From positions 75 through 64,074 of the forward strand of contig CP129472.1 in assembly GCA_030583725.1 (NCBI GenBank): 64,000 nucleotides of DNA. The letters are read 5' to 3'. The notes beneath the pieces are model-generated. The model was not told the DNA's origin, did no database searches, and was given only the letters and a program-made list of their open reading frames with translations. This stretch comes from a bacterium. GTDB taxonomy: Bacteria > Patescibacteriota > Microgenomatia > UBA8517. Numbering within the stretch: the first letter of the stretch is position 1; each line of letters starts with the position of its first letter. Shown here piece by piece: positions 1 to 64,000 of this stretch. Both the position numbers and the translations under genes were made by a program.

Positions 1-800
1 CGGCAATAGAGGCAGGAATTAAAGCTGGGGATTTTATAGTTGGTATAACAGATACAGCAAAAGGAATTGACACGGGTACTGGGGGAATGACACTCTCAGA
101 TGCTGTTAAGTTAATTAGGGGTAAAGCAGGTACAAAAGTGACACTATTGCTTTTAAGAGATGGCTCGGAAGAACCCCTAAAGGTTGAAGTAACCAGAAAA
201 GCACTTGATGTTCCATCAGTCGTTGTTAGTCACCTTGACGATAGTAATATTGCCCATATTAAACTTTTGAAGTTTGGAGCAGATACAGAAAAAGAATGGC
301 AGAAAGCAGTTTCTCAAGTTGTCAGTCGTCAACCAAAAGTCACAGGATTAATTCTTGATCTTAGAAATAACCCAGGTGGTTATTTACAGGGGTCAGTTGA
401 TATTGCAGGTGAGTTTGTTAAAAAAGAATCAGTTGTAGTTATAGAGGATCGAGGTCTAATTAAAAATGAATTCAAAACAAGTAAAATAGGAAAATTTGGA
501 GACTACAAGGTTGTAATTTTAGTTAATGGTGGTAGTGCATCAGCCTCAGAAATTTTAGCAGGAGCATTATCTGAAATTAAGGGTTATAAACTGATAGGGG
601 AAACAACTTTTGGTAAAGGAACTATACAAGAACCATTACAACTTGATAAAGGGGCAGGATTACACATTACAACAGCAAAATGGTTAACACCAAAAGGAAA
701 TTGGGTAAATGAAAAAGGATTAACTCCTGATGTAGTTATTGTTGACAACCCAGATACTATAGAGGATGAACAACTTCAGGAAGCTATTAAAAACCTTTAA
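1..800 (+). CDS. C-terminal processing peptidase, S41 family (5' partial, continues upstream of window)
   Basis: Frame 3 is open from nt 3 (AIEAGIKAGDFIVGITD, PDZ-like). S41 signature LILDLRNNPGGYL and later VLVNGGSASASEI. Stop at 798-800. Confidence 0.8.
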   Translation, partial: AIEAGIKAGDFIVGITDTAKGIDTGTGGMTLSDAVKLIRGKAGTKVTLLLLRDGSEEPLKVEVTRKALDVPSVVVSHLDDSNIAHIKLLKFGADTEKEWQKAVSQVVSRQPKVTGLILDLRNNPGGYLQGSVDIAGEFVKKESVVVIEDRGLIKNEFKTSKIGKFGDYKVVILVNGGSASASEILAGALSEIKGYKLIGETTFGKGTIQEPLQLDKGAGLHITTAKWLTPKGNWVNEKGLTPDVVIVDNPDTIEDEQLQEAIKNL

Positions 801-809
801 TTGGTAATT

Positions 810-1511
810 CTAGAGAATATTTTTAGTAAGTTCAGTTACTTTTTCTAAATTTCCATCTACAATAACTTCTAAATTCCCCCATGATTTTCCCAATCTATGG
901 TCAGTAATTCTGTCTTGGGGATAGTTATATGTCCTAATTTTTTCAGATCTCATTCCTTTTCCAATTGCTGATCTATATCCAGCTACAGTTTTTAATTTTT
1001 CTTCTTCCTCTTTTTCCCAAAGCTTGGACCTTAATAGTGCCATTGCTAGAATTCTATTTTGTTCTTGAAATCTTTCTTCACGAGCCTGCACCACAATTCC
1101 TGATGGTATATGTTTTAGTCTTACAGCAGTTGATACCTTGTTTACGTTTTGCCCACCATGTCCACCAGCTGTTGTAAACTGCCACTCAAGGTCCTGTGGA
1201 TTGATTTTAACCTCTGTTTCTTTGATTTCCGGTAGTACAGCAACTGTTGCAGTTGATGTATGTATCCTACCTCTTTTTTCTGTTGTGGGGACTCTTTGAA
1301 CTCTGTGTACACCAGACTCATTCTTTAGTAAGTCGAAAACATCTAACCCTACAATTTTTAAAGTTAATTCATCAATTTGTGTTTGTTTCCAGTTTTTTTT
1401 AACAGCAAAACGTGAGTACATACGTAGTAGGTCTTGACCCCAAAGTTTAGCTTCATCTCCACCTGTGGCACCACGAATTTCAATGTAAGCAGTTTGATTT
1501 GTCGGATACAT
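810..1511 (-). CDS. prfA: Peptide chain release factor, class I (RF1-like), lacking N-terminal domain 1
   Basis: GGQ motif (TAGGHGGQNVNKV) and PxT-type tripeptide (RVPTTEKRGRIHTSTATVAVLPE) typical of RF1. Only 233 aa; start abuts rpmE, so no room for domain 1. Confidence 0.75.
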   Translation of the reverse strand: MYPTNQTAYIEIRGATGGDEAKLWGQDLLRMYSRFAVKKNWKQTQIDELTLKIVGLDVFDLLKNESGVHRVQRVPTTEKRGRIHTSTATVAVLPEIKETEVKINPQDLEWQFTTAGGHGGQNVNKVSTAVRLKHIPSGIVVQAREERFQEQNRILAMALLRSKLWEKEEEEKLKTVAGYRSAIGKGMRSEKIRTYNYPQDRITDHRLGKSWGNLEVIVDGNLEKVTELTKNIL

Positions 1512-1513
1512 AG

Positions 1514-1831
1514 TTATTTTTTGGTTGTTTTACGAAGTTCTGTAAGAGTGTCTGGTCGTGAAAGCTCTTCCTTAATTCTTTTTTCCTGTTTTATTTTTCT
1601 TTTCTCAGATTTTGAAATGACTTTCTTTGAAGCTTTAGACATTTTTGATTTAAAGGCTTCGACACGACCCGCAGCATCAAGATACTTCATTTGGCCAGTG
1701 TAGAAAGGGTGACACTTAGAACAAACCTCTACGTTTATTTCAGAAACCACAGCTCCTACAGAAAATGTGTTTCCGCAAGCACAAATTACCTTTGCTTCTT
1801 CGTACCATTGTGGATGTATTTTAGCTTTCAT
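1514..1831 (-). CDS. rpmE: 50S ribosomal protein L31
   Basis: MKAKIHPQWY...CxC...CSKCHPFYTG zinc-ribbon L31 signature, with a Lys-rich C-terminal extension. Confidence 0.85.
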   Translation of the reverse strand: MKAKIHPQWYEEAKVICACGNTFSVGAVVSEINVEVCSKCHPFYTGQMKYLDAAGRVEAFKSKMSKASKKVISKSEKRKIKQEKRIKEELSRPDTLTELRKTTKK

Positions 1832-1916
1832 ACTATTTAGAAGTTGTATTATAACAGACTTCGAGAATACCGTGAATAGTTAATTCACGGCTGAATTGAA
1901 CCTGATATATGAATTT

Positions 1917-2831
1917 TCAATTAATATATCTTTTTTTCTTGATCTCGGCAATGGCTACACCGATTGCAATTACAACTCCACCAATTATGTGGATTGTTGT
2001 AAACGTTTCTCCCAACCACAAAACTGCGAGTGGCAAAGAAAAAATAGGGTAGAGGTATGAGAATAATGATTGTTCTCCAATTTCAATAGTTTTTTGAGCT
2101 TTATTAGACAGCCAAAAGGCAAGTGTTCCTGATATTACTGCCATAAACCAAACTCCTGCGTGATAAATAGGTGCAGTGGTTAAAATTTGATCCCAAATAC
2201 CAAATAGCGATTTTGAGTACCAGATAAACGCAAAAAAACTAATAAAACCTATTATAAATGAGCTGTTGACTAGGGTAATGGGTTCTACGTTTTGCCTAAG
2301 TAACCTTTTTGCCAAAACTGCAGTTATTGTGGTACTTGCAACGTAACCCAGAATTAACAAGTTTCCAGATATTTTTAAACTAGCACCATTGTTGATGAAT
2401 AGTGGTTCAACTACAGTTAGAAGTGTTCCAATAATTGCAATACCTATACCAATCTTTTCTCTTTTGGTTACTTTTTCGTTTAAGAATATAACTCCTGCAG
2501 TGGACACAATCAATGGCATAAGTAAGGTTATTAATGTCATATCTAGTACAGTTGTGTTGTCCATACCAAAGAATAAAAGGCCAAGACCTACCACAGAATT
2601 TAAGAAAGCATAAACAATTAAGACAATAATTGTATTTAAGTTCCTAGGAAGTTTTAATCCAGCAAAAATAAAAATAACTATTGCCAGGAGTGTTGAGATA
2701 AAATATCTGTAAGTTAAAAAGATGTCAGGATCAAACGCTTGCAGTGTAAATTTGATAACTGGTGAGGCAACTCCCCAAATTGCAGAAACTGCAAGAAGCA
2801 TTAAGTAGGCTCGTAATCGGGCAGGGTTCAT
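1917..2831 (-). CDS. EamA/DMT family transporter (10 predicted TM helices)
   Basis: Highly hydrophobic 304-aa protein with two repeated five-helix halves typical of the drug/metabolite transporter fold. Confidence 0.6.
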   Translation of the reverse strand: MNPARLRAYLMLLAVSAIWGVASPVIKFTLQAFDPDIFLTYRYFISTLLAIVIFIFAGLKLPRNLNTIIVLIVYAFLNSVVGLGLLFFGMDNTTVLDMTLITLLMPLIVSTAGVIFLNEKVTKREKIGIGIAIIGTLLTVVEPLFINNGASLKISGNLLILGYVASTTITAVLAKRLLRQNVEPITLVNSSFIIGFISFFAFIWYSKSLFGIWDQILTTAPIYHAGVWFMAVISGTLAFWLSNKAQKTIEIGEQSLFSYLYPIFSLPLAVLWLGETFTTIHIIGGVVIAIGVAIAEIKKKRYIN

Positions 2832-2835
2832 ATAT

Positions 2836-3708
2836 TTAGCTTGTAAGTTCTATAATTCTGTCTATCCCAAAAGAAAATCCAACTGCAGGTATTTGACGAT
2901 TTGCAAACACACCTATTAAGTTATCATATCTTCCACCACCGCCAACAGATAAGTCTTCAGGTTTACCATTTAGTTTCATTTCAAAAACTGTTGAAGTGTA
3001 GTAATCCAAACCTCTTGCTAAAGTTGGGTCAAAGAAGAAATCCTTACCCTCCTTCAGTTTATAGTCATTCTCAAGTATTTTAAATATGCTGACAAGTCTT
3101 TTTGTTGGTTTTGTTTTTTCTATAAAATCAATTAAATTTTGAGGCATTTTGTCTTTTCCAATTTTATACATCTTGTCAATTAGTCTAATATCTTCTATAG
3201 ATAACCCATCAAAATTTTGTCTGTCGTTAATTGCAAGCATTGCTTTTTTAAAACCAATAGCCCGAATACCGTCAATTCCAGCAGCTATAACTTTTGCGTC
3301 ATCCGACTCACTGGTTGAACCCACAATATCACAGTCAAATTGTGTAAACTGTCTACTTCTGCCTTTTTGTGGTTTTTCACCCCTAAATACTTCACCAATT
3401 TGGTACCTTGCAAATGTTGGTTTTAAAAGTCCTAAATTGTTTGCTACAAACCTAGCAAGGGGAACTGTTAAATCATACCTTAAAGCCAATTTTCTCCCTC
3501 CTTTATCTTCAAATGTGTAAATTAGTTTTTCTTCCTCACCATATTTACCCAGAAGAGTATCTGCAAACTCAACAATTGGGGTTTCTAGGGGACTAAAACC
3601 ATATTTGTCCAAGACGACTGCTATTTTGCTTAAAAAGTCTTTTCTTTTCTTTGCAATATCTGGAAAAATATCATTAAAACCCTTTGGTGTCACTGGACCT
3701 TTTTGCAT
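2836..3708 (-). CDS. Histidyl-tRNA synthetase-like class II catalytic core (no anticodon-binding domain; HisZ-like)
   Basis: Motif 2-like RYDLTVPLARFVA, FRGEKPQKGRSRQFTQFDCDIVG, and motif 3-like GGGRYDNL...GFSFGIDRII. ORF ends right after motif 3; next gene overlaps. Confidence 0.6.
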   Translation of the reverse strand: MQKGPVTPKGFNDIFPDIAKKRKDFLSKIAVVLDKYGFSPLETPIVEFADTLLGKYGEEEKLIYTFEDKGGRKLALRYDLTVPLARFVANNLGLLKPTFARYQIGEVFRGEKPQKGRSRQFTQFDCDIVGSTSESDDAKVIAAGIDGIRAIGFKKAMLAINDRQNFDGLSIEDIRLIDKMYKIGKDKMPQNLIDFIEKTKPTKRLVSIFKILENDYKLKEGKDFFFDPTLARGLDYYTSTVFEMKLNGKPEDLSVGGGGRYDNLIGVFANRQIPAVGFSFGIDRIIELTS

Positions 3709-3716
3709 ATATAAAA

Positions 3717-4577
3717 TTATTCTACAGGAGTAAAGAGAGTTCTTAAAGAGTATGTTTCATCCTTTGTTATTCCAACTGTGATTATTCTTTGTCCCTCGGA
3801 CAAATCTTTTAATTCTGGTCCATTCCAAGTTTTTGGCATTGTTATTTCAAATGTTTCTCCATTTGGCCTTGTTAAAGTAATTTTATTTTTTACGATTGAC
3901 TGAATATTACCTGATATGATTTGATATTCATTTTCACTAATGGGACTTGAGATGAGCACTCTTTTGGATGCTAAAACTTTACCATTTTCTAGTCCTAAGG
4001 CTATTATGTAGTCACCAATTGCTAAGTCTTCCGACTTGACTAAAGCGTTTTTCTTGTTTGTATTTACAAAAACAGTATCTTCACTATATGACAACTGTTT
4101 TATTTCCCCATTATCTGACTTTACTTGTACTGCGTTAGCTGAGAGGTCGGTTACTGTGCCCGTGTAAGCTATGGCCTTTTGGCTGCTGTCATCTTCCAGT
4201 TTAATCTCTGTGGAGTAAACAAGTCTTAATTTTTGTTCGTTGATGTTAATTTCAGATAGTCCTGATGGTAACTCTATCTCAACCTCAAATTCGCCAAAAT
4301 TATTTGCTCTTGTGTAATAGTCCTTCTCGGTTGTAGAAAGTACAATTTCTGAGTCGGGCATACTAATACCCGAGACTAATAAGGGAAGTTCTGTTATGAC
4401 GTCGTAGGTTAATAGATTATTCAAGGTCAATCCAGCGTTTATAGGAGGGGGTAGTTTTTTGCTATCCTTAACAATTGGGTCTCTTTTAAATGATTGAGCC
4501 ACACGCCAGGCACCAAAAGCGATTAATAGCCCAATTGAAACCCCAGCCAAAATGGCAAAAAATACTTCTTTTCGCAT
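3717..4577 (-). CDS. Hypothetical membrane-anchored protein
   Basis: N-terminal TM helix (FFAILAGVSIGLLIAFGAW) followed by a soluble domain. No recognisable motif. Confidence 0.5.
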   Translation of the reverse strand: MRKEVFFAILAGVSIGLLIAFGAWRVAQSFKRDPIVKDSKKLPPPINAGLTLNNLLTYDVITELPLLVSGISMPDSEIVLSTTEKDYYTRANNFGEFEVEIELPSGLSEININEQKLRLVYSTEIKLEDDSSQKAIAYTGTVTDLSANAVQVKSDNGEIKQLSYSEDTVFVNTNKKNALVKSEDLAIGDYIIALGLENGKVLASKRVLISSPISENEYQIISGNIQSIVKNKITLTRPNGETFEITMPKTWNGPELKDLSEGQRIITVGITKDETYSLRTLFTPVE

Positions 4578-4653
4578 TGCGGAGTCAATTAAACCCTAGA
4601 AACTAGTGTCTTGTCAAGCTCTCACTACTTTGCTAGTATGCTAATTACAAGTT

Positions 4654-5148
4654 ATGGAAATTACATATAAAGACAAAGAGATAAGAATAAAGGGAAAAAC
4701 TGGAAGTTTATATCCAAAACAAAATGGTGTGTTGATTGAGTCATTAGATGGTAATTACAAAAAAGAATTGTACGGACCAGGTGAGTATGAGGTAAGTGGC
4801 ATCTCTGTTATTGGAATTAAAAACGATGAAGGTAATATTTTTGTGTATGAAGTTGATGGCGTCAGGATATGTAATTTAACAGAAGTTTCGAAAAAATTGA
4901 CTGATACAAAAGTTTCAACAATTGGTGATATTGATATATTACTACTCTCAGAGAATGGAGAAGAAGTTGAAATTTTGCAACAAGTTGAAAGCTATTACTG
5001 TCTACCTGTTAACTTTTCAACACAAGAGAGTTTAGATAAGTTTTTAAGAGAAAGTGGTTTGGTTGTGGAGACAGTTAATAAGTTTACAGTTAAAAAAGAT
5101 GATTTGATTGAAGATTCAGCTGCCCAAGTAATAGTATTGAGTACTTAA
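4654..5148 (+). CDS. Hypothetical protein
   Basis: Clean 164-aa ORF divergent from the upstream gene. No recognisable motif. Confidence 0.45.
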   Translation: MEITYKDKEIRIKGKTGSLYPKQNGVLIESLDGNYKKELYGPGEYEVSGISVIGIKNDEGNIFVYEVDGVRICNLTEVSKKLTDTKVSTIGDIDILLLSENGEEVEILQQVESYYCLPVNFSTQESLDKFLRESGLVVETVNKFTVKKDDLIEDSAAQVIVLST

Positions 5149-5185
5149 AAAGTACAAAGTATTTTGTATTTTAAAACTATTAATA

Positions 5186-7774
5186 ATGGCAGATACAAAC
5201 CTTAGGGTACCACCACATTCGAAAGAAGCAGAGGAAAGTGTTCTTGGAGCCTTGCTTCTAGATAAAGACGCGGTTATCGCTGTTGCAGAGTTTTTATTGC
5301 CAGAAGACTTCTATGATGAAAGAAACAAGGAGATATATGAAGCAATCCTTTCACTTTACGAAGAACGTACCCCGGTTGATGTTTTAACCGTCGCCGAGCG
5401 TCTAAAAAAACAAAAAAATTTAAAAAAAATCGGTGGTTCATCATACTTAACAGATATAGCAAATAAAGTTCCAACTGCTGCCCATGTTGAGCATTATGGA
5501 AAAATAGTTAAAGACCAATCTGTTAAAAGATCATTAATGAAAGCAGCTTCAAGATTGGTAGAGTTTTCTGTTGACGAGAGTATGTCATCTGGTGCTTTGT
5601 TAGATAGAGCAGAGTCTGAGGTTTTTTCCTTAACCCAGAAGCATCTAACCAAAGCTTTTACCTCAGTTCGCGATACTTTAGTGGAAAGTTTTGATAGGTT
5701 AGACGAACTTCATAAAATGGGAGATACTGGTTTACGTGGAATTGCCACAGGTTTTGATGATTTAGATAATGCATTGGCAGGACTTCAAAAAAGCAACCTT
5801 GTAATATTAGCAGCAAGACCTGGGGTTGGGAAAACAACCCTTGCTATGAACATCGCACAGAATGCTTCAGTTAAAAATAAAAAGAATATTGGTTACTTCT
5901 CACTGGAAATGAGCAAGGAAGAGCTAGTTGATAGATTGTTGGTGAACGAAGCTGATATTGATGCTTGGCGATTAAAGACAGGGAAGTTAAGTGAGGAAGA
6001 CTTTACAAAACTTAGTAATGCAATGGGTATTTTGGCTGAGGCTCCTTTATATATAGATGATACCCCCGCCCTTTCAATTCTTGAGATGAGAACCAAGGCC
6101 AGAAGACTACAAGTAGAACAGGGATTAGATATGATAATCGTAGATTATTTACAACTTGCCCGAAGTAGAAATTTAGAAAATAGGGTACAGGAAGTTTCAG
6201 AAATATCACAGGGTCTTAAGAACTTGGCAAGAGAGCTAAAAATCCCCGTTCTTGCTCTTTCTCAGTTGTCTCGTGGAGTTGAATCAAGAAACATTAAAAA
6301 ACCCCAACTATCTGATCTTCGCGAATCTGGCTGTTTATTAGGCGAAAGTTTAATAACTTTATTTCCGTCAGGAGAACGGGTTAGAATTGATTCGCTAATA
6401 GGTAAAACAAACTTTAGTATAATTTCATTAAATTCTAGTTTAAAACTAGAACCATCGCTTGTAAGTAAGGTTTTTCCAAGCGGGAGAAAGAAAGTTTATA
6501 GACTTCTTTTGAAAAGCGGTCGAGAAGTTATTGCTTCAGGAAATCATAAGTTTTTGAAACTAGATGAATGGATTAGGCTCGACAAACTTGAAGTTGGTGA
6601 CAGATTAGCGGTCCCAAGGACGTTGCCTGCGACGGGAAGTGAAAATGTATCAGATGATAGGCTGATAGTTCTAGCACACATGATAGGGGATGGTTGTTAT
6701 GTCAAAAGACAACCAATTCACTACACAAATTCTGATACAGAATTACTAGACATAGTCCAAAAGTCAGCCATAAAAGCCTTTTCGGTCGTTCCGAGAAAAG
6801 TTAAACAAGAAAATTGGTACCATCTTTACCTCTCTTCAAAAGATAAGTTAGCAAGGGGAATCAGGAACCCGATTGTTAAATGGTTTGATGAAGAATTAAA
6901 AATATATGGTCAACATTCTAGGGAAAAAATAATACCTGATCAAATTTTTAAACTTAACAATATTCAAATAAAACTTTTTTTAAATCATCTATGGGCAACA
7001 GATGGATGTATTCATACACAAATTGCTAAAAAATCAAAAGTATCTGTCTATTATGGGTCTGGAAGTAAACTTTTGGCTACTCAGGTTCAACATTTGCTAT
7101 TAAGACTTGGGATAATTTCTAAATTATCAAAATCATCTAAAATTGGTTACGAAGATATGTGGAATGTTCATATTCAGGGGAAGATTGAACAATTAAAGTT
7201 TCTAAGGGACGTGGGTTGTGTTGGTAAAAAGAAAGATGAAGTAACAAAGGCTATTAAATTTTTGAATTCAATCTCAGAAAATCCAAATAATGATGTAGTT
7301 CCAAAAGAAATATGGAATGAAATAAAAAAGATACTGATATCTAAAAATATAACTACGAGAGAATTTCATCAAAAAATGGATTGGGCATATAGCGGAACAC
7401 AAAGATATGGAAATGGAATTAGTAGGGCAAGACTTACTAAAGTTTACAAAATATTAAAGACAGATATTTTAGACAGATATGCACGATCTGACATTTATTG
7501 GGATGAGGTGAAATCAATCAACTATGTAGGAGTCAGAGAAGTTTATGATGCTACTGTTCCAAAAAATTCTAATTTTGTTGCCAATGACATCATTGTTCAT
7601 AACAGCATAGAGCAGGATGCTGACGTTGTTATGTTTTTATGGAGGGAAGACGACGAAAAGGGTGAAAACATTATGCTTGATATTGCCAAACACAGAAATG
7701 GACCTCTTGCCTCAGTGCCACTATTCTTCAAAGGGGATAGAATAAAATTCTTCTCAAGGGACACTAAACATTAA
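5186..7774 (+). CDS. dnaB: Replicative DNA helicase DnaB, interrupted by an in-frame intein
   Basis: DnaB N-terminal domain (SKEAEESVLGALLLD), Walker A ARPGVGKTTLAMNIA, Walker B IIVDYLQL, and C-terminus SIEQDADVVMFLWRED...AKHRNGP. 862 aa with a 424-aa insertion between RESG and SIEQDAD. Confidence 0.9.
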   Translation: MADTNLRVPPHSKEAEESVLGALLLDKDAVIAVAEFLLPEDFYDERNKEIYEAILSLYEERTPVDVLTVAERLKKQKNLKKIGGSSYLTDIANKVPTAAHVEHYGKIVKDQSVKRSLMKAASRLVEFSVDESMSSGALLDRAESEVFSLTQKHLTKAFTSVRDTLVESFDRLDELHKMGDTGLRGIATGFDDLDNALAGLQKSNLVILAARPGVGKTTLAMNIAQNASVKNKKNIGYFSLEMSKEELVDRLLVNEADIDAWRLKTGKLSEEDFTKLSNAMGILAEAPLYIDDTPALSILEMRTKARRLQVEQGLDMIIVDYLQLARSRNLENRVQEVSEISQGLKNLARELKIPVLALSQLSRGVESRNIKKPQLSDLRESGCLLGESLITLFPSGERVRIDSLIGKTNFSIISLNSSLKLEPSLVSKVFPSGRKKVYRLLLKSGREVIASGNHKFLKLDEWIRLDKLEVGDRLAVPRTLPATGSENVSDDRLIVLAHMIGDGCYVKRQPIHYTNSDTELLDIVQKSAIKAFSVVPRKVKQENWYHLYLSSKDKLARGIRNPIVKWFDEELKIYGQHSREKIIPDQIFKLNNIQIKLFLNHLWATDGCIHTQIAKKSKVSVYYGSGSKLLATQVQHLLLRLGIISKLSKSSKIGYEDMWNVHIQGKIEQLKFLRDVGCVGKKKDEVTKAIKFLNSISENPNNDVVPKEIWNEIKKILISKNITTREFHQKMDWAYSGTQRYGNGISRARLTKVYKILKTDILDRYARSDIYWDEVKSINYVGVREVYDATVPKNSNFVANDIIVHNSIEQDADVVMFLWREDDEKGENIMLDIAKHRNGPLASVPLFFKGDRIKFFSRDTKH
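6332..7603 (+). mobile_element. DnaB intein (424 aa) with Hint domain and LAGLIDADG homing endonuclease
   Basis: Begins with Cys right after LSDLRESG (CLLGESLITL) and ends NFVANDIIVHN followed by SIEQD. Two LAGLIDADG-like motifs (LIVLAHMIGDGCY, KLFLNHLWATDGCI). C-terminal block closely resembles the known Ssp DnaB intein. Confidence 0.85.
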
Positions 7775-8001
7775 TTTTGGGGGATATTTTTGTTTATTTT
7801 TTTATTAGTGAACATGGGTTTAGTAGCAAATCCTGACTCTGTCATACGTGTATATGTGCTACCATTTATGCTTAGGCTTCCGCCTATTTTAATATCGTGT
7901 TGTTCAAACAATTTTGATATTGATTCTTCTTCAAGACTTATTTGTTCCCAAGCGGTTTCAGTTGTTAGTGTAACACCGTTTTCACTTACTTCCTTTTTCA
8001 T
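7771..8001 (-). CDS. Small hypothetical protein (76 aa)
   Basis: Non-repetitive ORF in the dnaB-tRNA intergenic space. Weak RBS. Could be a spurious ORF. Confidence 0.25.
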   Translation of the reverse strand: MKKEVSENGVTLTTETAWEQISLEEESISKLFEQHDIKIGGSLSINGSTYTRMTESGFATKPMFTNKKINKNIPQN

Positions 8002-8041
8002 AGTTTAATATAAGTATTATATCATATTTGTCTAATTTTTG

Positions 8042-8124
8042 TGGCTGAGGAGAGAATCGAACTCTCATGGCTTTTATGCCACACGATTTTGAGTCGTGCG
8101 TGTCTACCGTTCCACCACCCAGCC
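8042..8124 (-). tRNA. tRNA-Leu (anticodon CAA), long variable arm, CCA not encoded
   Basis: Reverse complement reads GGCTGGGTGGTGGAACGGTAGACACGCACGA-CTCAAAA-TCGTGTGGCATAAAAGCCATGAGAGTTCGATTCTCTCCTCAGCCA. 7-bp acceptor stem, T-loop TTCGATT, anticodon loop CUCAAAA, extra arm. Confidence 0.8.
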
Positions 8125-8166
8125 TTGGATGTATTTTACCATAAATTAAGATATAATAGCTTCGAT

Positions 8167-8736
8167 ATGGCAAGTGTGAATGCAACAGAATTAAGGGCAG
8201 GTACAGCTTTTTTATATGAAAGCAAGCCTTTTAAAGTAACCAAATACCAGTTGATTAAAATGGGTAGGGGTGGTGCTACTGTGCGTGTTAACTGTGTTAA
8301 TTTGGAGAGTGGTGCAAATGTGGAACATGCATTTTCCAGCAATCTTTCATTTGACTTAATCACTTTAAGTAAGAGAAAACTTCAGTATTTATACAAAGAC
8401 GGAGATATGGCATATTTTATGAACCCTACAAGTTATGAACAAATAGAAGTTCCACTAACGATACTAGGCGATGATGTTGCCTATATCAAAGAGGGCGGAG
8501 AATGCGACATATTATTTTGGAGTGATCGTGCAATGTCGGTTGACTTACCTCCAAAAGTTGTTTTAGGGGTAGTTGAATGTGACCCAGGAGTAAAGGGTAA
8601 CTCTGCTAGTAATTTTTTAAAAAGCGCGAAAATGGAAAATGGTCTTGATGTTAAAGTTCCTTTGTTTATAAAAATGGGTGATAAAATTGTTGTCGATACG
8701 AGGTCGGGAGGCTATGTGGAACGTGCAAAGTTTTAG
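8167..8736 (+). CDS. efp: Elongation factor P
   Basis: MASVNATELRAGTAFLYESKPFKVTKYQLIKMGRGGATVRV. The conserved KxGRG loop carries Lys (beta-lysylation type). The ORF-track start at 8041 overlaps the tRNA and is rejected; ATG at 8167. Confidence 0.85.
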   Translation: MASVNATELRAGTAFLYESKPFKVTKYQLIKMGRGGATVRVNCVNLESGANVEHAFSSNLSFDLITLSKRKLQYLYKDGDMAYFMNPTSYEQIEVPLTILGDDVAYIKEGGECDILFWSDRAMSVDLPPKVVLGVVECDPGVKGNSASNFLKSAKMENGLDVKVPLFIKMGDKIVVDTRSGGYVERAKF

Positions 8737-8752
8737 AACCAAATTCGATTTA

Positions 8753-9217
8753 TTAAGTTAAAAATATCCAGTATAGTGAGGCTATGATAACTACAATTTG
8801 TGTCAACGATCCCCAGAAAATATTGGTGTCTACCTGAATAATTTTTTGAAATTTCATCCAAATGTTAATTGCTTTATTCTTATATCCCCAAAAAAAATAA
8901 GGTCCTTCAACCACATCGGGTGCAATAGAAGCGAAGGACGAAAGCAGAATGTTAAAAAACATTAGTGAGTCAGAACGAAAATAGTAAGCAATAGACCCTA
9001 CCAAAACAGTTGCGCAAGCTAAATCCAAACCTATTATTAATAGTGTTTTGTTGGTAAGTTTGCCATATTTTTTAGTCTCTGTGTTTAGGTGCGGATTCCA
9101 GTGGGGGGTCATATCAAGAAGAAAGTGGCTGGCAAAAGCTAGGGGTATTGAAATTAAAGGATTTGGTATGGCTACTGCAATTGCCGTGCCAAGTGCAACG
9201 TGAGGTGTTTCTAGCAT
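8753..9217 (-). CDS. Hypothetical integral membrane protein
   Basis: 154 aa, about 4 TM helices. No motif recognised. Confidence 0.45.
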   Translation of the reverse strand: MLETPHVALGTAIAVAIPNPLISIPLAFASHFLLDMTPHWNPHLNTETKKYGKLTNKTLLIIGLDLACATVLVGSIAYYFRSDSLMFFNILLSSFASIAPDVVEGPYFFWGYKNKAINIWMKFQKIIQVDTNIFWGSLTQIVVIIASLYWIFLT

Positions 9218-9243
9218 GTAGCATCTATGATATTATGTTTTAG

Positions 9244-9810
9244 ATGATAATTGCAAATTTATTAGGAATATTTCTCTTTTTGATGTTGTTGTGGAAGAAG
9301 CTCAAAGATGACTACCACTATGAAAAAATATTTAATTTTAGTTTTATCATACTTGGTGTTTTGCTCCTATTTAGTTTGATTGCTGTTAATCTGCTACCAA
9401 GCTATATATTTTGGATGCAGTTTGCAGGTGTTGGGGTTGGGTTTGGATTGGCAATGTACTTACAGAAGATAAAATTTTACGAATCATTTAATGCGCTAGT
9501 AATTTCCATTTTACCTTGGTTTAGTTTGAGTTATTTGAATCGTGCTATTATTAATTCCAACTTAAATGATTTTATAATTTTTTGGTTGGGATTATTCTTG
9601 GTGTTTACATTCTTCTTTATTGAATCTTACTACCGTAAGCTTATTTGGTATAAGTCTGGTAGGGTGGGGTTTAGTGGTTTATTGGTTTCTGGTATATTTT
9701 TTGCATTACAACTATTCTTTTTAGGTTCTTTGGTAGAAAAACTTATTTCAACCGCTATTGCTTTTGGCTTTTTTTTGCTATTATATAGATTATCAAAATC
9801 CAAAGAATGA
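9244..9810 (+). CDS. Hypothetical integral membrane protein
   Basis: 188 aa, multiple TM helices. No motif recognised. Confidence 0.45.
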   Translation: MIIANLLGIFLFLMLLWKKLKDDYHYEKIFNFSFIILGVLLLFSLIAVNLLPSYIFWMQFAGVGVGFGLAMYLQKIKFYESFNALVISILPWFSLSYLNRAIINSNLNDFIIFWLGLFLVFTFFFIESYYRKLIWYKSGRVGFSGLLVSGIFFALQLFFLGSLVEKLISTAIAFGFFLLLYRLSKSKE

Positions 9811-10178
9811 ATAACAACTTAAGATTTCCAAAAAGTTTACTTCTACCCGTTGGTGAGTTTTTAAGACAGAAGCTGTCACACCTACGTTTAAGCAAAAAGA
9901 AAATTGTTGCTGACGACCCATTTAACGATAAGACAAGGGATTTAAACAGTGCTGCTATTGACACTGAGGCTGAAGAGAAATTTGAGCACGCCAGAATACT
10001 TGCCATCAAACAAGAATTAAATAATAAAGCAAAACAAATTAAAAATGCTCTTTCTAGGGTCAATAAGGGCCAGTATGGTATTTGTGAAGTTTGTTCAAAA
10101 ATGATTGATACTGATAGACTTGCTGTTTTTCCTGAAGCTACAAAGTGTGTTAAGTGCGAGAAAAAGTCTGAAAAGTAA
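9807..10178 (+). CDS. TraR/DksA family C4-type zinc-finger protein
   Basis: C-terminal CxxC-(17)-CxxC (GICEVCSKMIDTDRLAVFPEATKCVKCEK) preceded by a coiled-coil region. Start overlaps the upstream gene's stop (ATGA). Confidence 0.65.
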   Translation: MNNNLRFPKSLLLPVGEFLRQKLSHLRLSKKKIVADDPFNDKTRDLNSAAIDTEAEEKFEHARILAIKQELNNKAKQIKNALSRVNKGQYGICEVCSKMIDTDRLAVFPEATKCVKCEKKSEK

Positions 10179-10191
10179 TATAATACCTTCT

Positions 10192-10887
10192 ATGGAGATT
10201 CCTAAAATTATATTTGAAGATGATTCGTTGATTGTGGTAGACAAACCTTCCGGATATATAACAAATGAAGCCGACACAACCACAAACCAGCCAGTACTTC
10301 AAACGTGGATTAAGACAAATTTTGACTATCCGCTTAAAGGGCAACGCGAAGCAAGAGATGGTATTGTTCATAGATTGGATAAAGAGACCTCAGGATTACT
10401 TCTTGTGGCAAAGACTATCGAAGCGTTTGAAGACCTGCAACGGCAGTTTAAAGAGCGTTTGGTACACAAAAGCTATATTGCATTAGTACATGGTCGAGTT
10501 GAATCTTCTAGTGGCACCATAGATGAAACAGTTGGAAGGCTTCCTTGGAGAAGAGATAGGTTTGGAGTACTTCCGGATGGAAGAGATGCTGTGACAGAAT
10601 ATACTAAAATCTCAGATCATAACATTGAAGAAAAAAATTTTAGTTTACTTGAACTTAAACCAAAAACAGGTCGTACGCACCAAATTAGAATTCATCTAAA
10701 ACATATTGGTCATCCAATAGTGGGTGATGAGTTCTACGCTGGCAGAAAAACCGCAAGAAATGATAGACGTTTTTGTCCAAGATTGTTTCTGCATGCTGGT
10801 GGTATTAGTTTTGTCCACCCTAAAACAAAAAAAAGAGTCGAATTTAACTCTCCACTTCCAATAAGTTTAACTGCTATACTTAAATAG
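10192..10887 (+). CDS. RluA-family pseudouridine synthase
   Basis: IVVDKPSGY, catalytic HRLDKETSGLLLVAKT, and C-terminal FLHA motif. ORF-track start at 10105 overlaps the previous gene; ATG at 10192 used. Confidence 0.8.
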   Translation: MEIPKIIFEDDSLIVVDKPSGYITNEADTTTNQPVLQTWIKTNFDYPLKGQREARDGIVHRLDKETSGLLLVAKTIEAFEDLQRQFKERLVHKSYIALVHGRVESSSGTIDETVGRLPWRRDRFGVLPDGRDAVTEYTKISDHNIEEKNFSLLELKPKTGRTHQIRIHLKHIGHPIVGDEFYAGRKTARNDRRFCPRLFLHAGGISFVHPKTKKRVEFNSPLPISLTAILK

Positions 10888-10888
10888 T

Positions 10889-12583
10889 ATGGACTTTGTG
10901 GGAATCTCATTACTCTTGGTAACCTCTGCAATATTTGGTGTTTTAGCAAAGTTTGCCAAGCAACCGTTATTGGTTGGATATTTATTTGCTGGTGCTACAG
11001 CTTCTTATTTTGGCTTATTGACTGATCACGGTTTGGTCGAGGCCTTAGGCAAGATAGGTGTCACGCTACTTTTATTTTTAGTTGGTCTAGAAATGAACCT
11101 TAAAGACCTTCCCACTGTTGGTAAAACTGCATTGGTTACTGGTGTTGGTCAGATTGCCTTCACACTATTATTTGGGTTTATATTATCTAGCTTTTTGGGT
11201 TTTTCAACTATTTCCTCATTGTATATCGGTGCGGCAATGGCATTTTCATCAACAATAATTATTATCAAACTTTTCTCTGAAAAGAAAGTTTTAGATAGTC
11301 TATATGGCAAGATATCTGTAGGTTTTTTATTGGTTCAGGACTTAGTTGCTGTTCTAGTTTTAATGTTTTTGGCGGGTTTGAAAGAAGATGGGTTTGGCGT
11401 AGGACCTATATTGTTAATGGTTTTTAAGGCCGTTTTAGTGTTTGCAGCAACTTGGTATTTGTCTAAAAAAATTCTACCTTTAATATTTGAAAGAATAGTT
11501 GGTCATTCCACAGAGCTTCTCTTTATTGTGAGTATTGCTTGGGCGTTAGGTGTATCAAGTTTAATGGGTGGTCCCTTGGGTTTTAGCTTTGAGATTGGAG
11601 GTTTTTTAGCGGGTCTGGCACTTTCAAATATTCCTGAACACTTAGGGGTAGCTTCAAGGACTAAACCTTTGCGTGATTTCTTTTTAACAATATTCTTTTT
11701 AAGTTTGGGTTCTCAGCTTTTAGTTGGAGATATTAGTTCTGTAATTGTACCATCAATATTTTTATCTCTCTTGGTAATTATTGGAAACCCAATAATTGTT
11801 ATGTCTATGCTTGGAATTTTAGGTTATAAAAAGAGAACTTCATTTTTTTCATCCGTTGCGGTTGCTCAGATTTCTGAATTTTCATTTATCTTAATGGCTA
11901 TGGGGTTGTCCCTTGGACATGTTACAAGTGAGGCGGTATCAACAGTTATATTAGTTGGAGCAATTACTATGACTTTATCAACGTATTTAATCTTGGGTAG
12001 TGAAAAGATTTTTAAGAAAATTCAAAATTTTATCTCCTTCTTTGAACGAAGGAAAACAAATGAGTCAGCATATACACAAGAAGTAGATTTCAGTGAGCAT
12101 GTTGTTCTTGTGGGATGTGACAAAATTGGCTCATCCATGCTTTCATATTTTAGACGTAGAAACATTCCTCTTGTTGTAATTGATTTTGATCCTGGCGTAT
12201 TTAAAAGACTATCGTCCGAAAATACAAGCGTTCTTTTGGGTGATGCCACAGATTCTGAAATATTGGAGCTTGCAAAAATAACATCTGCGAAGTTAATTAT
12301 TTGCACAATTCCAAACGTTGAAGAAAACTTGTCCATACTAGAGACTATAAAAAGTTCTAAAAATAAACCAATATATATCGGAAGCGCTCAAAGTAGGGAG
12401 GATTCCGTAAGGGTTTACGAGGCGGGTGCCGATTATGTTTTAAATCCAGACATTATTGCTGGTGAATTTTTAAGACATATTTTTTTACATCATGGATTTA
12501 GTGTCAATAAAATATCAAAAATGGGCAAAAACCATTTTAATCGTTTAATGTACTTAAAGCCAAATGCGAAGACAAAAATATAG
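10889..12583 (+). CDS. Cation:proton antiporter (CPA2/Kef-type) with C-terminal RCK/TrkA-N domain
   Basis: About 12 TM helices with a Kef-like N-terminus (LLLVTSAIFGVLAKFAKQPLLVGYLFAG). C-terminal Rossmann-like domain VVLVGCDKIGSSM...IPLVVID. Confidence 0.75.
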   Translation: MDFVGISLLLVTSAIFGVLAKFAKQPLLVGYLFAGATASYFGLLTDHGLVEALGKIGVTLLLFLVGLEMNLKDLPTVGKTALVTGVGQIAFTLLFGFILSSFLGFSTISSLYIGAAMAFSSTIIIIKLFSEKKVLDSLYGKISVGFLLVQDLVAVLVLMFLAGLKEDGFGVGPILLMVFKAVLVFAATWYLSKKILPLIFERIVGHSTELLFIVSIAWALGVSSLMGGPLGFSFEIGGFLAGLALSNIPEHLGVASRTKPLRDFFLTIFFLSLGSQLLVGDISSVIVPSIFLSLLVIIGNPIIVMSMLGILGYKKRTSFFSSVAVAQISEFSFILMAMGLSLGHVTSEAVSTVILVGAITMTLSTYLILGSEKIFKKIQNFISFFERRKTNESAYTQEVDFSEHVVLVGCDKIGSSMLSYFRRRNIPLVVIDFDPGVFKRLSSENTSVLLGDATDSEILELAKITSAKLIICTIPNVEENLSILETIKSSKNKPIYIGSAQSREDSVRVYEAGADYVLNPDIIAGEFLRHIFLHHGFSVNKISKMGKNHFNRLMYLKPNAKTKI

Positions 12584-13334
12584 ACAAAAGAAACATAATA
12601 ACGGTAAAAAGATGCTTTTACTTAGTTTGATCTTGTTATTCATATCAGTTATTTTTATATGGATTTATTTTGCAATATCAATACCACGACTTCAAAAGTT
12701 TATTTTTCTAAATAAGACTGTTGACGGTGGGGGAGAAGTAGTTATTGTCGGTTCCGAAACAGTTAGCAAATATCTAATTGATAGTCAAAAATTGTTGGTT
12801 TCAAGTAGAGGACTGGGGGAATATAAGCTTGATAGTTTATGGGTTTTGGGAGAGAAAGAAGGTTATTCAGGTATGCTTGCAGTAGAATCAGTTGCCAAAA
12901 ATTATTCAATACCAATTTATTTATGGAAAGATGGTAATAAATCAAATTTGAGTTTAAGTCAGGCAGTGAAACTCAAACTTGTTAAATTTAACAACATCAA
13001 GTTACTTGGTTCTTTTGAAAGTTTTGACCTACCGAAAGCTATTTTAGTTGAATTTGTGGATGATAGCATACAAGAACGAGGGGTTTTAGTTGAGGTTGAT
13101 GATTATACTGGTAGTCAAAGAACAATCGAAAGTGTATCCGCAATATTAGGTGTAATGGGAACTAAAATATCTGGTTATTCGAAAGGTAATGACGATAGTT
13201 TTGATTGTGTTGTTCTCGGAAGGGACAAGCTAGTTGTTAATAAAATAGCCTCGGTTTTTGGTTGTGAGCAAGATATTGAAAACCGTGACAATGTAAAAAT
13301 TCGCTTAGGAGGTAAATTCTCCGAACGATTCTAA
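12564..13334 (+). CDS. Hypothetical membrane-anchored protein
   Basis: Basic N-terminus then one TM helix (LLLSLILLFISVIFIWIYFAI). Start uncertain (alternative Met at 12609). Confidence 0.45.
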   Translation: MRRQKYRQKKHNNGKKMLLLSLILLFISVIFIWIYFAISIPRLQKFIFLNKTVDGGGEVVIVGSETVSKYLIDSQKLLVSSRGLGEYKLDSLWVLGEKEGYSGMLAVESVAKNYSIPIYLWKDGNKSNLSLSQAVKLKLVKFNNIKLLGSFESFDLPKAILVEFVDDSIQERGVLVEVDDYTGSQRTIESVSAILGVMGTKISGYSKGNDDSFDCVVLGRDKLVVNKIASVFGCEQDIENRDNVKIRLGGKFSERF

Positions 13335-13988
13335 GAGCTCCTTAGGAAATGATTTTGTATTTTCAAATCCCTTACCTCTTTGTGTTTCTTTAATAAATAT
13401 TTTTACTTCATCTTTGGTTACTGATTTAATTAAGACCCTATATTTATAGTTGTTTTTAATTAGCTTTTTAATAATTGCAGAAAGGTCATCAGGAAGTCTA
13501 CCAATATATTTGTTAGCCAGTGTTGTTACTGCCAGCCTGTGGCCGTTAGGTACAATTTTTACTTCATCACCTGCGTCAAGTGATGATATGACACTAGTAG
13601 AACTAATGTTTATTAAATTTGTTTGCTTGGTAATACCAGATTCTTCAATAAAGTCTGACGCGTTTATACTTTGGTCGTCAACATGATCTTTAGTTGACTT
13701 ATTTGCTTGATATTTTTTGTATTTATCAATTGCCTTAATTGCAATTTGGTTATTGTGATCTATCTTAATAACCTTGAGTGAAGTTTTCTTGGCAAGTGAT
13801 ATTTCACCACTCTCACAATAAGCCCTTGCAAGCCTGTTTAGAGCTTCAGTGTCATTAGGGTCAATTTTAATTAGTTTCTTGTTGGCAACAACTGCCACAT
13901 CCCACTTTCCCTTAAGTGCTGAGTTTACTGCGGTTTCGACTAAGTTGGTATCATCAGAATAATTGTCATTGTGGTGCATAAAAGTCAT
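13305..13988 (-). CDS. TPR-repeat protein
   Basis: Tetratricopeptide-like repeats (ALKGKWDVAVVANKKLIKIDPNDTEALNRLARAYCESGEISLAKK). Confidence 0.55.
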   Translation of the reverse strand: MTFMHHNDNYSDDTNLVETAVNSALKGKWDVAVVANKKLIKIDPNDTEALNRLARAYCESGEISLAKKTSLKVIKIDHNNQIAIKAIDKYKKYQANKSTKDHVDDQSINASDFIEESGITKQTNLINISSTSVISSLDAGDEVKIVPNGHRLAVTTLANKYIGRLPDDLSAIIKKLIKNNYKYRVLIKSVTKDEVKIFIKETQRGKGFENTKSFPKELLESFGEFTS

Positions 13989-14034
13989 TATAAAGATGGG
14001 ACTTAAGATGTCAATATAGTATAATAGGACTTAA

Positions 14035-14745
14035 ATGTCAGGTCATTCACATTTCGCAACAATTAAAAGACAAAAAGAAAGTAAAGATGCCGCAAAGGGT
14101 AATATTTTTGGCAAGTTATCTAAAACGATTTCTATTGCCATTAAAGCAGGGGGGGGTACAAATCCTGATATGAATTTTAAACTTAGGGTTGCAATTGATA
14201 AAGCAAGAGAATTTAATATGCCTAAAGATAATATAGATAGGATATTAAAAACAGCAGATCAGAAAATGGATTCCATCGAAGAAATAACCTATGAGGGCTT
14301 TGGACCACACAATCTGTCACTAATAGTAGAAACAGCAACAGATAACAAGAATAGAACAGCGCAAGAGATAAAAAGTTTATTTGAAAAAGGTGGGGGAGCA
14401 ATGGGTGGACCCAACTCAGTCGCCTATAACTTTGATCATAAAGGATATTTGCTAATTGAAAAAAAAGAAGATATTGATACTCAGACCTTGGCGTTAATTG
14501 ATTTGGGAGTGGAGGACATAGAAGATAATGAAGATGGAATAGTTGTATTTACGTCTCCATCTGAGTTAAAAGATGTCAGGGGTAGAGTGGCAGATGCAGG
14601 ATTTAGTATTCTAAAAACAGAGCTTACAATGATACCTAAAACATATCTTGAGGTCTCAGATACTACTCAAATTGAAAAAATTACTAAATTTATCGAAAGC
14701 TTTGAGAACCACGATGATGTTCAGAGGGTTTATCACAACTTTTAA
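14035..14745 (+). CDS. YebC/PmpR family DNA-binding regulator
   Basis: MSGHSHFATIKRQKESKDAAKGNIFGKLSKTISIAIKAGGG is the canonical YebC N-terminus. Confidence 0.85.
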   Translation: MSGHSHFATIKRQKESKDAAKGNIFGKLSKTISIAIKAGGGTNPDMNFKLRVAIDKAREFNMPKDNIDRILKTADQKMDSIEEITYEGFGPHNLSLIVETATDNKNRTAQEIKSLFEKGGGAMGGPNSVAYNFDHKGYLLIEKKEDIDTQTLALIDLGVEDIEDNEDGIVVFTSPSELKDVRGRVADAGFSILKTELTMIPKTYLEVSDTTQIEKITKFIESFENHDDVQRVYHNF

Positions 14746-14756
14746 AAATTAAAAAA

Positions 14757-15527
14757 ATGATTACTAAACGAATTAGATTTATACTTTCTGCAATTATTTT
14801 ATCTGTTGGGTTTGTTTGGACGCAGTTTCTGGATGACTCCTTTAAGTTTTTAGCAATTGGATTATTGGCGACTGGAACAGGGATTCTTTCCTTTTGGTCT
14901 TTTTATGAAGGTTTGGGTAAAGATATGACCTTACTTTCGTTAATTCTACCTGTTTTATTTACTTTAGGTGTTGGTATGTTTTGGTTTTTGTTGCCTACCA
15001 GTCTATACACACAAATTCCTATTGTTATTTTTTACGGTTTTGGTATCTATGTCCTGTCTTTAACGATGAACATTTATACAGTATCTTCCCAAAGGACCAT
15101 TGCACTCCTACGGGCAGCAAGAGGTGTTGGGTTTGTTTTAACCTTACTAACTGCCTTCCTAATATATGATGCCATTTTTTCAGTCAGATTAAACTTGATA
15201 ATCTCATCAACTTTAATATTTGTAACCTCAGTTCTTTTATTTTTACAAGGTTTTTGGTCGATAGAATTGGAAAAAAAGGCTGATTATAGCTTGATTTCAA
15301 TATCCTTAGTTTCGGCTCTTGCTGTAACACAGCTAGCCTTACTTATTTTTTTCTGGCCAGTTACGGTTGTTGTAGGCTCACTTTTTTTGACCAGTGGGGT
15401 ATACCTACTCTTGGGTTTAGGTCAAGCTAAGCTTGAAGACAGATTATTTCCAAATGTGGTGCGAGAGTATTTAACAGTAGGTTTGATTGTATTGGTGGGA
15501 ATGTTTTTTGCCACACGTTGGGGGTGA
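14757..15527 (+). CDS. Hypothetical integral membrane protein
   Basis: 256 aa, about 8 TM helices. Confidence 0.45.
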   Translation: MITKRIRFILSAIILSVGFVWTQFLDDSFKFLAIGLLATGTGILSFWSFYEGLGKDMTLLSLILPVLFTLGVGMFWFLLPTSLYTQIPIVIFYGFGIYVLSLTMNIYTVSSQRTIALLRAARGVGFVLTLLTAFLIYDAIFSVRLNLIISSTLIFVTSVLLFLQGFWSIELEKKADYSLISISLVSALAVTQLALLIFFWPVTVVVGSLFLTSGVYLLLGLGQAKLEDRLFPNVVREYLTVGLIVLVGMFFATRWG

Positions 15528-16290
15528 GGGGAGAGGGGGAAGTAACCCATAGTATCCTATAATTATTTACTTACTTTTCACGACGCATTATAAGTTTTCA
15601 CGAAATGATATAGTTTGATACGTATATTGTGGATATCTTATTTTACCTCTTTCAGAGAAGTGGGGTTATCAAGAGTTGGTATACATAAGTCACTTAACTT
15701 GCACTATGTTCTTTAGGATGATCATAGATAAGCAGATATGTTCTCTTTCAAATAACTCTGTTTAAGTATAACGTCGTACAATAATACTTTTACGACGTAA
15801 GTTATATTGTTGAGAGTAGTGGTGTAGTCTTCCTTATGAATAAAAAACTTTATAAATGTAGATTGTTATTGTTCTGTGTATAATTGTTTTTTTGTTACTT
15901 TTACTCCAGTTAATCTTTCTATGGAAATTTATCTACCTGTGCCTAAAATCCACACTCTAAGTCCCCTAGATTTTAGAAATTGGAGGAGTTATGTATTAGC
16001 CCGAAAATATGGGGATTATTTCAAATGGTCTAGTAGTCGTCTTTTGTTCTGGAAAGGCCTTAGAATTGATTACAGAAGGTCATATTAAGCTCATATTCTT
16101 AAAGGTCTTTATGGAGTGTTTGCTTATGTAACGTTTGTGATAATTTAGTGTTTCTTTGTGTGGTAATAGTATAGTTTAAATTTATTTACTTATTAAAAAT
16201 TTATTTTTATTACTACTTATCTAATTTATTAAAATAATCTTTTTTAGCCAAGTAATTTGTTGAGTGGGTCATTTTAAGATTTTTGCTTTA

Positions 16291-16316
16291 AAAATAGGGG
16301 ACTTCTCCCCTATTTT
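16291..16316. terminator. Perfect 11-bp stem / 4-nt loop hairpin (AAAATAGGGGA-CTTC-TCCCCTATTTT) followed by a T-run
   Basis: Palindrome read directly. A-run before and T-run after allow either orientation. Lies in a long non-coding region just upstream of the 16372 gene. Confidence 0.35.
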
Positions 16317-16337
16317 GTCTTTCACTCGTGAAAACTT

Positions 16338-16366
16338 TTGACAAATTAAATAATTGTTATATCATT
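16338..16366 (+). promoter_or_regulatory. Putative sigma70-like promoter (TTGACA-17 nt-ATCATT) placing the start at or next to the ATG (leaderless)
   Basis: TTGACA at 16338-16343, 17-nt spacer, ATCATT at 16361-16366, ATG at 16372 with no SD. Confidence 0.25.
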
Positions 16367-16371
16367 CAGGC

Positions 16372-17064
16372 ATGGCTGAACGTATTCAATCTGGCTTATC
16401 AGATCAATGGCGAGCAACTTTATCTTCGAAACGTGGTTGGAACAATTATGTTCCTAACCATTGGATTAAATGGGCAACAGATAATAAATTAGATCTAGAT
16501 ACCCATGAAATTAGAAAAAGTAAACAAAAAAAGCCAAAATCTACTACCTTACATGGCAAAGCAATCAAAGATATTTTTACATATAAGAAAAGATATGTGA
16601 GAAATGAATTTACTAAGTGGTATGAAAAAAGAGCCTTACCATCGACACACTGGACAATTATGGAATATAAATCGCATTTTAAGAGAAAACGTCCAGACTA
16701 CGCAAAAAGCTTTAACGAAAAAAAGGATAGCCATCAAAAATATAGATATAAAAACTCATTTCTTGTTCCAGAGTCATTTCGAACCTTAGATAACTGGTTT
16801 ATAGAAAGAGAAAAGCTACCTAAAGAGAAAAACCAGAAGAGAACTGTAATAGCCGAAAGAGTTTTTGATGCATCAGGAAAAATCAGAAGCGTTACCTTAC
16901 TACTTTTTGGAATGGATGTTTTGATTAGACAAGAAGACAAAACATCAAAACATAAGTGGTCAGTATCTGAAAGAAGAGAAATTAATATAAAAGAAGGACC
17001 ACAACAGATGATCAATTTAAAGGTTCCATGGTCTGTTCATATCCGTAGTGTCGTACAATATTGA
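16372..17064 (+). CDS. Hypothetical basic protein (Lys/Arg-rich)
   Basis: No recognisable domain. Immediately upstream of a tyrosine recombinase and downstream of an ~840-nt non-coding region. ATG at 16372 preferred over the TTG at 16354. Confidence 0.5.
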   Translation: MAERIQSGLSDQWRATLSSKRGWNNYVPNHWIKWATDNKLDLDTHEIRKSKQKKPKSTTLHGKAIKDIFTYKKRYVRNEFTKWYEKRALPSTHWTIMEYKSHFKRKRPDYAKSFNEKKDSHQKYRYKNSFLVPESFRTLDNWFIEREKLPKEKNQKRTVIAERVFDASGKIRSVTLLLFGMDVLIRQEDKTSKHKWSVSERREINIKEGPQQMINLKVPWSVHIRSVVQY

Positions 17065-17097
17065 CAGACTTCTCTAAAACATTTATAGTAATTATAG

Positions 17098-18030
17098 ATG
17101 GATTCTGCCCAAGGTAAAAATAGTGAAATATCAAAAAAAATAGATGAATTTTTAGATTATTTATCTGTTGAAAAAGGATGCTCCCCTCTTACAATTAGAA
17201 ATTACAAACACTATTTAAGTAGACTTCTTGGGTGGTTGATTACAAGTCATAAACATACAGATGTTAAATCTATAAACCAAGATACTGTTCATCACTTCAG
17301 AGCATATTTAGCAAAGCTTGGTTTGGGAAAAAAGACTCAAGGATATCACGCAATCGCACTACGATCGTTTCTTAAATGGCTTCTTCGCAACGACTATCAA
17401 GTAATGGCACCTGATAAGATTGAACTACCTAAAATACCAGATAGACAAGTTAAGTTTTTAAGTGGTGAACAGGTAGATAGATTACTAAATGCTCCTTCAA
17501 TGTCTGATATACAAGGTGTACGGGACAAAGCTATTTTAGAAGTTTTATTTTCTACAGGACTACGTGTATCTGAACTTACAGGTTTAAATATCGAAAAAAT
17601 TGATTTTGAAAGACGTGAGTTTGGTATTACAGGAAAAGGAGGAAGGGCTAGGGTTGTCTTCTTGTCATCTCGTGCAACTGAATATTTAAAAAAATATTTA
17701 AATGAAAGAAAAGATCATTTTAAACCTTTATTTATTAGACACAAGGGAAAGATGGATCCAACTACTCCAGACAATAAAATGCGTCTTACTCCCCGCTCGG
17801 TTGAGAGAATGTTAAAAAAATATGTTAGAAAGGTTAAACTTCCAGTTGAAGCTACTCCACACACAATGAGACACTCGTATGCAACTGATCTGTTGATAGC
17901 AGGAGCTGACATTCGGTCAGTACAAGAAATGTTGGGGCATAAAAATATATCAACTACACAGATTTATACTCATGTTACAAATAAACAACTTCATGACATC
18001 CACGAAACCTTCCATGGGAGGGGGAAGTGA
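17098..18030 (+). CDS. Tyrosine site-specific recombinase (XerC/XerD-like)
   Basis: N-terminal SAM-like core-binding domain (FLDYLSVEKGCSPLTIRNYKHYL). Catalytic domain with R (GLRVSEL), HTMRHSYAT, LGHKNISTTQIYTHV (nucleophile Tyr). Confidence 0.85.
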   Translation: MDSAQGKNSEISKKIDEFLDYLSVEKGCSPLTIRNYKHYLSRLLGWLITSHKHTDVKSINQDTVHHFRAYLAKLGLGKKTQGYHAIALRSFLKWLLRNDYQVMAPDKIELPKIPDRQVKFLSGEQVDRLLNAPSMSDIQGVRDKAILEVLFSTGLRVSELTGLNIEKIDFERREFGITGKGGRARVVFLSSRATEYLKKYLNERKDHFKPLFIRHKGKMDPTTPDNKMRLTPRSVERMLKKYVRKVKLPVEATPHTMRHSYATDLLIAGADIRSVQEMLGHKNISTTQIYTHVTNKQLHDIHETFHGRGK

Positions 18031-18036
18031 GTTAAA

Positions 18037-18324
18037 TCATTTTTCAAAAGTAACTGCGTAGTTTTGAAAAATTTGACTATACATTAAGGCATCTTCGGCT
18101 AAATGTAATTTGTCACTGTACATAAATGATTTTTCAAGAGAGTTAATATGATCAATCAAGTATGGTTTGACTGAAGTGGTATCTATTTCACTTTTACGTT
18201 TATTTGCCTCTATTATAAATCTTTCTCCAGTTTCATTTGATCCACTATGAAATGCCAAGGCTATTCTTTTTAAATCCATAGCCAGCGAACTGATTGCAAT
18301 ATAGTTATTTGTCATAAATTTCAC
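18037..18324 (-). CDS. Hypothetical protein (95 aa)
   Basis: Overlaps the next ORF by 20 nt on the same strand. The two may be one frameshifted gene. Confidence 0.35.
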   Translation of the reverse strand: MKFMTNNYIAISSLAMDLKRIALAFHSGSNETGERFIIEANKRKSEIDTTSVKPYLIDHINSLEKSFMYSDKLHLAEDALMYSQIFQNYAVTFEK

Positions 18325-18694
18325 TAAAAAAGAATTCTGTTAATCTTTTGTAGACTTTTCTAATTTCTTCAGATTGGATTTCGTTGCTGTTGTTATTATC
18401 GTTTGGTCTAATATTTATAAATGAGTTGAAATCAATTTCCATAGAGTTCAAATCTATTCCCCCACCCCAGAGATTGCTTTGTTTTGATCCTGAATCGAGA
18501 AGAACTTTTTCAGATTCAAAATGGCGATCTGCTCCTGCAGAACAAACTTTATTTTCAATATCGATTACAGTTTTAATATATGTCCCAAATTGTTCTTGTA
18601 GTTTTTCTATTTCATCCTTCGTAAACAGTTCTGATTTAGTAATGATCATAAACTTATTATACCAGATCAATATTTTGATATACTTAAACCTCAT
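18305..18694 (-). CDS. Hypothetical protein (129 aa)
   Basis: Same-strand partner of 18037-18324. No motif recognised. Confidence 0.35.
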   Translation of the reverse strand: MRFKYIKILIWYNKFMIITKSELFTKDEIEKLQEQFGTYIKTVIDIENKVCSAGADRHFESEKVLLDSGSKQSNLWGGGIDLNSMEIDFNSFINIRPNDNNNSNEIQSEEIRKVYKRLTEFFFSEIYDK

Positions 18695-19679
18695 GAGTGA
18701 GATTTTAAAAAATCCATATAAACTTTCAATTTTGATAGGCGCAATTTTTATATCTGGAATGCTTTTGGGTTCGTTTGGTTACTTAGGTTATTTGAAAGCT
18801 AATGCCCAGAATGATCCTCAACCCCAAACGTACAATACGGAGTTGCCTGAATTAATTGAAGAAGAAAGAGAAACTTCAGATGATGCAGACAGGTTTAACA
18901 TTTTATTAATGGGACACGGTGGTGCAGGCCATTCAGGTGGTGGTTTAATGGATGCTATTATGGTGGTTTCTGTTAACACAACGGACAAGAAAGCGAGTAT
19001 TATATCCATCCCTCGTGATTATTGGTTTTCAGGTCATAAATTAAACGCTGATCCTTCGATTCGTGATGCTGTTACTGCCATAACTGGTTTATTTATCACT
19101 AATCAGATAACAATTGATTTTAATAATTTTGTAAAAATGATTGATAATCTAAACGGCATAACGGTTGACGCCAAAAAAGCCTATGTCGATAATTTTTATC
19201 CCGTCAGGGGTAAAGAAAATGATTTGTGTGGATTTTCTAATGAAAAAATAGTCGAGGTGCATCAAAAATACACAGGTTTTGAATTAGAAAAACAATTTCT
19301 ATGTAGGTATGAGACCATATCATATGGCGTTGGGTTAAATAGTATGAATGGAGAAGAAGCTTTAAAATATGTTAGGAGTAGGCATGGCGATGGCGATTTT
19401 GGAAGAAGTATGCGTCAGTTTGAAGTATTAAAAGCTATACTTCAAAAGGGAAATATTTCTGTGGTGTCAAAGGCCTTATCCTTTGTTAAAACAGATTTAA
19501 ATAATGACAGTCTTAGCTTGTTAATAACTCAGATTGGAAACCCACTGGAATATAGTATTTCATATCTAGGACTATCTGATCAAAATGTACTTACAAACAG
19601 TAAGAGTTCACAGGGTGCATATATTTTGATACCAAAATCAGGAGTTAGTATAAAGGATTATATAAAAAACAGCATCTAA
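18693..19679 (+). CDS. LytR-CpsA-Psr (LCP) family cell-envelope protein
   Basis: N-terminal TM then RFNILLMGHGGAGHSGGGLMDAIMVVSVN...ASIISIPRDYW, the LCP core. ORF-track start at 18384 is antisense-overlapped; ATG at 18693 used. Confidence 0.75.
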   Translation: MSEILKNPYKLSILIGAIFISGMLLGSFGYLGYLKANAQNDPQPQTYNTELPELIEEERETSDDADRFNILLMGHGGAGHSGGGLMDAIMVVSVNTTDKKASIISIPRDYWFSGHKLNADPSIRDAVTAITGLFITNQITIDFNNFVKMIDNLNGITVDAKKAYVDNFYPVRGKENDLCGFSNEKIVEVHQKYTGFELEKQFLCRYETISYGVGLNSMNGEEALKYVRSRHGDGDFGRSMRQFEVLKAILQKGNISVVSKALSFVKTDLNNDSLSLLITQIGNPLEYSISYLGLSDQNVLTNSKSSQGAYILIPKSGVSIKDYIKNSI

Positions 19680-20422
19680 CGGATTTCATACGAGAGGCTT
19701 ATGGTAACTTCTATTTCTGTTTCTCCGGGGGTTATGTTTGCAATTGCTGGTTCAATTCCCACACCCATTTCGACTGACTTATCAAAAGTCATTGGTCTTG
19801 GATAATCAGTTCCAAAGCTTTCAGACACATTTATAATCTTACCCAAGGTTATTCCTGCAGCTTTAGCTAGTCCTTCAGCTTTGGTTTTAGCTTTTTTGAC
19901 TGCTTCTTCACGAGCAGTGTTTAATACTTCTTCTTTATCTTTTTCATTTATCTCAAAACTGATATTTCCAACTACGTTAGCACCAGATGAGGTGGCTAAT
20001 ATTAGAACTTCGTTTATAGCTTCAAAATTTGTAACTTTAATTTCGTAACTTGTTGAAACTCTGTATCCATTTATTCTGTATGGAGAACTTGAATAGTCAT
20101 ACTCTGGACTGACGTTGTAGTTAGTTGTTTTGATATCTTTTTCGTCAATCCCTAGTTTTTTAAGTGAGTCTGTGAGGTTTTTTGAGGTGGCGTTAACCTC
20201 ACCTTGAACCTGTTTCAGAGTCTGCCCTTGTTTTTCTATCCCAATTATTACCTTGGCAATATCAGGAACAATGGTAGCTTTACCAGTCTCTGTGACAACC
20301 AACGGTTCACCCTTAGTTTGAGTTAAAACAGAAATTGGAAGACTTGGACCCCACTTTGAGTATACGAAAAGAAGGATAAAAAAGATGATGATACTACCAA
20401 TAAATTCTACTCTACGCTCCAT
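19676..20422 (-). CDS. SIMPL-domain (DUF541) periplasmic protein
   Basis: N-terminal TM/signal. Pattern matches the 26-kDa periplasmic immunogenic protein family (ISFEINEKDKEEVLNTAREEAVKKAKTKAEGLAKAAG). Confidence 0.6.
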   Translation of the reverse strand: MERRVEFIGSIIIFFILLFVYSKWGPSLPISVLTQTKGEPLVVTETGKATIVPDIAKVIIGIEKQGQTLKQVQGEVNATSKNLTDSLKKLGIDEKDIKTTNYNVSPEYDYSSSPYRINGYRVSTSYEIKVTNFEAINEVLILATSSGANVVGNISFEINEKDKEEVLNTAREEAVKKAKTKAEGLAKAAGITLGKIINVSESFGTDYPRPMTFDKSVEMGVGIEPAIANITPGETEIEVTISLSYEIR

Positions 20423-20476
20423 ATATTTAACTATAGCTCAATTGACACAATTTTCAAGAAGTGATTTAATTAGCTT

Positions 20477-20800
20477 ATGGCATTAACAAATGAAGATAAG
20501 CAATTTATTACAGAAACTGTACAATCTACAGCTAAATCGATTTTTGTCGAGGACAGAAAACATTTAAAAGTCTATTTAGATGATCTTTTTGATACTAAAC
20601 TTGAGGAAAAGGTAAAACAATATGTTGGTAATTTGCCAACCAAAGATGAGTTTAATTCAAGAATGGATGAAATGATGGGAGAAATTAAAATTGTCAGAGA
20701 AGAACAGGCTGGATTATCGCAACACGATCGTGATCAATTTGATGCAATTGAAGCTTTACAAAAAATCCACCCAATGAACTCCCACCCCACCTTTGCTTGA
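20477..20800 (+). CDS. Hypothetical protein (107 aa)
   Basis: Charged, helical. No motif. Confidence 0.35.
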   Translation: MALTNEDKQFITETVQSTAKSIFVEDRKHLKVYLDDLFDTKLEEKVKQYVGNLPTKDEFNSRMDEMMGEIKIVREEQAGLSQHDRDQFDAIEALQKIHPMNSHPTFA

Positions 20801-21068
20801 CTTTTGGATAGGGGTAGTAGTAGACTATCAAAAAATGAAGGAAGTATTCGAAAAGATTGAAGCTCAAATTAAAAGAATTCAAGCAAGAAGTGGTAAAGCT
20901 GGACATACTGAGCCTCCAATGTCTGGGATTGATCAGGTATTGGTAGAAATGGCTATTCCAGTTAATATTAATAATAGAAAAATATCTGGAGGGTTGACAG
21001 ATGAAGAAGCAGCTTCATTATTAAACTTATCAAAAAAAGTTGGCCAAGAAATTAGTTCTCGGTTTTGA
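20793..21068 (+). CDS. Hypothetical protein (91 aa)
   Basis: Overlaps the previous ORF by 8 nt, suggesting coupling. No motif. Confidence 0.35.
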   Translation: MLDFWIGVVVDYQKMKEVFEKIEAQIKRIQARSGKAGHTEPPMSGIDQVLVEMAIPVNINNRKISGGLTDEEAASLLNLSKKVGQEISSRF

Positions 21069-21092
21069 TCGAAATTATAAACTTCTCGTCTA

Positions 21093-24000
21093 TTATTCTC
21101 CTTCTTCCTCATCCCCCGTCTTATCCATTACAGTAGCTGCAGCAATGGAGTCACCCTTGTTTGCAAATCTCATAATAATTACTCCTTGTGTTGCTCTACC
21201 TAGTTGTGGAATGTTTTTAACAGGTAGTTTAATTACTTGACCTTTTTTGGAAGTAATCACTAATTGGTCAGAGTTTTCAGTGACCAAGCAAGCACAGGCC
21301 AACTCCCCTGTTTTTTCTGTAATAATACAAGCTTTAACTCCTTTACCTGCTCTTTTTTGAATTGGAAATAGATCAAATTTAGTTCTTTTGCCGAGACCGT
21401 GAATCGAGAGAGTCAATATATCTCTAAAGACCTTTTTTCTTTTATCTGTTGGAACTACCAATTTATCAGGAAAAACTTCCATACCGATTATTTGGTCGTC
21501 CTTATCAAATTTCATACCAGTTACGCCAGTTGTTGCTCTGCCCATTGGTCTGACGTTGCTTTCGGGAAATCTTATAGACATTCCTTTTCTAGTAAGAAGC
21601 ATAATGTTGTCTGAACCGTAAGTTAAATGTGCAGAAATCAAACTATCATTGTTTTGAAGTTTTATAGCAATTAAACCACTTGCTCTTAAATTTTCAAATT
21701 GTTTTAACTCAGTTTTTTTAATTATTCCTGATGCAGTTGATAGAATTAGATTCTTTGCTCCAGATTCTCTATCCATTGGTAAAATTGACTTAACAATTTC
21801 ACCACTTTCAAGGTTTAAGAAATTTACTAAGGCTTGGCCCTTTGCTTGCCTACTACTTTCTGGTATTTCATAGGCTTTTGTTCCAAAAACACGACCTTTA
21901 TTTGTAAAAAATAAAATCTGATCATGTGTACTGGCGGTAACCAAGTGATCAATTTCGTCTTCTTCTTTTGTGGTCATTCCAATCACTCCCTTTCCTCCTC
22001 TTCTCTGAGCTTTATAGGTATTTTTTGAAACTCTTTTAATATAGCCAGTTTTTGTAACAGTTACCAAACAATCTTCTTTTGCAACCAAATCTTCTTCACT
22101 AAACTCCCCTATTTTACTTTTATATATTTTAGTTTTTCTTGAGTCTCCAAACTTTGCCTTAAGATCGGTTAACTCTTTGGTTATGATTTGAAGTATTCTC
22201 TTGGGGTCTTTTAAGATTGCGATCAACTCATCTATTATCTTCTTTATTTCCTGATACTCTTTTTCAATTTTTTCTCTTTCTAGAGCAGCAAGACGCCTAA
22301 GTTGCATATCAAGAATAGCGATACTCTGTATCTCAGATAGTTTAAACCTGCTTATTAAATTAGTTTTGGCTTCTTCTTGTGTTTTACTCTCTCTAATTGT
22401 TTTAATAACTGCGTCTAAATTATCTAGTGCAATTTTTAAACCTTCCAAAATATGCGCTCTTCTTTTTGCTTCAGTTAATTCAAATATTGTTCTTCTTACT
22501 ACCACCTTTTGTCTGTGTTTAATATATTCAACAAGAATTTGTTTTAGGTTTAAAGTGTGTGGTGTTCCATCAACCAACGCAACAAAGTTTGCAGGAAACG
22601 TTGTCTGGAGTCTTGTGTGTTTGTATAAGTTATTCAAAACTGACTTTGGCTTTGCATCTTTTTTAAGGTCAATTGCAACCCTCATACCATCTTTGTCCGA
22701 TTCGTCTCGAAGATCTGCTATACCTACCATCTTTTTGTCTTTGACAAGCTCTGCAATTTTAGCTACCATTTCCGCCTTGTTAACTTGATATGGAATTTCA
22801 GAAATTATTATTTGAGATTTTTTACCATTATCAACTATTTCTGCTATACCACGGACCACAATTCTACCCCGCCCGGTTGCATATACTTCTTTTAGTGACA
22901 TGGAGTCGTATATTGCGCCACCCGTAGGAAAGTCAGGACCTGGTAAAACTTCAGTAATTTCATCCACTGTTGCATCCGTCTCGAACGAAATTGACTTTGG
23001 ATCTACTTCCTCTTGAGTAAATGCTTTCTCTGCTCCTGATGCAATTAAATTAATCTTTTTGATAACAAACTCATTTTCTTTTTGATGCTGGTCTTGATTC
23101 TCAATAGTGACTTTACCTTTTGCAATCATCATAAAAATTGCGTCAATAACTTCAGTTAGATTGTGTGGAGGAATCTTGGTGGCCATACCAACAGCAATTC
23201 CCTCAGAGCCCATAAGTAGTAAGTTTGGCAAAAGAGCTGGTAAAAATACTGGTTCTTTTAGGGTGGTATCAAAGTTATCAACGTAGTCAACAGTATCCTT
23301 TTCCATATCTGCAAGGATATATTCAGAGATTGGAGAAAGCTTAGCCTCAGTATAACGCATGGCTGCTGCTGAGTCACCATCCACTGAGTTGTGGACAAAT
23401 ATGCCAGAGTCAAGCGCAAAGTTATGCCATGGGGCTATTGTTAAATCGTAAACGTCTTCAATCTCAGAGAGGTATTTAACTTTTAGTATTTTGTGGTTGT
23501 ATAGTTTTGCTTGATTTACGACTTCGGAAAAATTTGTAAAATATTTCAGTGTATTTTCTAGATTTGGTATACCATTTCTTCTCTCTTTTTCGTAAATTGT
23601 TTCTGTTAGGTGGTCGTATCTTACTAGAAGATGAGAAGTATAACTCAATATTTTGGCTTTAACCATCTTTTCTCTAGATTTAGGATTAATCCATTGTAAT
23701 CTTGCTTTATTTCTATGAAGCGCTACAATTTTTTCATCTGACCAAAGGGCTTGGGCCATTTTTTTGAAATGGTTTTTAGGGTATTTTGCACGATACTCCT
23801 CGTTTTGCCATAATAGTTTTGAAGACTTACTCTGTTTTTCTTTCCAGTCCTTTTTGTTTGTCAACTCCTTTATTATTCTTGACATGTGTTCTCTATGTTC
23901 AGGTTTGTTCCATAATTCAAGAGATGTCTTTCGCATATGTTCACTCATCACTTTTCTGTATTCTTCGTCCTGCCATCTTTTCTTCATCTCTTTTGATTTA

Positions 24001-25148
24001 AGTATGCTCATTATTTTTTGGAATTCACTACTTTTCCACATTTCCTTAAGTTTTTTACTAGAAATGTCTGACATGAATTTTTTATAATTTTCATCTTCCC
24101 ACAACTTCTTAACTCGGAGAGAATGTCTTTTTATAAATTCAGGATCTTTCCAAAGTTTCTTGTTTAAGTTTTTTGCACGTTCTGAGAGAATATCGTGTGC
24201 ATCAGACAAGAACTTATCCCTACCTTCTTTTATTTTTTTAACGTACAATGGATCATTTTTGTGTCTCCAACTGGCCATTTTATAATGAAGCTTCCAGTGA
24301 TCTTCCCAGCCCATTCTTTGAATATTGTCAGGATTGTTATTGAGTTTATTAAAGTCTATGTGGTGACGAACACGACCCGCTGATTTTTTATAACTTTTGT
24401 TATTTAAGTTCCAAAGATCCGCCAAATGGTGGATAAACTCAGAATTATTACTAAGTGGCTGGTGAATCATCTCATAACCTTTTAAGTTCTTATCCAAAGA
24501 CCCATCGCTTTTGGTTATGTAAAGTGGCATTAAGGATTGTCCAGACGTCAAGTCTTTAGCTTTTTTGTATTTTCCGTTTCTAAGTAAGAACTTATGGTCA
24601 GGTGTACAACGTATTTTTTCACCGTTATCTAGAGTTACCTCCACCAATTCAGCACTTTTACGAGTCAGTCTAGGGTTTTTAATTTCAGAAATTTCAATAA
24701 CTTTATTTTTAGTATTAAAGGTAAATCCCCAGTGTCGACTTCCCTTTTTTTGCTCTTTTATTAATTCTCCAAAGTTTAGACTTCTTCCGTCTGCAAGTTT
24801 AATTTTTGTGTCTTTTGTAAAACAACCAAAGTTACCCTGACCGCGAACAAGTGGGTATCTCATCGAAAAGTCTTGGGCAAGTCTAACCATTGTGTCATAG
24901 ACTGCGCTGTCACCGTGTGGGTGGTACTTTCCTAACACCTCACCTACAACCTTGGCAGACTTTGTAAAGCTAGCTGTATGTTTAAGTCCCATCTGCGCCA
25001 TGGCATACAAAATTCTTCTGTGAACTGGTTTTAAACCGTCTCTAACATCTGGAAGTGCACGAGCAACAATGACACTCATTGCATAATCAACGTACGACTT
25101 AGATAACTCTGAAGTTATTTCTATTTGTTGAAGTTTTCCAATATCCAT
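21093..25148 (-). CDS. gyrA: DNA gyrase subunit A, interrupted by an in-frame intein
   Basis: RALPDVRDGLKPVHRRILYAM, GKYHPHGDSAVYDTMVRLAQDFS, then GQGNFG|[intein]|SVDGDSAAAMRYTEAKL (active-site Tyr). C-terminal beta-pinwheel repeats. 1351 aa including a 479-aa insertion. Confidence 0.9.
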   Translation of the reverse strand: MDIGKLQQIEITSELSKSYVDYAMSVIVARALPDVRDGLKPVHRRILYAMAQMGLKHTASFTKSAKVVGEVLGKYHPHGDSAVYDTMVRLAQDFSMRYPLVRGQGNFGCFTKDTKIKLADGRSLNFGELIKEQKKGSRHWGFTFNTKNKVIEISEIKNPRLTRKSAELVEVTLDNGEKIRCTPDHKFLLRNGKYKKAKDLTSGQSLMPLYITKSDGSLDKNLKGYEMIHQPLSNNSEFIHHLADLWNLNNKSYKKSAGRVRHHIDFNKLNNNPDNIQRMGWEDHWKLHYKMASWRHKNDPLYVKKIKEGRDKFLSDAHDILSERAKNLNKKLWKDPEFIKRHSLRVKKLWEDENYKKFMSDISSKKLKEMWKSSEFQKIMSILKSKEMKKRWQDEEYRKVMSEHMRKTSLELWNKPEHREHMSRIIKELTNKKDWKEKQSKSSKLLWQNEEYRAKYPKNHFKKMAQALWSDEKIVALHRNKARLQWINPKSREKMVKAKILSYTSHLLVRYDHLTETIYEKERRNGIPNLENTLKYFTNFSEVVNQAKLYNHKILKVKYLSEIEDVYDLTIAPWHNFALDSGIFVHNSVDGDSAAAMRYTEAKLSPISEYILADMEKDTVDYVDNFDTTLKEPVFLPALLPNLLLMGSEGIAVGMATKIPPHNLTEVIDAIFMMIAKGKVTIENQDQHQKENEFVIKKINLIASGAEKAFTQEEVDPKSISFETDATVDEITEVLPGPDFPTGGAIYDSMSLKEVYATGRGRIVVRGIAEIVDNGKKSQIIISEIPYQVNKAEMVAKIAELVKDKKMVGIADLRDESDKDGMRVAIDLKKDAKPKSVLNNLYKHTRLQTTFPANFVALVDGTPHTLNLKQILVEYIKHRQKVVVRRTIFELTEAKRRAHILEGLKIALDNLDAVIKTIRESKTQEEAKTNLISRFKLSEIQSIAILDMQLRRLAALEREKIEKEYQEIKKIIDELIAILKDPKRILQIITKELTDLKAKFGDSRKTKIYKSKIGEFSEEDLVAKEDCLVTVTKTGYIKRVSKNTYKAQRRGGKGVIGMTTKEEDEIDHLVTASTHDQILFFTNKGRVFGTKAYEIPESSRQAKGQALVNFLNLESGEIVKSILPMDRESGAKNLILSTASGIIKKTELKQFENLRASGLIAIKLQNNDSLISAHLTYGSDNIMLLTRKGMSIRFPESNVRPMGRATTGVTGMKFDKDDQIIGMEVFPDKLVVPTDKRKKVFRDILTLSIHGLGKRTKFDLFPIQKRAGKGVKACIITEKTGELACACLVTENSDQLVITSKKGQVIKLPVKNIPQLGRATQGVIIMRFANKGDSIAAATVMDKTGDEEEGE
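23388..24824 (-). mobile_element. GyrA intein (479 aa) with HNH-type homing endonuclease and NUMOD-like tandem helical repeats
   Basis: Starts with Cys after GQGNFG (CFTKDTKIKLADGRSL, block A) and ends IFVHN before SVDGD. HNH motif RHHIDFNKLNNNPDNIQRMGWEDHWKLH. About 9 tandem repeats of an ~17-aa unit (LWxDxEYxKxMSxxxxKK). Confidence 0.8.
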
Positions 25149-25325
25149 ATTTATTTAAAAATTATATAAGGCCTGTTAAGAAACAAAAAACGACTATCAA
25201 CTAGCCTTGATCATTCTATCGTGTTTTATATGCCTAAAGCAAGTAGAAAGTAATAAGATATCTAATCTGTGTGGAGGAGTGCATAGATCAAGATAGCTTA
25301 ACACTATTATGGGGTATATTTATGT

Positions 25326-25646
25326 TTATGAATATTTCAACCGCTTCTTCTTTTTTGGTCTAAATAAATAGTTGAAGACGTAGTCTGCGGAGGTATATAA
25401 TGGGGGCTTTGATTCAGTTTCAACTGCCTGATTAAATATATTTGGGTTATCCTCTCCACTTTTTTGCATCTCTTTATGCCACTCTTCAATTGTTAGACCT
25501 AATGTCTCTGCCTCGACATTATTTTGTTTGCGGACTTTATTTAGAGTCTCTTCAGTTGCTGATTTGGCAGCGTGTATTTGATTATTATAATAATTAACTT
25601 TTTGTTCGAAGTTCAAAACAAGTAGAATGATAAAAGTTAAAATCAA
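25326..25646 (-). CDS. Hypothetical protein with N-terminal TM helix
   Basis: 106 aa. No motif. Confidence 0.35.
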   Translation of the reverse strand: MILTFIILLVLNFEQKVNYYNNQIHAAKSATEETLNKVRKQNNVEAETLGLTIEEWHKEMQKSGEDNPNIFNQAVETESKPPLYTSADYVFNYLFRPKKKKRLKYS

Positions 25647-25682
25647 CTATTTTCAACTATCAAAATTCTGGTAGAATAACAA

Positions 25683-26459
25683 TTACCCCCTAGGAAACCA
25701 AGGTATGAGTGCTGAAGTTTTTTTCTTGTAGTTTTCAAATTCCTTGTTGCCTTCATACTTTTTCTCAAGCAATGGAACACCTGAAACTTTTACTAAAAGG
25801 TAGGTAATTGTTAGAGGTCCAACCAGTCCCAAAAGATAATAAGTTGAGCCAAAAGTTAATATCCATACTCCCCACCACATAGTTATCTCTCCAAAATAGT
25901 TCGGGTGTCTTGAATATTTCCAAAGACCAGACTTTAAAATCCCCCCTTTGTTTTTAGGATCTTTTTTGAAAAAATACATTTCTAAGTCCCCTACTGTTTC
26001 AAAGTAAAAACCAATAACCCAGATAATCAATCCAATAAAACCATAGAAACTTACGCCTCCTCCAAATCTGTTATATAAATTTGGAGCTAGTGAGATTAAA
26101 AACATAAAAAAACCTTGAACCAAAAATACGTTTATATAGCTTTTTAGAATAGCATTCTTTCCCCACTTTTCTTTCCACTCTTTATATCTAAAGTCTTCTG
26201 ACTTACCCCAATTCCTTAATGTTATATAGCCTGTTAACCTTAAGCCCCACAAAAAAATTAAAATGGTGATGATAATCTTTGTTCTTTGAAAATCACCGGA
26301 CATAAAAAGATTGAAAATAGCCAAAACTATAAACCCCATACCCCAAGCCGAATCTGCAATATCGTTTCTCTTTAGTTTAATTGAAAGCAAAAAGAACAAG
26401 TTCATAAAGAAGAATATAACTAACGTATTTTGCCAAGAAAAATTGAATAATTCCAACAT
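25683..26459 (-). CDS. DUF1295 / isoprenylcysteine-methyltransferase-like (steroid-reductase fold) membrane protein
   Basis: Polytopic membrane protein with C-terminal YSRHPNYFGEITMWWGVWIL motif. Confidence 0.55.
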   Translation of the reverse strand: MLELFNFSWQNTLVIFFFMNLFFLLSIKLKRNDIADSAWGMGFIVLAIFNLFMSGDFQRTKIIITILIFLWGLRLTGYITLRNWGKSEDFRYKEWKEKWGKNAILKSYINVFLVQGFFMFLISLAPNLYNRFGGGVSFYGFIGLIIWVIGFYFETVGDLEMYFFKKDPKNKGGILKSGLWKYSRHPNYFGEITMWWGVWILTFGSTYYLLGLVGPLTITYLLVKVSGVPLLEKKYEGNKEFENYKKKTSALIPWFPRG

Positions 26460-26460
26460 T

Positions 26461-26847
26461 TTAAGAAATCTTTTGTATTATGGTTAAGGCAAAGTATGCA
26501 GTGGTTAAACATAGTATACCTCCCCAGATTATGTCGACTATTGTCATTTGAACAGACCAGCCTTTAAGTGTTGCTAGGTTTGTTAGATCATAAACTGCAT
26601 AGGCACAAACACCGTAAACAAATGCATCAATTAAGGCCTTTGTTGTTGGGCCATTATCTATATGCCTACTAATTACAAGCCAAAATAAACCAAGGGGAAT
26701 GAATATATAAACTAGTAAAACAGCAGGCCAGTTAACCACTCTTTCGAAGTTGACAAGCCATTTGTCGTAGGTATTTTTCATTAAAAACAGCCAGATAATA
26801 TCTAATGGAAGCATTACTAGTAGAGTGATGAATAAATTTTTAAACAT
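26461..26847 (-). CDS. Small integral membrane protein (4 TM)
   Basis: 128 aa hydrophobic protein. 1-nt gap to the downstream gene (operonic). Confidence 0.45.
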   Translation of the reverse strand: MFKNLFITLLVMLPLDIIWLFLMKNTYDKWLVNFERVVNWPAVLLVYIFIPLGLFWLVISRHIDNGPTTKALIDAFVYGVCAYAVYDLTNLATLKGWSVQMTIVDIIWGGILCLTTAYFALTIIQKIS

Positions 26848-26864
26848 ATTATTTCTAATAATTA

Positions 26865-27983
26865 TTATACTATAGATTTTGCAACTATTTTTGCCACATT
26901 TTTATCAAACGCACTTGGGATTATTTTTTTAGGTGTTGGATTTTTAACTAACTTTGACAAGTTTACTGCAGCCCTAATTAACATTTTATTGGTAATTCTT
27001 TTTACTTTATTATCTAGTGCCCCCCTAAAAATACCGGGGAAAGCCAAAACATTATTAATTTGATTTTCGAAATCACTTCTTCCTGTTGCTACAATCTTTG
27101 CTCCGCCTAGTTTTGCATCCTCAGGCATTATCTCAGGAATGGGGTTTGCCATTGCAAAAATAATTGCATTACTTTTCATTTGAGAGACATCATTTTTATC
27201 TAATAGGTTTCCACTACTAAGGCCTATGAATACATCTTTATTTTTAATAATCTTTTTAATATCACCATCTTCAGTATTTTTATTTGTGGTGTTAGCAAGA
27301 CTAAGTTTTTCTCGGTTTAAATCCTTCCTCAATGTTGATATTGCGCCTTGCGAATCACAAATGACAATATTTTTAAAACCGTATTCCAAGAGCAGTTTAC
27401 AAACAGCAGTACCAGCTGCTCCTGAGCCATTTATTACTATTTCAACACTTAAGTCCTTTTTAACCACCTTAATTGCGTTTATCAAAGCAGAAAGCACTAC
27501 CACAGCTGTTCCATGCTGATCGTCGTGCATAACAGGAATATCCAATTCCTTGATAAGTCTTCTTTCTATTTCAAAGCATTTGGGAGCTTTAATATCTTCT
27601 AAATTTATTCCCCCGAAAACAGGTGCAATGTTTTTGACTATCTCTACAATTTCATCACTATTTTGAGTGTTTAAGCAAATAGGAAAGGCGTCAACATTTC
27701 CAAATCTTTTGAAAAGTGCAGCTTTTCCTTCCATCACGGGGATTGCTCCATATGCTCCGATATTTCCTAACCCTAAGACTGCTGAACCGTCTGAAACAAC
27801 AGCAATAGTGTTTGATTTTAGAGAAAGTTCAGAAGCCCTTTTGTTGTTTTTGGCAAGTTCTTTGCTAACTTCGGCTACCCCTGGAGTATATGCTAGAGAC
27901 AGGTCAACCTTATCTTTAATTGGAGATTTTAGTTCAGTTCCAATTTTCCCTTTATATTTTTTGTGATATGAAATTGAGTCCAT
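26865..27983 (-). CDS. NAD(P)-dependent malic enzyme (short prokaryotic type)
   Basis: LSLAYTPGVAEVSKELAKN, NAD-binding INGSGAAGTAVCKLL. ATG at 27983 chosen; the ORF-track start at 28046 overlaps the divergent gene. Confidence 0.8.
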   Translation of the reverse strand: MDSISYHKKYKGKIGTELKSPIKDKVDLSLAYTPGVAEVSKELAKNNKRASELSLKSNTIAVVSDGSAVLGLGNIGAYGAIPVMEGKAALFKRFGNVDAFPICLNTQNSDEIVEIVKNIAPVFGGINLEDIKAPKCFEIERRLIKELDIPVMHDDQHGTAVVVLSALINAIKVVKKDLSVEIVINGSGAAGTAVCKLLLEYGFKNIVICDSQGAISTLRKDLNREKLSLANTTNKNTEDGDIKKIIKNKDVFIGLSSGNLLDKNDVSQMKSNAIIFAMANPIPEIMPEDAKLGGAKIVATGRSDFENQINNVLAFPGIFRGALDNKVKRITNKMLIRAAVNLSKLVKNPTPKKIIPSAFDKNVAKIVAKSIV

Positions 27984-28012
27984 TTGTAAACATTGTATAA
28001 TGACTTCTATAT

Positions 28013-28624
28013 ATGTACAACGAGGTGATTTTTGATCTGGAAACACAAAGATTTTTTGATGATATAGAGGGATTTAATCCAGCTGATTTGGGAGTTTCAA
28101 TTCTGTCTATCTATGTCAGAAAGATTGACCACAATTACAGTGAGATTGAGGGTCAAACGATATCTTTTTATGAACCTGATTTACTAAAGTCATGGGAATA
28201 TTTCAAAAACGCAGATAGAATTATTGGCTTTAACTCAAAAAGATTTGATGTCCCAGCCTTAAAACCTTACTTGTCAAGTGACATTGGTAAAATTCCTCAT
28301 CTGGATATATTAGAACATATTAAAGAGGTCAATGGAAAACGTGTTTCATTAAACGCAGTCGTTAAGGAGACCTTAGGTGATCACAAGGCAGATGACCCCC
28401 AAAATGCAATTCTTTACTGGCAGAAAAGAGATGAAGAAAGTTTAAAAAAATTAAAATTCTATTGTGAGGAAGACGTAAGACTAACCAAAGAAGTCTATGA
28501 CTATGGATTAAAGAACAAAAAGCTTCATTTCAAAGATTTTTGGAATGATATAAAAACGATTGATGTTGATTTTAGTTACCCAGTGCTGGAAAAAGAAATT
28601 GAAAAACAGGAGAGTCTATTTTAA
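28013..28624 (+). CDS. Putative DEDD-type 3'-5' exonuclease-like protein
   Basis: Exo-I-like VIFDLETQ, GFNSKRFDVP, C-terminal YCEEDVRLTKEVYDYG. Pattern-based only. Confidence 0.4.
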   Translation: MYNEVIFDLETQRFFDDIEGFNPADLGVSILSIYVRKIDHNYSEIEGQTISFYEPDLLKSWEYFKNADRIIGFNSKRFDVPALKPYLSSDIGKIPHLDILEHIKEVNGKRVSLNAVVKETLGDHKADDPQNAILYWQKRDEESLKKLKFYCEEDVRLTKEVYDYGLKNKKLHFKDFWNDIKTIDVDFSYPVLEKEIEKQESLF

Positions 28625-28627
28625 AAG

Positions 28628-29158
28628 CTACTTAAATTTTGAAAGGTAGGCAGAATTACTTGCCATTATTATTTTCCAAGCTTCATCTTTGTTACCCCAA
28701 CCTTCAACTTTTGTACTTCCTGGTTTTTTTAAGTCTTTGTAGTGTGCAAAATGATGTTCAAGTTTGTTTTTCCAAGTTTCTGTTAAGTCACTGATATCAG
28801 TTATTACACTTCCTGTATTTCTATCGTCCTCTGGAACACAAATTATTTTGTGATCATTTTCCCCGTCATCAACAAAATTTAAAACGCCAACAACTTTTAC
28901 TTTCACCATTATGCCTGTTGGCAATGGTTCGTCTGTTATAATTAACGTGTCAAGTGGGTCATTGTCTTCATCCCAGGTTTGAGGGATAAAACCATAGTTT
29001 ACTGGTTTTGCAAAAATCTCCGGCTCTACCCTATCAAGGACAAATATATTTGGTTCGTAATTATATTCAATCTTATTTCTTGAACCTCTTGATATTTCAA
29101 CAAAAGTATTTAAATACTCTCCCTCTTTCCCAAATTCGATGTCGTGTAGTAAGTTCAT
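28628..29158 (-). CDS. ppa: Inorganic pyrophosphatase (family I)
   Basis: DPLDTLIITDEPLPTGIMVKVKVVGVLNFVDDGENDHKIICVP is the family I PPase core. Confidence 0.85.
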   Translation of the reverse strand: MNLLHDIEFGKEGEYLNTFVEISRGSRNKIEYNYEPNIFVLDRVEPEIFAKPVNYGFIPQTWDEDNDPLDTLIITDEPLPTGIMVKVKVVGVLNFVDDGENDHKIICVPEDDRNTGSVITDISDLTETWKNKLEHHFAHYKDLKKPGSTKVEGWGNKDEAWKIIMASNSAYLSKFK

Positions 29159-29183
29159 AAATATTAGTATATAACTTTAATTT

Positions 29184-31686
<2,503 letters not shown>

Positions 31687-31844
31687 ATATTTAATTTTAA
31701 ACGAATTCAGTTGTTTTATACAGCTACGATAATTTACTATTCAATTACTTAAAAAAGAATAATAATGTATTTTATACCTTTTACCTTGATTGTCATGGAC
31801 AAGTTAATGATGATTAGCAATTTATAGGTAACTTAGTGTAAAAT

Positions 31845-32342
31845 TTGACTATGGCAAAGAAAAAGGTAATTAAAAAATTTAAGCTCAATAAATGGATTAA
31901 AATTTTATTACCTCTGCTTGTATTAGTAATAGGTTCGATGTTTATTCTAAGTAAGTCAACTAGCGAAATTAGCTTTAATGGATGTGGAACAGACTTTCCT
32001 AATTATAAGTATAGTTTGAAGTTTCCATTTTTGTGGACATTTAAGCAAACCGTTCTAGATTCAACAAGCAGTTATTATGAGGTTAGTGGGCCAAATAGTG
32101 TTTTTACTGTAAGCTGTACAAACCAGGGTGTTGGTGGAGGATGTAATAAAGATTATTGGACTACAATTAATGTAAATGGAAGGCAATATGATGCATGTCT
32201 TCAAAAGATTGATGGTACGTGGAATATGAGTAATGTAAATTTTTCAGATACTTCTGTAGAAAACATAATTGTTTCATTTTGGTCTGAAGGGCTTGATAAA
32301 ATTGAAATTGAAAAAATTCTCTCTTCTTTTAAGCGTTTATAA
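31845..32342 (+). CDS. Hypothetical secreted/membrane-anchored protein
   Basis: N-terminal signal/TM (ILLPLLVLVIGSMFIL). Cys-containing. No motif. Confidence 0.4.
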   Translation: MTMAKKKVIKKFKLNKWIKILLPLLVLVIGSMFILSKSTSEISFNGCGTDFPNYKYSLKFPFLWTFKQTVLDSTSSYYEVSGPNSVFTVSCTNQGVGGGCNKDYWTTINVNGRQYDACLQKIDGTWNMSNVNFSDTSVENIIVSFWSEGLDKIEIEKILSSFKRL

Positions 32343-32411
32343 AAAAAACAAAGCAGGATACTTTTTCAGAGTTAGACTCTAAAATTTCTCCTGCTTTTTA
32401 TTAAATTTTAC

Positions 32412-34391
32412 TTACTTAATCCATCCCCATTTACAAAACCAACTCATTGGCCACGAATATTGACTGCATTTGTCAACCTGTGGTGTTGTGATTGATGTTG
32501 ATGGTACTGGTGTTTCAATTGTTACTGCGGGCATATGGATGATATTCATGCAATCTGGATTGACATGTACGTTATTATGGTTGCGAACCCAATTCGACTC
32601 TGTGACACGAATCGATCCATCCTCATTCAATCCTTGGAAAATCGCCACATGTCCTGCGTTAAAATTAGCAGATTCACAACTTGTACCCCCATTTTGAGAT
32701 GCTGGATTCCATGTAACGATGTCACCTTGTTTGGCAGTTGAAAAATCATTTGTTACCGTCCATCCACAGGTGCCACTTTTGTCCGGATCATTTGCCCAAT
32801 CATCCCAGAGACCGCCGTTAGGGAATGATTTACCCCAGCATTTTTCTACTTCTGCATTCACTCTGGCTACATAGTTTGTGCATTGTTCCATTGCTCCGAC
32901 ATCTGGAGGATTAAATGGATTCCACCATTGTCCCGTTGCAAGTTCGTCACATCCTGTATCAACAAGTGGACTTACCTCAGAAGTTGCAGGATCAGGAACT
33001 ATTGGAACTGTGACAATCAACGTTGCTTCAGCTTGTGAAATTACAGTAGCAACTGGCTGTACTGCAACAATAGGATACATATGGTATTCCCCACCTGTTC
33101 CTACTTCTGCAGCCCAACCTTGTACCCCTTTGTACTCCACAATGAACCATCTGACTTCTTGTTTACACTTTGGTCCATCAACCACCTTAACCTCACTGTA
33201 GTTAGGCATTATTGTTAATGGATCAGTGTTTACGTTTGGTCTCGGCCGGAGATTCAAATCTTTTCTTGCAATTTGTGCATTACCTCCAACAGTTAATACC
33301 GCAGGAGAAGCAGGGCATTCACCATCACTTGCTAAACCTTGTGGGCCATTTGGAATTACTTGCACTTGGCCCACAATTGATGGCACTGTTGTTGAACCTT
33401 GATTAGGAACAATCGGTGTTGTATTTGGGAAATATCGATTCTTGAAGTCGATAAATCCGTTGTAATCTCGATTAACATCGGGGATGTCTGATCCATGATG
33501 AATCGATTTTAAATCAGAGTTACTCCACCCTTTGTTATCAATCCAAGATCTTGGAATTCCCAAAGCATCCAAAGTATCAGGATTTGGAATTAGTCTTCTT
33601 TCCATTGAACCGTTTTTGATAACGATGACGAAAAGGTTTCCATTTATATCAATGATGCTACTTGTTACAAATGGAAAAGAAGGTTCTGCAGGTTGCTGAT
33701 TGGGGGCAAGAACAGAGACTATGATGCTTCCTGATTTTCCTGCATAATCCCAATTGTTATCTCCTTGTCCTGCGACCCACAAGCTTAGTTTATGGTTACC
33801 AGTAGGAAATCCTGATGTGTTCCATGTCCATGACAGACTGGGCGCACCAATTTCATACAGGTCTACACCATTAACTTTCACTTTCATAGCTCTTACTTGA
33901 ACATTACATGACCCACTACCTGAGATTTGGATTTGTTCCCCAACAATTACATTCCTTGGCCACGCATCAAATGTATCTATACTGCATGAAGGATTTTGTG
34001 GAGCGGGCGGGGCTGTAAGTTGATATCCAAAATCAACACAATTTTGCTCCTGCCAATTTGGATCGTCTGATGCCTTGGTGCAAATGTTTATGTTTGCATT
34101 GCCAACGGGGCAATCACCAGTACGCCAGCTTGAATCAAATTCCACTTCTGATGTTTCACCTTTGGTTACTCCACCACAACTTACATTGATTCTTGTGGCT
34201 CCAGGATTTGTCGAATCAACCTTAATATGAATGTTTACATCATAGCCGACTTGAGCATTTCCTTGTGGATTGAAGCTCGCATTGAAATTTGGTCCGCGAG
34301 TATGTAAAGACTCTGCAACCACAGGACTAGTGATTAGGGCAAGCAGTATTACTGCCTTAATCAAAGCCATCCAACAAATTTTCTTAAACAT
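32412..34391 (-). CDS. Large secreted Cys-rich protein with C-terminal CHAP-like amidase/peptidase domain
   Basis: Signal peptide (MALIKAVILLALITSPVVA). C-terminal CTNYVARVN...GHVAIFQG...ESNW, consistent with a CHAP Cys/His pair. Divergent from pilB. Confidence 0.5.
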   Translation of the reverse strand: MFKKICWMALIKAVILLALITSPVVAESLHTRGPNFNASFNPQGNAQVGYDVNIHIKVDSTNPGATRINVSCGGVTKGETSEVEFDSSWRTGDCPVGNANINICTKASDDPNWQEQNCVDFGYQLTAPPAPQNPSCSIDTFDAWPRNVIVGEQIQISGSGSCNVQVRAMKVKVNGVDLYEIGAPSLSWTWNTSGFPTGNHKLSLWVAGQGDNNWDYAGKSGSIIVSVLAPNQQPAEPSFPFVTSSIIDINGNLFVIVIKNGSMERRLIPNPDTLDALGIPRSWIDNKGWSNSDLKSIHHGSDIPDVNRDYNGFIDFKNRYFPNTTPIVPNQGSTTVPSIVGQVQVIPNGPQGLASDGECPASPAVLTVGGNAQIARKDLNLRPRPNVNTDPLTIMPNYSEVKVVDGPKCKQEVRWFIVEYKGVQGWAAEVGTGGEYHMYPIVAVQPVATVISQAEATLIVTVPIVPDPATSEVSPLVDTGCDELATGQWWNPFNPPDVGAMEQCTNYVARVNAEVEKCWGKSFPNGGLWDDWANDPDKSGTCGWTVTNDFSTAKQGDIVTWNPASQNGGTSCESANFNAGHVAIFQGLNEDGSIRVTESNWVRNHNNVHVNPDCMNIIHMPAVTIETPVPSTSITTPQVDKCSQYSWPMSWFCKWGWIK

Positions 34392-34584
34392 TTAACACAC
34401 TCCTTCTCCTCTATTAAGAGGTCTAATATGGATTTGTAAGTCAAAGAACGACTCAAAACTATCGGGTGTATTATAACATAAAATAGGCCGTCCCTACATT
34501 CTAACTCTCCTTTTTCTTTTAAGTTTTGTGTTGATATCCAGATTTGCACTTTCTTTTTTGCTCGTAACTGACTATTATTAAGGT

Positions 34585-36318
34585 ATGCCCAATACTGCCA
34601 CTGCCAATGTAAATAAAACTGCGACGGGAAATAATCTTGCCGATATCTTAGTTTCTATGGGAGTTTTAGATAAGACCAGAGCTGACCAAGTTAAAATGGC
34701 TGAGGTCCAGTATGGTACTACTCAGGAGGAAATAATCAAAAAACAAAATCTAGTTAATAACACTGATCTTGTTAAGGCTAAGGCTACTTTTTATAACGTC
34801 CCCTTTGTAGATTTGGCAACTAGTCCTTCCTCCCCTGAGGCAATGTCAATACTTTCTCAAGAAGTTTCGAACAAATTTAATATATTTCCACTTGCAGTTG
34901 ATAAAACAGCCAAGAATATTACTCTGGCTATGGCCGATCCCCTTGATTTGACGGCTATAGAGTTTGTAGAGAGAAAAACAGGTTTAAGGGTTAAACCCGT
35001 AGCCGTTGAGGAAGATAAATTGGAAGATATTATTACAACTAGATATGCAAGTTCATTGTCGCAAGAGGTTACAGAAGCTTTAAAAGATGTAGCTCCAGAT
35101 AAAAAGGTAAGTACTAGTGAGAACCTTAAAATTGGTTTCATTAGAGAAGAAAAAATATCAGAAATTGTAACTCATATTTTGGAATTTGCAGTTAAGTCTC
35201 GTTCATCTGATATACATATTGAGCCTGAAGAAAGAGCGACTAGGGTTCGTTACAGGGTTGATGGAATATTGGTTGAAAAGTTGACTATTCCCAGAGAGCT
35301 TCACGAATCTTTAACATCGAGAATAAAAATACTTTCTGGTATGAAAATTGATGAAAAAAGAATACCACAAGACGGAAGGTTTAATTTTAAGGCTGCAAAT
35401 GAAGATACTGACCTTCGTGTTTCTTCACTTCCCACAGCATGGGGAGAAAAGATTGTTATGCGTTTGTTGAAAAAAACTGGTGGTGTTCCAGATTTACCAA
35501 CTCTTGGTCTTCGTGGCAAAGCCTTGAAAAACCTACAGGATGCAATTTTAAGACCTCATGGCATTATTTTAATTTGTGGACCAACTGGATCTGGTAAGAC
35601 CACAACACTTTACTCAATTATTAGTAAAATTAATACACCAAAGGTAAATATTGTAACTTTGGAAGACCCAATTGAATATAAAATGGTTGGTGTCAATCAG
35701 GTACAAATTAATCCAGCAGTTGGTTTAACATTTGCTTCTGGTTTAAAAGCTTTTTTAAGACAAGACCCCAACGTTATATTAGTTGGAGAAATACGTGATC
35801 AAGAAACTGCAGATCTTGCAATTCAAGCCTCATTAACAGGGCACTTAGTTTTTTCTACTCTTCACACCAATAACGCAGCAGGAGCACTTCCTAGGATGCT
35901 TGATATGGGTGCTGAACCTTACCTTTTAACATCGTCAATGACAGCAATAATGGCCCAGAGGGTTGCAAGAAAAATACACGAGGATTGTAAAGAGGAATTT
36001 ACTCCTGACCCCAAAATAGTTGAAGATATGAAAACAGTACTAGGACCACTTTGGCCAACAAATTCTGTTGGTAAAACATATAGAGGTAAAGGGTGCCAGG
36101 CCTGTGGAAATACTGGCTATTATGGCAGGGTTGGTATTTTTGAAGTTTTGCCAGTTTCTGATTCGATAGGTAAAATGATATTGGGAAGGTCACCTGCTGT
36201 TGAAATTGAAAAGAAAGCCAAAGAAGAAGGTATGATAACATTAAAACAGGATGGTTATTTAAAAGTTTTAGCAGGAGAAACGACGATTGAAGAAGTGTTA
36301 AGGGTGGCTCAAGAATAG
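34585..36318 (+). CDS. pilB: Type IV pilus assembly ATPase PilB (GspE family)
   Basis: GspII_E N-terminal region. Walker A GPTGSGKTT, Asp box, Walker B ILVGEIRD, His box, tetracysteine CxxC...CxxC (CQACGNTGYYGR). Confidence 0.9.
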   Translation: MPNTATANVNKTATGNNLADILVSMGVLDKTRADQVKMAEVQYGTTQEEIIKKQNLVNNTDLVKAKATFYNVPFVDLATSPSSPEAMSILSQEVSNKFNIFPLAVDKTAKNITLAMADPLDLTAIEFVERKTGLRVKPVAVEEDKLEDIITTRYASSLSQEVTEALKDVAPDKKVSTSENLKIGFIREEKISEIVTHILEFAVKSRSSDIHIEPEERATRVRYRVDGILVEKLTIPRELHESLTSRIKILSGMKIDEKRIPQDGRFNFKAANEDTDLRVSSLPTAWGEKIVMRLLKKTGGVPDLPTLGLRGKALKNLQDAILRPHGIILICGPTGSGKTTTLYSIISKINTPKVNIVTLEDPIEYKMVGVNQVQINPAVGLTFASGLKAFLRQDPNVILVGEIRDQETADLAIQASLTGHLVFSTLHTNNAAGALPRMLDMGAEPYLLTSSMTAIMAQRVARKIHEDCKEEFTPDPKIVEDMKTVLGPLWPTNSVGKTYRGKGCQACGNTGYYGRVGIFEVLPVSDSIGKMILGRSPAVEIEKKAKEEGMITLKQDGYLKVLAGETTIEEVLRVAQE

Positions 36319-36349
36319 TCTAAGGAATTTAAGTAAGAAAAATAAAAAT

Positions 36350-37414
36350 ATGATAAACCTAAAACATTTGTTACAACAAACGATTGACTTAAAGTCATCA
36401 GATCTACACCTTGTTGCGGGTGTTCCTCCAACTGTCAGAATTGATGGTGAACTTAAATCTTTGCCGGATACAGGACTTTTGACACCTGAGTTGGTTGCTG
36501 AAGGATTAAAACAAGTTATGACTTCAGAGCAAATTGAAAGATTAACAGTCAATAAAGAACTTGATTTCTCACTTTCTTTTGATGACAGGGCAAGGTTTAG
36601 GGTTAATGCATATACTCAGAAAGGATCTTTGGCTGCTGCTTTTAGAAGAATTCCACTTGAGATTCCCGAGATTGATAAATTAAATCTACCTAAGATAACA
36701 AGGAGCTTTACAGGTTTAAGACAAGGTTTGGTTTTAGTGACTGGTCCCACTGGACACGGCAAGTCAACAACCTTGGCTGCAATAATTAATGAAATCAATA
36801 AAAACAGGTCTTGCCACATAGTAACAATTGAAGATCCAGTCGAATTTGTTTTTAAACCTATCAAGTCAATTATTTCTCAGCGAGAGATGAGATCAGATAC
36901 TCACTCGTGGCAAGTTGCACTACGTTCTGTTTTGCGTGAAGACCCAGATGTTGTTTTAGTTGGCGAAATGAGAGATTTTGAAACAATTTCAGCAGCTTTA
37001 ACAATTGCTGAAACAGGCCATTTAGTTTTTGGAACCTTGCATACTAACTCAGCAGCTCAAACTATTGATAGAATTGTGGATGTTTTCCCAGAAGACCAAC
37101 AGGCCCAAGTCAGACTTCAGTTGTCATCTGTCTTAGAAGCAGTTTTCTCTCAAAGATTAATAACCGCTGTTGCTGGAGGAAGGGTTGTGGCCCATGAAGT
37201 GATGTTAGGGACAACTGCGATTAAAACTTCAATCAGAGAAGGTAAAACACATCAAATAGACTCAATTATTCAGACTTCTTTAGAAGTTGGTATGTCTACC
37301 CTTGAACATTCACTATCTGCATTGGTTAAGCAAGGAATAATTTCTATTGAAACTGCACAAGAGTGGACAGTAAGACCTGATGAGTTGAACAGGTTGATTA
37401 AAGGTACAAAATAA
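36350..37414 (+). CDS. pilT: Twitching-motility retraction ATPase PilT
   Basis: ASDLHL, Walker A GPTGHGKST, VLVGEMRD, GHLVFGTLHTNSA. Size 354 aa. Confidence 0.9.
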   Translation: MINLKHLLQQTIDLKSSDLHLVAGVPPTVRIDGELKSLPDTGLLTPELVAEGLKQVMTSEQIERLTVNKELDFSLSFDDRARFRVNAYTQKGSLAAAFRRIPLEIPEIDKLNLPKITRSFTGLRQGLVLVTGPTGHGKSTTLAAIINEINKNRSCHIVTIEDPVEFVFKPIKSIISQREMRSDTHSWQVALRSVLREDPDVVLVGEMRDFETISAALTIAETGHLVFGTLHTNSAAQTIDRIVDVFPEDQQAQVRLQLSSVLEAVFSQRLITAVAGGRVVAHEVMLGTTAIKTSIREGKTHQIDSIIQTSLEVGMSTLEHSLSALVKQGIISIETAQEWTVRPDELNRLIKGTK

Positions 37415-37430
37415 CATACAAGCTGCGTTT

Positions 37431-38636
37431 ATGAAAAGGTTTAACTACAAGGCAAAAGACAAATCCGGTAAATTAGTTACAGGAGAAGTGGAAGCTGTTA
37501 ATGATATGTTGGCGGCCAAGCTAGTTCGTGGAAAAGGACTTCTTGTCCTCTCAATTAAACAAACATATGAAAGCCCCATAACCTTTATCAGAAATCTAAA
37601 AAATAGAATAACACCTTCAGATGTTGCTACTTTTACAAGACAGTTGGCAACAATGGTCAATGCTGGTTTACCAATAACTGAGTCGTTAATTATATTAAAG
37701 TCTCAAGCTAAAGGGTCAATGGGTAAAGTAGTATCTCAAATACTTGCAGACATTGAGGGTGGCGAGTCAGTTTCAAAGGCGTTCGTGAAGCATCCAACTG
37801 TTTTTACTCCAACCTATATAGCTTTGGTTAAGTCAGGTGAGGCAGGAGGGGTTTTAGATACTGTTTTGGCTCGTCTTGCAGACGATATGGAAAAACAACA
37901 GGAATTTAAAGGTAAAGTTAAGGGAGCTTTAATTTATCCTACAATAATTATTATTGGTATGGTTATAGTTGCTTTTATAATGATGATTTTTGTTATCCCT
38001 CGCTTGACTTCGCTTTATGATGAGTTTAATGCAGAACTTCCCCTTCCTACAAAAATATTAATTGGTGTTTCTGATGCTGTTATAAAATTTTGGCCTGTTA
38101 CAATTGCTTTGGTTGTTGGGGCTGTTTATTCGTTTCAAGCGTATAGGAAAACGACACAAGGAAGACTGAAAACAGATCAACTACAGTTTAAAATACCAAT
38201 TTTTGGCGAGCTTCAAAAACAAGTTATATTAACAGAATTAACAAGTACGCTCTCTTTAATGACTGGTGCTGGTGTTTCAATTTTAGAAGGTTTAAATATT
38301 ACTGCAGACGTTGTCGGTAATGTGGTTATCAAAAATGCTATTAAGGATGTTGCGGTTCAGGTTGAGAAAGGATTTCCAGTTTCATTTGCATTCGCCAAAC
38401 ACCCAGAAGCTTTTCCTTTCATCCTTTCTCAAATGGTAGCAGTGGGAGAAGAAACTGGAAAAATGGAAGAGGTTTTGGGCAAAGTTAGTCATGTTTTTGC
38501 TGTTGAGTCAGATCAAAAGGTCAAAAGTTTAACTTCTGCAATTGAACCAATTGTTATGGTTATTTTGGGTTTGGGCGTAGGTTTTTTGGTAATTGCAATA
38601 ATTTTACCTATTTATAACTTGACTTCTCAATTCTAA
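37431..38636 (+). CDS. pilC: Type IV pilus platform protein PilC (GspF family)
   Basis: Two T2SSF repeats (QLATMVNAGLPITESL, LSLMTGAGVSILEGL) and 3 TM segments. 401 aa. Confidence 0.85.
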   Translation: MKRFNYKAKDKSGKLVTGEVEAVNDMLAAKLVRGKGLLVLSIKQTYESPITFIRNLKNRITPSDVATFTRQLATMVNAGLPITESLIILKSQAKGSMGKVVSQILADIEGGESVSKAFVKHPTVFTPTYIALVKSGEAGGVLDTVLARLADDMEKQQEFKGKVKGALIYPTIIIIGMVIVAFIMMIFVIPRLTSLYDEFNAELPLPTKILIGVSDAVIKFWPVTIALVVGAVYSFQAYRKTTQGRLKTDQLQFKIPIFGELQKQVILTELTSTLSLMTGAGVSILEGLNITADVVGNVVIKNAIKDVAVQVEKGFPVSFAFAKHPEAFPFILSQMVAVGEETGKMEEVLGKVSHVFAVESDQKVKSLTSAIEPIVMVILGLGVGFLVIAIILPIYNLTSQF

Positions 38637-38674
38637 AGATAGATTATTATATGTAAGGGAGGTGAACTAAAATA

Positions 38675-39307
38675 ATAAATAAATTAAAAACAAAAAACAA
38701 AAAAGGTTTTACCTTGGTAGAACTTTTGATTGTAATTGGTTTACTTGGAGCAATTGCCTTAATTGTTATTGCTGCTATTAATCCTATTGAACAAGCAAAC
38801 AGAGCTCGCGACACAAGGTTTAAGTCAGATGCTGGTCAACTGATTTCCGCAATAGACAGATATTTTGCAGCTAATTCTAGATTTCCTTGGATGACAGTTA
38901 CACCTACTTACTCAACAGAAGACGAGTTTGGATTTGTAACCTCTTCCAGTCAAGAAGTCGGTCTTTGTGGTGCAACTTGTGCTGTCAATGGAGTCTTAAT
39001 AACCACCAATGAACTAAAAACAGAGTTTAGAAATAGAGATTTTGTTCAGGATGGTGGAGCAGGTGCAACACTAGATGAACAAATATTAATAGGTAAAGAG
39101 CAAGGTTCATCTGCATCAGTCTATGGTTGTTTTGTTCCTTTGGCTAATTCAACAAAACAAGTTGCAGTTACCGAAGGTAATGTTTACCAACCAAATACAT
39201 CAACTGGCGAAAAAGGTACTCCTGTTACAACTTGTGATGGAGCAGCAGGCGACGGAGCGGGTGTAAATTGGGTAACCAACGGTTGTTATGTTTGTATACC
39301 TCAGTAG
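38675..39307 (+). CDS. Type IV (pseudo)pilin, first of tandem array; probable non-ATG (ATA) initiation
   Basis: Class III signal ...KNKKG|FTLVELLIVIGLLGAIALI with Glu+5. The in-frame leader extends upstream of the only canonical start (TTG 38714) to a TGA at 38663-38665. AGGGAGGTGA lies 9 nt before ATA at 38675. Start coordinate uncertain. Confidence 0.6.
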   Translation: MNKLKTKNKKGFTLVELLIVIGLLGAIALIVIAAINPIEQANRARDTRFKSDAGQLISAIDRYFAANSRFPWMTVTPTYSTEDEFGFVTSSSQEVGLCGATCAVNGVLITTNELKTEFRNRDFVQDGGAGATLDEQILIGKEQGSSASVYGCFVPLANSTKQVAVTEGNVYQPNTSTGEKGTPVTTCDGAAGDGAGVNWVTNGCYVCIPQ

Positions 39308-39314
39308 TATAAGT

Positions 39315-40022
39315 ATGGAAGTTTATTTCATACTTATACTATTGGTTTTGGTAGCTTTGGCAATTGGCTCTTTTGTGTCAGCAGTCAGCTACCGTATTCC
39401 CAGAGATTTAAATTTTTCTAAAGGAAGATCTTTTTGTGACTTATGTCAGAAATACTTAAAATGGTATGACAATATTCCTTTATTTTCATACTTTTTTTAC
39501 TTTGGAAAATCAAGATGTTGTGGTCAAAAGATATCTATACGCTATCCACTAATTGAAGCCGCCTCAGTATTAGGAGCTTGTATTTTGTTTTTATTATTTC
39601 CGTTTTTAGAATTTATTCTTTACTATTCCCTCTTTGTTACATTACTTACAATATTGGTCATTGATATCGAGCATCAAATTATTCCTGATGAGCTTGTTTG
39701 GCTAACGTTACTAATTTCTATTTTAATAGTTAACACCTCACTTTTAACTACTTTGTTTTTTGCATTTCTTTTTTCAACGTTTCTCTTAAGTATCTATATA
39801 CTTACATCAGGAAAAGGTATGGGTTTGGGTGACGTAAAACTTGCAATTCCTTTAGGGTTAGTCTTAGGGCAAGAAAAAGGTTTAGTATGGTTATTGTCAA
39901 CTTTCATAATTGGTGGAATAGTAGCTTTATTCTTGCTAGTATTAAAGAAGGCAAAGTTAAAGACTAAAATTGCGTTTGGACCGTTCATGATAGTAGCTTT
40001 TTGGATTACGTTAATGTTATGA
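39315..40022 (+). CDS. pilD: Prepilin peptidase PilD (A24 family)
   Basis: N-terminal TM, zinc-binding tetracysteine motif CDLCQKYL...CCGQ, and about 6 TM with the catalytic-Asp region. ATG at 39315. Confidence 0.8.
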   Translation: MEVYFILILLVLVALAIGSFVSAVSYRIPRDLNFSKGRSFCDLCQKYLKWYDNIPLFSYFFYFGKSRCCGQKISIRYPLIEAASVLGACILFLLFPFLEFILYYSLFVTLLTILVIDIEHQIIPDELVWLTLLISILIVNTSLLTTLFFAFLFSTFLLSIYILTSGKGMGLGDVKLAIPLGLVLGQEKGLVWLLSTFIIGGIVALFLLVLKKAKLKTKIAFGPFMIVAFWITLML

Positions 40023-40660
40023 AAAAAAATATTAAAGGCTTTACTCTAACAGAGCTGTTAATAGTTGTGGGCTTGCTCTCATTTTTAGCGCTTCTAATTA
40101 TTCTCTTTTTAAGAAATCAAGTTCACAAGGGAAATGACGCTAGAAGAAAAGCTGAGATCAAAAGAATTGGTATTGCTGCAGAGGAATATGAAAAAGATAA
40201 CGATTGCTATCCCCTTTCAAGTCTTGTGGCCTGCAATCCTGGTAGTGGTTTATTACCATATTTGGATAAAATCCCTTGTGATCCTGTAACTAAGGCCTCT
40301 TATCTCTATGAACATGAAGATTCAAGTTGTCCAAAGTGGTATAGGATTTATGGCAGACTTGATAATGAGTCAGACGTAGATAGTACCCCTTATATTGGTC
40401 CTAACTCTGCATTTGACTATGTTTACTCAAGTCCAAATGCACCCGGAGTTGTTCCGGATGTACCAGCGCCTACAGCTAGTGGCGGAGGTGGAGGTGGAGC
40501 AGGTCAAACTACTTTCTATGGCTGTTTTAGTGGGTCTTGTATGGTCGTCCAATGGGATGTATCAAGGCCTGGTCCTGCTTGTGATCCGAACTTTCAAAAC
40601 CCAACCTGCTATGGACAATGTTCAAATTTAAATAACGAATGTCAACCTTGGAATCAATAA
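40019..40660 (+). CDS. Prepilin-type protein with Gly-rich C-terminal region
   Basis: MKKNIKG|FTLTELLIVVGLL. Start overlaps the pilD stop (ATGA). SGGGGGGAGQ and a Cys-rich tail. Confidence 0.65.
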   Translation: MKKNIKGFTLTELLIVVGLLSFLALLIILFLRNQVHKGNDARRKAEIKRIGIAAEEYEKDNDCYPLSSLVACNPGSGLLPYLDKIPCDPVTKASYLYEHEDSSCPKWYRIYGRLDNESDVDSTPYIGPNSAFDYVYSSPNAPGVVPDVPAPTASGGGGGGAGQTTFYGCFSGSCMVVQWDVSRPGPACDPNFQNPTCYGQCSNLNNECQPWNQ

Positions 40661-40670
40661 ATAAGTCTTA

Positions 40671-41177
40671 ATGAAAATCAAACCATTTACATTAGTTGAA
40701 ACAAAACTATTAGCATTTATATTTTTGGTGTTGTTTGTGGTTATTGGGTTTAATATGTCAATTTCTTTAAGGCGCGGTAGGGATGCCACAAGAAAAAATG
40801 ATATTTCAGCAATTCAAAAGGGATTAGATACCTACTATCAAAAGTATCGTATTTATCCCCAATCTACATCTGATGGAAAAATGATTGGATGTTTTACTGA
40901 AGAAGCTGTGACAGACATACTAACTGGATTACCATTAAATGTGGAGGTTTGTAATTGGGGTGAATCTAATTTTGAGGGTATGTCCCCTATGCCTAGGGAT
41001 CCAAGTGATAAAAAAGGTGTAAGTTACAAGTATGTTTCAGACGAGAAAAGCTATGGTTTTTATGTTTCTTTAGAAGGTAAGGATGAACCTGAATATAATT
41101 TAGGAACACAACAATTAGGATTGCAATGTGGCACTAAAGTATGCAATTATGGAAGAGTAGTTGAAAATGAAATATAG
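40671..41177 (+). CDS. Prepilin-like protein (atypical leader MKIKP|FTLVETKLL)
   Basis: N-terminal hydrophobic helix and Glu+5-like arrangement. RGRDATRKNDIS motif shared with neighbours. Confidence 0.55.
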   Translation: MKIKPFTLVETKLLAFIFLVLFVVIGFNMSISLRRGRDATRKNDISAIQKGLDTYYQKYRIYPQSTSDGKMIGCFTEEAVTDILTGLPLNVEVCNWGESNFEGMSPMPRDPSDKKGVSYKYVSDEKSYGFYVSLEGKDEPEYNLGTQQLGLQCGTKVCNYGRVVENEI

Positions 41178-41622
41178 TAAGCAAAACTTGGCCAGTAAAA
41201 CTGGTAAAAAAGGATTTACATTAGTTGAACTTTTAGTAGCAATGGCAATTATTGGAGTTTTGGCTGCAATGGCTGTTGGTAGTTTTAGAACTGCACAATT
41301 AAGGGGTAGGGATACACAGAGAAAGTCTGATCTAAAACAGGTTTCAAATGCTTTAGAACTTTATTATGCTGATTATGGAAGGTATCCTGATAGTTTGACT
41401 TGGGGTGGAGAGTTTACTGATGGCAGAACAATTTACTTTAAGGTTTTACCAACTGACCCATCTGGTGGTGTATACACCTATACTCTAGTTGGTGCTTCTA
41501 CCCAAAAATACCAGCTTTTTGCAAGACTTGAAAATACTGAAGATCAAGACTGTATACAAGACAACTGTGCGCAGAATCCCAATTTTGCAGTTACTAGTGC
41601 TAATACAACAGCAACAGAGTAA
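41161..41622 (+). CDS. Type IV pilin / GspG-like pseudopilin
   Basis: KKG|FTLVELLVAMAIIGVLAA...RGRDTQRKSDLKQVSNALELYYADYGRYPD (GspG-like). Confidence 0.75.
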   Translation: MKMKYSKQNLASKTGKKGFTLVELLVAMAIIGVLAAMAVGSFRTAQLRGRDTQRKSDLKQVSNALELYYADYGRYPDSLTWGGEFTDGRTIYFKVLPTDPSGGVYTYTLVGASTQKYQLFARLENTEDQDCIQDNCAQNPNFAVTSANTTATE

Positions 41623-41668
41623 GCATAGCTTGCCACTAAAGTGGTAATATATAATTAAAGTCAAAGTT

Positions 41669-42121
41669 ATGAACAACAAAACAAAAAAAGGTTTTACCTT
41701 AGTCGAATTACTGGTCGTAGTTTCTTTAATTGGAGTTTTGGCAACTTTAGTTATTGCAAATATGAACTCAGCCAGAGAAAGGGCTAGAGATACTCAAAGA
41801 AAATCAGATTTTAGGAATATCCAAACAGCATTAAGGCTTTATTACAATGATAATGGAGGCTATCCAACCAGTAGTACAGATAATATTGTTGGCTGCGATG
41901 GTAATTGTGTATGGGGAGAGTCTTGGGTGAATGATGACGTGACTTATATGAACATATTGCCTGATGATCCCCTATCAAACCAGATATATAAATATACCTA
42001 TATAGATGATGATGATTATATACTTGAGGCTTGTCTTGAAAATGTCAGTGATGACAAAGGAATTGCAACCACTGACCTGGATTGGTGCCCGACTGGTTGG
42101 AAGTATGAAGTAAAACCATAA
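41669..42121 (+). CDS. Type IV pilin / GspG-like pseudopilin
   Basis: MNNKTKKG|FTLVELLVVVSLIGVLA...RARDTQRKSDFRNIQTALRLYYNDNGGYP. Confidence 0.75.
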   Translation: MNNKTKKGFTLVELLVVVSLIGVLATLVIANMNSARERARDTQRKSDFRNIQTALRLYYNDNGGYPTSSTDNIVGCDGNCVWGESWVNDDVTYMNILPDDPLSNQIYKYTYIDDDDYILEACLENVSDDKGIATTDLDWCPTGWKYEVKP

Positions 42122-42594
42122 TGAAAAAAACATTAACAACCAAAAATAAAATACAACAAATGGGTTTTACATTAGTAGAGATGCTTGTCGTCATCTCTTT
42201 AATAGGAATTTTGGCTGCCTTAGCACTTGTTTCATTTGGGTCATCTCAAAAACAAGCAAGAGATTCACAAAGAAAGTCTGATTTGAAACAATTTCAGACA
42301 ACAATTGAAAATTATGCGAGTCTAAATTCTGGACTTTATCCTGTTTACACAACTACGTTACAAATCGACTCTTCTGATAGTAATTTTTGTACCGATGAAT
42401 TAAATTTAACATCTTGCCCAATAGATCCTAAAAACACTGAGAATTTAGTTTATAAATACGTTTCAAATGCCACAGGAACCAGTTTTGTTCTCTGGACAGG
42501 TCTTGAAAATAAGGAAGTGTTTTGGGTAATTTGTAGTAGTGGTAGAAATGGAGAAAGTGATATTGCACCAAGTTCTAGTACCTGTCCTATCTAA
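42121..42594 (+). CDS. Type IV pilin / GspG-like pseudopilin
   Basis: QQMG|FTLVEMLVVISLIGILAA...QARDSQRKSDLKQFQTTIENY. TAATG overlap with the previous gene. Confidence 0.75.
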   Translation: MKKTLTTKNKIQQMGFTLVEMLVVISLIGILAALALVSFGSSQKQARDSQRKSDLKQFQTTIENYASLNSGLYPVYTTTLQIDSSDSNFCTDELNLTSCPIDPKNTENLVYKYVSNATGTSFVLWTGLENKEVFWVICSSGRNGESDIAPSSSTCPI

Positions 42595-42605
42595 ATTTTT
42601 TAATT

Positions 42606-43061
42606 ATGAATAAAAATGACAATTTTCGTTTGAAATCCAAAGGTTTTACCCTCATTGAGCTGTTGGTTGTTATATCAATTATTGGGATAGTTGTGGCAAT
42701 ATCAATTTTTGGACTATCAGGAGCTCGTGAATCTGCAAGAGACGCAAGGAGAAAGTCAGACCTTGAACTTATTAAATCTGGACTTGAAATATATAGAGCT
42801 GATTGTAATGCATATCCTGCCAATTTAAATACCTCCCCTCTTATTGGTACTGGAACACCTTCAAGTTGTGCTGTTTCAAATACGTACATTGAACTAATAC
42901 CTGAGGACCCAATTCCAGAGTCTAAAACATATAGATATGCTACAACGGCAAGTGGATATGAGCTTTGTGCTTCATTGGAACAGTCAGGATTGACTACAGT
43001 GACCTGTGGTGGCTCTTCAGACTGTGGTACCAGTTGTAATTATAGAGTGACAAATCCATGA
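42606..43061 (+). CDS. Type IV pilin / GspG-like pseudopilin
   Basis: KSKG|FTLIELLVVISIIGIVVA...SARDARRKSDLELIKSGLEIYRAD. Confidence 0.75.
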   Translation: MNKNDNFRLKSKGFTLIELLVVISIIGIVVAISIFGLSGARESARDARRKSDLELIKSGLEIYRADCNAYPANLNTSPLIGTGTPSSCAVSNTYIELIPEDPIPESKTYRYATTASGYELCASLEQSGLTTVTCGGSSDCGTSCNYRVTNP

Positions 43062-43528
43062 TTAAAAAAAACATAGGAAACAGTGGTTACACATTAATTG
43101 AACTTTTGGTTGGAATATCAATAATAGGTATTGTTTTTAGTATTGGTCTTGCAGGTTACAGAGAATTTTCAAGAAGACAGGAGTTGGTGGGGGTTATAAA
43201 AAGGATTGTTGCTGACTTAAGACTTTCCCAACAACTTGCAATTGGAGGTCAAAAACCAGAGGGTGAAGTTTGTAATGTTTTGGATGGCTACAGTTTCTCA
43301 AGAATCAGCCAAACAGAATATAATTTAATTGCCAATTGTTCAAATGCCAATCATATTATTAAGGTTGTTGAGTTACCTAGTAATGTAAGTTTAACCCAAG
43401 GTTCAGTAATGTTTAAAGCTTTGGGACAAGGCACTAATCTTGAGGAAAACTTAACTTTTACGGTTACAAATGTAGTTAGTAGCAGTACTGGTACTGTAAC
43501 AATTGGAGTAGGAGGAAATGTTGAATAA
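43058..43528 (+). CDS. Prepilin-type minor pilin (GspH/PilE-like)
   Basis: GNSG|YTLIELLVGISIIGIVF. ATGA overlap with the previous gene. Confidence 0.65.
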   Translation: MIKKNIGNSGYTLIELLVGISIIGIVFSIGLAGYREFSRRQELVGVIKRIVADLRLSQQLAIGGQKPEGEVCNVLDGYSFSRISQTEYNLIANCSNANHIIKVVELPSNVSLTQGSVMFKALGQGTNLEENLTFTVTNVVSSSTGTVTIGVGGNVE

Positions 43529-43964
43529 TAATCGAGGCCAATCAATGTTTGAAGTTGTGTTGGCTTTATTTATTATAACTATGATTATTGTAGCTGTTGT
43601 TATACTTTCAACTAATTCGATATCAAACTCACTTTTTTCAAAAAATAAAACACTTGCTGGTAGGTATTCACAGGAGGCGGTAGAGTGGCTAAGGTCAGAA
43701 AGAGAAAGTAATTTCAATAATTTTTCAGCATATGCAGATCTTCCAACATATTGTCTAGACAGTCTTAGCTTTTTAAATACTGGTTTGTGTAGTGAAAGCG
43801 AAACAATATCAGATACTGTCTTTGAAAGAACACTTTACTTCACAAAACAAGTGTCATCAGGTAAAACTATAATTGATGCAACTGTGGTCACCACATGGAC
43901 TGATTCCAAAGGTGTGCACTCATCAAGATCAGTTACAAGTTTTAATGACATTCGTGAACGATGA
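43518..43964 (+). CDS. Prepilin-type minor pilin
   Basis: NNNRG|QSMFEVVLALFIITMIIVAV with Glu+5. Confidence 0.55.
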   Translation: MLNNNRGQSMFEVVLALFIITMIIVAVVILSTNSISNSLFSKNKTLAGRYSQEAVEWLRSERESNFNNFSAYADLPTYCLDSLSFLNTGLCSESETISDTVFERTLYFTKQVSSGKTIIDATVVTTWTDSKGVHSSRSVTSFNDIRER

Positions 43965-43991
43965 TGTGATCAATAGAAAAAAATAATAATT

Positions 43992-44486
43992 ATGAAGAAG
44001 AAATTAATCAAGGGTTTAAGTTTAGTTGAAATATTAATAGTAATTTCAATCTTTGCAGTTATTGGCCTACTTTCTACAAGATCTGTGTTTTTAACATTAA
44101 GAGGTGCTAAAAAAAGTGATTCATTAGTTCGTGTTCGTGAGAATATCAATTATTCACTTGCAGTTATGGAAAGACAGATAAGAAGTGCCCAAAGTGTAAC
44201 TTGCCCTAATTTATCACCTACGGTTTTAGATTATGTTTCTATTGAAGGTAGCCAAACCTCATTTTCATGTACTTTGACAGGAAGTGACAGATATATAGCT
44301 TCAGGGTCTGCCAGATTAACATCAAATGACGTTTCTTTATTGTCTTGTAATTTTAGTTGTACACAGGATGACATAAATACACCACCTGTAGTTAGAATAC
44401 TGTTGGAGGCAACTGATTCTCAAATTACATCTGTTGAAGCAGGAACAGTTACTGCACAGACAGAAATAGTTTTGAGGAATTATTAA
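43992..44486 (+). CDS. Prepilin-type minor pilin (PilW/GspJ-like)
   Basis: MKKKLIKG|LSLVEILIVISIFAVIG with Glu+5. Confidence 0.6.
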   Translation: MKKKLIKGLSLVEILIVISIFAVIGLLSTRSVFLTLRGAKKSDSLVRVRENINYSLAVMERQIRSAQSVTCPNLSPTVLDYVSIEGSQTSFSCTLTGSDRYIASGSARLTSNDVSLLSCNFSCTQDDINTPPVVRILLEATDSQITSVEAGTVTAQTEIVLRNY

Positions 44487-45130
44487 GTCTTAAGCATAGC
44501 CAGTTGGTACTTTTTAACCTCATTTGTAATTACTGTTTTTGCTTCTTGCCATGAAAAATTGGGATCAAGTAACTTAATTGACCTTTTGGTTTCTTTACCT
44601 TCAGCATCATCATAATAAGTTAATGCACGTAGTATCAAATACTCATTAAAATTTTTGTACTTTCGATATGCGAAAGTCATCATCTCTTCAAGGCTAAAAT
44701 TATTTAATAAGTAAAAAATATCAATATAGTCCCTTTTTGCTGGTCTATGACTAACTGAGAGTAGTTTCATTGCTGCGATATCTTTTAGGCCTGCGAGATT
44801 TATGCCTATTTCTGTTTTTACCTTATCTATAAGAGGATACTGGTACCAAAAAAAAGAACATTCAACATCTTTTATTATTACAAATACCGTGTCTTTTTCT
44901 ATTAATGTCACTTTAGCGTCTGATCCAAAAACTTTACTTATTTTGTCTACTAGTTTGGCTGAGTCAAAATGTTTTTGAATAAAAAAGTCAAAATCTACTG
45001 ATGTTCTATGGCCAATTAATAAAGCAAGTGATGTCCCCCCTGCTAGATAGAATCCGTCGTTTGATAAAAATTTTAGCTTTGGCAAGACTTCTTGCTGGTT
45101 TTTATTCAAAATTGAAGTAAAAAATTTCAT
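44483..45130 (-). CDS. Nucleotidyltransferase AbiEii/AbiGii-like toxin family protein
   Basis: N-terminal FYLAGGTSLALLIGHRTSVDFDFF pattern typical of the AbiEii minimal nucleotidyltransferase fold. Convergent with the last pilin, with a 4-nt overlap. Confidence 0.55.
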   Translation of the reverse strand: MKFFTSILNKNQQEVLPKLKFLSNDGFYLAGGTSLALLIGHRTSVDFDFFIQKHFDSAKLVDKISKVFGSDAKVTLIEKDTVFVIIKDVECSFFWYQYPLIDKVKTEIGINLAGLKDIAAMKLLSVSHRPAKRDYIDIFYLLNNFSLEEMMTFAYRKYKNFNEYLILRALTYYDDAEGKETKRSIKLLDPNFSWQEAKTVITNEVKKYQLAMLKT

Positions 45131-45155
45131 AGTATTTAATACTGAATTTCATAAG

Positions 45156-45446
45156 TTAAGCCTCGAGGCTTATAATTGCCTTTTCAAATTTATTTTTTGA
45201 TAGGCTAATTTCAAATATATTCAACCAATACTTCAAGACACTACTCATCCAATATCCACGCAGGGGTGAGGCTACTGCATTTTTAATATCTCTCTTTGAA
45301 TAATTTTCTGTTAACCAGCGAAGAGCTTTACCATCCCCTTTATTTAATATCTCTGTAATAATTATCTCTCTGTCATTAACAATATCAAGTTGACTCAGAT
45401 CGTAAGAAGCTAAATATGGTTTTAAGTGTGAAGGTATGTTTGGCAT
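45156..45446 (-). CDS. Small hypothetical protein upstream of AbiEii-like gene (possible cognate partner/antitoxin)
   Basis: 96 aa, same strand, 25-nt gap to the toxin-like gene. No HTH recognised. Confidence 0.4.
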   Translation of the reverse strand: MPNIPSHLKPYLASYDLSQLDIVNDREIIITEILNKGDGKALRWLTENYSKRDIKNAVASPLRGYWMSSVLKYWLNIFEISLSKNKFEKAIISLEA

Positions 45447-45465
45447 ACAGTGTTATTATACCACA

Positions 45466-45506
45466 TTATGGTGCCACCTTAAGCCCATTTGGCCCTTTTG
45501 AATTGG
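45466..45506. repeat. Copy 1 of ~41-46 nt conserved element TTATGGTGCCACYTNNRGYCCATTTGRCYNNTTTNAAYTG
   Basis: Direct comparison with the copies at 47522 and 48049. Confidence 0.7.
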
Positions 45507-45744
45507 GAGCAAAACTATTCAATAATTCATGTTGTGCGTATAGGCGCAATATTTAATTAGTTCCTTGAACTTGAGGTTTTGTAATTGAATATTTTTCTTG
45601 TTTCTTATCTGTTAATTTATTGCCGGCTGGAGTGTTTAGATCTTTTATTGTAATGTTATCTCCTTTTCGCTGTGGAACAGAGATTTTCTCAAGATTTGGA
45701 TCAATAGGATTGTTTTTCTTTTCTATCATATTTGATATTGTATA

Positions 45745-46926
45745 TCACTTTATGAAATTTTGTATAATTGTTGAAAGTGCCACTGCATGAGGAAGATTAG
45801 AAAATGGCTTACTAATTATGAGGTTGTCGAGAATATATGATCTGTTTCTAAGTTCATTTGATCCTCTAAAACATTTATTAAATATTGAGGCGTAAACACT
45901 ATCGAAATCTAGATTAGGTTTTCTGTATATTTCTATTTCAAACAAAACCCTATGAAAGACTTTCAGAAATTCTCCGAAAATAGAATTATATACTTCGGTC
46001 GAAATTACCTTCAGAATATCCAATTCTATCTTTGTGGTTTGTAGTTCGTTAAAATATGAGCCCTTTTCCTCTGGTAAAATTTCATTTTTATAACATCCAA
46101 TACGATGAATTATATGAGATAATTCGTGAATAAGGTCAATTGACTGATGTTTTAAATTTTGATTTTTATCTATCTGCACCTTAAACCTATCAGTTTCTTT
46201 TATATAATTCGACTGTGAGAAGTCGCCAAATTCGATATCAACTTTTGATTTATACATACTAATAACAACGTTATTGCTTGACATATAATGTGTTACATCA
46301 CCTAAATTACCGAATGGAAAGTTTTTTAGATTACATAAAGAGCAATGATTTCCAAATTCGGAAAAAAAGTCTTTCTCTAGATTATTGTGTGTTGTATGAC
46401 TGTTACAAAATTCAATAACTTTATTATTATTTCTAATGAAATCCTTATAGACTGATTTAGGAATCTTATATAAATCCAGATAATAATCGACAAACACTTC
46501 GTATCCTTTTGCAAAGACTAACTCTTTCCTTTGCGCTATCAAGTTGGAAAATGATTCTTCAATTCTTTTGTACGGCAACCTAAATTTTTCCCAAACACCA
46601 CCTCTTTTTTCAGGTTGAGAACCCCAAATCTCATTTTGTAATTTAGTTCGAAGCTCGGGGTGGTAAGTAATAAAAAAATCCACAGATGCCTGGTAACTTG
46701 ATGGATTTATATTTTTAAATTCAACTTCTGCTCTATCGCGAACCTTTACATCGTATATCCAATTCCTAATATATAATTCTTCAGACATTAATTTTGGAGC
46801 TGCTAACTTTCTATATTTAATTCTTGCCTGTTTTGTAGATTCACTCACAAGGATATTCATGTCTATATTATATAAGGTAAATCGGAGAAAAGGTAATACG
46901 TGTGTATTTAAAGTGCTGGTGCACAC
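45745..46926 (-). CDS. Hypothetical protein with HExxH zinc-metallopeptidase motif
   Basis: LIHELSHIIHRIG. No other family assignment. N-terminal start uncertain. Confidence 0.45.
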   Translation of the reverse strand: MCTSTLNTHVLPFLRFTLYNIDMNILVSESTKQARIKYRKLAAPKLMSEELYIRNWIYDVKVRDRAEVEFKNINPSSYQASVDFFITYHPELRTKLQNEIWGSQPEKRGGVWEKFRLPYKRIEESFSNLIAQRKELVFAKGYEVFVDYYLDLYKIPKSVYKDFIRNNNKVIEFCNSHTTHNNLEKDFFSEFGNHCSLCNLKNFPFGNLGDVTHYMSSNNVVISMYKSKVDIEFGDFSQSNYIKETDRFKVQIDKNQNLKHQSIDLIHELSHIIHRIGCYKNEILPEEKGSYFNELQTTKIELDILKVISTEVYNSIFGEFLKVFHRVLFEIEIYRKPNLDFDSVYASIFNKCFRGSNELRNRSYILDNLIISKPFSNLPHAVALSTIIQNFIK

Positions 46927-46962
46927 CTTTTCTCCTTCCAGAAATCTATTTAATTGTTAGAA

Positions 46963-47214
46963 CTACCAACCGCCACCACCAAAATCTGGTGGAGGTACTC
47001 TGTCAGCATCTTGATTGCATCCACCACTACCGCCGCGACTGTAGTCACTTTCAATTCCTTGGTTGGAATTGATAGCGCCACCAGGGGTGTTGTGCAGATT
47101 TCCTTGCAGGTCTGGATACATGATCCGACCTCCTACGGGAATACCGCCTTGTGGAATTTGCTGGTCAGATTGATTGGCATCATTCGGATCGGGTAAACCA
47201 TTTGGTCCACTCAT
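46963..47214 (-). CDS. Small Gly/Pro/Asn-rich protein ending GGGGW
   Basis: 83-aa low-complexity ORF (GGIPVGGRIMYPDLQGNLHNTPGGAINSNQG...SRGGSGGCNQD...PPPDFGGGGW). No signal peptide. Could be a spurious ORF. Confidence 0.3.
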   Translation of the reverse strand: MSGPNGLPDPNDANQSDQQIPQGGIPVGGRIMYPDLQGNLHNTPGGAINSNQGIESDYSRGGSGGCNQDADRVPPPDFGGGGW

Positions 47215-47521
47215 GTGCCATTCTCCTTTTTGCGAAAAGTAAAATCCGCATACGTGCGGTCTGCGATGACTTAAATTTTTGGTGTTGTTACCAATTTTTA
47301 ATCAGTTCCAGTTTGACAACTCGGTTTGGATTTTTAAACCACGCACTATGTGGAATCCAGTGGTCGAAAATGGAATACAGATCTACTGAAGGTTTCAAAA
47401 CCTCAACTTAAGGATCTTCCTCGTGATGTTGTACATCACACCTAATTTAAAGGTGCAAGCAGAACTATATCAGAAATGATCAAATTGTCAATGAAGCTTT
47501 GATAGTTTAGCGTGGCTGAGT

Positions 47522-47567
47522 TTATGGTGCCACTTTAAGTCCATTTGACTGGTTTAAACTGAAGTTG
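47522..47567. repeat. Copy 2 of conserved ~45-nt element
   Basis: 14 nt downstream of the stop of minus-strand gene 47584-48015. Confidence 0.7.
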
Positions 47568-47583
47568 TTAACGCAAACTCAAC

Positions 47584-48015
47584 TTAAGCGCCAAAATCCA
47601 TTATAGGTAATCCAACATATTTTTGAATTGATTGAATATTATGTATTACTTTAATATTTTGCTTATCGTGAAAATCAAAATCTTTTTCGACTACTTTTTT
47701 AACTTTTTTAACATCTGTCTTTACAGATGTCATGTCTTTTTGTAATTTCTCTACACCATCTTTAAGTCCTGACACGTCAGTTTTAAGTCCTGACACGTCA
47801 GTTTTAAGTCCTGACACGTCAGTTTTAAGTCCTGACACGTCAGTTTTAAGTCCTGACACGTCAGTTTTAAGTTCTGACACGTCAGTTTTAAGTCCTGACA
47901 CGTCAGTTTTAAGTCCTGCTGTATCAGTTTTTAATATCTTTATATCAGATATAATTGGCTTCAGCTTAGTATCGAGTACTTCACTAATAGAATTTAGATC
48001 TTGTTTAGTTAACAT
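47584..48015 (-). CDS. Tandem heptad-repeat protein (LKTDVSG x about 9), coiled-coil-like
   Basis: Encoded by 8 tandem copies of a 21-bp unit. Flanking sequence is non-repetitive. Confidence 0.55.
   Translation of the reverse strand: MLTKQDLNSISEVLDTKLKPIISDIKILKTDTAGLKTDVSGLKTDVSELKTDVSGLKTDVSGLKTDVSGLKTDVSGLKTDVSGLKDGVEKLQKDMTSVKTDVKKVKKVVEKDFDFHDKQNIKVIHNIQSIQKYVGLPIMDFGA
47762..47929. repeat. Tandem repeat, 21-bp unit TTAAGTCCTGACACGTCAGTT x8 (6 perfect, 2 variant)
   Basis: Read directly from sequence. In-frame within CDS 47584-48015. Confidence 0.9.
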
Positions 48016-48048
48016 ATTTTAATAATACACTGTGTACAAAAGCTGTCA

Positions 48049-48093
48049 ATTATGGTGCCACTTCTGCCCATTTGGCCCTTTTGAATTGAAGTT
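48049..48093. repeat. Copy 3 of conserved ~45-nt element (forms the last 12 codons and stop of CDS 48050-49675)
   Basis: Reverse complement encodes ...LQFKRAKWAEVAP*. Confidence 0.7.
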
Positions 48094-49675
48094 GATTTGG
48101 GAAAAGCATCATTTGATCAGGTGCAAATTCAACAAGTTCTGCAGGAGTTGAGTTGTCTAGTAGTTCTCTTTCTAGCAATACACTACCATATGAGGCCAAG
48201 GATCCTCTTAAGTGCAGTTGTGTATCCCCTGCCCCTGTTGATATATTATTATCAGCCATATAAATTCCTTCAATCGCAGGACTACCACTAACTGCAGAAT
48301 CAATTGTTATATTTCCATTTACAAAGCTTGCAAAAAAACCAACTCCATCTGTTAGGTTTATATTACCGTTGATATTAAAGTTGCCTTCTTCAACAAACAA
48401 GACTACTTTTCTGGTAGTTATATCAATATCCCCCACAGTATCTAAGTTGCCAACAACCTTGTACCACTCATATCCATTTGAATCAACAACTACTCCCCCA
48501 CTTGGTAAGTCATTAATGTCATTAAAAACAATATCGTTAGGTATTAAATTTTCAAAATAACTATAATTAAATATTCTACTTAATGTTGAAGTAGTATTAG
48601 CATTCCAAATATTAACAGATATCCTTTCAGGAGTGTCTAAGTATAAATTAAGAGAAGTACCATAGACTGCAACACCTGAAAAACCACCTAAGCCATCACT
48701 TAAGAAATAATTACCAGCGGGAACTAAAGAACTTAATACCCCATTTGTTGTAACATCACCATCCATTACTTGCCACCATGGCTCGTTTGCAACAGGTGTT
48801 AAAAAACTATAATTTGTAGAAGAAGAACAACTTACACTTTGATAATTAACAATTTTTACAAAGTAAATGGTATCAGGAAGTAGGGGTGAAACAAAAGGAT
48901 AGAAGTCAGTACTACTTGCCAAATTTGCATTAACAGTACAACTAGTTCCTGTACCACAATTATTAGTTACATCGCTTTGCGTAGTTGAAACATATAAATT
49001 TTGAGACGCTCCATTAGTACCAGTTGTCCAAGTTAATAAATCATCACTAAAACTTACAGCAGAAGGTGCTGTGGTATTACAAGTAGAAAGACACTCATAG
49101 GTGTTGGCTGTGCGTCCGCTACATGTTGTAGTAGCAGGCCAACAATCCCATCTAATACAACTAGTTCTACCCGTATTTGGGTTGGTCCAATACTGTTCAC
49201 ATTCTCCACAACCTGCGGGTGTTGTTGTACATCCACACTCTGATCCTTCACTTTGTGCCGATCCTAGTTGAAACCATCCATTACAATGCCAGATCGAACC
49301 CTTACTTACACACTGTGAACCAATCAGATTATTTGTCTTTACTGTCCCCGAAGGACAGTTTACGACCCATGTGGGGTTGCATTGCGACTCACAACTTCTA
49401 CAACTCCCATTATTCGTCGTCCCGCACGGGCACGCGCTAGGGGGTGGAGTTGCACTACCACCACAGTTATCACCCCAAAGTGTGCAGGATGGTGATGAAC
49501 CACCAGAACAGTTGTCTGCTCCGCCACATGTACAATCACCACTTGCTTCTGAGCCACTTGAGGTTACACATATACAATCATCCAAACATTGAGCATTTAC
49601 ATCTTTTGTGGAAAAACCAAAAAGAAAAAAAATTGCAAAAATTAGAAATAATATAATTTTAAATATTTTTGACAT
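48050..49675 (-). CDS. Large secreted Cys-rich hypothetical protein
   Basis: Signal peptide (MSKIFKIILFLIFAIFFLFGFS). About 40 Cys in the N-terminal 200 aa. No domain recognised. Confidence 0.55.
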   Translation of the reverse strand: MSKIFKIILFLIFAIFFLFGFSTKDVNAQCLDDCICVTSSGSEASGDCTCGGADNCSGGSSPSCTLWGDNCGGSATPPPSACPCGTTNNGSCRSCESQCNPTWVVNCPSGTVKTNNLIGSQCVSKGSIWHCNGWFQLGSAQSEGSECGCTTTPAGCGECEQYWTNPNTGRTSCIRWDCWPATTTCSGRTANTYECLSTCNTTAPSAVSFSDDLLTWTTGTNGASQNLYVSTTQSDVTNNCGTGTSCTVNANLASSTDFYPFVSPLLPDTIYFVKIVNYQSVSCSSSTNYSFLTPVANEPWWQVMDGDVTTNGVLSSLVPAGNYFLSDGLGGFSGVAVYGTSLNLYLDTPERISVNIWNANTTSTLSRIFNYSYFENLIPNDIVFNDINDLPSGGVVVDSNGYEWYKVVGNLDTVGDIDITTRKVVLFVEEGNFNINGNINLTDGVGFFASFVNGNITIDSAVSGSPAIEGIYMADNNISTGAGDTQLHLRGSLASYGSVLLERELLDNSTPAELVEFAPDQMMLFPNQLQFKRAKWAEVAP

Positions 49676-50147
49676 ATATTGGTAATTTGAAAAAATTATT
49701 AAACTGATTTTGTTGTGTTACTTCTTCCTTTCCTTGATAGAATTGAATTACATTTAAAGTATATTCTTTAATTTGATGTTCTGCATCACTAGATCTTAAA
49801 ACATTTTCTGATACGTAAATATAAATCAAAACCTCGTTTAAACTTAATATGTCAATTGTTGATCCAAAGTCTATTTTTTGATTGTCATCTATATATTGAT
49901 AACTTGGTCTTACTTTGTCTGTATAGACTATCGCAATGGACTTGGGTTTAATTCCTTTAATTAAAAATTTGTTTAATTTTAAAGAAAAATTTAAGTAAAT
50001 ATCAAGAATTATAGGGTTCTTGTTTTCAATCCTCAAAGACCCAATTCTTGAGTTGAAAAAAACTGGCGTGGAAGTTAATTTTAAATAAAAAACAACTGAA
50101 GCCAAAAACAAAACAAACAAACTTGAAAAAATAATTAACTTTTTCAT
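49659..50147 (-). CDS. Hypothetical membrane-anchored protein
   Basis: N-terminal TM helix. 162 aa. Overlaps the downstream gene by 17 nt. Confidence 0.45.
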   Translation of the reverse strand: MKKLIIFSSLFVLFLASVVFYLKLTSTPVFFNSRIGSLRIENKNPIILDIYLNFSLKLNKFLIKGIKPKSIAIVYTDKVRPSYQYIDDNQKIDFGSTIDILSLNEVLIYIYVSENVLRSSDAEHQIKEYTLNVIQFYQGKEEVTQQNQFNNFFKLPIYVKNI

Positions 50148-50175
50148 TCTAATTAAAGACTACACTATTTTGAAG

Positions 50176-51891
50176 TTATTGTGAAGGGTCTTTGAAATTT
50201 ATTCCCTCGATTTCTAAAAAGTTCCGTGATTGACGGGCATATGATCTTAAATTTGATTTACCAGCGACCATCATTCCCATAGAATCAAATATTCTGTATA
50301 CAACTTGAGCTTCGTAGAAGTCAGTTATCATTTTTCTATCAGAATCATTTAATGTGTGGCTATCATTATTGTATCCCCAACGTTCTGCTGCTGTTGATAT
50401 AGAGTAGATGACTATCTGTCCATTTGGTTTGGTCCATAATAAATAACCAAAGGTACTATCGACAATTGTATTTTTAGATTTTTGATCATTAATTAAATCA
50501 TTTTTAATTTCATCTGGTAGTGAATTATATTCATCCGCAGTCATTATCGTTCTAATTTCTATTGGTAGATTAAAATTTGCAGGGTGCTCCAGTGATTTCA
50601 TCTTGGAAGTCGCATACGGATCAGATCTAACGCCATAGGCAACTTTAAAGTTAAATATTCCATCATTTTTAACCATTACATGCTCAAATGCTTGTTCTGG
50701 GGTGGCAAAACCCAATTGATGTGCCAGTGAGTTCCACATATTGGCGTCATTTTTGCCTTCTGGCATTCCTACAATTCCTTTTGAGGTTCGGTCAGTAACT
50801 GAAAAAATACCAGTAGAACTCCATTTTGGATCAATGTAAGTATAGAAACTATGGTCATTACCTTCACCGTCTTTGACAATATGTTCCCCCACTCTTGTCA
50901 TCCTCATTTGTCCATCAATTTCCATTTCCATAGCAATAACTTGTTTAGTTTCATCACTCTTAATGCCATATATAACTTTAGTATCAACCCCATTTACTTG
51001 TTTTACACCATATTCAAACGTTTCAAATTGATTTTTATATTTATCTGTCATTTCAGCTGGAAATACAACGCCCCCAACAGGCACCTCAACTTTAACAAGT
51101 GAGGCCATTTTTACATTGAATATCTCTTGTGGTGACACAAGTAAACCTCCTGGTATGAAAAGTATATCTCGTGCCTCAATTTCTTCATTGGTCATCTGTG
51201 AAAGTTCAACTTCTGTCAACTCCGTGTTAAAAATCATAATAGATTTATCCAAATCCGCACCCGTAGCTGGATCCTGAGTTATACCAAGTCCTACTCTTCC
51301 TTCGGCATCAATAATCCTGTTTAAAACAATATAGATAACTTCACCCTGGTCTCCGCCAAAGATCATTGCTGTTCTACTTTTTTCTTCAACTTCAGAAGTG
51401 GCATTAAAGAATACATAAGTTGTTTCTTTTCCAGTAATGTCAACTGTTTTAACTCCAGATGCGGAGTATTCAATTGTGCTTGGATCTTCAAAAAGGTCTT
51501 TTATTCGTTGGTCCTCACCAAAGGCTCTAAACGGACCAGGTAGTTTGGAAATTATTTCGGATTCTTCAACAAACTCATAGGACATTGTAGCGTTGACTTC
51601 ACTAGTGGAAGTTGGAATTACAAACGGTTTTTCTGTTGGGGCAATTTCAGTCGTATTTTGATTATTTGATGATGTTACTTCAGGATTTATACCGTTTTTT
51701 ATACATGCCAATGATGTCCCAGCTATTGCTGCAGTGAGACTACCCCTGATAAACAATTTTGTTGTGTCTGTTAATCTATCGCTCATATTTAATTTATCAA
51801 CTTGTTTTTCTATTATTCCCTCAACACCAATATTCCATAAATCTGATTGACTAATTCTTCTCCCTAACCGTATTATTCTATCCTTATTCAT
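50176..51891 (-). CDS. Large hypothetical protein (571 aa), probably exported
   Basis: Weak signal-like segment (SLTAAIAGTSLACIKNG, lipobox-like). No domain recognised. Confidence 0.5.
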   Translation of the reverse strand: MNKDRIIRLGRRISQSDLWNIGVEGIIEKQVDKLNMSDRLTDTTKLFIRGSLTAAIAGTSLACIKNGINPEVTSSNNQNTTEIAPTEKPFVIPTSTSEVNATMSYEFVEESEIISKLPGPFRAFGEDQRIKDLFEDPSTIEYSASGVKTVDITGKETTYVFFNATSEVEEKSRTAMIFGGDQGEVIYIVLNRIIDAEGRVGLGITQDPATGADLDKSIMIFNTELTEVELSQMTNEEIEARDILFIPGGLLVSPQEIFNVKMASLVKVEVPVGGVVFPAEMTDKYKNQFETFEYGVKQVNGVDTKVIYGIKSDETKQVIAMEMEIDGQMRMTRVGEHIVKDGEGNDHSFYTYIDPKWSSTGIFSVTDRTSKGIVGMPEGKNDANMWNSLAHQLGFATPEQAFEHVMVKNDGIFNFKVAYGVRSDPYATSKMKSLEHPANFNLPIEIRTIMTADEYNSLPDEIKNDLINDQKSKNTIVDSTFGYLLWTKPNGQIVIYSISTAAERWGYNNDSHTLNDSDRKMITDFYEAQVVYRIFDSMGMMVAGKSNLRSYARQSRNFLEIEGINFKDPSQ

Positions 51892-52075
51892 TTATAGATC
51901 TTAACCTAAAACCTACAAATTTTCAAGGCTAGACAATATACTACAGGATATAATTTTGTTTGTCAAGTTGGTTGGGAGGGGTAAAGAAAAAGGGTTAGAA
52001 ACAAATTGTGAATATTTTTTACTAATTCTCACATTTTAATTGTACCATATTTTAAATTTATGATATATTTAGAAT

Positions 52076-52897
52076 ATGACAAGAAAGAACCAAAAAGGTC
52101 AGGCTGTTTTAGTTGTTCTTTTGTCATTGTCTGTAGTTTTGATTATAGTTTTGTTCATCCTCTCTCGTTCAATTACTGATATTTCCCTTTCAACTAAAGA
52201 AGAAGACTCACTTCGTGCTTTTTCTGCAGCTGAAGCTGGTGTTGAGAGGGCTTTGGTTATTGGTAATAGTAGTGGAAGTCTAGATGATGCTGAGTTTAGT
52301 GCTTTGGTTACTCAATTTGCCAGTGGGGCTGATCAAGTTACCTACCCACTTGCCTTAAAGTCTGGTGAAAATGCCGTTTTCTGGTTTAAAAGAGCTGGAG
52401 AGGTAACTCAGTTTAATGGAAGTAATATTAGATTCTGCTGGGGAAATGCTGGTACTAACCCTGCAGACAGTGATACTCCTGCCTTGGAAGTTACTTTTTA
52501 CTACACTACCCTACCTGATGATATGACAACCCTACAAATTGAAAGGGCTGTCTATGACCCCAATGTTTCAAGGGTTACTGCAAACCGTTTTGATAATGCA
52601 CAAATTTCAAGTTGTACAATAGGACAAGATAGTTTTGCTTTTCAAGCAACTATTGACACTCCTACTGGTACCTTAGAATATGCAACTGCAAAACTTTTGT
52701 ACAACACCACAAATGCACATAAAGTGGGTATAAATGTGGCTTCAACTGGCTCAATTCTTCCTTCTCAGGGTGAAAAAGTTGAGTCTGCAGGTTCATATGG
52801 GGATGCAAACAGAAGTATAGAAGTATATCAATTGCATCCTGAAACCCCACCCATTTTTGCTAATGCAATCTTTAGCGCAAATGGTATAGTTAAGTAA
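52076..52897 (+). CDS. PilX-like type IV pilus assembly protein
   Basis: N-terminal QKGQAVLVVLLSLSVVLIIVLFILS followed by AFSAAEAGVERAL matches the PilX N-terminal pattern. Directly upstream of pilMNO. Confidence 0.55.
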   Translation: MTRKNQKGQAVLVVLLSLSVVLIIVLFILSRSITDISLSTKEEDSLRAFSAAEAGVERALVIGNSSGSLDDAEFSALVTQFASGADQVTYPLALKSGENAVFWFKRAGEVTQFNGSNIRFCWGNAGTNPADSDTPALEVTFYYTTLPDDMTTLQIERAVYDPNVSRVTANRFDNAQISSCTIGQDSFAFQATIDTPTGTLEYATAKLLYNTTNAHKVGINVASTGSILPSQGEKVESAGSYGDANRSIEVYQLHPETPPIFANAIFSANGIVK

Positions 52898-52913
52898 TTA
52901 GGAAAAACTGCCC

Positions 52914-53921
52914 ATGGTCGGAATAGATATAGGAACAAAAAGTATTAAAATTATTGAACTTGCCCAAAGTGGCAATTCTTGGGTGTTAAAAGCTTCAGGG
53001 GCAGTTGGTTATGCTGGTGTTTCTCCTGATAAGGCACAAACAGATGAAGAATTAAATGCAGTTTCAGAAGTTTTAAAAAAAATTATTAACCAGATAGGTG
53101 TTAACACAAAGGACGTTAACTTGTCTTTGCCTGAATCCTTAGTTTTTACCCGTGTCATTAAGTTTCCATTACTTTCAGATGAAGAAGTATCAGCTGCAGT
53201 TAAGTGGGAAGCTGAACAATATATACCTATACCCACCGCAGAAGCTGTCATCCAATATACAGTTTTAAGTAGAAATGAAACCACTTCCCAAACATCAGTC
53301 CTTCTAGTTGCAGCCCCAAAGGCAATTGTTGAAAAATATGTCAAAGTGGCAAGACTTGCAGGCTTAACACCTGTTGCTGCAGAAACTGAACTAACTGCCA
53401 TGGCAAGGTCACTCTCACCTGATAAAGGTGTATCTCTTCTTTTAGACTTAGGTTCATCTGCGACTGATATGTCAATTGTCAAAGATACAAAAGTAGTTTT
53501 TACAAGATCCATACCTGTTGCTGGTGAAGCTTTTACAAGAGCGGTCTCACAAGGTTTGGGTATTAATGCCCAACAGGCTGAGGAGTACAAAAAAACATAT
53601 GGACTATCAACAGATCAATTAGAAGGAAAGGTAAGGCAAGCACTTGAACCTATTTTTAAAATGGTAATTGATGAAATCAAAAAAGCAATTCATTTCTATC
53701 AGTCTGAGGAAAAAGGAGATACTCCAACTTCAGTAATTATCACAGGGGGTGCTTCAACAATGCCTGATATTGTTACCTATTTAACAGAAAGCTTAGGAAT
53801 TGAAACAGTTGTAGGTAGTCCGTTTGCAAAAATAAATCTTGACTCTGAAACCTTGAAAGGTTTAGCTCCATATGCTTCAATCTATGCTGCAGCTGTGGGG
53901 CTAGCTATGCGCAATGAATAA
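52914..53921 (+). CDS. pilM: Type IV pilus assembly protein PilM (actin-like ATPase fold)
   Basis: MVGIDIGTKSIKIIELAQ, LLLDLGSSATDMSIV, IITGGAST. Confidence 0.85.
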   Translation: MVGIDIGTKSIKIIELAQSGNSWVLKASGAVGYAGVSPDKAQTDEELNAVSEVLKKIINQIGVNTKDVNLSLPESLVFTRVIKFPLLSDEEVSAAVKWEAEQYIPIPTAEAVIQYTVLSRNETTSQTSVLLVAAPKAIVEKYVKVARLAGLTPVAAETELTAMARSLSPDKGVSLLLDLGSSATDMSIVKDTKVVFTRSIPVAGEAFTRAVSQGLGINAQQAEEYKKTYGLSTDQLEGKVRQALEPIFKMVIDEIKKAIHFYQSEEKGDTPTSVIITGGASTMPDIVTYLTESLGIETVVGSPFAKINLDSETLKGLAPYASIYAAAVGLAMRNE

Positions 53922-54489
53922 TACTATGGAAAATCAAAGCTTGCCAGTTCGTGGTAAAAATATAAACTTAATTCCAACAGAAATGGCAGTACCTGCACGT
54001 GCTGTCAAAGTGGCTAAAGTAATATCTAAATTTTCAGTAGTTGGTTCGATTGTACTTTTGCTAGTAATCCTCTCTTTAGGTTCATATTATATTTATTTGC
54101 GCTTAGAAAATGAGAAAGTTACTTCAAGCGTTAACACTTTAAAGCAAACCATTTCAGACTTGAGCCAAAACGAACAAAAATTAATTTTGGCAAAAGATAG
54201 ATTATCAAAAATAACTGTGGTCAGAAAAGCAGAATCTGCAAATTCTGAGGTTAAAAGATATCAAAATTTTTTAAGTCAAGTTGTTGGCACTGTGGGTACT
54301 CAAATTACAGAGGCAACCCTTACCACCAAAGGAACTGAGATTACTATAACAGCAGATAGTTCTCAAAATTTGTCAGGGATACTTAAAACAATATCAAATG
54401 TGCTGGAGTACGAAAGAATAGTTGTATCATCCTTAGCTTATAATCCTGGGTCAGGTTTTGTAGCGAACATCCTATTCGAAAATAAGTAA
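53914..54489 (+). CDS. pilN: PilN-like type IV pilus assembly protein
   Basis: Short cytoplasmic N-terminus, single TM (VVGSIVLLLVILSLGSYYIYL), periplasmic coiled coil. Overlaps pilM by 8 nt. Confidence 0.6.
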   Translation: MNNTMENQSLPVRGKNINLIPTEMAVPARAVKVAKVISKFSVVGSIVLLLVILSLGSYYIYLRLENEKVTSSVNTLKQTISDLSQNEQKLILAKDRLSKITVVRKAESANSEVKRYQNFLSQVVGTVGTQITEATLTTKGTEITITADSSQNLSGILKTISNVLEYERIVVSSLAYNPGSGFVANILFENK

Positions 54490-54494
54490 ACAAT

Positions 54495-55172
54495 ATGAAC
54501 ACAAATACTAAAAACGAAATCAACTTTCTTTTAAAGCCTGTAATTATTTTTTCTTCAGTTTTAATTCTAATTATTTTTTCTTTTGTTATTGGTTTAAGAA
54601 ATATATCCAATTTGCAAAGCAATATAACAGCAAACAAGACAACAGAAAACACATTGTCTAAAAAAGTATTGGCTTTAGAAACTGTTAGTAGGACCCTACC
54701 AGGAGATGTTACTTTTTTGGATGTGGTTTTACCAAGTAAAGGTTCAGTTTTATATGCTCTAAGTCAGATCAGAACACAATCTTTAAATAATAATTTAAAC
54801 GTTTCAAACCTAAAAACAGGAAATGTAATACCTGAAAGTTCTGGAGTCATGAAGTCTTCAGTTAGCTTCGAGGTAGAAGGTCAAGAGTCTGACGTTTTTA
54901 CTTTTTTAAGTTCTTTGGGTACAGTACTCCCTTTAATTAATATTGATAAAGTTAGTTTTAATAGCTCTCTTGGATTATCAAGGGCTAATATATCAGTTAA
55001 TGTCTATTCAGCAGAACTTCCTAAAACAATACCATCTTTAACAGGTGTTGTTAGTGAGTTAACAAGTCAAGACATCACTCTTTTAAATGAGTTGGCAGGG
55101 TATACTTTGCCACAATTTATAGAACCAACAATTGAAGAAGCTCCATCACAGAAAACTGATCCATTTAACTAA
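54495..55172 (+). CDS. pilO: PilO-like type IV pilus assembly protein
   Basis: Single TM (VIIFSSVLILIIFSFVIG) then periplasmic domain. Position after pilM/pilN. Confidence 0.55.
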   Translation: MNTNTKNEINFLLKPVIIFSSVLILIIFSFVIGLRNISNLQSNITANKTTENTLSKKVLALETVSRTLPGDVTFLDVVLPSKGSVLYALSQIRTQSLNNNLNVSNLKTGNVIPESSGVMKSSVSFEVEGQESDVFTFLSSLGTVLPLINIDKVSFNSSLGLSRANISVNVYSAELPKTIPSLTGVVSELTSQDITLLNELAGYTLPQFIEPTIEEAPSQKTDPFN

Positions 55173-55187
55173 AAAAACACCTATATT

Positions 55188-55424
55188 TTAATTAGTTGGA
55201 TTAACTAGAAGAATAATCTTTTTCTTTTCTAAAGTTGCTTTAATGCGAAGTAGATTCCTAATCGCTTTAATAATTTTTCCTTGTTTTCCAATGACCATTC
55301 CCCCATCTTCGTCACTTGTCTTAACTGTTAAAGTAACTACAGATCCATTGTCATCTTCTATAATTTCATATTTAGAATCTTTACTTAATATATTTTTAAT
55401 GATGAAGTCTAGTAAATCTTTCAT
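55188..55424 (-). CDS. KH-domain RNA-binding protein (YlqC/UPF0109 family)
   Basis: MVIGKQGKIIKAIRNLL (GxxG KH loop). 78 aa, next to rpsP as is typical. Confidence 0.75.
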   Translation of the reverse strand: MKDLLDFIIKNILSKDSKYEIIEDDNGSVVTLTVKTSDEDGGMVIGKQGKIIKAIRNLLRIKATLEKKKIILLVNPTN

Positions 55425-55427
55425 AAA

Positions 55428-55658
55428 TTACTTTTTAAGTTCTAATACCTTTTTGACACCACTAGTCACGATTGCACCTTTTTTAACCCAATCATCAAAT
55501 TTTTTCTTGTCAATTTTTGAAGTTTTTTCCTTTGGATCATAGCTACCAATAATATCCAAGTTTTTCCCATCAACCTTGCTTCTTGTTGGAGCAATAATTA
55601 CTCTATAAAAAGCACTTTTCTTTGCACCCACACGTGATAATTTAATTGAAACTGACAT
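55428..55658 (-). CDS. rpsP: 30S ribosomal protein S16
   Basis: MSVSIKLSRVGAKKSAFYRVIIAPTRSKVDGKNLDIIGSYDP. Confidence 0.9.
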   Translation of the reverse strand: MSVSIKLSRVGAKKSAFYRVIIAPTRSKVDGKNLDIIGSYDPKEKTSKIDKKKFDDWVKKGAIVTSGVKKVLELKK

Positions 55659-55664
55659 ATATAG

Positions 55665-56321
55665 TTACGATGATACCATATTTTGAAGCGCGTTTGAAGC
55701 AGCATCTTGTTCTGCCTCTGATTTACTTCTTCCCACACCTAGTGCATTTATTTTGCCATTAATGATAACTTCAATTGTAAATTGCTTGTTATGATCAGGT
55801 CCTTCCTCTGATTTGACTTGGTACTTTGGAGCTGGCATATTACTTGCCTGAACCTTTTCCTGTAGTAGACTTTTAGGGTCTTTAAGTGGCATTTTTGCTT
55901 TCTGGTCCACATCTATAAGTATGTTTTGGTCTATAAACTCTTTTGCTTTAGTAATACCTTGATCTAAGTAAAGAGCACCTATTACTGCTTCAACAGTGTC
56001 GGCAAGTAGTGAGGAGTTGTTTCTACCCCCACCGTCTTCTTCACCTTTTGATAGGAATATTTCTTGACCCAGATTTAACTTTTCTGCCACTTGGCTCAGG
56101 TTTTTAGTGTTAACCAGGTTTGAACGAAGGGCTGTTAAGTACCCCTCTTCTTCATTTGGAAATCGATTATAAATTTCTTCTGAAACTACAAATTCTAAAA
56201 TTGCATCTCCTAAAAACTCAAGTCTTTCATTAGTTCCCCTAGCCTTATCATTTTCATTAACCCAACTTCTGTGGGTTAAGCTTTGTAAATATAAATTTTT
56301 ATCTTTAAAGTGTTTTTTCAT
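55665..56321 (-). CDS. rnc: Ribonuclease III
   Basis: RNase III signature ERLEFLGDAILEFVVSE and C-terminal dsRBD. Confidence 0.9.
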   Translation of the reverse strand: MKKHFKDKNLYLQSLTHRSWVNENDKARGTNERLEFLGDAILEFVVSEEIYNRFPNEEEGYLTALRSNLVNTKNLSQVAEKLNLGQEIFLSKGEEDGGGRNNSSLLADTVEAVIGALYLDQGITKAKEFIDQNILIDVDQKAKMPLKDPKSLLQEKVQASNMPAPKYQVKSEEGPDHNKQFTIEVIINGKINALGVGRSKSEAEQDAASNALQNMVSS

Positions 56322-56658
56322 ATACCGTTCCTAATACTCCATTTACAAAAGAACCTGATGATTCAGAACCGAATTCTTTTGCTAATTCTACAGCTTCATC
56401 AATAATTACTTTGGGTGGAGTATCTTCATTTTTTAATTCATAAATAGCAAGATGTAGTATAGCTAAATCTATTTTGTTTATCTTTTCAATTGGCCATGTC
56501 GGAGCTGAATCAACAATTATCTTGTTTAACTTTTTTTCCTGCTTTTTAATTTTTACAACTAATTCAGGTAACCTTTCTTGTTTAGTAAAACTTTCAGCAA
56601 AAAGAAACCTAACAGCTTCCCTACGTCTTAAGTGTCTTGGGTCAGTTGCAGTCTTCAT
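56305..56658 (-). CDS. nusB: Transcription antitermination factor NusB
   Basis: RRREAVRFLFAESF...IDEAVELAKEFGSESSGSFVNGVLG. Confidence 0.8.
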   Translation of the reverse strand: MKTATDPRHLRRREAVRFLFAESFTKQERLPELVVKIKKQEKKLNKIIVDSAPTWPIEKINKIDLAILHLAIYELKNEDTPPKVIIDEAVELAKEFGSESSGSFVNGVLGTVYEKTL

Positions 56659-56668
56659 GAGTCAATTA

Positions 56669-56824
56669 TTATTTGTATGTTCCACAATGAGGACAGGCCT
56701 TGTGAGGTTCACGAAGTTTGCCACATGATTTACATTTAGATACAGCAGAGAGGGAAGCCTTAAAAGTACTTCTCCTTCTAGTTGTTCGTCCGTGACTATG
56801 TTTCTTCTTTGGTAATGGTGCCAT
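56669..56824 (-). CDS. rpmF: 50S ribosomal protein L32
   Basis: Reverse complement encodes MAPLPKKKHSHGRTTRRRSTFKASLSAVSKCKSCGKLREPHKACPHCGTYK* (51 aa, CxxC...CxxC). Below the ORF-track threshold; a 77-aa shadow ORF in another frame is listed there. Confidence 0.8.
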   Translation of the reverse strand: MAPLPKKKHSHGRTTRRRSTFKASLSAVSKCKSCGKLREPHKACPHCGTYK

Positions 56825-56833
56825 ACATCATGA

Positions 56834-56947
56834 TTATACATTGTTGATAGCTTCTGATGCAAGCTTGATAATTTCAGTTTGTGACCAGTCTGCAATTTTT
56901 AAGTTTCCAAAACCACTTTGCTTTGTTCCCAGTACATCTCCAGCCCT
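56834..56947 (-). pseudogene. Duplicated 3'-terminal fragment of recG (about 100 nt, about 94% identical to 59346-59445); direct repeat
   Basis: Nucleotide alignment GATAATTTCAGTTTGTGACCAGTCTGCAATTTTTAAGTTTCCAAAACCACTTTG... in both places. Encodes ...AGDVLGTKQSGFGNLKIADWSQTEIIKLASEAINNV*, versus the recG C-terminus ...GAGDVLGTKQSGFGNLKIADWSQTEIIKQASEAVNLTH*. Confidence 0.8.
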
Positions 56948-57007
56948 ATAAAGTTTTTGCAACAATTCTCTATTGAATATAGCAATCAAAAGCTTGACAA
57001 TAAGATG

Positions 57008-57013
57008 TATAAT
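57008..57013 (+). promoter_or_regulatory. TATAAT -10 box 8 nt upstream of the rSAM start codon with no SD (possible leaderless transcript)
   Basis: TATAAT at 57008-57013, ATG at 57022, no AGGAGG-like sequence between. TTGACA at 56991-56996 is too close (8-nt spacer) to be a canonical -35. Confidence 0.25.
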
Positions 57014-57021
57014 TACAAGAA

Positions 57022-58392
57022 ATGTCTTCCGAATATAAACCAGAGATAAAAGAGCTTCTGTCTTATGGAAAATATTTTCTAAAATCTGGAGTATTTTTGG
57101 TTGAGGGTCATTCAAGATGTGCGTTATACGATATAAATTCAGGAAATGTTTATTCGTTAGATAAAAATGCACAAAATGTTTTAACTGGTCAATCTGAAAA
57201 TGCTAACTTCTGGGAAAAATTAGTAGGAATGGGATTGTGTGCAGATAACAATTCTAATGAGAAACCAGTATTAAACGAATTAGAAAGCAAATCTACTCTA
57301 CAATTTGCTTGGTTTGAAATAGTTTCAAAGGATTGTAACGAAAGATGTTTACATTGTTACGGTGACTTTATGCCTCCAATTTTTCAAGAAAAAACAACTC
57401 AAAACGATGAAGTTGGGTTGACTTTCAATCAATGGAAAAATCAAATTAAAAATGTTTACGATTTGGGTTGTGAAACATGTCAATTTATAGGTGGTGAACC
57501 CTTTTTGTATAGAGGTGAAGGTGGAGAAACTGTTTTAGAATTAGCAGAATATGCAAAACAATTAGGTTTCAAATTTATTGAAATTTTTACAAACGGAACA
57601 TTACTTACTCAAGAAAAAATTGATCGTATAAAAGATTTAGGAATTAATATTGCTGTTTCTTTATATTCTACTGCTCCTGAAATTCACGACAAAATTACAA
57701 GAACACGAGGAAGTCATAAAAAGACTATGGAAGCCTTAGAAAGGCTCAAAGAAACAGGAGTACCTGTTAGGGTTGAAACTATACTAATGAAACAGAATGA
57801 AGAAAGTGCTGAAGAAACGCAAAAGTTAGTAGACCAAATGGGATTTTCTCACAAAAGGCTTGATGTTTTAAGACAAAATGGTAGAGGAGATAATCTTAAT
57901 TTATTGCCAAGTAATAGATCATTATTAAAAAATGGAATTATGACTGCACCAAATTTTTATATAAATAAGGAGATGTTGTCAAAAAACTTACACAACAATA
58001 GTTGTTTATCTGGAAAAATTGCAATCACAGATAATGGAGATGTTTTACCTTGTGTTTTCTCAAGAGATCAAGTAGTTGGTAATGTTCTTGAAAAATCACT
58101 CTTGCAAATTATAGATGAAGTTAAATTAAAAAGTGTTTGGGATAATACAAAAGATAGTGTTCAAGTTTGTAAAGATTGTGAATTTAGATATTGTTGTACA
58201 GATTGCAGACCCTCATCATTAGGGGCAAATCAAAATACTGGAGAATATCTAACTGCTCCTTATCCAAAATGTGCTTACAATCCATATGATGGAAAATGGG
58301 GAAAGGGATATTGGAAATTAGATTTTGAAGGAAAACCTATATATATTAATATTTTGAAAGGAGGTGAAGAAATAATTGAAAGCAGAACTTAA
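57022..58392 (+). CDS. Radical SAM / SPASM-type peptide-modifying enzyme with N-terminal RRE (PqqD-like) region
   Basis: CX3CX2C cluster CNERCLHC near aa 105-112. Gly-rich SAM-binding motif FIGGEPFLY. C-terminal auxiliary-cluster cysteines (CLSGK...PCVFSRD...VCKDCEFRYCCTDCRP...KCAY). N-terminal ~95 aa resembles a leader-peptide recognition element. Confidence 0.8.
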   Translation: MSSEYKPEIKELLSYGKYFLKSGVFLVEGHSRCALYDINSGNVYSLDKNAQNVLTGQSENANFWEKLVGMGLCADNNSNEKPVLNELESKSTLQFAWFEIVSKDCNERCLHCYGDFMPPIFQEKTTQNDEVGLTFNQWKNQIKNVYDLGCETCQFIGGEPFLYRGEGGETVLELAEYAKQLGFKFIEIFTNGTLLTQEKIDRIKDLGINIAVSLYSTAPEIHDKITRTRGSHKKTMEALERLKETGVPVRVETILMKQNEESAEETQKLVDQMGFSHKRLDVLRQNGRGDNLNLLPSNRSLLKNGIMTAPNFYINKEMLSKNLHNNSCLSGKIAITDNGDVLPCVFSRDQVVGNVLEKSLLQIIDEVKLKSVWDNTKDSVQVCKDCEFRYCCTDCRPSSLGANQNTGEYLTAPYPKCAYNPYDGKWGKGYWKLDFEGKPIYINILKGGEEIIESRT

Positions 58393-58627
58393 TTTAGAAC
58401 CAGAAATTGTTTTAGTAACAGCACAAGGTGCAACTGATGGGGTAATAGTAGCACCATGTACACCAAGTGCTTGTACACCAAATGTTGCATGTAATCCTAA
58501 CACTAATTGTGCACCGTTTAATTGTGCACCAGCGTTAAGACCATGTATGCCAGATTGTGCTCCTGCAACTCCTTGTTATCCAACACAAGGACCATGTGCA
58601 CCAGCATCAAGCTGTTATCCTCGTTAA
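58376..58627 (+). CDS. Cys/Pro-rich precursor-like peptide (83 aa), candidate RiPP substrate
   Basis: TTG start 8 nt after AAGGAGGTGA, overlapping the rSAM gene by 17 nt. 27-aa Cys-free leader then a core with 10 Cys, every one in a C-x-P triplet (CTP, CTP, CNP, CAP, CAP, CMP, CAP, CYP, CAP, CYP). Confidence 0.7.
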   Translation: MKAELNLEPEIVLVTAQGATDGVIVAPCTPSACTPNVACNPNTNCAPFNCAPALRPCMPDCAPATPCYPTQGPCAPASSCYPR

Positions 58628-58628
58628 G

Positions 58629-59297
58629 TTAACTTGGATTAGTGGTGAGTAGATAATCAGGCCAATTATTTGGGTATTTAGTAATTATTTTAGTTGTGTT
58701 TATTATTGCAAAATAATGTTGGTCATTATTTTTAAATAATGATTTGTTTAAGTTAATAAAAAATTTGTCCAGATTTTGTTTATGGTTTGGCCAAAAGATC
58801 TTACTCGCCGAATATTCAGAACATGAAGCAAAAAGTTCTCCATATTTGTCTAATCTATCAGAATAGACATGTCCAAACTCATGTAAAATAGTTGCATAAT
58901 AGCTTTCTTTTGTATGATATGGGTCATTTAAAGTTTTAGAATATTCGTTATGTATTTTAGTAAATGGAGTTAGTAATCCTCCACAAGGACCATTTATGTT
59001 TTTACCAGTTTTTTGTTTCAAAATATTTTTAAACTCTTCGATGTATATACCAGACATCCAAACCTTATGAGATAGATCATCTATTTTTTTAATATTGTGT
59101 AAAAATTTAGATAGCTTGTATTTATTATTAGTTCTTAACCAAACATAAAGATATCTTGAGTCAAAACTGATTACAGGAATATTTTTGATTCTATCTTTGC
59201 ACTTAAATATGTAATTCAATTTTGGATTCCAAAGTGTTTTTAAAGCATTTTCTATTGCAAGTAAGTCATTTTGTGAAGCAATATAGCATTCGAACAT
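58629..59297 (-). CDS. Putative zinc metallopeptidase (HEFGH motif), candidate leader peptidase
   Basis: ATILHEFGHVYSDRL HExxH motif. 222 aa. Convergent, 1-nt gap from the peptide gene. Inside the repeat-flanked insert. Confidence 0.5.
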   Translation of the reverse strand: MFECYIASQNDLLAIENALKTLWNPKLNYIFKCKDRIKNIPVISFDSRYLYVWLRTNNKYKLSKFLHNIKKIDDLSHKVWMSGIYIEEFKNILKQKTGKNINGPCGGLLTPFTKIHNEYSKTLNDPYHTKESYYATILHEFGHVYSDRLDKYGELFASCSEYSASKIFWPNHKQNLDKFFINLNKSLFKNNDQHYFAIINTTKIITKYPNNWPDYLLTTNPS

Positions 59298-59327
59298 GAT
59301 TATATTATACCAAATTTATTGCATAAC

Positions 59328-59445
59328 TCAGTGCGTAAGATTTACAGCTTCTGAAGCTTGTTTGATAATTTCAGTTTGTGACCAGTCTGCAATTTTTAAG
59401 TTTCCAAAACCACTTTGTTTTGTTCCTAGTACATCACCAGCCCCA
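59328..59445. repeat. recG 3'-end copy of the ~100-nt direct repeat (partner at 56834-56947)
   Basis: See the pseudogene fragment entry. The two copies flank 56948-59327. Confidence 0.8.
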
Positions 59446-61256
59446 CGCAGTTTTAGATCAAGTTCTGCAAGTTCAAACCCTGAAGTTGTCTTAGTTAGTG
59501 CTGTAAGCCGTTTAGTTGCCTTGTCTGAGTCGTTCTCTGTGAACAATAGACAATATGACTCTTTTTCACCTCTCCCTACCCTACCTCTAAGTTGGTGGAG
59601 TTGGGCAAGGCCAAATCTATCTGCACCTTCTATTAACATAATAGTTGCATTTGGGATATCTATTCCTACCTCAACAACTGGGGTTGAGAGTAGAATGTCT
59701 AGTTTTTTACTTTTAAATTCATCAAGTACTTTATTTTTTTCAACTTCTTTCAATTTTCCATGAAGTAGTCCAATTTCAAGTTGTGGAAAAATAACCTTTA
59801 AGTTTTCATATTCCTTTTTTACAGACTTAACTGATTTTAGTGTTTCTGCTTCTGACTCTTCAACTAATGGACATATGATAAATGCTTGAGAACTATTGTC
59901 TTTAATAGTTTTTTTAATCCAGTCATATGCTTTCTCTCTTTTGTCATTTGGAACAAGCCATGTTTTTATTTTCTGTCTGTTTTTGGGCAACTCATCTAAA
60001 ATGGACAAATCCATATCAGAAAATAAAGTTTGGGCAATCGTTCTTGGTATAGGTGTAGCTGTCATTGTTAATAAATGTGGATTAATTTTTTGCATAAAGT
60101 TAACTTGTTTGACTCCGAACTTGTGCTGTTCATCAATTACTAATAGCCCAACTTTTTCAAAAGTTTTATTTAATAGCGCATGTGTTCCTACAATTATGTC
60201 ATTAACGCCTAGGTCTGATTTTACTACTGTACCTGTTATTAAAGATATTCTAATGGGGAGATTTTTAAATAGTTCCTTTAGTGTTTGATAGTGTTGGTTT
60301 GCAAGTATCTGGGTTGGAGCAAGAAAGACAGTCTGAAACCCAGAAAGAAAAGTTGTGTAGGCTGAAATTGCAGAGACTATTGTTTTTCCACTACCAACGT
60401 CACCCTGTAGTAGCCTATTCATTGGGGTGTTTTTGGATAGGTCATTAAATATTTCATCTAAATTTTTAACCTGTGAATTAGTCAACTTAAAAGGTAAGGA
60501 TTTGATAAAAGTATCAATCAACTTTTTGTTTACTTTAATTACTACTCCCCTTTTCTTAATTAGTTTGTTTTTTCTTTCTCTAGCTTTAACAAGTAGGTCA
60601 AAGAATTCATTAAAGGCTAGTCGCTCTTTTGCCTTCTCAGAACTTTTCAGGTTTTTAGGAAAATGAATATTATAAATCGCTTCTTTAAAACTTATCAGAT
60701 CGTTTTTGCTTAAAATGTCTTGACTTAAAAAGTCTTTAACTTCAATTCTATCTAGTGCATATTTAATTCTTGCCTTTAGCCACTTTGAAGTTAAGCCTGC
60801 AGTTTCAGGATATACCCCTACAATTTTAGCAGTGTGAATTGTTTCTTGGTTTTGATCAATCCTCTCAAATTGTGGTGAGAAAAAAGCAAGTTTTCTGTTA
60901 AACCAACTAGGTTTACCAGATATCATAAGTTTGATACCTGGGTAAAGCATTTTGGTTAGATAGGACTGGTTAAACCAGACCAAGTAAATACTTCCGGTTG
61001 TATCTTTAATTTGTCCAATTTGCATTGATCTTCCTGTTTTTGTTGGTTGGTTTTTAATTGAAGTTACTTCCCCAAAAACTGATACTATTTCATCAACTTT
61101 TAAGTCGTTAATTTTTGTAACCTTGCTAAAATCCAAATATCTGTGTGGAATGTGATGAAGTAAATTAGATACTGTTTCAATCCCCAGTATTTTTAATTTT
61201 TTTTGATAATTTGGTCCAACAAATGGAAGATCAGATACGGAGTCTGTAAGATTCAT
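59328..61256 (-). CDS. recG: ATP-dependent DNA helicase RecG
   Basis: Wedge/OB N-terminus, Walker A LLQGDVGSGKT, DEQH box, helicase C-terminal LRGRVGRG, C-terminal GDVLGTKQSG. 642 aa. Confidence 0.9.
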   Translation of the reverse strand: MNLTDSVSDLPFVGPNYQKKLKILGIETVSNLLHHIPHRYLDFSKVTKINDLKVDEIVSVFGEVTSIKNQPTKTGRSMQIGQIKDTTGSIYLVWFNQSYLTKMLYPGIKLMISGKPSWFNRKLAFFSPQFERIDQNQETIHTAKIVGVYPETAGLTSKWLKARIKYALDRIEVKDFLSQDILSKNDLISFKEAIYNIHFPKNLKSSEKAKERLAFNEFFDLLVKARERKNKLIKKRGVVIKVNKKLIDTFIKSLPFKLTNSQVKNLDEIFNDLSKNTPMNRLLQGDVGSGKTIVSAISAYTTFLSGFQTVFLAPTQILANQHYQTLKELFKNLPIRISLITGTVVKSDLGVNDIIVGTHALLNKTFEKVGLLVIDEQHKFGVKQVNFMQKINPHLLTMTATPIPRTIAQTLFSDMDLSILDELPKNRQKIKTWLVPNDKREKAYDWIKKTIKDNSSQAFIICPLVEESEAETLKSVKSVKKEYENLKVIFPQLEIGLLHGKLKEVEKNKVLDEFKSKKLDILLSTPVVEVGIDIPNATIMLIEGADRFGLAQLHQLRGRVGRGEKESYCLLFTENDSDKATKRLTALTKTTSGFELAELDLKLRGAGDVLGTKQSGFGNLKIADWSQTEIIKQASEAVNLTH

Positions 61257-61262
61257 ATGTTT

Positions 61263-61364
61263 TTAAAGATATATCAAAAGTGGCATAAAGGTTCCTGCTA
61301 AAAGTGCAAGACCTGCAATAACTGCCAAGACCTTAAATATTCTTTTATGTTTTCTTGTAATCAT
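61263..61364 (-). CDS. Small single-TM protein (33 aa)
   Basis: MITRKHKRIFKVLAVIAGLALLAGTFMPLLIYL*. Start overlaps the tyrS stop (TAATG). Ends 6 nt before the recG start. Confidence 0.35.
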   Translation of the reverse strand: MITRKHKRIFKVLAVIAGLALLAGTFMPLLIYL

Positions 61365-62524
61365 TATACTAGTGTACCAAATATTTTCTTCCCAATTTTT
61401 ATTTTATCACCCTTTTTAAGTTTATAGTTTACATCAGAAACAACATCTCCATTTATTGTTAGCCCACCTTGTTGAATTAAACGTTTTGCATCACTTGCAG
61501 ATTTTAAATTTGTAAATGGTGCTATTGTTTCTGCTAATGATTTTAATTTTTTAATTTTAAGTTTATATTCTGGATCATGTTTTGCAAACGATTTTTCAAA
61601 ATTATTTTTTGCCTTGATGGCTTGTCTCTTATTTGTTAGTTGAGTTGCAATAATTAAGGCCAATTCTTTCTTTATTTGAATTGGGTTAACCCCACTTTTT
61701 AATGCTTTTTTAAAATCATTGATTTTGGTAGATTCTAAGTCTGTTGCATTTTCAAGATACTCAGGTATTAAATTGTCAGGTAAAGACATAGTCTTACCAT
61801 ATATCTCTTCAGCACTATCTGTCATCCAAATTGCATTTCCCCAACTTTTACTCATTTTTCTACCATCTGTGCCTGTTAAATATCCGGTAACAAGGATAAA
61901 TGACTCTTTATTTCTAAGGCTTGATTGAAGCGACCTCCCTGCTTGCATATTAAATGTTTGATCTGCCCCCCCAATTTGAATATCGGTGTCCATTATATAA
62001 CTATCATAGCCTTGCATTACAGGATAAAGTGCTTCGTGGAGTCCTACTTTCTTTTTGTCACTCAAACGTTTCTTGATTAATTCTCTACCCGCAAACTCAC
62101 CAAAAGAAAACTCTTGGGCAAGTCTAACTATATCTGCAAATTTTAATTTTGAAAGCCATGTACTATTAAATTTAACCTTAACTTTACTAAAATCTAATAT
62201 TTTACTTGCTTGTTTTTTATAGGTTTTTAAATTTTGTCTTATTTCTTGGTATGTTAGTACCGGACGTTCTTTATCTTTGTCTGATGTATCTCCAATCAAA
62301 GCAGTAAAATCACCAATCAAAAATGTAACATTGTGGCCTAATTCTACAAACTCTTGAAGCTTTCTTAAAGCCACTGCGTGGCCTATATGAATTCTTGTGG
62401 CCGTTGGGTCAATTCCCAAATAGACATTTAATTTTTTTCCAGAATTTAAAAGCTTTGATAATTTAACGTTGTCTGGAATTATGTTTGTAACCCTTCTTGT
62501 TATAACTTCGTCAATTTTACTCAT
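61364..62524 (-). CDS. tyrS: Tyrosyl-tRNA synthetase
   Basis: HIGH motif (TATRIHIGHAVAL), KMSKS, C-terminal S4 domain (RLIQQGGLTINGDVVSD). Confidence 0.9.
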   Translation of the reverse strand: MSKIDEVITRRVTNIIPDNVKLSKLLNSGKKLNVYLGIDPTATRIHIGHAVALRKLQEFVELGHNVTFLIGDFTALIGDTSDKDKERPVLTYQEIRQNLKTYKKQASKILDFSKVKVKFNSTWLSKLKFADIVRLAQEFSFGEFAGRELIKKRLSDKKKVGLHEALYPVMQGYDSYIMDTDIQIGGADQTFNMQAGRSLQSSLRNKESFILVTGYLTGTDGRKMSKSWGNAIWMTDSAEEIYGKTMSLPDNLIPEYLENATDLESTKINDFKKALKSGVNPIQIKKELALIIATQLTNKRQAIKAKNNFEKSFAKHDPEYKLKIKKLKSLAETIAPFTNLKSASDAKRLIQQGGLTINGDVVSDVNYKLKKGDKIKIGKKIFGTLV

Positions 62525-62622
62525 AATATGATTCTAATGCTTTTGGAGTAATTAATCAAAGATTTTTTTAAAGAAGACTTTTAGGAATACGTCTTTTGTT
62601 TAATAGTGACCATTGTGCTAAT

Positions 62623-64000
62623 ATGAGACATATGTGGAGAGAGAGGAGAAGAATAAGATTTAGCCAAAGAGCTTCAGGTTTAACTAAATCTAGAAATATA
62701 GTAAAAATTGCGAAACTTTTGCTTTTAGGTGTATTGGCTTTGACAGTTTTATTGATTATAGTTTTACCACTTCTATCATTTGGTTTACCTTCTCCAGATG
62801 AGGTTATTCGAAGAGAGGGTTTTTCAACAAAGATTTTAGACAGAAATGGAAAAGCTTTATATGATATTTTTGAAAATGAAAGAAGGACTCCAATTAAAAT
62901 TGATGAAGTTCCACTCTATTTAAAACAAGCAACTATAGCAATTGAAGATAAAAACTTTTATTCCCACAACGGTTTTGATATTTTAGGTACTTTGCGTGGT
63001 CTTTCCAGATTCTTCACTCGTGGCTATGCTCAAGGGGGTTCTACCTTAACCCAGCAATTGGTTAAGAATGTTTTGCTTTCATCAGAGCGAAGTATATTTC
63101 GAAAAGTTAAAGAATTTATTTTAGCTGTTCAAATAGAGAGAAAATACACCAAAGATGAAATTTTACAGATGTATTTAAATGAAGCTCCCTATGGTGGAAC
63201 TGCTTGGGGTGTTGAGTCAGCCTCAGAAACCTATTTTGGTAAAAATGCTAGAGACTTAAACTTAGTTGAATCTGCCATACTTTCAGGCATGCCCCAATTA
63301 CCATCTAGGTACTCTCCATATTCGTCTACACCAAAGGCCTATATAGACAGAACTACAAATGTATTAAGAAGGATGAGAGAAGATGGATATATAACTAAAG
63401 ATCAAGAAGAAGCTGCTTTGGCAGAACTTCCTGAATTTAAATTTCAAGCCAAAGGTTCATCTTTTAAAGCTCCTCATTTTGTCCAATATGTACAAAAACT
63501 ACTTGAAGAAAGGTATGGTGAAAAAGTAATTGAACAAGGAGGTTTAAGAGTAACCACAACCTTGGACTTGGAATTACAAGAAAAGGCACAAAATATAGTA
63601 GCTGAAGAGATTTCTAAGGTTGAAGCTCAAAAAATCACAAATGGTGGTGTTGTTGTAATGAATCCTGAAACTGGAGAAATACTTGCAATGGTGGGTAGTA
63701 AAAGATTTGATGACCCAGACTATGATGGTCAAGTCAACGTAACCGTCGCCTTAAGGCAACCAGGATCATCATTTAAGCCATTTACCTATGTTACTGCATT
63801 AAAACAAGGTTATACCGCATCCACCATGGTAATGGATGTTTCAACTGTTTTTCCTGTTACTGGTCAGGCTGATTATATTCCAGTTAATTACGATGGTAAG
63901 TATAAGGGGCCTGTTCAAATGAGATATGCCTTAGGTAATTCTCTAAATATTCCAGCTGTCAAGTTTATTGCTATGGTTGGAATTAAAGAGGTATTGGAAA
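62623..64000 (+). CDS. Class A penicillin-binding protein (transglycosylase + transpeptidase), 3' partial
   Basis: Not in the ORF track (no stop within the window). N-terminal TM, GT51 motifs AIEDKNFYSHNGFD and RGYAQGGSTLTQQLVKN, transpeptidase SxxK (RQPGSSFKPFTY). Runs to the window end. Confidence 0.85.
   Translation, partial: MRHMWRERRRIRFSQRASGLTKSRNIVKIAKLLLLGVLALTVLLIIVLPLLSFGLPSPDEVIRREGFSTKILDRNGKALYDIFENERRTPIKIDEVPLYLKQATIAIEDKNFYSHNGFDILGTLRGLSRFFTRGYAQGGSTLTQQLVKNVLLSSERSIFRKVKEFILAVQIERKYTKDEILQMYLNEAPYGGTAWGVESASETYFGKNARDLNLVESAILSGMPQLPSRYSPYSSTPKAYIDRTTNVLRRMREDGYITKDQEEAALAELPEFKFQAKGSSFKAPHFVQYVQKLLEERYGEKVIEQGGLRVTTTLDLELQEKAQNIVAEEISKVEAQKITNGGVVVMNPETGEILAMVGSKRFDDPDYDGQVNVTVALRQPGSSFKPFTYVTALKQGYTASTMVMDVSTVFPVTGQADYIPVNYDGKYKGPVQMRYALGNSLNIPAVKFIAMVGIKEVLE

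Follow-up and report, generated by a model that had tools for sequence, protein, structure and literature searches.

The window analysed here is a stretch of 64,000 nucleotides from a Woesebacteria-type (Patescibacteria) genome. Within its type IV pilus locus lies the gene of a secreted 541-aa protein, with a signal peptide, an N-terminal part rich in Cys, an FN3-like middle section and, at the C-terminus, a conserved β-rich domain. The protein has no sequence match in Pfam, NCBIfam or PDB, and a Foldseek search with its AF2 model (pLDDT 88-97 over residues 370-530) returned an FN3 match only. Its C-terminal 250 aa and tail are common to 32 homologues, and the ending KW.EVAP, or a near variant of it, closes 32 of the 33 homologues; the consensus of the coding tail is ...FAPDQ..LFP..L.F+R.KW.EVAP*. 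The last ~30 residues are near-invariant and are predicted by the model to lie within the fold, so the gene probably needs an intact tail. At the nucleotide level the core of this tail reads TGG NNN GAR GTN GCN CCN TAA, with 13-14 invariant positions. Downstream of the gene, and on the same strand, two groups of genes alternate with further copies of the tail. The ORFs that flank this array encode PilM, pilins, toxin-antitoxin (TA) proteins and proteins with no family match. The features are collected in Table 1.

Table 1. The 541-aa gene, the downstream array and its flank; coordinates are positions in the window.
Feature	Coordinates	Strand	Basis
Secreted 541-aa protein gene, QY322_00300	48050..49675	(-)	ORF; homologues
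Copy 3, functional tail: last 13 codons (LQFKRAKWAEVAP) and stop of the 541-aa gene	48050..48093	(-)	in frame
Start of cassette 1: promoter-like site TTGACA-16-TATTAT (11/12), abutting the stop of copy 3	48022..48049	(-)	consensus match only
Cassette 1 cargo: 143-aa coiled-coil protein with ~9 tandem 7-aa (21-nt) repeats, LKTDVSG	47584..48015	(-)	
Copy 2, orphan tail (core 47522-47567): GAA to TAA, +1 nt, ~24-nt internal deletion	47522..47592	(-)	
Start of cassette 2: promoter-like site (47464-47491), then conserved ~250-nt non-coding leader	47215..47491	(-)	
Cassette 2 cargo: Gly-rich 83-aa small protein ending in ...PPPDFGGGGW	46963..47214	(-)	
Cassette 2 cargo: HExxH-motif protein, ORF of 393 aa	45745..46926	(-)	
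Cassette 2 cargo: 58-aa ORF	45553..45729	(-)	
Copy 1, orphan tail (core 45466-45506): GAA to TAA, +1 nt insertion	45466..45558	(-)	
Probable native right flank: DUF6922 antitoxin-like gene (45156-45446) and AbiEii toxin gene (44483-45130)	44483..45446	(-)	Pfam
Convergent prepilin-type gene cluster (N-terminal ..FTLIELLV.. motifs)	41161..44486	(+)	translations

The initial annotation of this DNA had reported three direct copies of a short element at the ends of consecutive genes. All three are present, far beyond chance expectation: the string TTATGGTGCCAC occurs exactly at 45466, 47522 and 48050 in a pattern search of the window, and allowing one mismatch gives 4 matches against 0.17 expected from shuffles, the fourth (10511) lying within an unrelated ORF. 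A 40-nt degenerate consensus recovers copies 1 and 2 with 0 matches expected, and a repeat search groups the three copies into one family (D2) with an ungapped identity of 73-80%. When a 1-nt indel is allowed, 33 of the last 36 nt of copy 1 and 27 of the last 36 nt of copy 2 are identical to copy 3. Copy 3 had been assigned to the last codons and stop of the 541-aa gene, with which it is indeed in frame. Relative to it, copies 1 and 2 share a GAA to TAA change plus a 1-nt insertion (..TGG RCT TAA R GTGGCACCATAA), and both lie outside any gene, since in-frame stops stand immediately 5' of each. Copy 2 starts about 16 nt beyond the stop of the 143-aa repeat-protein ORF, and copy 1 lies 46 nt beyond the stop of the 58-aa ORF. 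Beyond the 45-nt core, copies 1 and 2 continue to resemble the gene on the upstream side, to about -90 to -124 nt, with internal deletions. This similarity is weak but significant (the score was reached in 4/500 and 5/500 shuffles), and the relics are therefore longer than had been seen before.

The element had been interpreted as a cis-acting DNA site rather than a protein motif. The homologues point the other way: the sequence encodes the C-terminal tail of a single protein family, and what is conserved between genomes is the amino-acid sequence, with wobble positions varying among 44 gene tails (entropy 1.58 at position 3 vs 0.91 at positions 1 and 2). Every copy that was found is either a gene tail from this family or the relic of such a tail, which is nearly the outcome that the initial annotation had named as contrary to its own reading, an element confined to this place and to homologous coding tails. 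The near-palindrome GTGGCACC, which the initial annotation had pointed out, is found in just 3 of the 44 gene tails, and the palindrome GGTGCCACC is specific to the window genome. When the three copies, on either strand, and the repeats of two related loci (L017 and L029) were folded as DNA, z values vs shuffles lay between -1.6 and +0.6. An attC-like site is thus not borne out by folding, and no integron integrase lies nearby; nor is a terminator, as we found no hairpin followed by a T-run, and no terminator-like site overlapping any copy. The repeat element has no match in Rfam. A functional DNA or RNA element (attC-like site, terminator or regulatory motif) under nucleotide-level selection would agree with the identity of the last 12 nt in the three window copies, and with the better retention of the last ~21 nt than of upstream sequence in short relics elsewhere. 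It is nevertheless very improbable, given that wobble sites differ between genomes and that the orphans are decaying, with frameshifts, deletions and nonsense changes in their sequence. We also considered, and rejected, a protein sorting or interaction motif carried by several proteins: only copy 3 closes an ORF in frame, and the orphans, here and in 13 related loci, are preceded by in-frame stops.

Comparison with related loci, designated here by L numbers, sets the three copies in order. In L049 the site is empty and the stop of the gene lies 8 nt from the pilin cluster; in L008, also empty, the tail is followed directly by the DUF6922/AbiEii pair, which is likewise present in L010 and L002. 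The convergent pilin cluster, which bounds the far side of the variable region in the window, directly adjoins the gene or an orphan in L049, L003 and L029. These alignments show a most probable ancestral layout of gene tail, DUF6922/AbiEii and convergent pilins. Copy 1 and its downstream flank align with the gene tail and flank of L008, and also with orphan c of L002 and its flank; copy 1 appears to be the ancestral tail position with the native right flank still attached. L002 lacks cassette 1, and there the gene tail runs directly into the sequence that follows copy 2 in the window, the tail and leader of L002 aligning with copy 2 and its leader. Copy 2 accordingly appears to be the position of the gene tail before the arrival of cassette 1, which would be the newest insertion in the window genome. 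In L002 the HExxH cassette and its orphan are followed by two more cassettes with orphans and then by DUF6922. The HExxH region of the window is 75% identical in nucleotide sequence to L002:5191-6858 over 1.7 kb. Homologues of the 83-aa ORF stand before the HExxH gene (annotated as 371 aa from 46860, QY322_00285) in L002 and L054, and the 58-aa ORF, which is kept after the HExxH gene in L054, is in all likelihood a real gene. The leader of cassette 2 ends in a terminator-like hairpin (47246-47259) and has no match in Rfam.

We therefore read copies 1 and 2 as displaced gene tails that mark serial insertions at a recurrent hotspot, with a probability of roughly 0.8. In the order that we infer, a block consisting of promoter, leader, Gly-rich peptide, HExxH protein and 58-aa ORF would have entered first, copy 1 staying with the native flank; a second block, of promoter and 143-aa coiled-coil gene, would then have entered and left copy 2 behind. 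Each insertion would supply or duplicate the tail and displace one copy, so that the 541-aa gene would stay intact. An alternative in which the orphans are the last remnants of otherwise deleted tandem paralogues of the gene can hardly be entertained. In L041 two full-length paralogues do stand in tandem, their tails separated by 2.2 kb, but a tblastn search of the window recovers no further fragment of the 541-aa gene, intact unrelated genes fill the intervals between copies, orphans are always 3' pieces, young repeats stop abruptly ~100 nt from the stop, and relatives with empty sites show insertion, not loss.

The 541-aa gene is the platform of this array, and the insertion hotspot is at its 3' end. 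The same 3' end is shown by sequence comparison to be a probable recurrent insertion hotspot in Woesebacteria/Microgenomates. We found 16 further orphan tails in 13 of about 45 related loci, all 16 downstream of the gene and on its strand, in a search that was equal on both sides and strands (339 kb upstream vs 359 kb downstream). The hotspot is filled in ~30% of the sampled Woesebacteria loci. Arrays hold 1-4 cassettes, each with a tail relic at its end, and their cargo includes toxin-antitoxin pairs, nucleotidyltransferase/HEPN, AbiE, Nudix, glycosyltransferase, RiPP/NRPS-like and isoprenoid genes. Cassettes measure 0.5 to 8 kb, and those of 0.5-0.7 kb hold intact two-gene modules. Orphans outside the window are preceded by in-frame stops or carry frameshifts, and are decaying. 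Genes between the copies differ among related genomes, and of the initial proposal the cassette boundary and recombination hold, while the structured cis element does not. Most of these loci are MAG contigs, and some rearrangements are possibly assembly errors; yet the pattern recurs across independent studies and complete genomes. An exact-pattern scan of JGI metagenomes for strain variants of the window gave one chance match, in a GC-rich amidohydrolase gene.

The anatomy of the repeats bears on how the cassettes arrive. Repeat lengths run from 15 to 157 nt, and the final codons are in every repeat. Relative to the stop codon, repeats span -119..0 in L017 (119/119 nt identical), -106..0 in L018, -103..-3 in L029, -94..+3 in L006, -157..0 in L026, -25..+89 in L024, -15..+11 in L003 and -21..0 in L014 and L015. 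Among the long repeats, 5' ends cluster at the start of the conserved PAE.FEFAPD block. Orphans match the gene tail of their own genome at 19.3/21 nt and those of other genomes at 15.9/21, and the ending GTGGCACCATAA is unique to the window (0/43 elsewhere). In L002 a 3.7-kb insert is bordered by a 270-nt duplication of the non-coding leader (224/271), and long target duplications are therefore not specific to the tail. The wobble match to the own genome, the unique GTGGCACCATAA, the clustering of 5' ends and the leader duplication of L002 lead us to favour homology over a fixed att site, and homology-anchored insertion has, in our estimate, about an even chance of being the mechanism. DNA from close relatives would pair with the conserved tail: a circle would integrate in a single crossover of the Campbell type, or DNA that had been taken up would enter through homology-facilitated illegitimate recombination. 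The paired segment would be directly duplicated, and the orphans would then decay, partly homogenised by gene conversion. Both kinds of integration are established in the natural transformation of Acinetobacter and Streptococcus; we know of no demonstration of such homology-anchored integration in Patescibacteria.

The order of divergence in the window is contrary to older copies being more diverged, since distal copy 1 is closer to copy 3 than proximal copy 2 is (33/36 vs 27/36); a divergent donor tail or gene conversion is therefore required. The GAA to TAA change and adjacent 1-nt insertion common to copies 1 and 2 we can only attribute to conversion between orphans or to coincidence. For the young cassettes we saw no donor, excised circle or empty-site read. 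The donor of the youngest, that of L017, was sought through its ADK-GTP cyclohydrolase II gene, whose nearest homologue is only 53% identical.

If the last ~15-20 nt served as an attB-like core on which a site-specific recombinase acts in trans, the cassettes would be non-autonomous, as psiSCC elements are with Ccr or integron cassettes with IntI. The terminal codons common to all repeats and the invariant positions of the core fit this proposal, and so do the repeats of L003, L014 and L015, which are very short (15-26 nt). L015 differs from L014 (~92% nucleotide identity) by 1.46 kb of extra DNA placed exactly after the stop codon of the orphan, with no duplication, a breakpoint that resembles site-specific more than homologous recombination. 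Cassette modules also recur in varied positions and orders; the 109+75 aa module of the L015 insert, for example, immediately follows the gene tail in both L024 and L030. The architecture, further, is like that of SCC composite islands, including ccr-less psiSCC (PMC4723332). We nonetheless consider a recombinase in trans unlikely. Repeat length and 5' boundary vary, the wobble sites of orphans are genome-specific, the duplication around the L002 insert involves no tail, and no inverted-repeat or dif-like second arm accompanies the tail. Moreover, across about 50 loci, neither the cassettes nor the surrounding +-10 kb yielded a serine or a non-Xer tyrosine recombinase.

These recombinase searches covered several scales. 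No recombinase domain was found by Pfam among the 20 cargo proteins of four cassettes (L006, L017, L018 and L029), and no integrase in the window cassettes. Among all ORFs in 928 kb of loci, screened by regex and phmmer, only Xer-type genes were recovered, kilobases distant; the sole tyrosine recombinase of the window, also Xer-type (17098-18030), is 30 kb off. No Ccr-like serine recombinase was matched in the same 928 kb, a weak test that used a single approximate seed. A dif-like site has 28 bp, with two inverted 11-bp arms around a 6-bp spacer. Integration at such a site by Xer (IMEX, pdif) was rejected, as the coding side alone is conserved, the sequence after the stop differs in each copy, and there is no TTATG-type second arm. 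A diversity-generating retroelement (DGR) was set aside too: the array and its neighbourhood in the window gave no reverse-transcriptase match, and indels and non-A sites are among the differences between copies. By reasoning we rejected silent cassettes that would vary the C-terminus, as in pilS, because the orphans cover just the most invariant residues and decay.

The orphans could also be att relics of integrase-bearing islands or prophages that entered at the 3' end of the gene and have since lost the integrase and most genes, accreting in tandem and decaying as happens at tRNA genes. The cargo is typical of islands (TA pairs, NTase/HEPN, AbiE, Nudix and glycosyltransferases), the orphans are decaying, and the arrays of L002, L027 and the window each have several relics. 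This is still quite improbable: the youngest cassettes, whose repeats are identical at 119/119, 102/103 and 103/106 nt, are already without an integrase or phage gene, and the smallest cassettes keep their modules intact. A search of 2.9 million viral contigs of IMG/VR with the family alignment confirmed no relative of the tail, and a phage or plasmid attP was accordingly dropped as its source.

Patescibacteria have tiny genomes with few recognisable mobile elements and presumably rely on DNA uptake; little is understood of the ways in which they gain accessory genes. A precisely bounded, recurrent hotspot with small recombinase-less cassettes offers a concrete, testable locus for gene gain in this group, and orphan W.EVAP* tails offer a simple signature of recently acquired DNA in MAGs. 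For annotation, short 'conserved elements' after unrelated genes can be insertion scars and not regulators. We suggest, tentatively, that the tail, and other conserved segments such as the leader, might serve as portable homology for integrase-free cassette capture, units of promoter, genes and tail relic being exchanged among related Woesebacteria and accumulating as arrays in the competence-pilus locus. With DNA uptake, RecA-type single crossovers or illegitimate recombination facilitated by homology might then build integron-like arrays without a dedicated recombinase.

Several known systems share parts of this anatomy. In Staphylococcus, SCC and psiSCC islands lie at the 3' end of rlmH (orfX), and some of their segments lack a recombinase gene (PMC4723332). 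As there, insertion in the window and in 13 loci falls within the terminal codons of a conserved gene that is left intact, and direct repeats of these codons divide a downstream region whose content varies strongly among relatives. Unlike SCC, the target is a surface-protein gene of the type IV pilus locus in Patescibacteria, the repeats are variable in extent (15-157 nt) instead of a fixed 15-bp ISS, and the orphans track the wobble sites of the resident gene. With islands and prophages at the 3' ends of tRNA, tmRNA or protein genes, the array shares the displaced 3' end as distal direct repeat, the serial relics and the accessory and defence cargo; it differs in having no integrase beside the junctions even where repeats are perfect, and in its very small cassettes (0.5 to 8 kb). 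Integron arrays are similar in their fixed platform and in their unidirectional, small, recombinase-less cassettes, each ending in a recombination-related repeat. The integron attC is a folded imperfect palindrome (PMC2727003); the repeats described here are not. They are of coding origin, no IntI adjoins the window array, and the cassettes bring promoter-like sites of their own and, in many cases, more than one gene. The microcin H47 island of E. coli, which is integrase-less and flanked by imperfect direct repeats, owes its mobility to these repeats and host functions (PMC5426353). Its small size, flanking direct repeats and want of a site-specific recombinase resemble our cassettes, but it is a single island of one species and not a recurrent multi-cassette 3'-end hotspot. 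Compared with homology-facilitated integration in Acinetobacter and Streptococcus, the process proposed here is inferred purely from the anatomy of the repeats; it would share with that process, and with Campbell integration, the features that one conserved anchor suffices and that a single crossover duplicates this anchor as direct repeats.

The exact 12-mer TTATGGTGCCAC occurs three times in the window, and a repeat search returned copies 1, 2 and 3, the ~45-nt minus-strand repeats at these sites, as one direct-repeat family, in agreement with the initial annotation. A one-mismatch search gives 4 matches against 0.17 expected, the fourth inside an unrelated ORF, and the expectation for the 40-nt consensus of the copies is zero. 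Copy 3 ends the 541-aa ORF of a secreted protein (the platform gene) and encodes ...LQFKRAKWAEVAP. In minus-strand reading, copies 2 and 1 give ...KW(T/A), then (A/G)GTGGCACCATAA, and differ from copy 3 by GAA to TAA and by one extra base; both have stops in frame just upstream, and therefore neither is part of an ORF. Beyond the 45-nt core their similarity to the gene continues weakly as far as about -90 to -124 nt, interrupted by internal deletions, at scores reached by 4/500 and 5/500 shuffles. The distal copy 1 is nearer to copy 3 (33/36 nt) than the proximal copy 2 (27/36), and copies 1 and 2 have the nonsense change and the adjacent 1-nt insertion in common; serial insertion does not by itself account for either observation.

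The 541-aa product is identical to QY322_00300 (Patescibacteria MAG, 841,695-bp contig). One of its 32 homologues is truncated; the others all terminate with ...PAE.FEFAPDQ..LFP..L.F+R.KW.EVAP or something very similar, and W536, E538, A540 and P541 are invariant in a 27-sequence alignment. We compared 44 gene tails (3' coding ends) out of 48 related Woesebacteria/Microgenomates loci (L-numbers), most of them MAG contigs. Third codon positions are free to vary (entropy 1.58 vs 0.91), three to four different codons are used for each of V, A and P, and the palindrome GTGGCACC, noted in the initial annotation, is present in only 3/44 tails; the conservation is therefore at the protein level. In the AF2 model the tail strands form part of a beta-rich C-terminal domain that is predicted with confidence. 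On either strand the folding of the copies is no better than that of shuffles, a terminator scan shows no terminator-like site over any copy, and an Rfam search with the element gave no match. The conserved cis element of the initial annotation gives way to recombination scars of a coding tail.

The platform gene belongs to a type IV pilus locus with PilM and a convergent prepilin cluster, and a full locus (PilB/C, prepilin peptidase, pilins) surrounds its L049 homologue. Upstream 162-aa and 571-aa ORFs and three ORFs around PilM have no Pfam/NCBIfam match; since the 571/573-aa gene and the platform gene adjoin each other in both the window and L049, they are probably uncharacterised pilus-associated proteins. 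The N-terminal part of the homologues is variable: in some (P0018, P0021, P0029) it has Hint/intein-like domains (PF07591, PF14623, PF01079), and other members have TSP1 or Big_2 repeats; the family joins a variable adhesin-like N-terminus to a constant C-terminal domain. The homologues in L009 and L025 are truncated; their broken tails reflect either disruptive insertion at the hotspot described below or a break in the assembly.

A search of all loci on both strands with protein and nucleotide HMMs of the tail found 16 additional copies in 13 loci: three orphan tails (displaced, outside any gene) in L002, two in L027 and one each in L003, L006, L013, L014, L015, L017, L018, L024, L026, L029 and L030. 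All 16 share the strand of the gene and lie downstream of it, although the search covered the opposite strand and 339 kb upstream equally, and none lies within an ORF. Pairwise alignment of each orphan with its own gene tail, positions counted from the stop codon, defined repeats of 119/119 nt (L017, 6.4 kb apart), 103/106 (L018, 4.1 kb), 102/103 (L029, 4.5 kb), 88/94 (L006, 4.1 kb), 110/115 (L024, -25 to +89), 26/26 (L003, -15 to +11) and 22-24 nt (L014, L015), plus a relic extending to -157 (L026). The final codons are common to all, and the 5' ends of the long repeats lie 0-9 codons upstream of the conserved block AE.FE(F/Y).

Empty sites are found in L008, where DUF6922 and AbiEii lie within ~20 nt of the gene tail, and in L049, whose stop codon is 8 nt from the pilin cluster; the L008 tail and flank align with copy 1 and its flank. 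In L002 a ~270-nt non-coding leader directly follows the gene tail and aligns with the sequence after copy 2; copy 2 therefore marks the former gene end, before the cassette of the 143-aa coiled-coil gene and copy 3 arrived. L002 also has the Gly-rich ORF and HExxH gene, which match the window at 75% nt identity across 1.7 kb. Beyond them come orphan a, a HEPN/MNT pair, orphan b, a block of Nudix, glycosyltransferase and deacetylase genes, orphan c and a DUF6922 gene, the last two aligning with copy 1 and its flank. These arrangements indicate that cassettes differ between related genomes with breakpoints at tail relics, so that the proposal of a cassette boundary holds. Near-strain variation is also seen: L014 and L015 (~92% nt identity) have an orphan in common, and in L015 an insert of 1.46 kb starts precisely behind the stop codon of this orphan. 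The insert begins with a module of a 109-aa and a 71-aa ORF; in L024 and L030 the module (109 and 75 aa) directly follows the gene tail.

Such two-gene modules make up the short inserts; others are a 62-aa ORF with a 138-aa DSGA-motif ORF (L014, L015, L026) and a nucleotidyltransferase-like pair (L013). A Pfam scan of 20 proteins between repeats identified YcaO, nitroreductase, histidine phosphatase and kinase (L006); C39 peptidase, an amidinotransferase-like protein and an AMP-binding enzyme (L029); adenylate-kinase-like proteins, DegT, GTP cyclohydrolase II and NTPase (L017); and isoprenoid enzymes (L018), with no recombinase among the 20. In L029 the platform-gene stop shares bases with an ATG (CCATGA), which may be the start of the first cargo gene, the C39-type peptidase; this would suggest that translation of cargo is coupled to that of the platform gene. 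Small coiled-coil ORFs similar to that of the window occur in the arrays of L010, L015 and L026.

The conserved ~250-nt leader upstream of the Gly-rich ORF has a promoter-like site, a terminator-like hairpin before the RBS and strongly conserved blocks (GCACCTTnAAA..GGTGTG, GGAAGATCC, ATCAAAAATTGG, AAGTCATCACAGACCGCACGTAAGCGGATTT). Rfam gave no match to it, and compensatory changes occur at 12 pairs in the RNAalifold result for 4 sequences; the leader is a candidate for a new riboswitch or attenuator. The three-gene module behind it (Gly-rich ~80-aa peptide ending ..PPPDFGGGGW; HExxH protein of 320-400 aa without family assignment; ~58-aa ORF with NNPIDPN.EK..VPQR), present also in L051 and L052, adjoins type III restriction-modification genes in other contigs and may be peptide-modifying or defence-associated.

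Coordinates of the features discussed (window positions unless a related locus is named)
Feature	Position	Remark
Copies 1, 2, 3	45466-45506, 47522-47567, 48049-48093	minus strand
TTATGGTGCCAC	45466, 47522, 48050	one-mismatch match at 10511
Platform gene	48050-49675(-)	541 aa
Coiled-coil ORF	47584-48015(-)	143 aa
Tandem units	47761-47928	~9 near-perfect 21-nt units encoding its LKTDVSG heptads
Leader	47215-47491(-); L002:1214-1483; L002:5188-5433; L054:~1530-1790	
Three-gene module	45553-47214(-); L002:5448-6894; L054:1785-3328	
Prepilin cluster	41-44.5 kb	
162-aa and 571-aa ORFs	49659-51891(-)	
PilM	52914-53921	
ORFs around PilM	52076-55172(+)	
Xer-type tyrosine recombinase	17098-18030(+)	single; XerC, XerD, XerA scores about equal
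Second tyrosine recombinase	L015:16048-17016	divergent, beside Xer gene; segment apparently absent from close relative L014
Stop/ATG overlap	L029:10620-10660	
Truncated homologue	L009:7112-7837	~65 codons before end
Tail missing in L009	L044:3632-3774	same MAG, other contig; fused behind unrelated ORF
Truncated homologue	L025:10001-10771	27 codons before end; no orphan within 10 kb

These loci demonstrate that insertions took place one after another at the 3' end of the gene, that a displaced tail copy is retained and that the orphans decay; recombinase genes are absent from the cassettes examined. Insertion would be homology-anchored, by a Campbell-type single crossover or by homology-facilitated illegitimate recombination after DNA uptake, a route to which we give a probability of about 0.5. 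In favour of this route, repeat lengths and 5' boundaries vary, and the 3' boundary is at the stop codon, where allele homology ends. Identity of the orphans to the gene tail is 19.3/21 nt within a genome and 15.9/21 with other genomes, the ending GTGGCACCATAA is unique to the window (0/43), and wobble positions co-vary (L002a vs L003o, L014 vs L015). Further, a 3.7-kb L002 insert (MNT/HEPN pair and four further ORFs) lies between copies of a 270-nt leader duplication (224/271), the tail not being involved, so that long duplications of the target are not confined to the tail. The exact, duplication-free L015 breakpoint, the very short repeats and an architecture close to the SCC/psiSCC composite islands at the rlmH 3' end would instead fit a site-specific recombinase acting in trans, which we consider less likely. 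Regex and phmmer searches that covered every ORF across the 928 kb of loci detected no serine recombinase, only Xer-type tyrosine recombinases kilobases from the arrays. Decay of conventional islands, or other routes, would share the remaining probability. Scans of viral contigs for tail relatives and of metagenomes for the pattern, and a search for a cassette donor, gave nothing useful.

The hotspot behind the scars is recurrent. A study of Patescibacteria genomic islands does not describe the locus (PMC12455944), and we found nothing specific in the integron and island literature for this group. SCC/psiSCC composite islands at the rlmH 3' end are split by 15-bp repeats of the terminal codons, sometimes without ccr (PMC4723332), and an integrase-less island of E. 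coli depends on direct repeats and host functions (PMC5426353). Like SCC and tRNA-gene islands, the locus is an integration hotspot at a conserved gene's 3' end; unlike them, its loci yielded no defining recombinase, its repeats are long and variable, and both host and target are new.

Follow-up and report, generated by a model that had tools for sequence, protein, structure and literature searches.

In an ultra-small bacterium of the CPR (Patescibacteria), a three-gene cassette of about 2.4 kb has inserted into the 3' end of the housekeeping gene recG, giving recG a foreign end and leaving the native end on the far side of the insert. The window, as used below, is the whole 64,000-nt stretch of DNA analysed. 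A conspecific contig has the empty site, the two recG tails that bracket the insert are reciprocal mosaics of native and foreign sequence, and the insert itself is free of a recombinase. The locus is probably best accounted for by a single-crossover insertion through a recG-like arm on the incoming DNA.

The insert, its repeats and its genes

A repeat search of the window, followed by a base-by-base count, revealed that 56844-56957 and 59341-59454 form a direct repeat of 114 nt, with 101/114 positions identical (89%, 13 mismatches), a start-to-start spacing of 2497 nt and a longest run without mismatch of 56 nt. It was the sole long direct-repeat family reported, and its sequence is the in-frame coding 3' end of recG (...RGAGDVLGTKQSGFGNLKIADWSQTEIIK...). 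A blastn search of the repeat against the full 64-kb window returned two copies only, the second with E = 8e-36 and the next best match being 13 nt long. Low complexity, which an earlier note on this DNA had named as what would undo its reading, was therefore ruled out, as was chance, the repeat being a coding recG tail with no third copy in the window. The same note had described a same-orientation repeat of about 100 nt of the recG 3' end beyond rpmF, as was found, but its figure of about 6 mismatches was too low: 8 were counted within 56849-56947 / 59346-59445. The features of the locus are as follows.

59328-61256, minus strand: recG (642 aa), intact; NCBIfam RecG equivalog 2e-226
59341-59454, minus strand: proximal repeat copy (attL-like); native 1-28, identical core 38-93 (59417-59362), foreign 94-114 (59361-59341)
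59419-59426, minus strand: inferred interval of the crossover within the proximal copy, GGAACAAA, bounded by repeat positions 28 and 37
59298-59340, minus strand: left cassette end; last recG codons CTT ACG CAC TGA, then promoter-like TGGTATAAT
58629-59297, minus strand: HEFGH protein (222 aa); putative zinc metallopeptidase, candidate leader peptidase
58376-58627, plus strand: precursor peptide gene (83 aa); conserved leader MKAELNLEPEIVLVTAQGATD, core with about 11 Cys, mostly C-x-P
57022-58392, plus strand: putative radical-SAM/SPASM peptide maturase (456 aa); PF04055 (Radical_SAM) 8e-26, PF13186 (SPASM) 2e-7
56946-57021, plus strand: right cassette end; promoter-like TTGACA (56994-56999) and TGTATAAT (57006-57013) ahead of the radical-SAM start codon
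56844-56957, minus strand: distal repeat copy (attR-like); foreign 1-28 (56957-56930), core 56920-56865, native recG end 94-114 plus stop codon (56864-56834)
56834-57172, minus strand: spurious chimeric ORF (112 aa, GTG start); RecG match (NCBIfam, E about 1e-3) limited to the last 34-38 residues
56833-56862, minus strand: rpmF promoter-like signals in the displaced native tail; -35-like TTGCAT (56862-56857), 18 nt, TG plus TATAAT (56840-56833)
56669-56824, minus strand: rpmF (ribosomal protein L32), directly after recG at empty sites; Pfam Ribosomal_L32p 1e-13

Gene identities were assigned by Pfam and NCBIfam profile searches. Between the repeat copies lie only the genes for a radical-SAM/SPASM enzyme, an 83-aa Cys/Pro-rich precursor and the HEFGH protein, as noted earlier, with no other gene-like ORF of at least 30 aa. 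The chimeric ORF that the earlier note called spurious is also present; the RecG tail accounts for its last 38 residues, and the remainder is antisense to the start of the radical-SAM gene. Both Pfam matches of the radical-SAM protein exceed the cut-offs. The protein falls far under all NCBIfam cut-offs (StsB 91 bits vs 625, AlbA 69 vs 850), by which no curated RiPP subclass such as sactipeptide or ranthipeptide was assigned, and its nearest solved relative is SkfB, at just 1.8e-7. The precursor ORF overlaps the stop codon of the radical-SAM gene; in loci L014-L034 the peptide is 57-98% identical and adjoins the radical-SAM gene, or the HEFGH gene where the former is absent, and its leader and Cys positions are conserved in seven loci.

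The Pfam search returned no family for the 83-aa peptide or for the HEFGH protein, whose peptidase family has 129 representatives among 1.84 billion proteins. The structure model of the HEFGH protein has a thermolysin-like, gluzincin metallopeptidase fold, pointing to a putative metallopeptidase that is a candidate for removing the leader. As this was the sole unannotated gene, the insert holds no recombinase, in agreement with the earlier claim that no integrase lies inside; neither the ORF list, Pfam nor the HEFGH structure model revealed a transposase, transfer gene or recombinase there. Because a metallopeptidase, a Cys/Pro-rich precursor and a radical-SAM/SPASM maturase are encoded together, the cassette is likely to produce a ribosomally made, modified peptide. 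It resembles sactipeptide and ranthipeptide RiPP clusters in that a radical-SAM/SPASM enzyme adjoins a short Cys-rich precursor and a predicted peptidase; the SPASM-domain enzyme and the adjacent Cys-rich precursor with a conserved leader are those expected of a radical-SAM/SPASM RiPP system, although no curated subclass fits. Unlike in curated systems, the enzyme scores far under the NCBIfam cut-offs and the peptidase family is without a Pfam model. The composition of the insert is mildly deviant (GC 30.7% vs 34.6%; trinucleotide distance rank 116/124), and an argument for foreign origin from composition was dropped, the insert being only a mild outlier.

The empty site and the imported recG end

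The empty site was found in the conspecific contig L031 (RecG 634/639 identical, 99%; rpmF and nusB 100%), where rpmF directly follows recG. Bases 1-2008 of L031 match window 61353-59346 at 99.1%, bases 1911-5954 match window 56946-52904 at 98.3%, and the 98-nt overlap of the two alignments is the duplicated segment. The empty rpmF-recG junction that the earlier note had suggested looking for is likewise present in nine more distant relatives, with a recG-to-rpmF gap of about 12-30 nt (L001, L003, L004, L005, L012, L013, L015, L028, L029). A duplicated recG tail without the insert, which according to that note would speak against a gain, was seen in no relative examined. Judged from these alignments, the presence or absence of the cassette is a strain-level polymorphism, which points to an insertion recent in the species' history. 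In L030 the cassette lies at the same recG / rpmF junction, where no host-tail repeat was found. The 155-nt GC-rich recG-rpmF spacer of L033 was considered as a decayed cassette; single local matches to the cassette scored 32 vs a shuffle mean of 21, the spliced-alignment test was non-significant, and the spacer stays a lead only.

The RecG protein of the window is 99% identical to its counterpart in L031 (P0023/L031) save for the C-terminus, which reads KQASEAVNLTH* vs KLASEAINNV* in L031. An exact-protein look-up of the window RecG returned no match because the imported C-terminus differs from the database allele. The displaced copy ends ...KLASEAINNV*, protein-identical to L031. Against L031, the proximal copy has mismatches only at repeat positions 37 and 94-112 and the distal copy only at 7, 8, 9, 11, 19 and 28, each with the addition of an L031-private change at 46. 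Thus native sequence makes up the upstream part of the recG-attached copy and foreign sequence its downstream part; in the displaced copy the order is reversed. The last 21 nt of the proximal copy hold 6 differences to the L031 allele, vs 12 in the 1991 nt upstream (0.6%; Fisher p = 2e-8), so this 3' part did not diverge in place. With the native end displaced, these 6/21 mismatches bear out the proposal that the element carried a replacement gene end.

The imported end spans 59418, or at latest 59361, down to the stop at 59328, and the closest recG tail to it is that of L033 (31/42 nt; KQASEAVNITK*). At position 37 the proximal copy has A and both the distal copy and L031 have G; A is likewise the base in the KQASE-type tails of L032 and L033. 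Should position 37 have mutated later, the crossover interval would widen to 59362. If it is foreign, the exchange fell in an interval of 8 nt at the extreme end of the block of identity, an outcome of about 1-in-8 under homologous exchange; such an interval would equally suit a site-specific enzyme. The first codons of the distal copy read LYRAGDV where the LRGAGDV motif is otherwise invariant.

At the left end of the cassette, the -10 of the promoter-like signal lies at 59309-59304, 6 nt ahead of the HEFGH start codon, and cassette copies at other sites have a conserved AATTTGGTATAAT-N6-9-ATG in front of the HEFGH gene. The right end, where TTGACA-N8-TGTAyAAT-N7-9-ATG is conserved in the copies elsewhere, stops about at ...CAAAAACTTTATAG, at the junction with the recG-like arm, and this junction aligns to the internal right-end sequence of L034. 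A CAAAAACT..TATAG stretch is common to the cassette/host-tail junctions of the window and L034 (local P about 0.003); the stretch in the window aligns equally well with the internal right-end sequence of L034. Decayed recG homology reaching to about 57005 beyond the distal copy was considered and dropped, since that stretch is the cassette's conserved radical-SAM promoter region. There was no tRNA or Rfam RNA at the insert junctions, and in the repeat search no inverted repeat paired the two ends of the insert. In the displaced native tail, the TG plus TATAAT element (56840-56833) is followed 8 nt downstream by the rpmF ATG, and the arrangement ...GCTTGCATCA...TGTATAAT...ATGGCACC is conserved at the recG-rpmF junction of L001, L003, L004, L012, L013 and L031, suggesting that the displaced recG tail may serve as the rpmF promoter.

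Routes of insertion

The same cassette occurs at seven different junctions within one 25-kb syntenic neighbourhood, six of them, in relatives, besides recG / rpmF; its radical-SAM protein is 75-89% identical at the other junctions. The L034 copy is flanked by a repeated 3' end from a different host gene, one homologous to window 48050-49675 (541-aa surface-protein gene). The seven junctions and the different host tail in L034 argue against one fixed attachment site. A host-tail repeat is found at 2/7 known cassette sites only: the L016 nusB / rnc site has just a weak, non-significant 28-nt similarity, and candidate repeats in the pilin clusters of L014 and L019 were attributable to pilin paralogues. 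Across Woesebacteria-like lineages the cassette is both conserved and mobile, and it always stays near the neighbourhood of pilus and ribosomal-protein genes. A type IV pilus cluster lies in the window; the Pfam families T2SSE, T2SSF, N_methyl and Peptidase_A24 were identified in its L014 orthologues. The window also encodes a Xer-like tyrosine recombinase (17098-18030), 39 kb from the insert, which could in principle act in trans.

We propose that the incoming DNA would have included, as an arm, a copy of about 100 nt of another lineage's recG 3' end, and that one reciprocal crossover between this arm and the resident recG tail would have taken place within or at the edge of 56-65 identical bases. 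The resident recG body would thereby have been joined to the foreign end, so that recG now ends KQASEAVNLTH*, and the resident end moved 2.5 kb downstream. The displaced end is non-coding, yet retains the promoter-like signals that would drive rpmF, so that both flanking genes would stay functional. The 56-nt core is longer than the 25-35 bp quoted as the minimal segment for RecA-mediated exchange (PMC6382021). We infer that the substrate was a circle of the cassette with one arm, integrated in Campbell fashion, and that the crossover would have been made by the host's homologous recombination (RecA) and not by a site-specific integrase. The earlier note had read the locus as the footprint of an element integrated into the recG 3' end, and the empty site, the foreign end and the reciprocal mosaic support this. 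Of its comparison with islands inserted at tRNA or gene 3' ends, integration with a replacement end holds; the site-specific integrase that the comparison implies is less well supported, since a cassette found at other sites, once with a different host-gene tail, fits homology-driven insertion better. Homology-driven (Campbell-type) integration is thus favoured over a dedicated integrase, though unproven.

Another account, unlikely but deserving consideration, is a stripped-down integrative element of the CIME kind, with attL and attR made at a short defined core by a site-specific tyrosine or serine recombinase in the genome or a helper. The architecture matches that of 3'-end integrators with a replacement end, such as e14 at icd/icdC (PMC13626634), and fits the definition of a CIME, in which attL and attR are kept and the integration genes lost (PMC5704250); the inferred switch within an 8-nt interval and the Xer-like recombinase in the window are also in its favour. 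However, an integrase accompanies the cassette in 0 of about 20 loci, and no integrase-bearing element lies at recG / rpmF in about 15 relatives, many loci in both sets being known from short contigs only. Furthermore, no cassette relatives were found in the viral, phage and plasmid collections IMG/VR, INPHARED and PLSDB, and the seven junctions, with another host tail in L034, leave no constant attachment sequence.

It is rather improbable that the cassette and its flanking repeats were already together in a related donor and entered as linear DNA by a double crossover within both tail cores, the duplication then being older. The mosaic left by this route would not differ from that of one crossover, the type IV pilus cluster of the window would be compatible with DNA uptake, and the foreign arm's upstream edge, invalid as recG (LYRAGDV vs LRGAGDV), is what a non-coding donor remnant would show. 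Against it, two exchanges in the same short core are required, the origin of the duplication is merely shifted back one step, and a donor of that structure was not found among the relatives examined.

We give very little credence to an assembly artefact, in which an empty chromosome and a separate cassette molecule or strain with a recG-like arm were threaded together through the 56-nt core. Mis-threading at a shared repeat yields exactly such a reciprocal mosaic, and the ends of the related contig L034 are identical over 25 nt, giving it a loop topology, which a 35-nt flanking repeat explains equally. But if position 37 is foreign, as the A in L032 and L033 suggests, both switches fall within 8 identical bases, unbridgeable by an assembler k-mer; moreover, the cassette is without a replication gene for its upkeep as a free molecule, and the record of the HEFGH protein puts its gene on an 841,695-bp contig. 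One assembly is the basis for the integrated state, and mis-threading of a chromosome with a free circle, both containing the 56-nt core, could produce an identical picture.

A long target-site duplication or local tandem duplication of the native recG tail with later divergence in place, although a direct repeat bracketing an insert exactly resembles a target duplication, can virtually be dismissed on the differences in the proximal 3' part (6/21 vs 0.6% in the rest of recG, p = 2e-8), the way in which the two copies carry their mismatches at opposite ends and share a 56-nt core free of any (P about 0.001 if mismatches were placed at random) and the absence of terminal inverted repeats and a transposase; the conspecific L031 allele rules out target-site duplication with in-place divergence. 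Also rejected were a transposon or insertion sequence (no inverted repeats, no transposase, and a repeat that is 114 nt long and partly foreign) and homology-facilitated illegitimate recombination duplicating recipient DNA, the upstream part of the distal copy being foreign.

Known systems and the gain of genes in small genomes

In Escherichia coli, e14 and phage 21 integrate in the 3' end of icd and supply an alternative gene end, and the original survives as the icdC fragment; the excision of e14 recombines its two ends (PMC13626634, citing Hill et al. 1989). The present insert likewise lies within a housekeeping gene's 3' end, brings a slightly different replacement end that leaves recG intact, and has the original end as a pseudogene fragment on its far side. 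The 3'-end direct repeats, the unoccupied site and the differing replacement end of the e14/icd type are thus all present, and a site-specific recombinase of its own is not. By contrast, e14, a prophage remnant of 15 kb, brings a site-specific integrase and is excised on SOS induction, whereas the insert is 2.4 kb without a recombinase, its host is a CPR bacterium, and the displaced end has apparently been kept to serve as promoter for the gene downstream.

The insert shares with the CIMEs of Streptococcus and other Firmicutes the flanking attL/attR-like repeats, made of the 3' end of the target gene, and the lack of genes for integration or transfer (PMC5704250). CIMEs, however, derive by decay from ICEs or IMEs and have a site in common with a resident element that encodes an integrase; here neither such a partner nor a constant site was found. 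Campbell-type (insertion-duplication) integration of non-replicating circular DNA has in common with our proposal that one homology region suffices and that a single crossover with a circle gives hybrid direct repeats. Unlike the travel of a natural cassette, Campbell-type and homology-facilitated cases are mainly laboratory outcomes or rare transformation events, and classical homology-facilitated illegitimate recombination usually deletes recipient DNA, whereas here there is a duplication, and the distal copy has a foreign upstream part that is not expected from such a pathway.

More tentatively, the cassette may move as a minimal unit that can do without a recombinase gene, a captured host-gene 3' end being its portable homology arm; we hold this doubtful but worth stating. 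Recombination between the flanking copies would free a circle keeping one hybrid copy, and host machinery would insert that circle into the same gene of another cell, repairing the gene and sparing the neighbour's promoter. Lineages would differ in the arm gene (recG here, the 541-aa surface-protein gene in L034). If true, this would explain the spread of one cassette over seven junctions in a 25-kb neighbourhood beside the type IV pilus cluster of CPR genomes.

The genomes of CPR bacteria are tiny and densely packed, and to our knowledge little is known of how they gain accessory genes. The locus offers a dated, base-resolved case of such a gain in an ultra-small bacterium. Because the incoming DNA would have brought its own housekeeping-gene end, recG and the rpmF promoter in the last codons of recG would have been left undamaged. 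The locus also flags an undescribed, predicted peptide-modification cassette with a new metallopeptidase family. If ordinary homologous recombination was at work, small biosynthetic cassettes could pass from one genome to a related one with no integrase, transposase, phage or plasmid involved, and captured pieces of conserved genes would be their landing pads.

The recG tail repeat and the empty site

A repeat search of positions 55000-62000 revealed a single long direct-repeat family with minus-strand copies at 56844-56957 (distal, 9 nt upstream of rpmF) and 59341-59454 (proximal, attached to recG). The copies are 114 nt long, 89% identical, and 2497 nt apart from start to start. The repeat corresponds to the 3' end of recG in frame, and blastn against the whole window found two copies only (E = 8e-36). 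Base by base, the copies have 13 mismatches and a longest identical run of 56 nt (P about 0.001 for such a run if 13 mismatches are placed at random). The earlier note's description of the repeat holds except for the mismatches in its ~100-nt version, which number 8 and not about 6. As it had also stated, only three genes lie between the copies, and one copy forms part of a spurious chimeric ORF.

Features of the recG-rpmF region
56669-56824, rpmF (Pfam L32p)
56834-57172, minus strand, chimeric ORF of RecG tail and antisense radical-SAM sequence
57022-58392, plus strand, Radical_SAM+SPASM protein gene, between the copies
58376-58627, plus strand, 83-aa peptide gene, between the copies
58629-59297, minus strand, HEFGH protein gene, between the copies
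59328-61256, minus strand, recG (NCBIfam RecG, 2e-226)

RecG was then used to scan a genome and a metagenome collection, supplemented by later look-ups. In nine relatives (L001, L003, L004, L005, L012, L013, L015, L028, and L029), rpmF starts ~12-30 nt after recG. A protein search with RecG returned P0023, identical to the window RecG at 634/639 residues and one residue shorter, with the C-terminus ...IIKLASEAIN(NV) versus ...IIKQASEAVNLTH in the window. Its contig, L031 (Logan SRR22388160), has the gene order recG-rpmF-nusB-rnc-rpsP-KH-pilO/N, with rpmF and nusB 100% and rnc 99.5% identical to the window. At the DNA level, L031 1-2008 matched window 61353-59346 (99.1%) and L031 1911-5954 matched window 56946-52904 (98.3%), the 98 nt aligned twice being the repeat. 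L031 is a conspecific strain without the insert, and it shares with the nine other relatives the direct succession of recG and rpmF by which the earlier note expected an empty site to be recognized. The rpmF-nusB junction is variable as well: L001 carries a 7-kb insert there (10078-17264) with ATP-grasp-like and other genes, and the spacing is about 600 nt in L004 (8089-8689), 259 nt in L015 (4712-4969), and 10 nt in the window.

Native and imported parts of the two copies

Repeat positions were numbered in the recG direction, with L031 as the reference. The proximal copy has mismatches at positions 37, 94, 96, 97, 100, 110, and 112 and diverges completely beyond 114, while the distal copy has mismatches at 7, 8, 9, 11, 19, and 28; a change at position 46 is private to L031. 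The copies read as a clean reciprocal mosaic, the proximal one native upstream and foreign downstream and the distal one its mirror image, with a shared identical core in between. The foreign 3' part differs from the conspecific allele at 6/21 positions and the remaining recG sequence at 12/1991 (Fisher p = 2e-8), excluding divergence in place after simple duplication and bearing out the earlier claim that a replacement gene end was carried in. A single exchange between positions 28 and 37 is consistent with both switch points:

59426-59419 (proximal) and 56929-56922 (distal), candidate exchange interval, GGAACAAA

Were position 37 a mutation that arose afterwards, any point up to position 93 could be the site of exchange; the narrow interval is favoured because the A at position 37 is common to L032 and L033, contigs of the two relatives with KQASE-type tails.

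Among about 60 RecG relatives, the usual C-terminus up to the stop is ...KLASEAVNNV, the native type, and the KQASE tails are ...KQASEFVLDCY (P0024, L032) and ...KQASEAVNITK (P0055, L033). The present recG end of the window is nearest in DNA to that of L033 (31/42 nt; 25/39 for the conspecific native end). The first foreign-arm codons of the distal copy encode LYRAGDV in place of the LRGAGDV found in every RecG examined; therefore, the upstream edge of the arm is not functional recG sequence, being either an illegitimate joint to the cassette right end or a remnant already decayed in a donor. Alignment with L034, a further cassette-bearing contig, suggests that ...CAAAAACTTTATAG is part of the cassette right end, with true homology to recG beginning at about position 12.

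At the joint of cassette right end and host tail, CAAAAACT(0-3 nt)TATAG occurs in both the window (56946-56959) and L034 (2462-2487) despite their different host genes (local P about 0.003); it may have arisen by chance, belong to the cassette end, or be left over from an earlier site. In L033, whose recG ends in the KQASE tail, a 155-nt GC-rich recG-rpmF spacer (2716-2870) contains a hairpin-like stretch, GCCGGCAGGCAGGCCGGC. Its weak similarity to the radical-SAM start/promoter and to the sequence upstream of rpmF in L030 is not statistically secure, and the spacer may be a decayed cassette.

The cassette at other sites and its proteins

Cassette sites were located from HEFGH-homologue loci and mapped onto window genes.

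Cassette sites
recG-rpmF junction: window and L030 (same orientation in L030, tail repeat absent)
nusB-rnc junction: L015-L018
between pilO and KH: L024-L027, cassette inverted
after the KH-domain gene: Woesebacteria contigs L028 (4829-5662) and L029 (6001-6834), HEFGH gene only (277 aa, 51% identical, no radical-SAM gene nearby)
between the pilin orthologues of window 41161-41622 and 41669-42121: L014, L019
upstream of holB: L020, L021, radical-SAM gene absent, 29-nt imperfect repeat on both sides
3' end of the gene homologous to window 48050-49675: L034

All seven distinct sites fall within window-equivalent 31.7-56.8 kb, one 25-kb syntenic neighbourhood, in contrast to the 841,695-bp contig recorded for the HEFGH protein. 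In L020, which has the HEFGH and peptide genes, the direct repeat on either side (1861-1889 and 3022-3050, 25/29 identical) includes a GC-rich motif, CGCGCG/TGCGTGG, that is unusual. The HEFGH homologue of L028 is followed by a carbamoyltransferase gene.

The closest cassette copy, L034 (87% nucleotide identity over 2.3 kb), is a 2497-nt Logan contig with the same 25 nt at both ends (1-25 and 2473-2497). In a k = 31 graph, such ends are expected when an exact direct repeat of 35 nt brackets a unique segment, and a mixture of chromosome and circle would also yield them; L034 represents either an insertion flanked by repeats or a circle. The repeated sequence corresponds to the 3' end of the gene for a homologue of the 541-aa Cys-rich secreted protein of the window (window 48050-48073) and encodes its C-terminus, ...PQKLMYRRTKWA (...NQLQFKRAKWAEVAP up to the stop in the window protein); 22 nt match window 48052-48073 perfectly. 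L034 thus represents a second, independent site with the same architecture and a different host gene tail.

Several other genes were observed in this part of the window, all on the minus strand. Where the pilin cluster ends, at 44483-45446, an AbiEii-family nucleotidyltransferase toxin (Pfam 1e-14) adjoins a DUF6922 protein, likely forming a type IV toxin-antitoxin pair. At 45745-47214, a 393-aa ORF with a HELSH motif, matching no Pfam family, adjoins an 83-aa Gly/Pro-rich small ORF, and the two may be another peptidase/peptide pair. Directly downstream of the gene for the Cys-rich protein, 47584-48015 encodes a coiled-coil protein of 143 aa in which the heptad GLKTDVS is repeated in tandem about seven times.

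The radical-SAM protein contains Radical_SAM and SPASM domains (Pfam) and scored far under every curated NCBIfam cut-off; among solved relatives, the best match was the sactipeptide maturase SkfB (1.8e-7). The precursor peptide, kept in seven loci, combines a conserved leader, MKAELNLEPEIVLVTAQGATD, with a core containing about 11 Cys, most of them in C-x-P. No family was assigned to the HEFGH protein by Pfam, NCBIfam, or PADLOC, and its family is small (129 representatives at E <= 0.001 among 1.84 billion). Because its AlphaFold model is confident (pLDDT 92.4, from 22 homologues) and H139, E140, H143, and E154 do not vary across the aligned sequences, it is predicted to be a gluzincin-type metallopeptidase, not a recombinase, and plausibly acts as the leader peptidase. 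With a radical-SAM enzyme and a peptide as the other products, the insert lacks an integrase, as first noticed from the sequence.

Origin of the duplication and its consequence for recG and rpmF

One reciprocal exchange between the chromosome and a molecule bearing the cassette and one recG-like arm would produce the observed structure. Together, the empty site and the reciprocal mosaic support the original proposal that an element integrated into the recG 3' end and brought a replacement end; the closest textbook parallel for a replacement gene end is e14/icd-icdC of E. coli (PMC13626634). We favour host homologous recombination as the probable agent, because no recombinase occurs in the insert or any of its relatives, the attachment sequence varies between sites, the 56-65-nt identical block exceeds the 25-35 bp quoted as the minimal segment for RecA exchange (PMC6382021), and a search for phage, plasmid, or ICE context for the cassette found none. 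In a CIME-like scenario (PMC5704250), a site-specific recombinase would act in trans. This would fit the narrow switch interval and has a candidate in the Xer-like tyrosine recombinase encoded at 17098-18030 (plus strand; Pfam Phage_integrase 2e-44, N-terminal SAM-like domain), the sole recombinase noticed among the selected ORFs screened and 39 kb from the insert; we consider this route unlikely. Double crossover from a donor already having the repeats is quite improbable and merely shifts the origin of the duplication back one step. An assembly artefact would imitate the mosaic, but is hard to square with a switch confined to 8 identical bases and is very improbable.

The final codons of recG in L031 and the relatives include ...GCTTGCATCA...(18 nt)...TGTATAAT, and the rpmF ATG lies 8-9 nt past the TATAAT. 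From their conservation, these signals resemble a -35/extended -10 promoter from which rpmF would be transcribed almost without a leader; a simple consensus scan did not call it because the -35-like hexamer fits only 3/6 positions. The HEFGH gene has TGGTATAAT 6 nt ahead of its start codon and the radical-SAM gene has TTGACA-N8-TGTATAAT-N8 ahead of its own, both kept in cassette copies at other sites. The TG(n)TATAAT element 6-9 nt upstream of start codons (window 56833-56840, 57006-57013, and 59304-59312) suggests leaderless or near-leaderless transcripts from promoters embedded in the last codons of the preceding gene.

Insertion between recG and rpmF without tail duplication would harm recG or the putative rpmF promoter; with the duplication, recG has gained a new end and rpmF has retained the old one. 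The locus is an integrase-less 2.4-kb biosynthetic cassette of a CPR genome that uses the captured end of a host gene and is polymorphic within a species.

Follow-up and report, generated by a model that had tools for sequence, protein, structure and literature searches.

Three adjacent genes in the window (the whole 64,000-nucleotide stretch of DNA that was analysed) are likely to form a RiPP-type functional unit: a self-contained cassette of a peptide maturase, a Cys-rich precursor and a metallopeptidase, belonging to an uncharacterised family centred in CPR/Microgenomates. The cassette matches no described family of peptide natural products, and its product is probably a peptide modified in a way not yet described. 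The genomes of CPR/Patescibacteria measure around 0.8 Mb, and these bacteria are widely assumed to be nearly devoid of secondary metabolism. A RiPP cassette that is conserved, mobile and native to them is a concrete and cheap experimental handle, since the co-expression of two genes in E. coli should suffice as a test, and it could reveal a molecule made by uncultured CPR episymbionts. The features of the locus are collected in Table 1.

Table 1. Features of the cassette and its flanks (window positions).
Feature	Nucleotides	Residues	Strand	Remarks
rSAM/SPASM peptide maturase, 456 aa	57022-58392		+	RRE-like N-terminal domain, residues 1 to about 93
Maturase CX3CX2C motif	57334-57357	105-112	+	
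Maturase SPASM 7-Cys region	58003-58272	328-417	+	
Shine-Dalgarno AAGGAGGTGA of precursor gene	58358-58367		+	read from sequence
Precursor peptide, 83 aa	58376-58627		+	ORF list, homologues, synteny
Precursor leader	58376-58456	1-27	+	conserved EPEIVLVT motif
Precursor core	58457-58624	28-83	+	10 C-x-P triplets
Gluzincin-fold zinc metallopeptidase (predicted), stand-alone, 222 aa	58629-59297		-	proposed leader peptidase
Protease HEFGH	58869-58883	139-143	-	putative third ligand E154
Left repeat arm, relic of recG 3' end	56844-56957		-	114-nt direct repeat
Right repeat arm, inside functional recG 3' end	59341-59454		-	114-nt direct repeat
recG	59328-61256		-	

The precursor gene overlaps the maturase gene by 17 nt, and its Shine-Dalgarno sequence, AAGGAGGTGA, sits within the last maturase codons (KGGE); at other loci, the in-frame translation just before the peptide start is KGV or KGG (AAGGAG-type). 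The protease and precursor genes are convergent, with stop codons 1 nt apart. The cassette lacks genes for transport, immunity or regulation. A scan of positions 56700-59500 gave 15 promoter-like sites against 13.3 expected, which is uninformative, and no terminators; no Rfam RNA elements were found in 56000-60000.

All ten Cys of the window precursor lie in C-x-P triplets and its leader is Cys-free; this pattern, the short ORF, the overlap and the ribosome-binding site had all been described in an earlier note on this DNA and are read directly in the sequence. A shuffle test of the C-x-P peptide gave 0 of 200,000. Across 37 peptides, Pro occupies position +2 for 297 of the 303 Cys, with +1 and +3 varying freely; for an rSAM/SPASM enzyme without a characterised relative, this is a clean substrate code. 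The leaders share the motif EP(E/T)IxLV(T/S), a conserved leader being followed by a variable core. Fifteen precursor homologues were called, and no Pfam or NCBIfam model matched the precursor at E<=1. The earlier note had placed an all-CxP precursor outside the families that it recognised, in agreement with this result and with a literature search that found no paper on the cassette family, most subscription-journal papers lying outside its scope; nor was a description of the family found in the rSAM compendium of Precord et al. An MAFFT alignment of stand-alone precursors with enzyme-peptide fusions, in which the peptides were scattered over the Cys columns of the enzyme, was discarded.

The association of the peptide with the enzyme is widely conserved. 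The search for C-x-P ORFs beside rSAM genes in relatives, proposed in the earlier note, showed that 24 of 25 related loci have such a peptide directly downstream of the enzyme gene in the same orientation, L010 being the one locus without it. The loci with a peptide beside the enzyme gene span Patescibacteria, Chloroflexota and Clostridia. In dozens of genomes, the enzyme, peptide and HExxH genes recur together with unchanged order and orientation; a convergent HExxH gene was counted in 16-17 of 27 loci, and other neighbours are not conserved. Natural enzyme-peptide fusions occur in two independent database proteins (P0116 and P0095). Between two close relatives (L001 and L002), the peptide frame carries 11 synonymous and 4 nonsynonymous differences, and this comparison indicates that it is under purifying selection. 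The claim that the three genes constitute a RiPP-type unit is thus strengthened by co-occurrence, selection and fusions. It is highly improbable that the 83-aa ORF instead encodes a small protein rich in Cys and Pro with a metal-binding or structural role, or is a non-gene, with the rSAM enzyme acting on an unrelated substrate. Small Cys-rich proteins can bind metals and the cassette lacks a transporter, but the same-strand adjacency in so many lineages, the strong Shine-Dalgarno sequences and translational coupling, the Cys-free leader motif conserved ahead of a variable core, the in-frame fusions and the synonymous excess all argue against this explanation. Homologues of the enzyme number at least 120 cluster representatives (47-87% identity), and the best 120 bear almost only Patescibacteria/Microgenomates names where the source is named, so the cassette is typical of CPR. 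The earlier note considered rSAM peptide chemistry surprising for a CPR genome, an opinion that this distribution does not support.

The maturase belongs to the radical SAM superfamily: it scores 91.7 bits with PF04055 (gathering score 29.5), and its CNERCLHC sequence is a CX3CX2C motif in which C105, C109 and C112 are invariant. Membership of the SPASM subfamily was defined by the pattern CX9-15GX4C ... CX2CX5CX2-3C ... C plus PF13186. The enzyme reaches 31.8 bits with that model (cut-off 21.5), and C328, G339, C344, C383, C386, C392, C395 and C417 are invariant in 25 sequences; the domain has seven invariant Cys, and an eighth conserved Cys is absent. The rSAM and SPASM profile searches suggested in the earlier note therefore matched, and bear out its reading of the two Cys clusters, but the RRE search did not: no Pfam model matched any of eight N-terminal domains at E<=10.

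Among the matches listed, no curated NCBIfam maturase model was passed and all were far under their cut-offs. The best full-length RiPP maturase models were those of the sactisynthases StsB (91.3 bits against 625) and AlbA (69 against 850), so the enzyme is not a member of the sactipeptide synthases StsB, AlbA and SkfB; SCIFF and Pap maturase models were absent from the best 25 of 69 NCBIfam matches. By sequence, the nearest solved relatives are weak (TigE, 1.5e-10; SkfB, 1.6e-8). In a structure search, the fold of the enzyme falls among RiPP maturases, with SkfB as the top match, and is equally near SkfB, anSME, SuiB, PqqE and CteB. The sactipeptide/ranthipeptide assignment put forward in the earlier note is therefore unproven, both on the curated models and on the structure search. 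An anti-phage viperin (pVip) was another candidate; PADLOC matched the generic rSAM core of pVip alone (residues 102-285, 67-74 bits), and the defence-system reading was rejected for this reason. The NCBIfam viperin model gave 65.7 bits against 180, and a full-length pVip match was absent.

Regarding the N-terminal domain of the maturase, an RRE is taken here as a PqqD-like winged helix with three strands followed by three helices, recognised by profile or fold. A PDB sequence search with a profile of this domain matched no solved RRE. The AF2 model of residues 3-55 has four strands and two helices (pLDDT 85-91), and Foldseek alignments span the full length of the RRE-bearing enzymes SuiB, CteB and TigE. 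The model of a natural fusion places the leader motif PEITLVT in a short strand with a pLDDT of about 74, against 44-50 on its flanks, and the peptide core stays below 35. These models are consistent with a leader that would be bound by the N-terminal domain.

A route from gene to product can be proposed on these grounds. The precursor would be translated by coupling to the maturase gene, and its leader motif EPEIVLVT would be bound by the N-terminal domain of the maturase, probably as an added beta-strand. The maturase would then act repeatedly on the core, with the C-x-P triplet (ten in the window peptide) as the unit of recognition and modification, after which the convergent stand-alone gluzincin may remove the leader. 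From the logic of the motif alone, we infer that the most likely chemistry would be a short-range thioether from the Cys sulfur to a carbon inside or beside its own triplet. The strict C-x-P register suggests a modification confined to the triplet, unlike the hairpin of classic sactipeptides. Triplets may abut directly (CSPCSPC; a Cys-Cys spacing of 3 was seen 11 times), and the peptides of L014 and L018 have the Pro of their final triplet as the last residue (...GCRP); the modified unit is therefore independent of residues beyond +2. A thioether within the triplet is nevertheless a tentative proposal as a specific chemistry. The prime candidate for the acceptor would be the invariant Pro at +2, and the product a chain of small rings. 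Among rSAM peptides of the repeat type that are known, the acceptor is the partner in fixed register (CxxxD in PapB, NxxC in NxxcB, aromatic-x-X in triceptides). A three-residue ring per triplet, closed by a thioether that joins the Cys sulfur to a +2 Pro carbon, is in itself a rather doubtful version of the proposal, and we know of no precedent for a Cys-to-Pro thioether. If true, such a crosslink would be new to natural products and would be a sulfur analogue of the cyclophanes found in triceptides, and genome-reduced CPR bacteria would make rigid, poly-cyclic, proline-rich peptides, possibly for host interaction.

An unlikely alternative to the thioether within the triplet is that of a classic sactipeptide or ranthipeptide, in which the Cys sulfur is joined to the C-alpha, C-beta or C-gamma of an acceptor outside the triplet, for instance more distant residues or the Asn, Asp, Ser or Thr often seen at +3, and Pro merely shapes the turn. 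As far as is known, the characterised rSAM/SPASM enzymes that have a leader-binding domain and act on a Cys-rich substrate all make thioethers, StsB and AlbA are the best full-length models and SkfB the top structural match, as mentioned above, and position +3 is enriched for N (56 of 303), D (44), S (28), T (27) and E (17). However, +3 is not conserved, since Ala (49), Phe (15) and Cys (11) are found there too and the window peptide has D or N at +3 in only four of its ten triplets; the abutting triplets and the peptides that stop at Pro speak against this alternative as well. Moreover, the sactipeptide and SCIFF models all remained far under their cut-offs. In sactipeptides, an N-terminal Cys half faces a C-terminal acceptor half, whereas in the cassette peptide the Cys are spaced evenly along the core with no separate acceptor half. 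Ranthipeptides with short repeats (PapB/freyrasin, CxxxD; NxxcB, NxxC) and SCIFF/CteB use a partner Asp, Asn or Thr at +3 to +5, in contrast to Pro at +2 here. The cassette also differs from the Pap/SCIFF ranthipeptides in that no such model matched among the best 25 of 69, in its home in CPR/Microgenomates, and in carrying a gluzincin where an S8/C39 protease or a transporter is usual.

Oxidation of Cys in the manner of anSMEs, by which hydrogen would be abstracted from the Cys itself and each C-x-P Cys converted to formylglycine or another Cys-derived residue (D-Cys), is quite improbable. It would give the +2 Pro a role in a tight turn presenting the Cys, as in the sulfatase motif C-x-P-x-R, and the cassette shares C-x-P with that C/S-x-P-x-R motif at 10 of 10 sites. 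In the window peptide, however, Arg at +4 is found in 0 of 10 motifs. The NCBIfam anSME model (TIGR03942) gave 57.3 bits against 349.45, below several peptide maturases. anSMEs are not known to have a domain for leader binding, and their auxiliary clusters are bound by eight Cys ligands, while the cassette enzyme has an extra N-terminal domain and seven conserved SPASM Cys; their substrate is a folded sulfatase and not a small leader-bearing peptide. Up to ten aldehydes per peptide would also be unprecedented and highly reactive. Either chemistry would extend the known repertoire, the Cys-Pro thioether as a new linkage and multiple formylglycines as a new use of known chemistry.

For the short-range thioether, the closest likeness is with the triceptides, which follow the same logic of many autonomous three-residue motifs per core served by one rSAM/SPASM enzyme; it is a likeness of logic, without membership at the sequence level. 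Position 1 of the triceptide motif is Trp, Phe, Tyr or His, whereas here it is Cys, so the product would have a C-S link and not the C-C link of triceptides. Maturases of repeated motifs are attractive for peptide engineering. A peptide-derived cofactor, comparable to PQQ or mycofactocin, was considered in view of a cassette that includes a protease but lacks a transporter; it is unlikely, since the core has 40-60 aa and varies in sequence and motif number, with only C-x-P conserved.

The partner protease had been described in the earlier note as a convergent HEFGH metallopeptidase, a description that agrees with its structural model. HExxH and the Glu ligand are invariant in the family, and the model predicts a gluzincin fold of thermolysin/M1 type, with the features of clan MA(E): an HExxH helix, a Glu on the following helix and a thermolysin-like fold. 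The protease matched no family in Pfam or NCBIfam, Pfam M1 included. It differs from the M1-type leader peptidases of RiPPs (AplP-like, class III lanthipeptides) and from thermolysin-like gluzincins in being a single-domain protein outside these annotated families. It is not an M1 aminopeptidase, given its single domain and an invariant GGLLTPF in the place of the GxMEN exopeptidase motif of M1 proteases. The protein, of a single-domain type of 222-290 aa, defines a small gluzincin family without Pfam or NCBIfam annotation, with 129 representatives; the subgroup of the window protease has a deletion of about 41 residues between HExxH and the Glu helix and a second one of about 13 residues further downstream. 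Removal of the leader would be its role. The window-type (A2-type) protease is absent from about a third of the loci. L010, L012 and L015 carry instead another HExxH ORF of about 250 aa, which was treated as a different family because hhalign, run with the L012 copy, gave it a probability of 0.5% as a member of the protease family. Clostridia loci carry GNAT acetyltransferases instead.

In the genome studied, the cassette has inserted at the recG 3' end, between the two copies of a 114-nt duplication. A repeat search found the two arms of Table 1 with 89% identity and a spacing of 2497 nt. On the minus strand, an ORF at 56834-57172 ends in ...RAGDVLGTKQSGFGNLKIADWSQTEIIKLASEAINNV, a match to the RecG C-terminus. 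The three cassette genes move together, and in the closest Woesebacteria genomes the cassette is found at two different sites. At its very tip, the relic is similar to the end of recG in L002, a locus with rpmF and recG side by side.

The earlier note had proposed a RiPP locus made of three genes, a radical SAM (rSAM)/SPASM enzyme, a peptide with C-x-P triplets (Cys, any residue, Pro) and a convergent HExxH protease, and its coordinates and sequence features all proved correct when the sequence was read again (see the table). The TTG start codon of the peptide gene stands immediately after an in-frame TAA and 17 nt ahead of the end of the enzyme gene. In the HMM searches suggested there as a check, the 456-aa enzyme exceeded the Pfam gathering thresholds of both Radical_SAM (7.6e-26) and SPASM (1.8e-7). 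The genome scan yielded 30 loci, 25 of which have sequence downstream of the orthologous enzyme gene and were used for the peptide count. A short same-strand ORF follows the enzyme gene in 24 of these 25; only in L010 was no peptide ORF seen. The 24 ORFs encode a Cys-free leader with the motif EP(E/T)IxLV(T/S) and then a core of C-x-P triplets. Since an rSAM/SPASM match is clearly present and the 83-aa peptide is clearly conserved beside the enzyme gene, the cassette is a real unit, and its existence and conservation are well supported.

Features of the cassette and of its borders in the window
Feature	Position	Strand	Remarks
rSAM/SPASM enzyme gene	57022-58392	+	456 aa; carries CNERCLHC; WKZ25757.1
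Precursor peptide gene	58376-58627	+	83 aa; TTG start
HExxH protease gene	58629-59297	-	222 aa; contains HEFGH; WKZ25759.1
AAGGAGGTGA	58358-58367	+	8 nt ahead of peptide-gene TTG
Direct repeat, 114 nt	56844-56957 and 59341-59454		89% identity; 2497 nt apart; duplicated recG 3' end

Such a locus had been regarded as unexpected in a CPR genome; the distribution reverses this view, the cassette being typical of CPR bacteria. The best 120 cluster representatives among the enzyme relatives are 47-87% identical over their full length, and their named sources are Woesebacteria, Roizmanbacteria, Levybacteria, Daviesbacteria or "Patescibacteria group". The peptide-bearing loci include WWE3, Amesbacteria, Curtissbacteria, Saccharibacteria, two Chloroflexota MAGs and two gut Clostridia MAGs, the last with enzymes of just 34-35% identity. 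The distant Clostridia cassettes (L022 6234-7653; L023 1384-2759) encode an Asp-rich peptide with 10-11 C-x-P triplets. Several of the MAGs behind loci L008, L010-L012, L015, L017, L024 and L026 are titled "uncultured Gammaproteobacteria" or "Pseudomonadales"; these titles look doubtful, and the enzymes concerned are 46-56% identical to CPR enzymes. In L017 the first rSAM gene is split, and a second one, without the N-terminal domain, lies just past the protease gene (7593-8966). Homologues of the HExxH protein are convergent to the peptide gene in 16-17 of 27 loci, around which no other conserved neighbour gene was found. Natural fusions also occur: in two database proteins from different cluster representatives, P0116 (539 aa) and P0095 (521 aa), the enzyme is joined in frame to a leader with …KPEITLVTGGG… and then a C-x-P core. 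A RiPP enzyme fused to its own substrate is unusual, and these fusions could serve as convenient single-gene expression constructs. RiPPs that depend on an rSAM/SPASM maturase, a leader and a protease are of a well-known kind. No description of this precursor code, enzyme clade, protease family or taxonomic home was found in Pfam, NCBIfam, PADLOC or the literature searched.

Judging from sequence, the anatomy of the core is the strongest clue to the mechanism. In the window peptide, residues 1-27 contain no Cys and each of the 10 Cys in the remainder has Pro at +2, while shuffling of the core gave a mean of 2.3 triplets and a maximum of 8 in 200,000 trials. Among 37 peptides, Pro occupies +2 for 297 of 303 Cys; positions -1, +1 and +3 are variable, and Cys and its Pro are the sole conserved core residues. 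Triplets may abut (CSPCSPC; a Cys-Cys spacing of 3 was seen 11 times), and in L014 and L018 the Pro of the last triplet is itself the final residue of the core. For these reasons, the unit required by the enzyme would be C-x-P, with nothing past +2. The peptide genes of the close relatives L001 and L002 differ by 11 synonymous and 4 nonsynonymous codons. Many cores close with a Cys-free, very proline-rich tail (L001 6382-6618, L002, L016, L005, L006, L024; P0128-P0135), for example KAPEPPRPFPRPPCYPG and DPRPPGPPKPPGPN, which resembles proline-rich antimicrobial peptides and is absent from the window core.

In other rSAM peptides whose motifs are short and repeated, the crosslink forms to the residue that keeps a constant register (CxxxD for PapB, NxxC for NxxcB, aromatic-x-X in triceptides). 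By this analogy, the reading favoured is a product made of successive three-residue thioether rings, in which the enzyme would join the Cys sulfur to a Pro carbon within each triplet. A ranthipeptide-like link to the +3 residue fits only a subset of the triplets, namely those with D, N, S or T at that position, and a classic hairpin sactipeptide fits poorly with the even spacing of the Cys. The chief alternative is drawn from the sulfatases and their motif C-x-P-x-R. In that motif the rSAM/SPASM enzyme anSME takes a hydrogen from the Cys, and the turn is provided by Pro; the triplets could likewise become formylglycines or another Cys-derived residue. However, the enzyme scores 57 against a cut-off of 349 in the anSME model, the window motifs lack Arg at +4, the enzyme has an N-terminal domain taken as leader-binding, and the count of Cys ligands is different. 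In the alignment of 25 homologues, seven SPASM Cys are invariant (C328-x15-C344, C383-x2-C386-x5-C392-x2-C395 and C417). Having seven conserved Cys and not eight is consistent with thioether formation, since an iron site may then stay free to bind the substrate thiolate, as in CteB. The chemistry can be tested with two-gene co-expression.

With regard to known families, the enzyme passed no NCBIfam model. Its best scores were to generic SPASM enzymes (AhbD, 108 against a cut-off of 500; TIGR04053, 101 against 395; NirJ2, 99.5 against 500), and it lay lower still relative to the cut-offs of the peptide-maturase models StsB (91 against 625), AlbA (69 against 850) and MftC (74 against 265). The grasp-with-spasm maturase model aligned well with the SPASM domain alone (93 against 175). 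A PDB sequence search gave weak relatives only, such as TigE (8VPO, 1.5e-10) and SkfB (1.6e-8). A structure model was made of the fusion P0116, which shares 47% identity with the enzyme of the window (mean pLDDT 74.5; enzyme part mostly 85-97). Its N-terminal 60 residues or so form, with confidence, four strands followed by two helices, and Foldseek alignments span the whole length of the RRE-bearing SuiB, CteB and TigE. Searches with RRE profiles and against solved RRE sequences gave no match to this domain; from the model, an RRE-like character is plausible. The leader motif is modelled as a short strand, with a confidence of about 74 versus 44-50 in its flanks.

For the protease, neither Pfam nor NCBIfam gave a family. 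Its profile, searched against 1.84 billion representative proteins, recovered just 129 relatives (114 at E<=1e-10); the full-length ones are nearly all stand-alone proteins of 220-300 aa, and the remaining matches are shorter fragments. GGLLTPF, HEFGH and a downstream E…A.C motif are invariant. A subgroup of 221-237 aa, to which the window protein belongs, is shorter than the majority (about 280 aa) at two points: about 41 residues are missing between the HExxH and Glu helices, and about 13 more downstream. The window copy is unlikely to be a pseudogene, in view of its confident model and of six sister sequences. Leader removal would be the obvious role of the predicted protease; M1-type gluzincins remove leaders in class III lanthipeptides. 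The family is missing from about a third of the loci. Three of these, L010 (3975-4697), L012 (6632-7402) and L015 (1922-2677), fall in the subgroup whose cores are acidic (CSPD/CGPD) and have another kind of HExxH ORF, of about 250 aa (…DFKFEINKG…), beside the enzyme; hhalign on the L012 copy found no relation to the window family, and this ORF may be a non-homologous replacement. In the Clostridia loci, a pair of GNAT acetyltransferase genes follows the peptide instead of a HExxH protein.

The 2.5-kb cassette lies between rpmF and recG, with one copy of the 114-nt direct repeat on either side. Among the surrounding genes, similarity is highest to Woesebacteria (nusB 83%, rpmF 88%, rnc 75%, recG 63-72%). 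The upstream copy of the direct repeat is a relic still readable as the last 37 or so recG codons, and its extreme end is more like the recG end of L002 than that of the window. In the two closest Woesebacteria genomes the cassette sites differ (L001 4741-9446; L002 5001-7262 and 8731-10832): L001 has it in the same rpmF-recG site without the relic, while in L002 rpmF adjoins recG, as an empty site, and the cassette is a few genes off, past rnc, rpsP and KH-domain genes. It is evident from this setting that the three genes travel as a group and were acquired recently in the window genome. A duplicated recG end and a relic end like L002 recG are the pattern expected from a single crossover, which suggests integration of circular DNA carrying the cassette and a recG 3' fragment. 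In L002 the rSAM gene is split into ORFs of 96 and 284 aa, which reflects either a frameshift or faulty assembly.

Precursor and protease genes run towards each other without a spacer (window 58625-58631, with stop codons 1 base apart; L001 ~6618-6621; L002 ~6429-6432; L006 and L016), and several loci have both stop codons within one TTAA. Between the two genes no space is left for a terminator, so their transcripts must overlap, and the precursor may be subject to antisense regulation.

Follow-up and report, generated by a model that had tools for sequence, protein, structure and literature searches.

Our analysis of the window, a 64-kb stretch of Patescibacteria DNA (64,000 nucleotides), revealed a small open reading frame (58376-58627, forward strand) which very probably encodes a RiPP precursor of an undescribed family that is defined by a core of Cys-x-Pro (C-x-P) units and matured by the radical SAM/SPASM enzyme encoded upstream. 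The original prediction, made from the sequence of this stretch alone, had taken the 83-aa peptide to be a precursor on which the overlapping radical SAM enzyme acts, C-x-P being the recognised unit. This view is supported by the linkage of both genes in 70 of 90 compared loci, by a conserved leader and by the RiPP-maturase architecture of the enzyme.

The Cys-x-Pro rule and its peptide gene

The strict regularity of the peptide, on which the prediction was founded, holds up statistically and across relatives. Pro occupies the +2 position after all ten Cys residues, and none of 1e6 shuffles of the 56-residue core reached ten C-x-P units (maximum 8, mode 2). Among all six-frame segments of the window, 6.5% of the Cys are in C-x-P context, and 45% is not exceeded by any other segment containing five or more Cys. 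A second Cys-rich segment of the window (40001-40660) encodes a type IV pilin-like protein with no relation to the peptide. The prediction had also looked to homologous small ORFs downstream of related enzymes for conservation of the spacing, and their alignment bears it out: 435 of the 443 core Cys are C-x-P in 54 non-redundant peptides, which are encoded by small ORFs beside genes homologous to that of the upstream enzyme (34-88% enzyme identity). These peptides contain between 3 and 25 Cys (median 8), and conservation in the 435 units is confined to Cys and Pro(+2), leaving positions +1, +3 and +4 free. The distances between successive Cys have modes of 4 and 6, of which 4 is the commonest (102 of 389), and a unit may comprise as few as four residues, C-x-P-x.

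The peptide gene starts with TTG and ends with a stop codon after the C-terminal CYPR. Its Shine-Dalgarno (SD) sequence, GGAGGTGA (58360-58367, forward strand), was read directly from the sequence and lies within the enzyme gene, close to its 3′ end and 8 nt upstream of the TTG, and the start of the peptide ORF overlaps the end of the radical SAM gene, including its stop codon, by 17 nt. Start codon, SD and overlap are thus present as predicted; moreover, the SD is kept in four aligned relatives, in which the TTG corresponds to ATG. An identical 83-aa product is annotated in GenBank as hypothetical protein QY322_00370 (WKZ25758.1). In a nucleotide comparison of relatives, TGT and TGC interchange at the Cys codons and the Pro codons vary within CCN without changing the amino acids, and the x position of C-x-P shows non-synonymous changes. 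Since the sequences for this comparison were preselected by the C.P pattern, only the synonymous variation counts here; the invariance of Cys and Pro(+2) was seen independently in a homology-based alignment of the peptides. Judged from these comparisons, selection acts on the protein and the reading frame is conserved.

The peptide is divided into a leader (residues 1-27, 58376-58456), which carries the sequence EPEIVLVT (residues 8-15, 58397-58420), and a core (residues 28-83, 58457-58627) with the ten C-x-P units, both on the forward strand. In an alignment of 15-16 homologues, the leader is conserved, with P9, E10, I11, L13 and V14 invariant or nearly so, whereas the core is hypervariable except for the invariant Cys and P(+2), and the motif [E/K]P[E/T]I.LVT is found in most Patescibacteria-type loci. 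Because of the hypervariable cores, the 19 matches of a peptide profile among 1.84 billion representatives represent a close subfamily only. On the enzyme side, an alignment-based metagenome search was the productive one; a search of genome contigs with the single enzyme sequence returned three loci, one of them unrelated. A C-x-P-rich small ORF begins within ~500 nt of the end of the enzyme gene in the 70 of 90 loci mentioned above, and in at least five further loci of the 90 a leader-bearing C-x-P ORF is located elsewhere in the locus. This linkage is retained while the enzymes diverge from 88% to 34% identity and the genomic surroundings differ in many ways, and in three natural fusions (P0131, P0178 and P0186) a core peptide is joined to the enzyme or to the N-terminal part of it. 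A neighbouring gene with a leader and a variable core is hence co-inherited with the enzyme, as expected of a RaS-RiPP precursor.

The peptides appear to be new to the databases as well as to the literature. Pfam and NCBIfam hold no family for the window peptide or for three distant peptides, and none that scores above cut-off for two distant enzymes; no SCIFF or sactipeptide model of NCBIfam matches the peptide. We also found no description of C-x-P peptides in the literature on radical SAM RiPPs and on CPR/Patescibacteria.

The enzyme and the three-gene cassette

The putative maturase (57022-58392, forward strand; 456 aa, WKZ25757.1) contains a radical SAM domain (PF04055, E 7.6e-26) and a SPASM domain (PF13186, E 1.8e-7), which both exceed the Pfam gathering scores. 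Its radical SAM cluster motif, C105-x3-C109-x2-C112, and the seven SPASM Cys (C328, C344, C383, C386, C392, C395 and C417) are invariant across 62 non-redundant family members, with C417 present in 60 of the 62. This combination of a CX3CX2C motif and a seven-Cys SPASM domain is that of RaS-RiPP maturases. No NCBIfam model reaches its cut-off on the window enzyme, with scores of 91 against a cut-off of 625 for StsB, 69 against 850 for AlbA and 70-73 against 300 for the SkfB type, and neither maturase nor precursor falls into a named sactipeptide or ranthipeptide family (SCIFF, AlbA, StsB, SkfB).

In an AF2 model of the enzyme, which is moderate overall (pLDDT 61) and unreliable in the SPASM part, residues ~10-90 fold into three strands and then three helices (pLDDT 68-89). 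The best Foldseek matches of this model, over 300-350 aligned columns, are SkfB, SuiB, TigE and CteB, which are RiPP maturases with an N-terminal recognition domain (RRE). The modelled N-terminal domain of the enzyme looks like a peptide-recognition domain; against Pfam, residues 1-95 gave no match, PqqD/RRE included. A profile of the full family matched only the radical SAM core of TigE, BlsE, SkfB and viperins in the PDB, with TigE (8VPO) as the best match among solved structures (E 3e-10, radical SAM core only), and the SPASM domain alone returned only noise against PDB sequences. Because the family profile reaches only the radical SAM core, the chemistry of the enzyme cannot be assigned by homology. 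In the sactisynthases AlbA and CteB, seven SPASM Cys leave an open site on auxiliary cluster I (Aux I), while the auxiliary clusters of anSME, SuiB and PqqE are fully ligated (PMC6231123); in TigE, a Tyr occupies the Aux I site (PMC10878394). With seven SPASM Cys, the family described here could have an open Aux I site, although the count does not prove one.

On the opposite strand, downstream of the peptide gene, a third gene (58629-59297, reverse strand; WKZ25759.1) codes for a 222-aa HExxH protein. This protein, putatively a compact zinc peptidase of the gluzincin type, is a candidate for the removal of the leader. Its invariant residues are H139, E140, H143, E154 and the motif G106-G-L-L-x-P-F112. 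The gluzincin fold is confident, at identities of 7-14% to the structural matches, with HExxH and a Glu ligand further along the chain set in a fold of the thermolysin or M1 type. The best Pfam match is a weak one to the zincin family PF18818 (E 0.028), and there is none to M1 or M4. This protein is present in 47 of the 65 loci which have enough downstream sequence, and an unrelated HExxH family occurs in seven of the 18 loci lacking it; in the distant clade, the two loci inspected have no linked peptidase. All-against-all clustering of the ORFs from 90 loci revealed no conserved transporter, immunity gene or second enzyme beyond the two HExxH families.

The three genes are bracketed by a 114-nt direct repeat, the copies of which are 89% identical and lie 2497 nt apart. 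The right copy (59341-59454) is located within the 3′ end of an intact recG gene (59328-61256, reverse strand) and the left copy (56844-56957) in an orphan recG 3′ end between rpmF and the cassette, where an ORF (56834-57172, reverse strand) terminates in RecG C-terminal sequence. The cassette appears to be mobile. Carriage by phages was considered and rejected, as viral contigs yielded only radical SAM genes of 25-33% identity, none of which are family members. Enzyme cluster representatives with at least 47% identity number at least 120 and come from Woesebacteria, Roizmanbacteria, Levybacteria and Daviesbacteria, and relatives are present in groundwater at Hainich and Rifle; overall, the hosts of the enzyme-peptide system are mainly Patescibacteria.

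Proposed maturation and competing explanations

We propose that the peptide would be translated from its TTG codon in a manner coupled to the upstream enzyme gene, and that the leader sequence EPEIVLVT would then dock as a beta-strand on the N-terminal recognition domain of the enzyme. The enzyme could proceed along the core and modify every C-x-P unit, with Cys as the reacting residue and Pro(+2) as either a turn-forming recognition element or the reaction partner. The likeliest chemistry would be oxidative C-S (thioether) bond formation, in which the open iron of auxiliary cluster I may coordinate the substrate thiolate, by analogy with the synthases of sactipeptides and ranthipeptides. Finally, the convergent HExxH protein, as a zinc peptidase, would remove or trim the leader. 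Docking, modification at each unit, thioether formation and the role of the peptidase are inferred from the features described above, and thioether-type chemistry is favoured only tentatively. In the multi-thioether RiPPs known so far, the acceptor is usually fixed, for example as the Asp of CX3D in the substrates of PapB or the Asn of the NxxC peptides. Across the 435 units, no acceptor residue other than Pro(+2) is conserved, which speaks against the thioether reading.

A special case of thioether formation would turn this observation around by making Pro itself the acceptor: the sulfur of Cys(i) could be linked to the ring or alpha carbon of Pro(i+2), giving a string of three-residue thia-macrocycles. 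We regard this new chemistry as unlikely. In its favour, Cys and Pro(+2) are the sole conserved positions and the predominant spacing of 4, with units down to four residues, leaves little space for another fixed partner. Triceptides offer a precedent for the geometry, as their radical SAM/SPASM enzymes form i-to-i+2 rings, the three-residue cyclophanes, on repeated three-residue motifs, and a seven-Cys SPASM domain would allow Aux I to bind a thiolate. However, no radical SAM enzyme is known to us to form a thioether between Cys and Pro, the Pro might be required for conformation only, as in sulfatase motifs, and our computed data do not distinguish such rings from sactionine-type links to variable residues.

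The main chemical rival to a thioether is Cys oxidation of the kind catalysed by sulfatase maturases. The anSMEs are founding SPASM enzymes and recognise the substrate motif (C/S)-x-(P/A)-x-R, which is to our knowledge the sole radical SAM recognition motif with Cys-x-Pro. Within the same RiPP system, abstraction of a C-beta hydrogen could convert Cys to formylglycine or another oxidised or desulfurised residue, which would leave a peptide that bears many aldehydes or otherwise converted Cys and has no cross-links. In line with this, the first unit of the window peptide, CTPSA, is one residue off the canonical CTPSR, the conservation of Cys and Pro(+2) without a further partner fits a modification confined to Cys, and anSMEcpe is among the significant Foldseek matches (E about 1e-6). 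We nevertheless consider it quite improbable. The anSME model of NCBIfam (TIGR03942) ranks 21st with 57 bits against a cut-off of 349, so that the enzyme is not a member of that family, and although the peptides share the C-x-P part of the substrate motif, Arg occupies +4 in no more than 13 of 435 units and Pro at +2 is never replaced by Ala. Moreover, anSME has eight auxiliary-cluster Cys and fully ligated clusters (PMC6231123), compared to seven Cys in our enzyme, and has no N-terminal recognition domain, whereas the better fold matches are maturases possessing one. No sulfatase gene is found nearby among the ORFs of the window, and a peptide with ten aldehydes would be highly reactive.

It is highly improbable that the peptide is no enzyme substrate at all but an unmodified Cys/Pro-rich metal-binding or disulfide-rich structural peptide, placed beside the enzyme by chance: the high Cys content (10 of 83 residues), the occurrence of C-G-P and C-x-P repeats in eukaryotic structural proteins and a faint Pfam match of one family peptide to MSSP (E 1.3) are outweighed by the linkage held over a wide range of enzyme identity and context, the contrast between conserved leader and hypervariable core, the enzyme-peptide fusions and the linked peptidase. 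The metallothionein-like role which the original prediction had named as its alternative fits poorly, because the leader is conserved, the enzyme is an obligatory partner, a peptidase is linked, and CC, CxC and CxxC arrangements are almost absent (3 + 12 = 15 of 389 spacings of at most 3); rather than clustered Cys without a leader or dedicated maturase, the family shows the opposite, and there is no Pfam metallothionein match.

The reading of the peptide as a RiPP precursor matured by its neighbouring enzyme has implications for a group of organisms with tiny genomes, as most reports describe biosynthetic gene clusters as rare or absent in CPR/Patescibacteria. One survey found zero such clusters in its Patescibacteria genomes (PMC11613949). 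Despite this reputation, the three-gene cassette is found in many CPR/Patescibacteria genomes, and the strict two-residue rule of its peptide family matches no described RiPP core. More speculatively, and with the balance somewhat against it, C-x-P could mark a new radical SAM peptide chemistry, either Cys-Pro thioether rings or sulfatase-like Cys conversion, and with it a new RiPP class on a mobile cassette that constitutes the main recognisable peptide system of Microgenomates-type CPR. If a Cys-Pro link or multi-site Cys conversion proves true, the reaction repertoire of radical SAM/SPASM enzymes would be extended, and C-x-P would represent a very short portable recognition tag for peptide engineering. 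Since the system is small and self-contained, with an enzyme, an 83-aa substrate and a putative peptidase of 222 aa in ~2.5 kb, it is directly testable by heterologous expression.

Comparison with known systems

M1-family and thermolysin-like gluzincins include some RiPP leader peptidases, from which the HExxH protein differs in consisting of only 222 aa and a single domain. For the enzyme and peptide, the sactipeptide and ranthipeptide systems (CteB/SCIFF, AlbA/subtilosin, PapB/freyrasin and SkfB) share the layout of a small, Cys-rich, leader-bearing precursor beside a radical SAM enzyme. Their enzymes have a SPASM (or Twitch) domain, which our enzyme shares, and a recognition domain at the N-terminus, to which the modelled N-terminal domain of our enzyme may correspond; SkfB and CteB are among the closest folds. 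The substrates of PapB contain six CX3D units and thus have a repetitive core like that of the C-x-P peptides. AlbA and CteB also have the same number of SPASM Cys, seven (PMC6231123). In contrast, the named maturase models all score below cut-off on our enzyme, the C-x-P family has no conserved acceptor and Pro(+2) as its conserved partner, its SPASM motif is CX2CX5CX2C instead of CX2CX5CX3C, and its hosts are mainly Patescibacteria.

The sulfatase maturases anSME and AtsB are likewise SPASM radical SAM enzymes that target a Cys with Pro at +2. Their substrate is a sulfatase, whereas the substrate here would be a small leader-bearing peptide with 3-25 units, and our enzyme has an extra N-terminal domain and seven rather than eight auxiliary-cluster Cys. 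Finally, in TigE/TigB (TIGSVS; PMC10878394), TvgB/TvgA (TVGG) and the triceptides (aromatic-x-x), a single radical SAM/SPASM enzyme that has a recognition domain acts on each copy of a short core repeat, as we propose for the C-x-P units, but the motif residue is Ile, Val or an aromatic residue in these systems and Cys in the family described here.

The Cys-x-Pro rule and its linkage to the enzyme

The peptide gene (58376–58627, + strand) comprises 83 codons, and its product, MKAELNLEPEIVLVTAQGATDGVIVAPCTPSACTPNVACNPNTNCAPFNCAPALRPCMPDCAPATPCYPTQGPCAPASSCYPR, is listed in GenBank as the hypothetical protein WKZ25758.1 (QY322_00370) on an 841,695-bp MAG contig. Read from the translation, each of the ten Cys carries a Pro at +2 counted from the Cys (a C-x-P unit), as the original prediction had stated. 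This is not an effect of composition: among 1e6 shuffled versions of the core (56 residues, with 13 Pro and 10 Cys) none had ten C-x-P units, with a maximum of eight and a mode of two, and C-x-P accounts for 6.5% of all Cys in the six-frame translation of the whole window. The proposed TTG start, Shine–Dalgarno sequence (SD) and overlap with the enzyme gene likewise held up. The SD, GGAGGTGA, sits 8 nt 5′ of the TTG, four relatives have an ATG at the aligned position and retain the SD, and the peptide ORF shares 17 nt with the upstream enzyme gene. A 61-aa antisense ORF (58318–58503, − strand) covers the 5′ half of the peptide gene; it showed no sign of being a gene, and comparable antisense ORFs in the relatives merely mirror the conserved sense frame. 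The sole other window segment with several C-x-P units, a Cys-rich pilin (40001–40660; 5 of 11 Cys), is unrelated to the peptide and belongs to a row of type IV pilin-like genes with N-terminal FTLxELL motifs (38714–41622), adjoined by a prepilin-peptidase-like membrane protein (39288–40022).

Homology searches retrieved 15 small proteins of 71–94 aa. In their alignment with the peptide, leader residues P9, E10, I11, L13 and V14, the Cys and Pro(+2) of units one to seven, and N36, N42 and N49 are invariant or nearly so, and the x positions vary. Within a gap-free block of 27 codons from 15 DNA sequences, TGT and TGC alternate at fixed Cys, CCA, CCG, CCC and CCT alternate at fixed Pro, and the x position changes non-synonymously; as these sequences were picked by their C.P pattern, the synonymous variation alone is informative. 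A wider comparison of small ORFs beside related radical SAM genes, suggested along with the original prediction, bore out the conservation of CxP: in 54 peptides, after removal of redundancy and three spurious entries, 435 of 443 core Cys (98%) are C-x-P, and the remaining eight are confined to four peptides. Each peptide has 3 to 25 Cys (median 8), most commonly spaced by 4 or 6. Nineteen different residues occur at +1, N, R, A, T and S are foremost at +3, Arg is found at +4 in 13 of 435 units, and Ala is absent from the few residues substituting Pro at +2. The C-x-P rule is thus what defines the whole family, with the constraint falling on Cys and Pro(+2) only. Many cores close with a Cys-free, basic, proline-rich tail (APRPPKPPGPN, KQPPPKPPRPS; e.g. 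in the relatives' loci L015, L022, L027, L030 and L059) that is reminiscent of proline-rich antimicrobial peptides; the window peptide has no such tail and ends in CYPR.

The enzyme has 880 database matches, and the best 120 of these all score E < 1e-136 at 47% identity or more, their named hosts being Woesebacteria, Roizmanbacteria, Levybacteria, Daviesbacteria or “Patescibacteria group”. Through peptide matches, a genome scan and an alignment-based metagenome scan we gathered 90 loci, with enzyme identities between 34% and 88%. Seventy of them contain a small ORF that has three or more C-x-P units and begins within ~500 nt of the enzyme gene end. At least five further loci have a leader-bearing C-x-P ORF elsewhere, located upstream in L054, L063, L085 and L087 and present as two tandem ORFs on the opposite strand in L062, and three more have short two-unit candidates downstream. 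Most loci without a C-x-P ORF are truncated where the contig stops; L039, L046 and L090 offer sufficient space, yet no such ORF was found. In addition, the gene call P0131 (539 aa) is a full enzyme continuing into leader and core, and in P0178 (228 aa) and P0186 (128 aa) N-terminal enzyme pieces are joined straight to a C-x-P core; such calls may represent true fusions, derivatives that arose by deletion, or artefacts of assembly or frameshift. A distant clade (L075, L076, L079–L081, L084, L088) has enzymes 34–37% identical and a different leader, RPKWExPEMSDW followed by an acidic run, and the two loci inspected for context (L079; L075 upstream) show a clpP-tig ... eno-type arrangement, unlike the Patescibacteria type. 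Its cores are highly repetitive, with 10–25 C-x-P units, as shown by eight to nine copies of CWPRQQ (L075/L076) and four of CNPSTG. All Cys are C-x-P in the examined segments of L084 (23/23, with CNPSTG and CNPRF repeats) and L081 (19/19).

The radical SAM/SPASM enzyme

The enzyme (57022–58392, + strand; 456 aa) matches PF04055 (E 7.6e-26) and the SPASM domain PF13186. No NCBIfam model reached its cut-off; the best matches, AhbD, TIGR04053, NirJ2, a grasp-with-spasm maturase (SPASM part) and the sactipeptide maturase StsB, scored 91–108 bits against cut-offs of 175–625, and the anSME model scored 57 against 349. Across 62 non-redundant family members, the radical SAM cluster C105/C109/C112 and the SPASM cysteines C328, C344, C383, C386, C392, C395 and C417 (60/62) are invariant, with CX2CX5CX2C at the SPASM centre, and no eighth conserved Cys was found in the C-terminal half. 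This count of seven fits the thioether-forming type, since AlbA serves two clusters with seven cysteines and the sactisynthase CteB binds substrate Cys at an open Aux I site, whereas the auxiliary clusters of anSME, SuiB and PqqE are fully ligated (PMC6231123). The count is no proof that the site is open, as a Tyr occupies the Aux I site of TigE (PMC10878394).

An AF2 model of moderate quality (24-sequence alignment, pLDDT 61) is reasonably confident for the radical SAM barrel and residues ~10–90, but not for the SPASM part. Residues 24–87 are modelled as three strands followed by helices, as in RiPP recognition elements; Pfam detected no PqqD-like domain in residues 1–95. Foldseek against the PDB ranked SkfB, SuiB, TigE and CteB first (300–350 aligned columns), each of which combines an N-terminal recognition domain with radical SAM and SPASM or Twitch domains, followed by viperin, MoaA and anSME (about 200–260 columns). 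By sequence profile, TigE is the nearest solved structure (E 3e-10, radical SAM core only).

The HExxH neighbour and the apparent mobility of the cassette

One base from the peptide gene stop lies a convergent gene (58629–59297, − strand) for a 222-aa protein with an HEFGH motif, for which Pfam gave a weak zincin match only. Among its 22 homologues, H139, E140, H143, E154, C159 and a GGLLxPF strand are invariant. Of the 65 loci whose downstream sequence extends for 1.1 kb or more, 47 have a homologue, among them all loci with enzyme identity of about 49% or more, and in 45 of the 47 it is convergent and follows straight after the peptide gene. Of the 18 loci that lack it, seven encode an unrelated second HExxH family (~255 aa, WGHxEDWxNYSxVYLxHExxH ... 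ELxxDNExRxRLN; L047:4606–5466, L054:2186–2950, L063:2184–2942, L073:2481–3239, L083:3722–4492, L085:2088–2897, L087:609–1427), which has no Pfam match and in four of the seven occurs in the order peptide, HExxH, enzyme. Its occupation of the peptidase position looks like a non-orthologous replacement. Homologues of either family were not found in the distant-clade loci, and in L079 a peptidase gene is missing altogether. All-against-all ORF clustering of all fetched loci revealed no other recurrent neighbours, and no transporter, immunity gene or second modifying enzyme.

Two directly repeated copies of a 114-nt sequence, 89% identical and at a spacing of 2497 nt, flank the three-gene cassette. 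The left copy (56844–56957), beside rpmF, is an orphan piece of the recG 3′ end, and the right copy (59341–59454) is the 3′ end of intact recG. This arrangement suggests that the cassette was inserted or exchanged at the rpmF/recG site. Woesebacteria GWF1_31_35 carries the cassette at the same site without the duplication, the GWB1_33_22 lineage has it between pilO-like and KH-domain genes in an otherwise syntenic region, and its neighbours in further relatives are quite different. Because of these differing sites, the cassette appears to move as a unit; a scan of viral contigs did not find it. Two independent assemblies of the Woesebacteria GWB1_33_22 lineage (L012:3289–3291; L009) show TGA in the enzyme gene where the codon for the invariant Trp97 is expected, and the L009 gene (3501–4706) additionally lacks the CX2CX5CX2C block. 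The peptide and peptidase genes are still intact there, and this cassette is probably decaying.

Proposed maturation and comparison with known systems

Our data fit a minimal RiPP system consisting of a leader-bearing precursor, a radical SAM/SPASM maturase with a putative recognition domain, and a zinc peptidase. The leader segment EPEIVLVT would dock as a β-strand onto the N-terminal domain of the enzyme, as the CteA leader does on CteB (PMC6231123), the enzyme would modify each C-x-P unit, and the peptidase would take off the leader. We favour oxidative C–S bond formation because of the Cys-based core, the seven-Cys SPASM domain and the best fold matches. The acceptors could be the variable residues via their alpha carbons, as in sactionines, or Pro(+2), the sole other conserved position, giving three-residue rings that would be analogous to triceptide cyclophanes.

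As to the chemistry, the leading alternative is that Cys in a C-x-P turn is oxidised in the manner of anSME. To our knowledge, no radical SAM target other than the sulfatase motif (C/S)-x-(P/A)-x-R contains Cys-x-Pro, and the first core unit, CTPSA, is close to CTPSR; however, Arg(+4) is missing, the enzyme has seven rather than eight Cys and an extra N-terminal domain, and its TIGR03942 score is low. The leader, its strict inheritance together with the enzyme, the enzyme–core fusions and the Cys spacing make it unlikely that the peptide is unmodified and metallothionein-like, the alternative raised with the original prediction.

No model in Pfam or NCBIfam release 20 covers the peptide or names the enzyme, GenBank labels all three cassette genes “hypothetical” or generically, and a full-text literature search found no description of C-x-P peptides. 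Radical SAM/SPASM RiPP systems with a repeated core motif are already well known; new here are the C-x-P motif, the range of hosts and perhaps also the chemistry.
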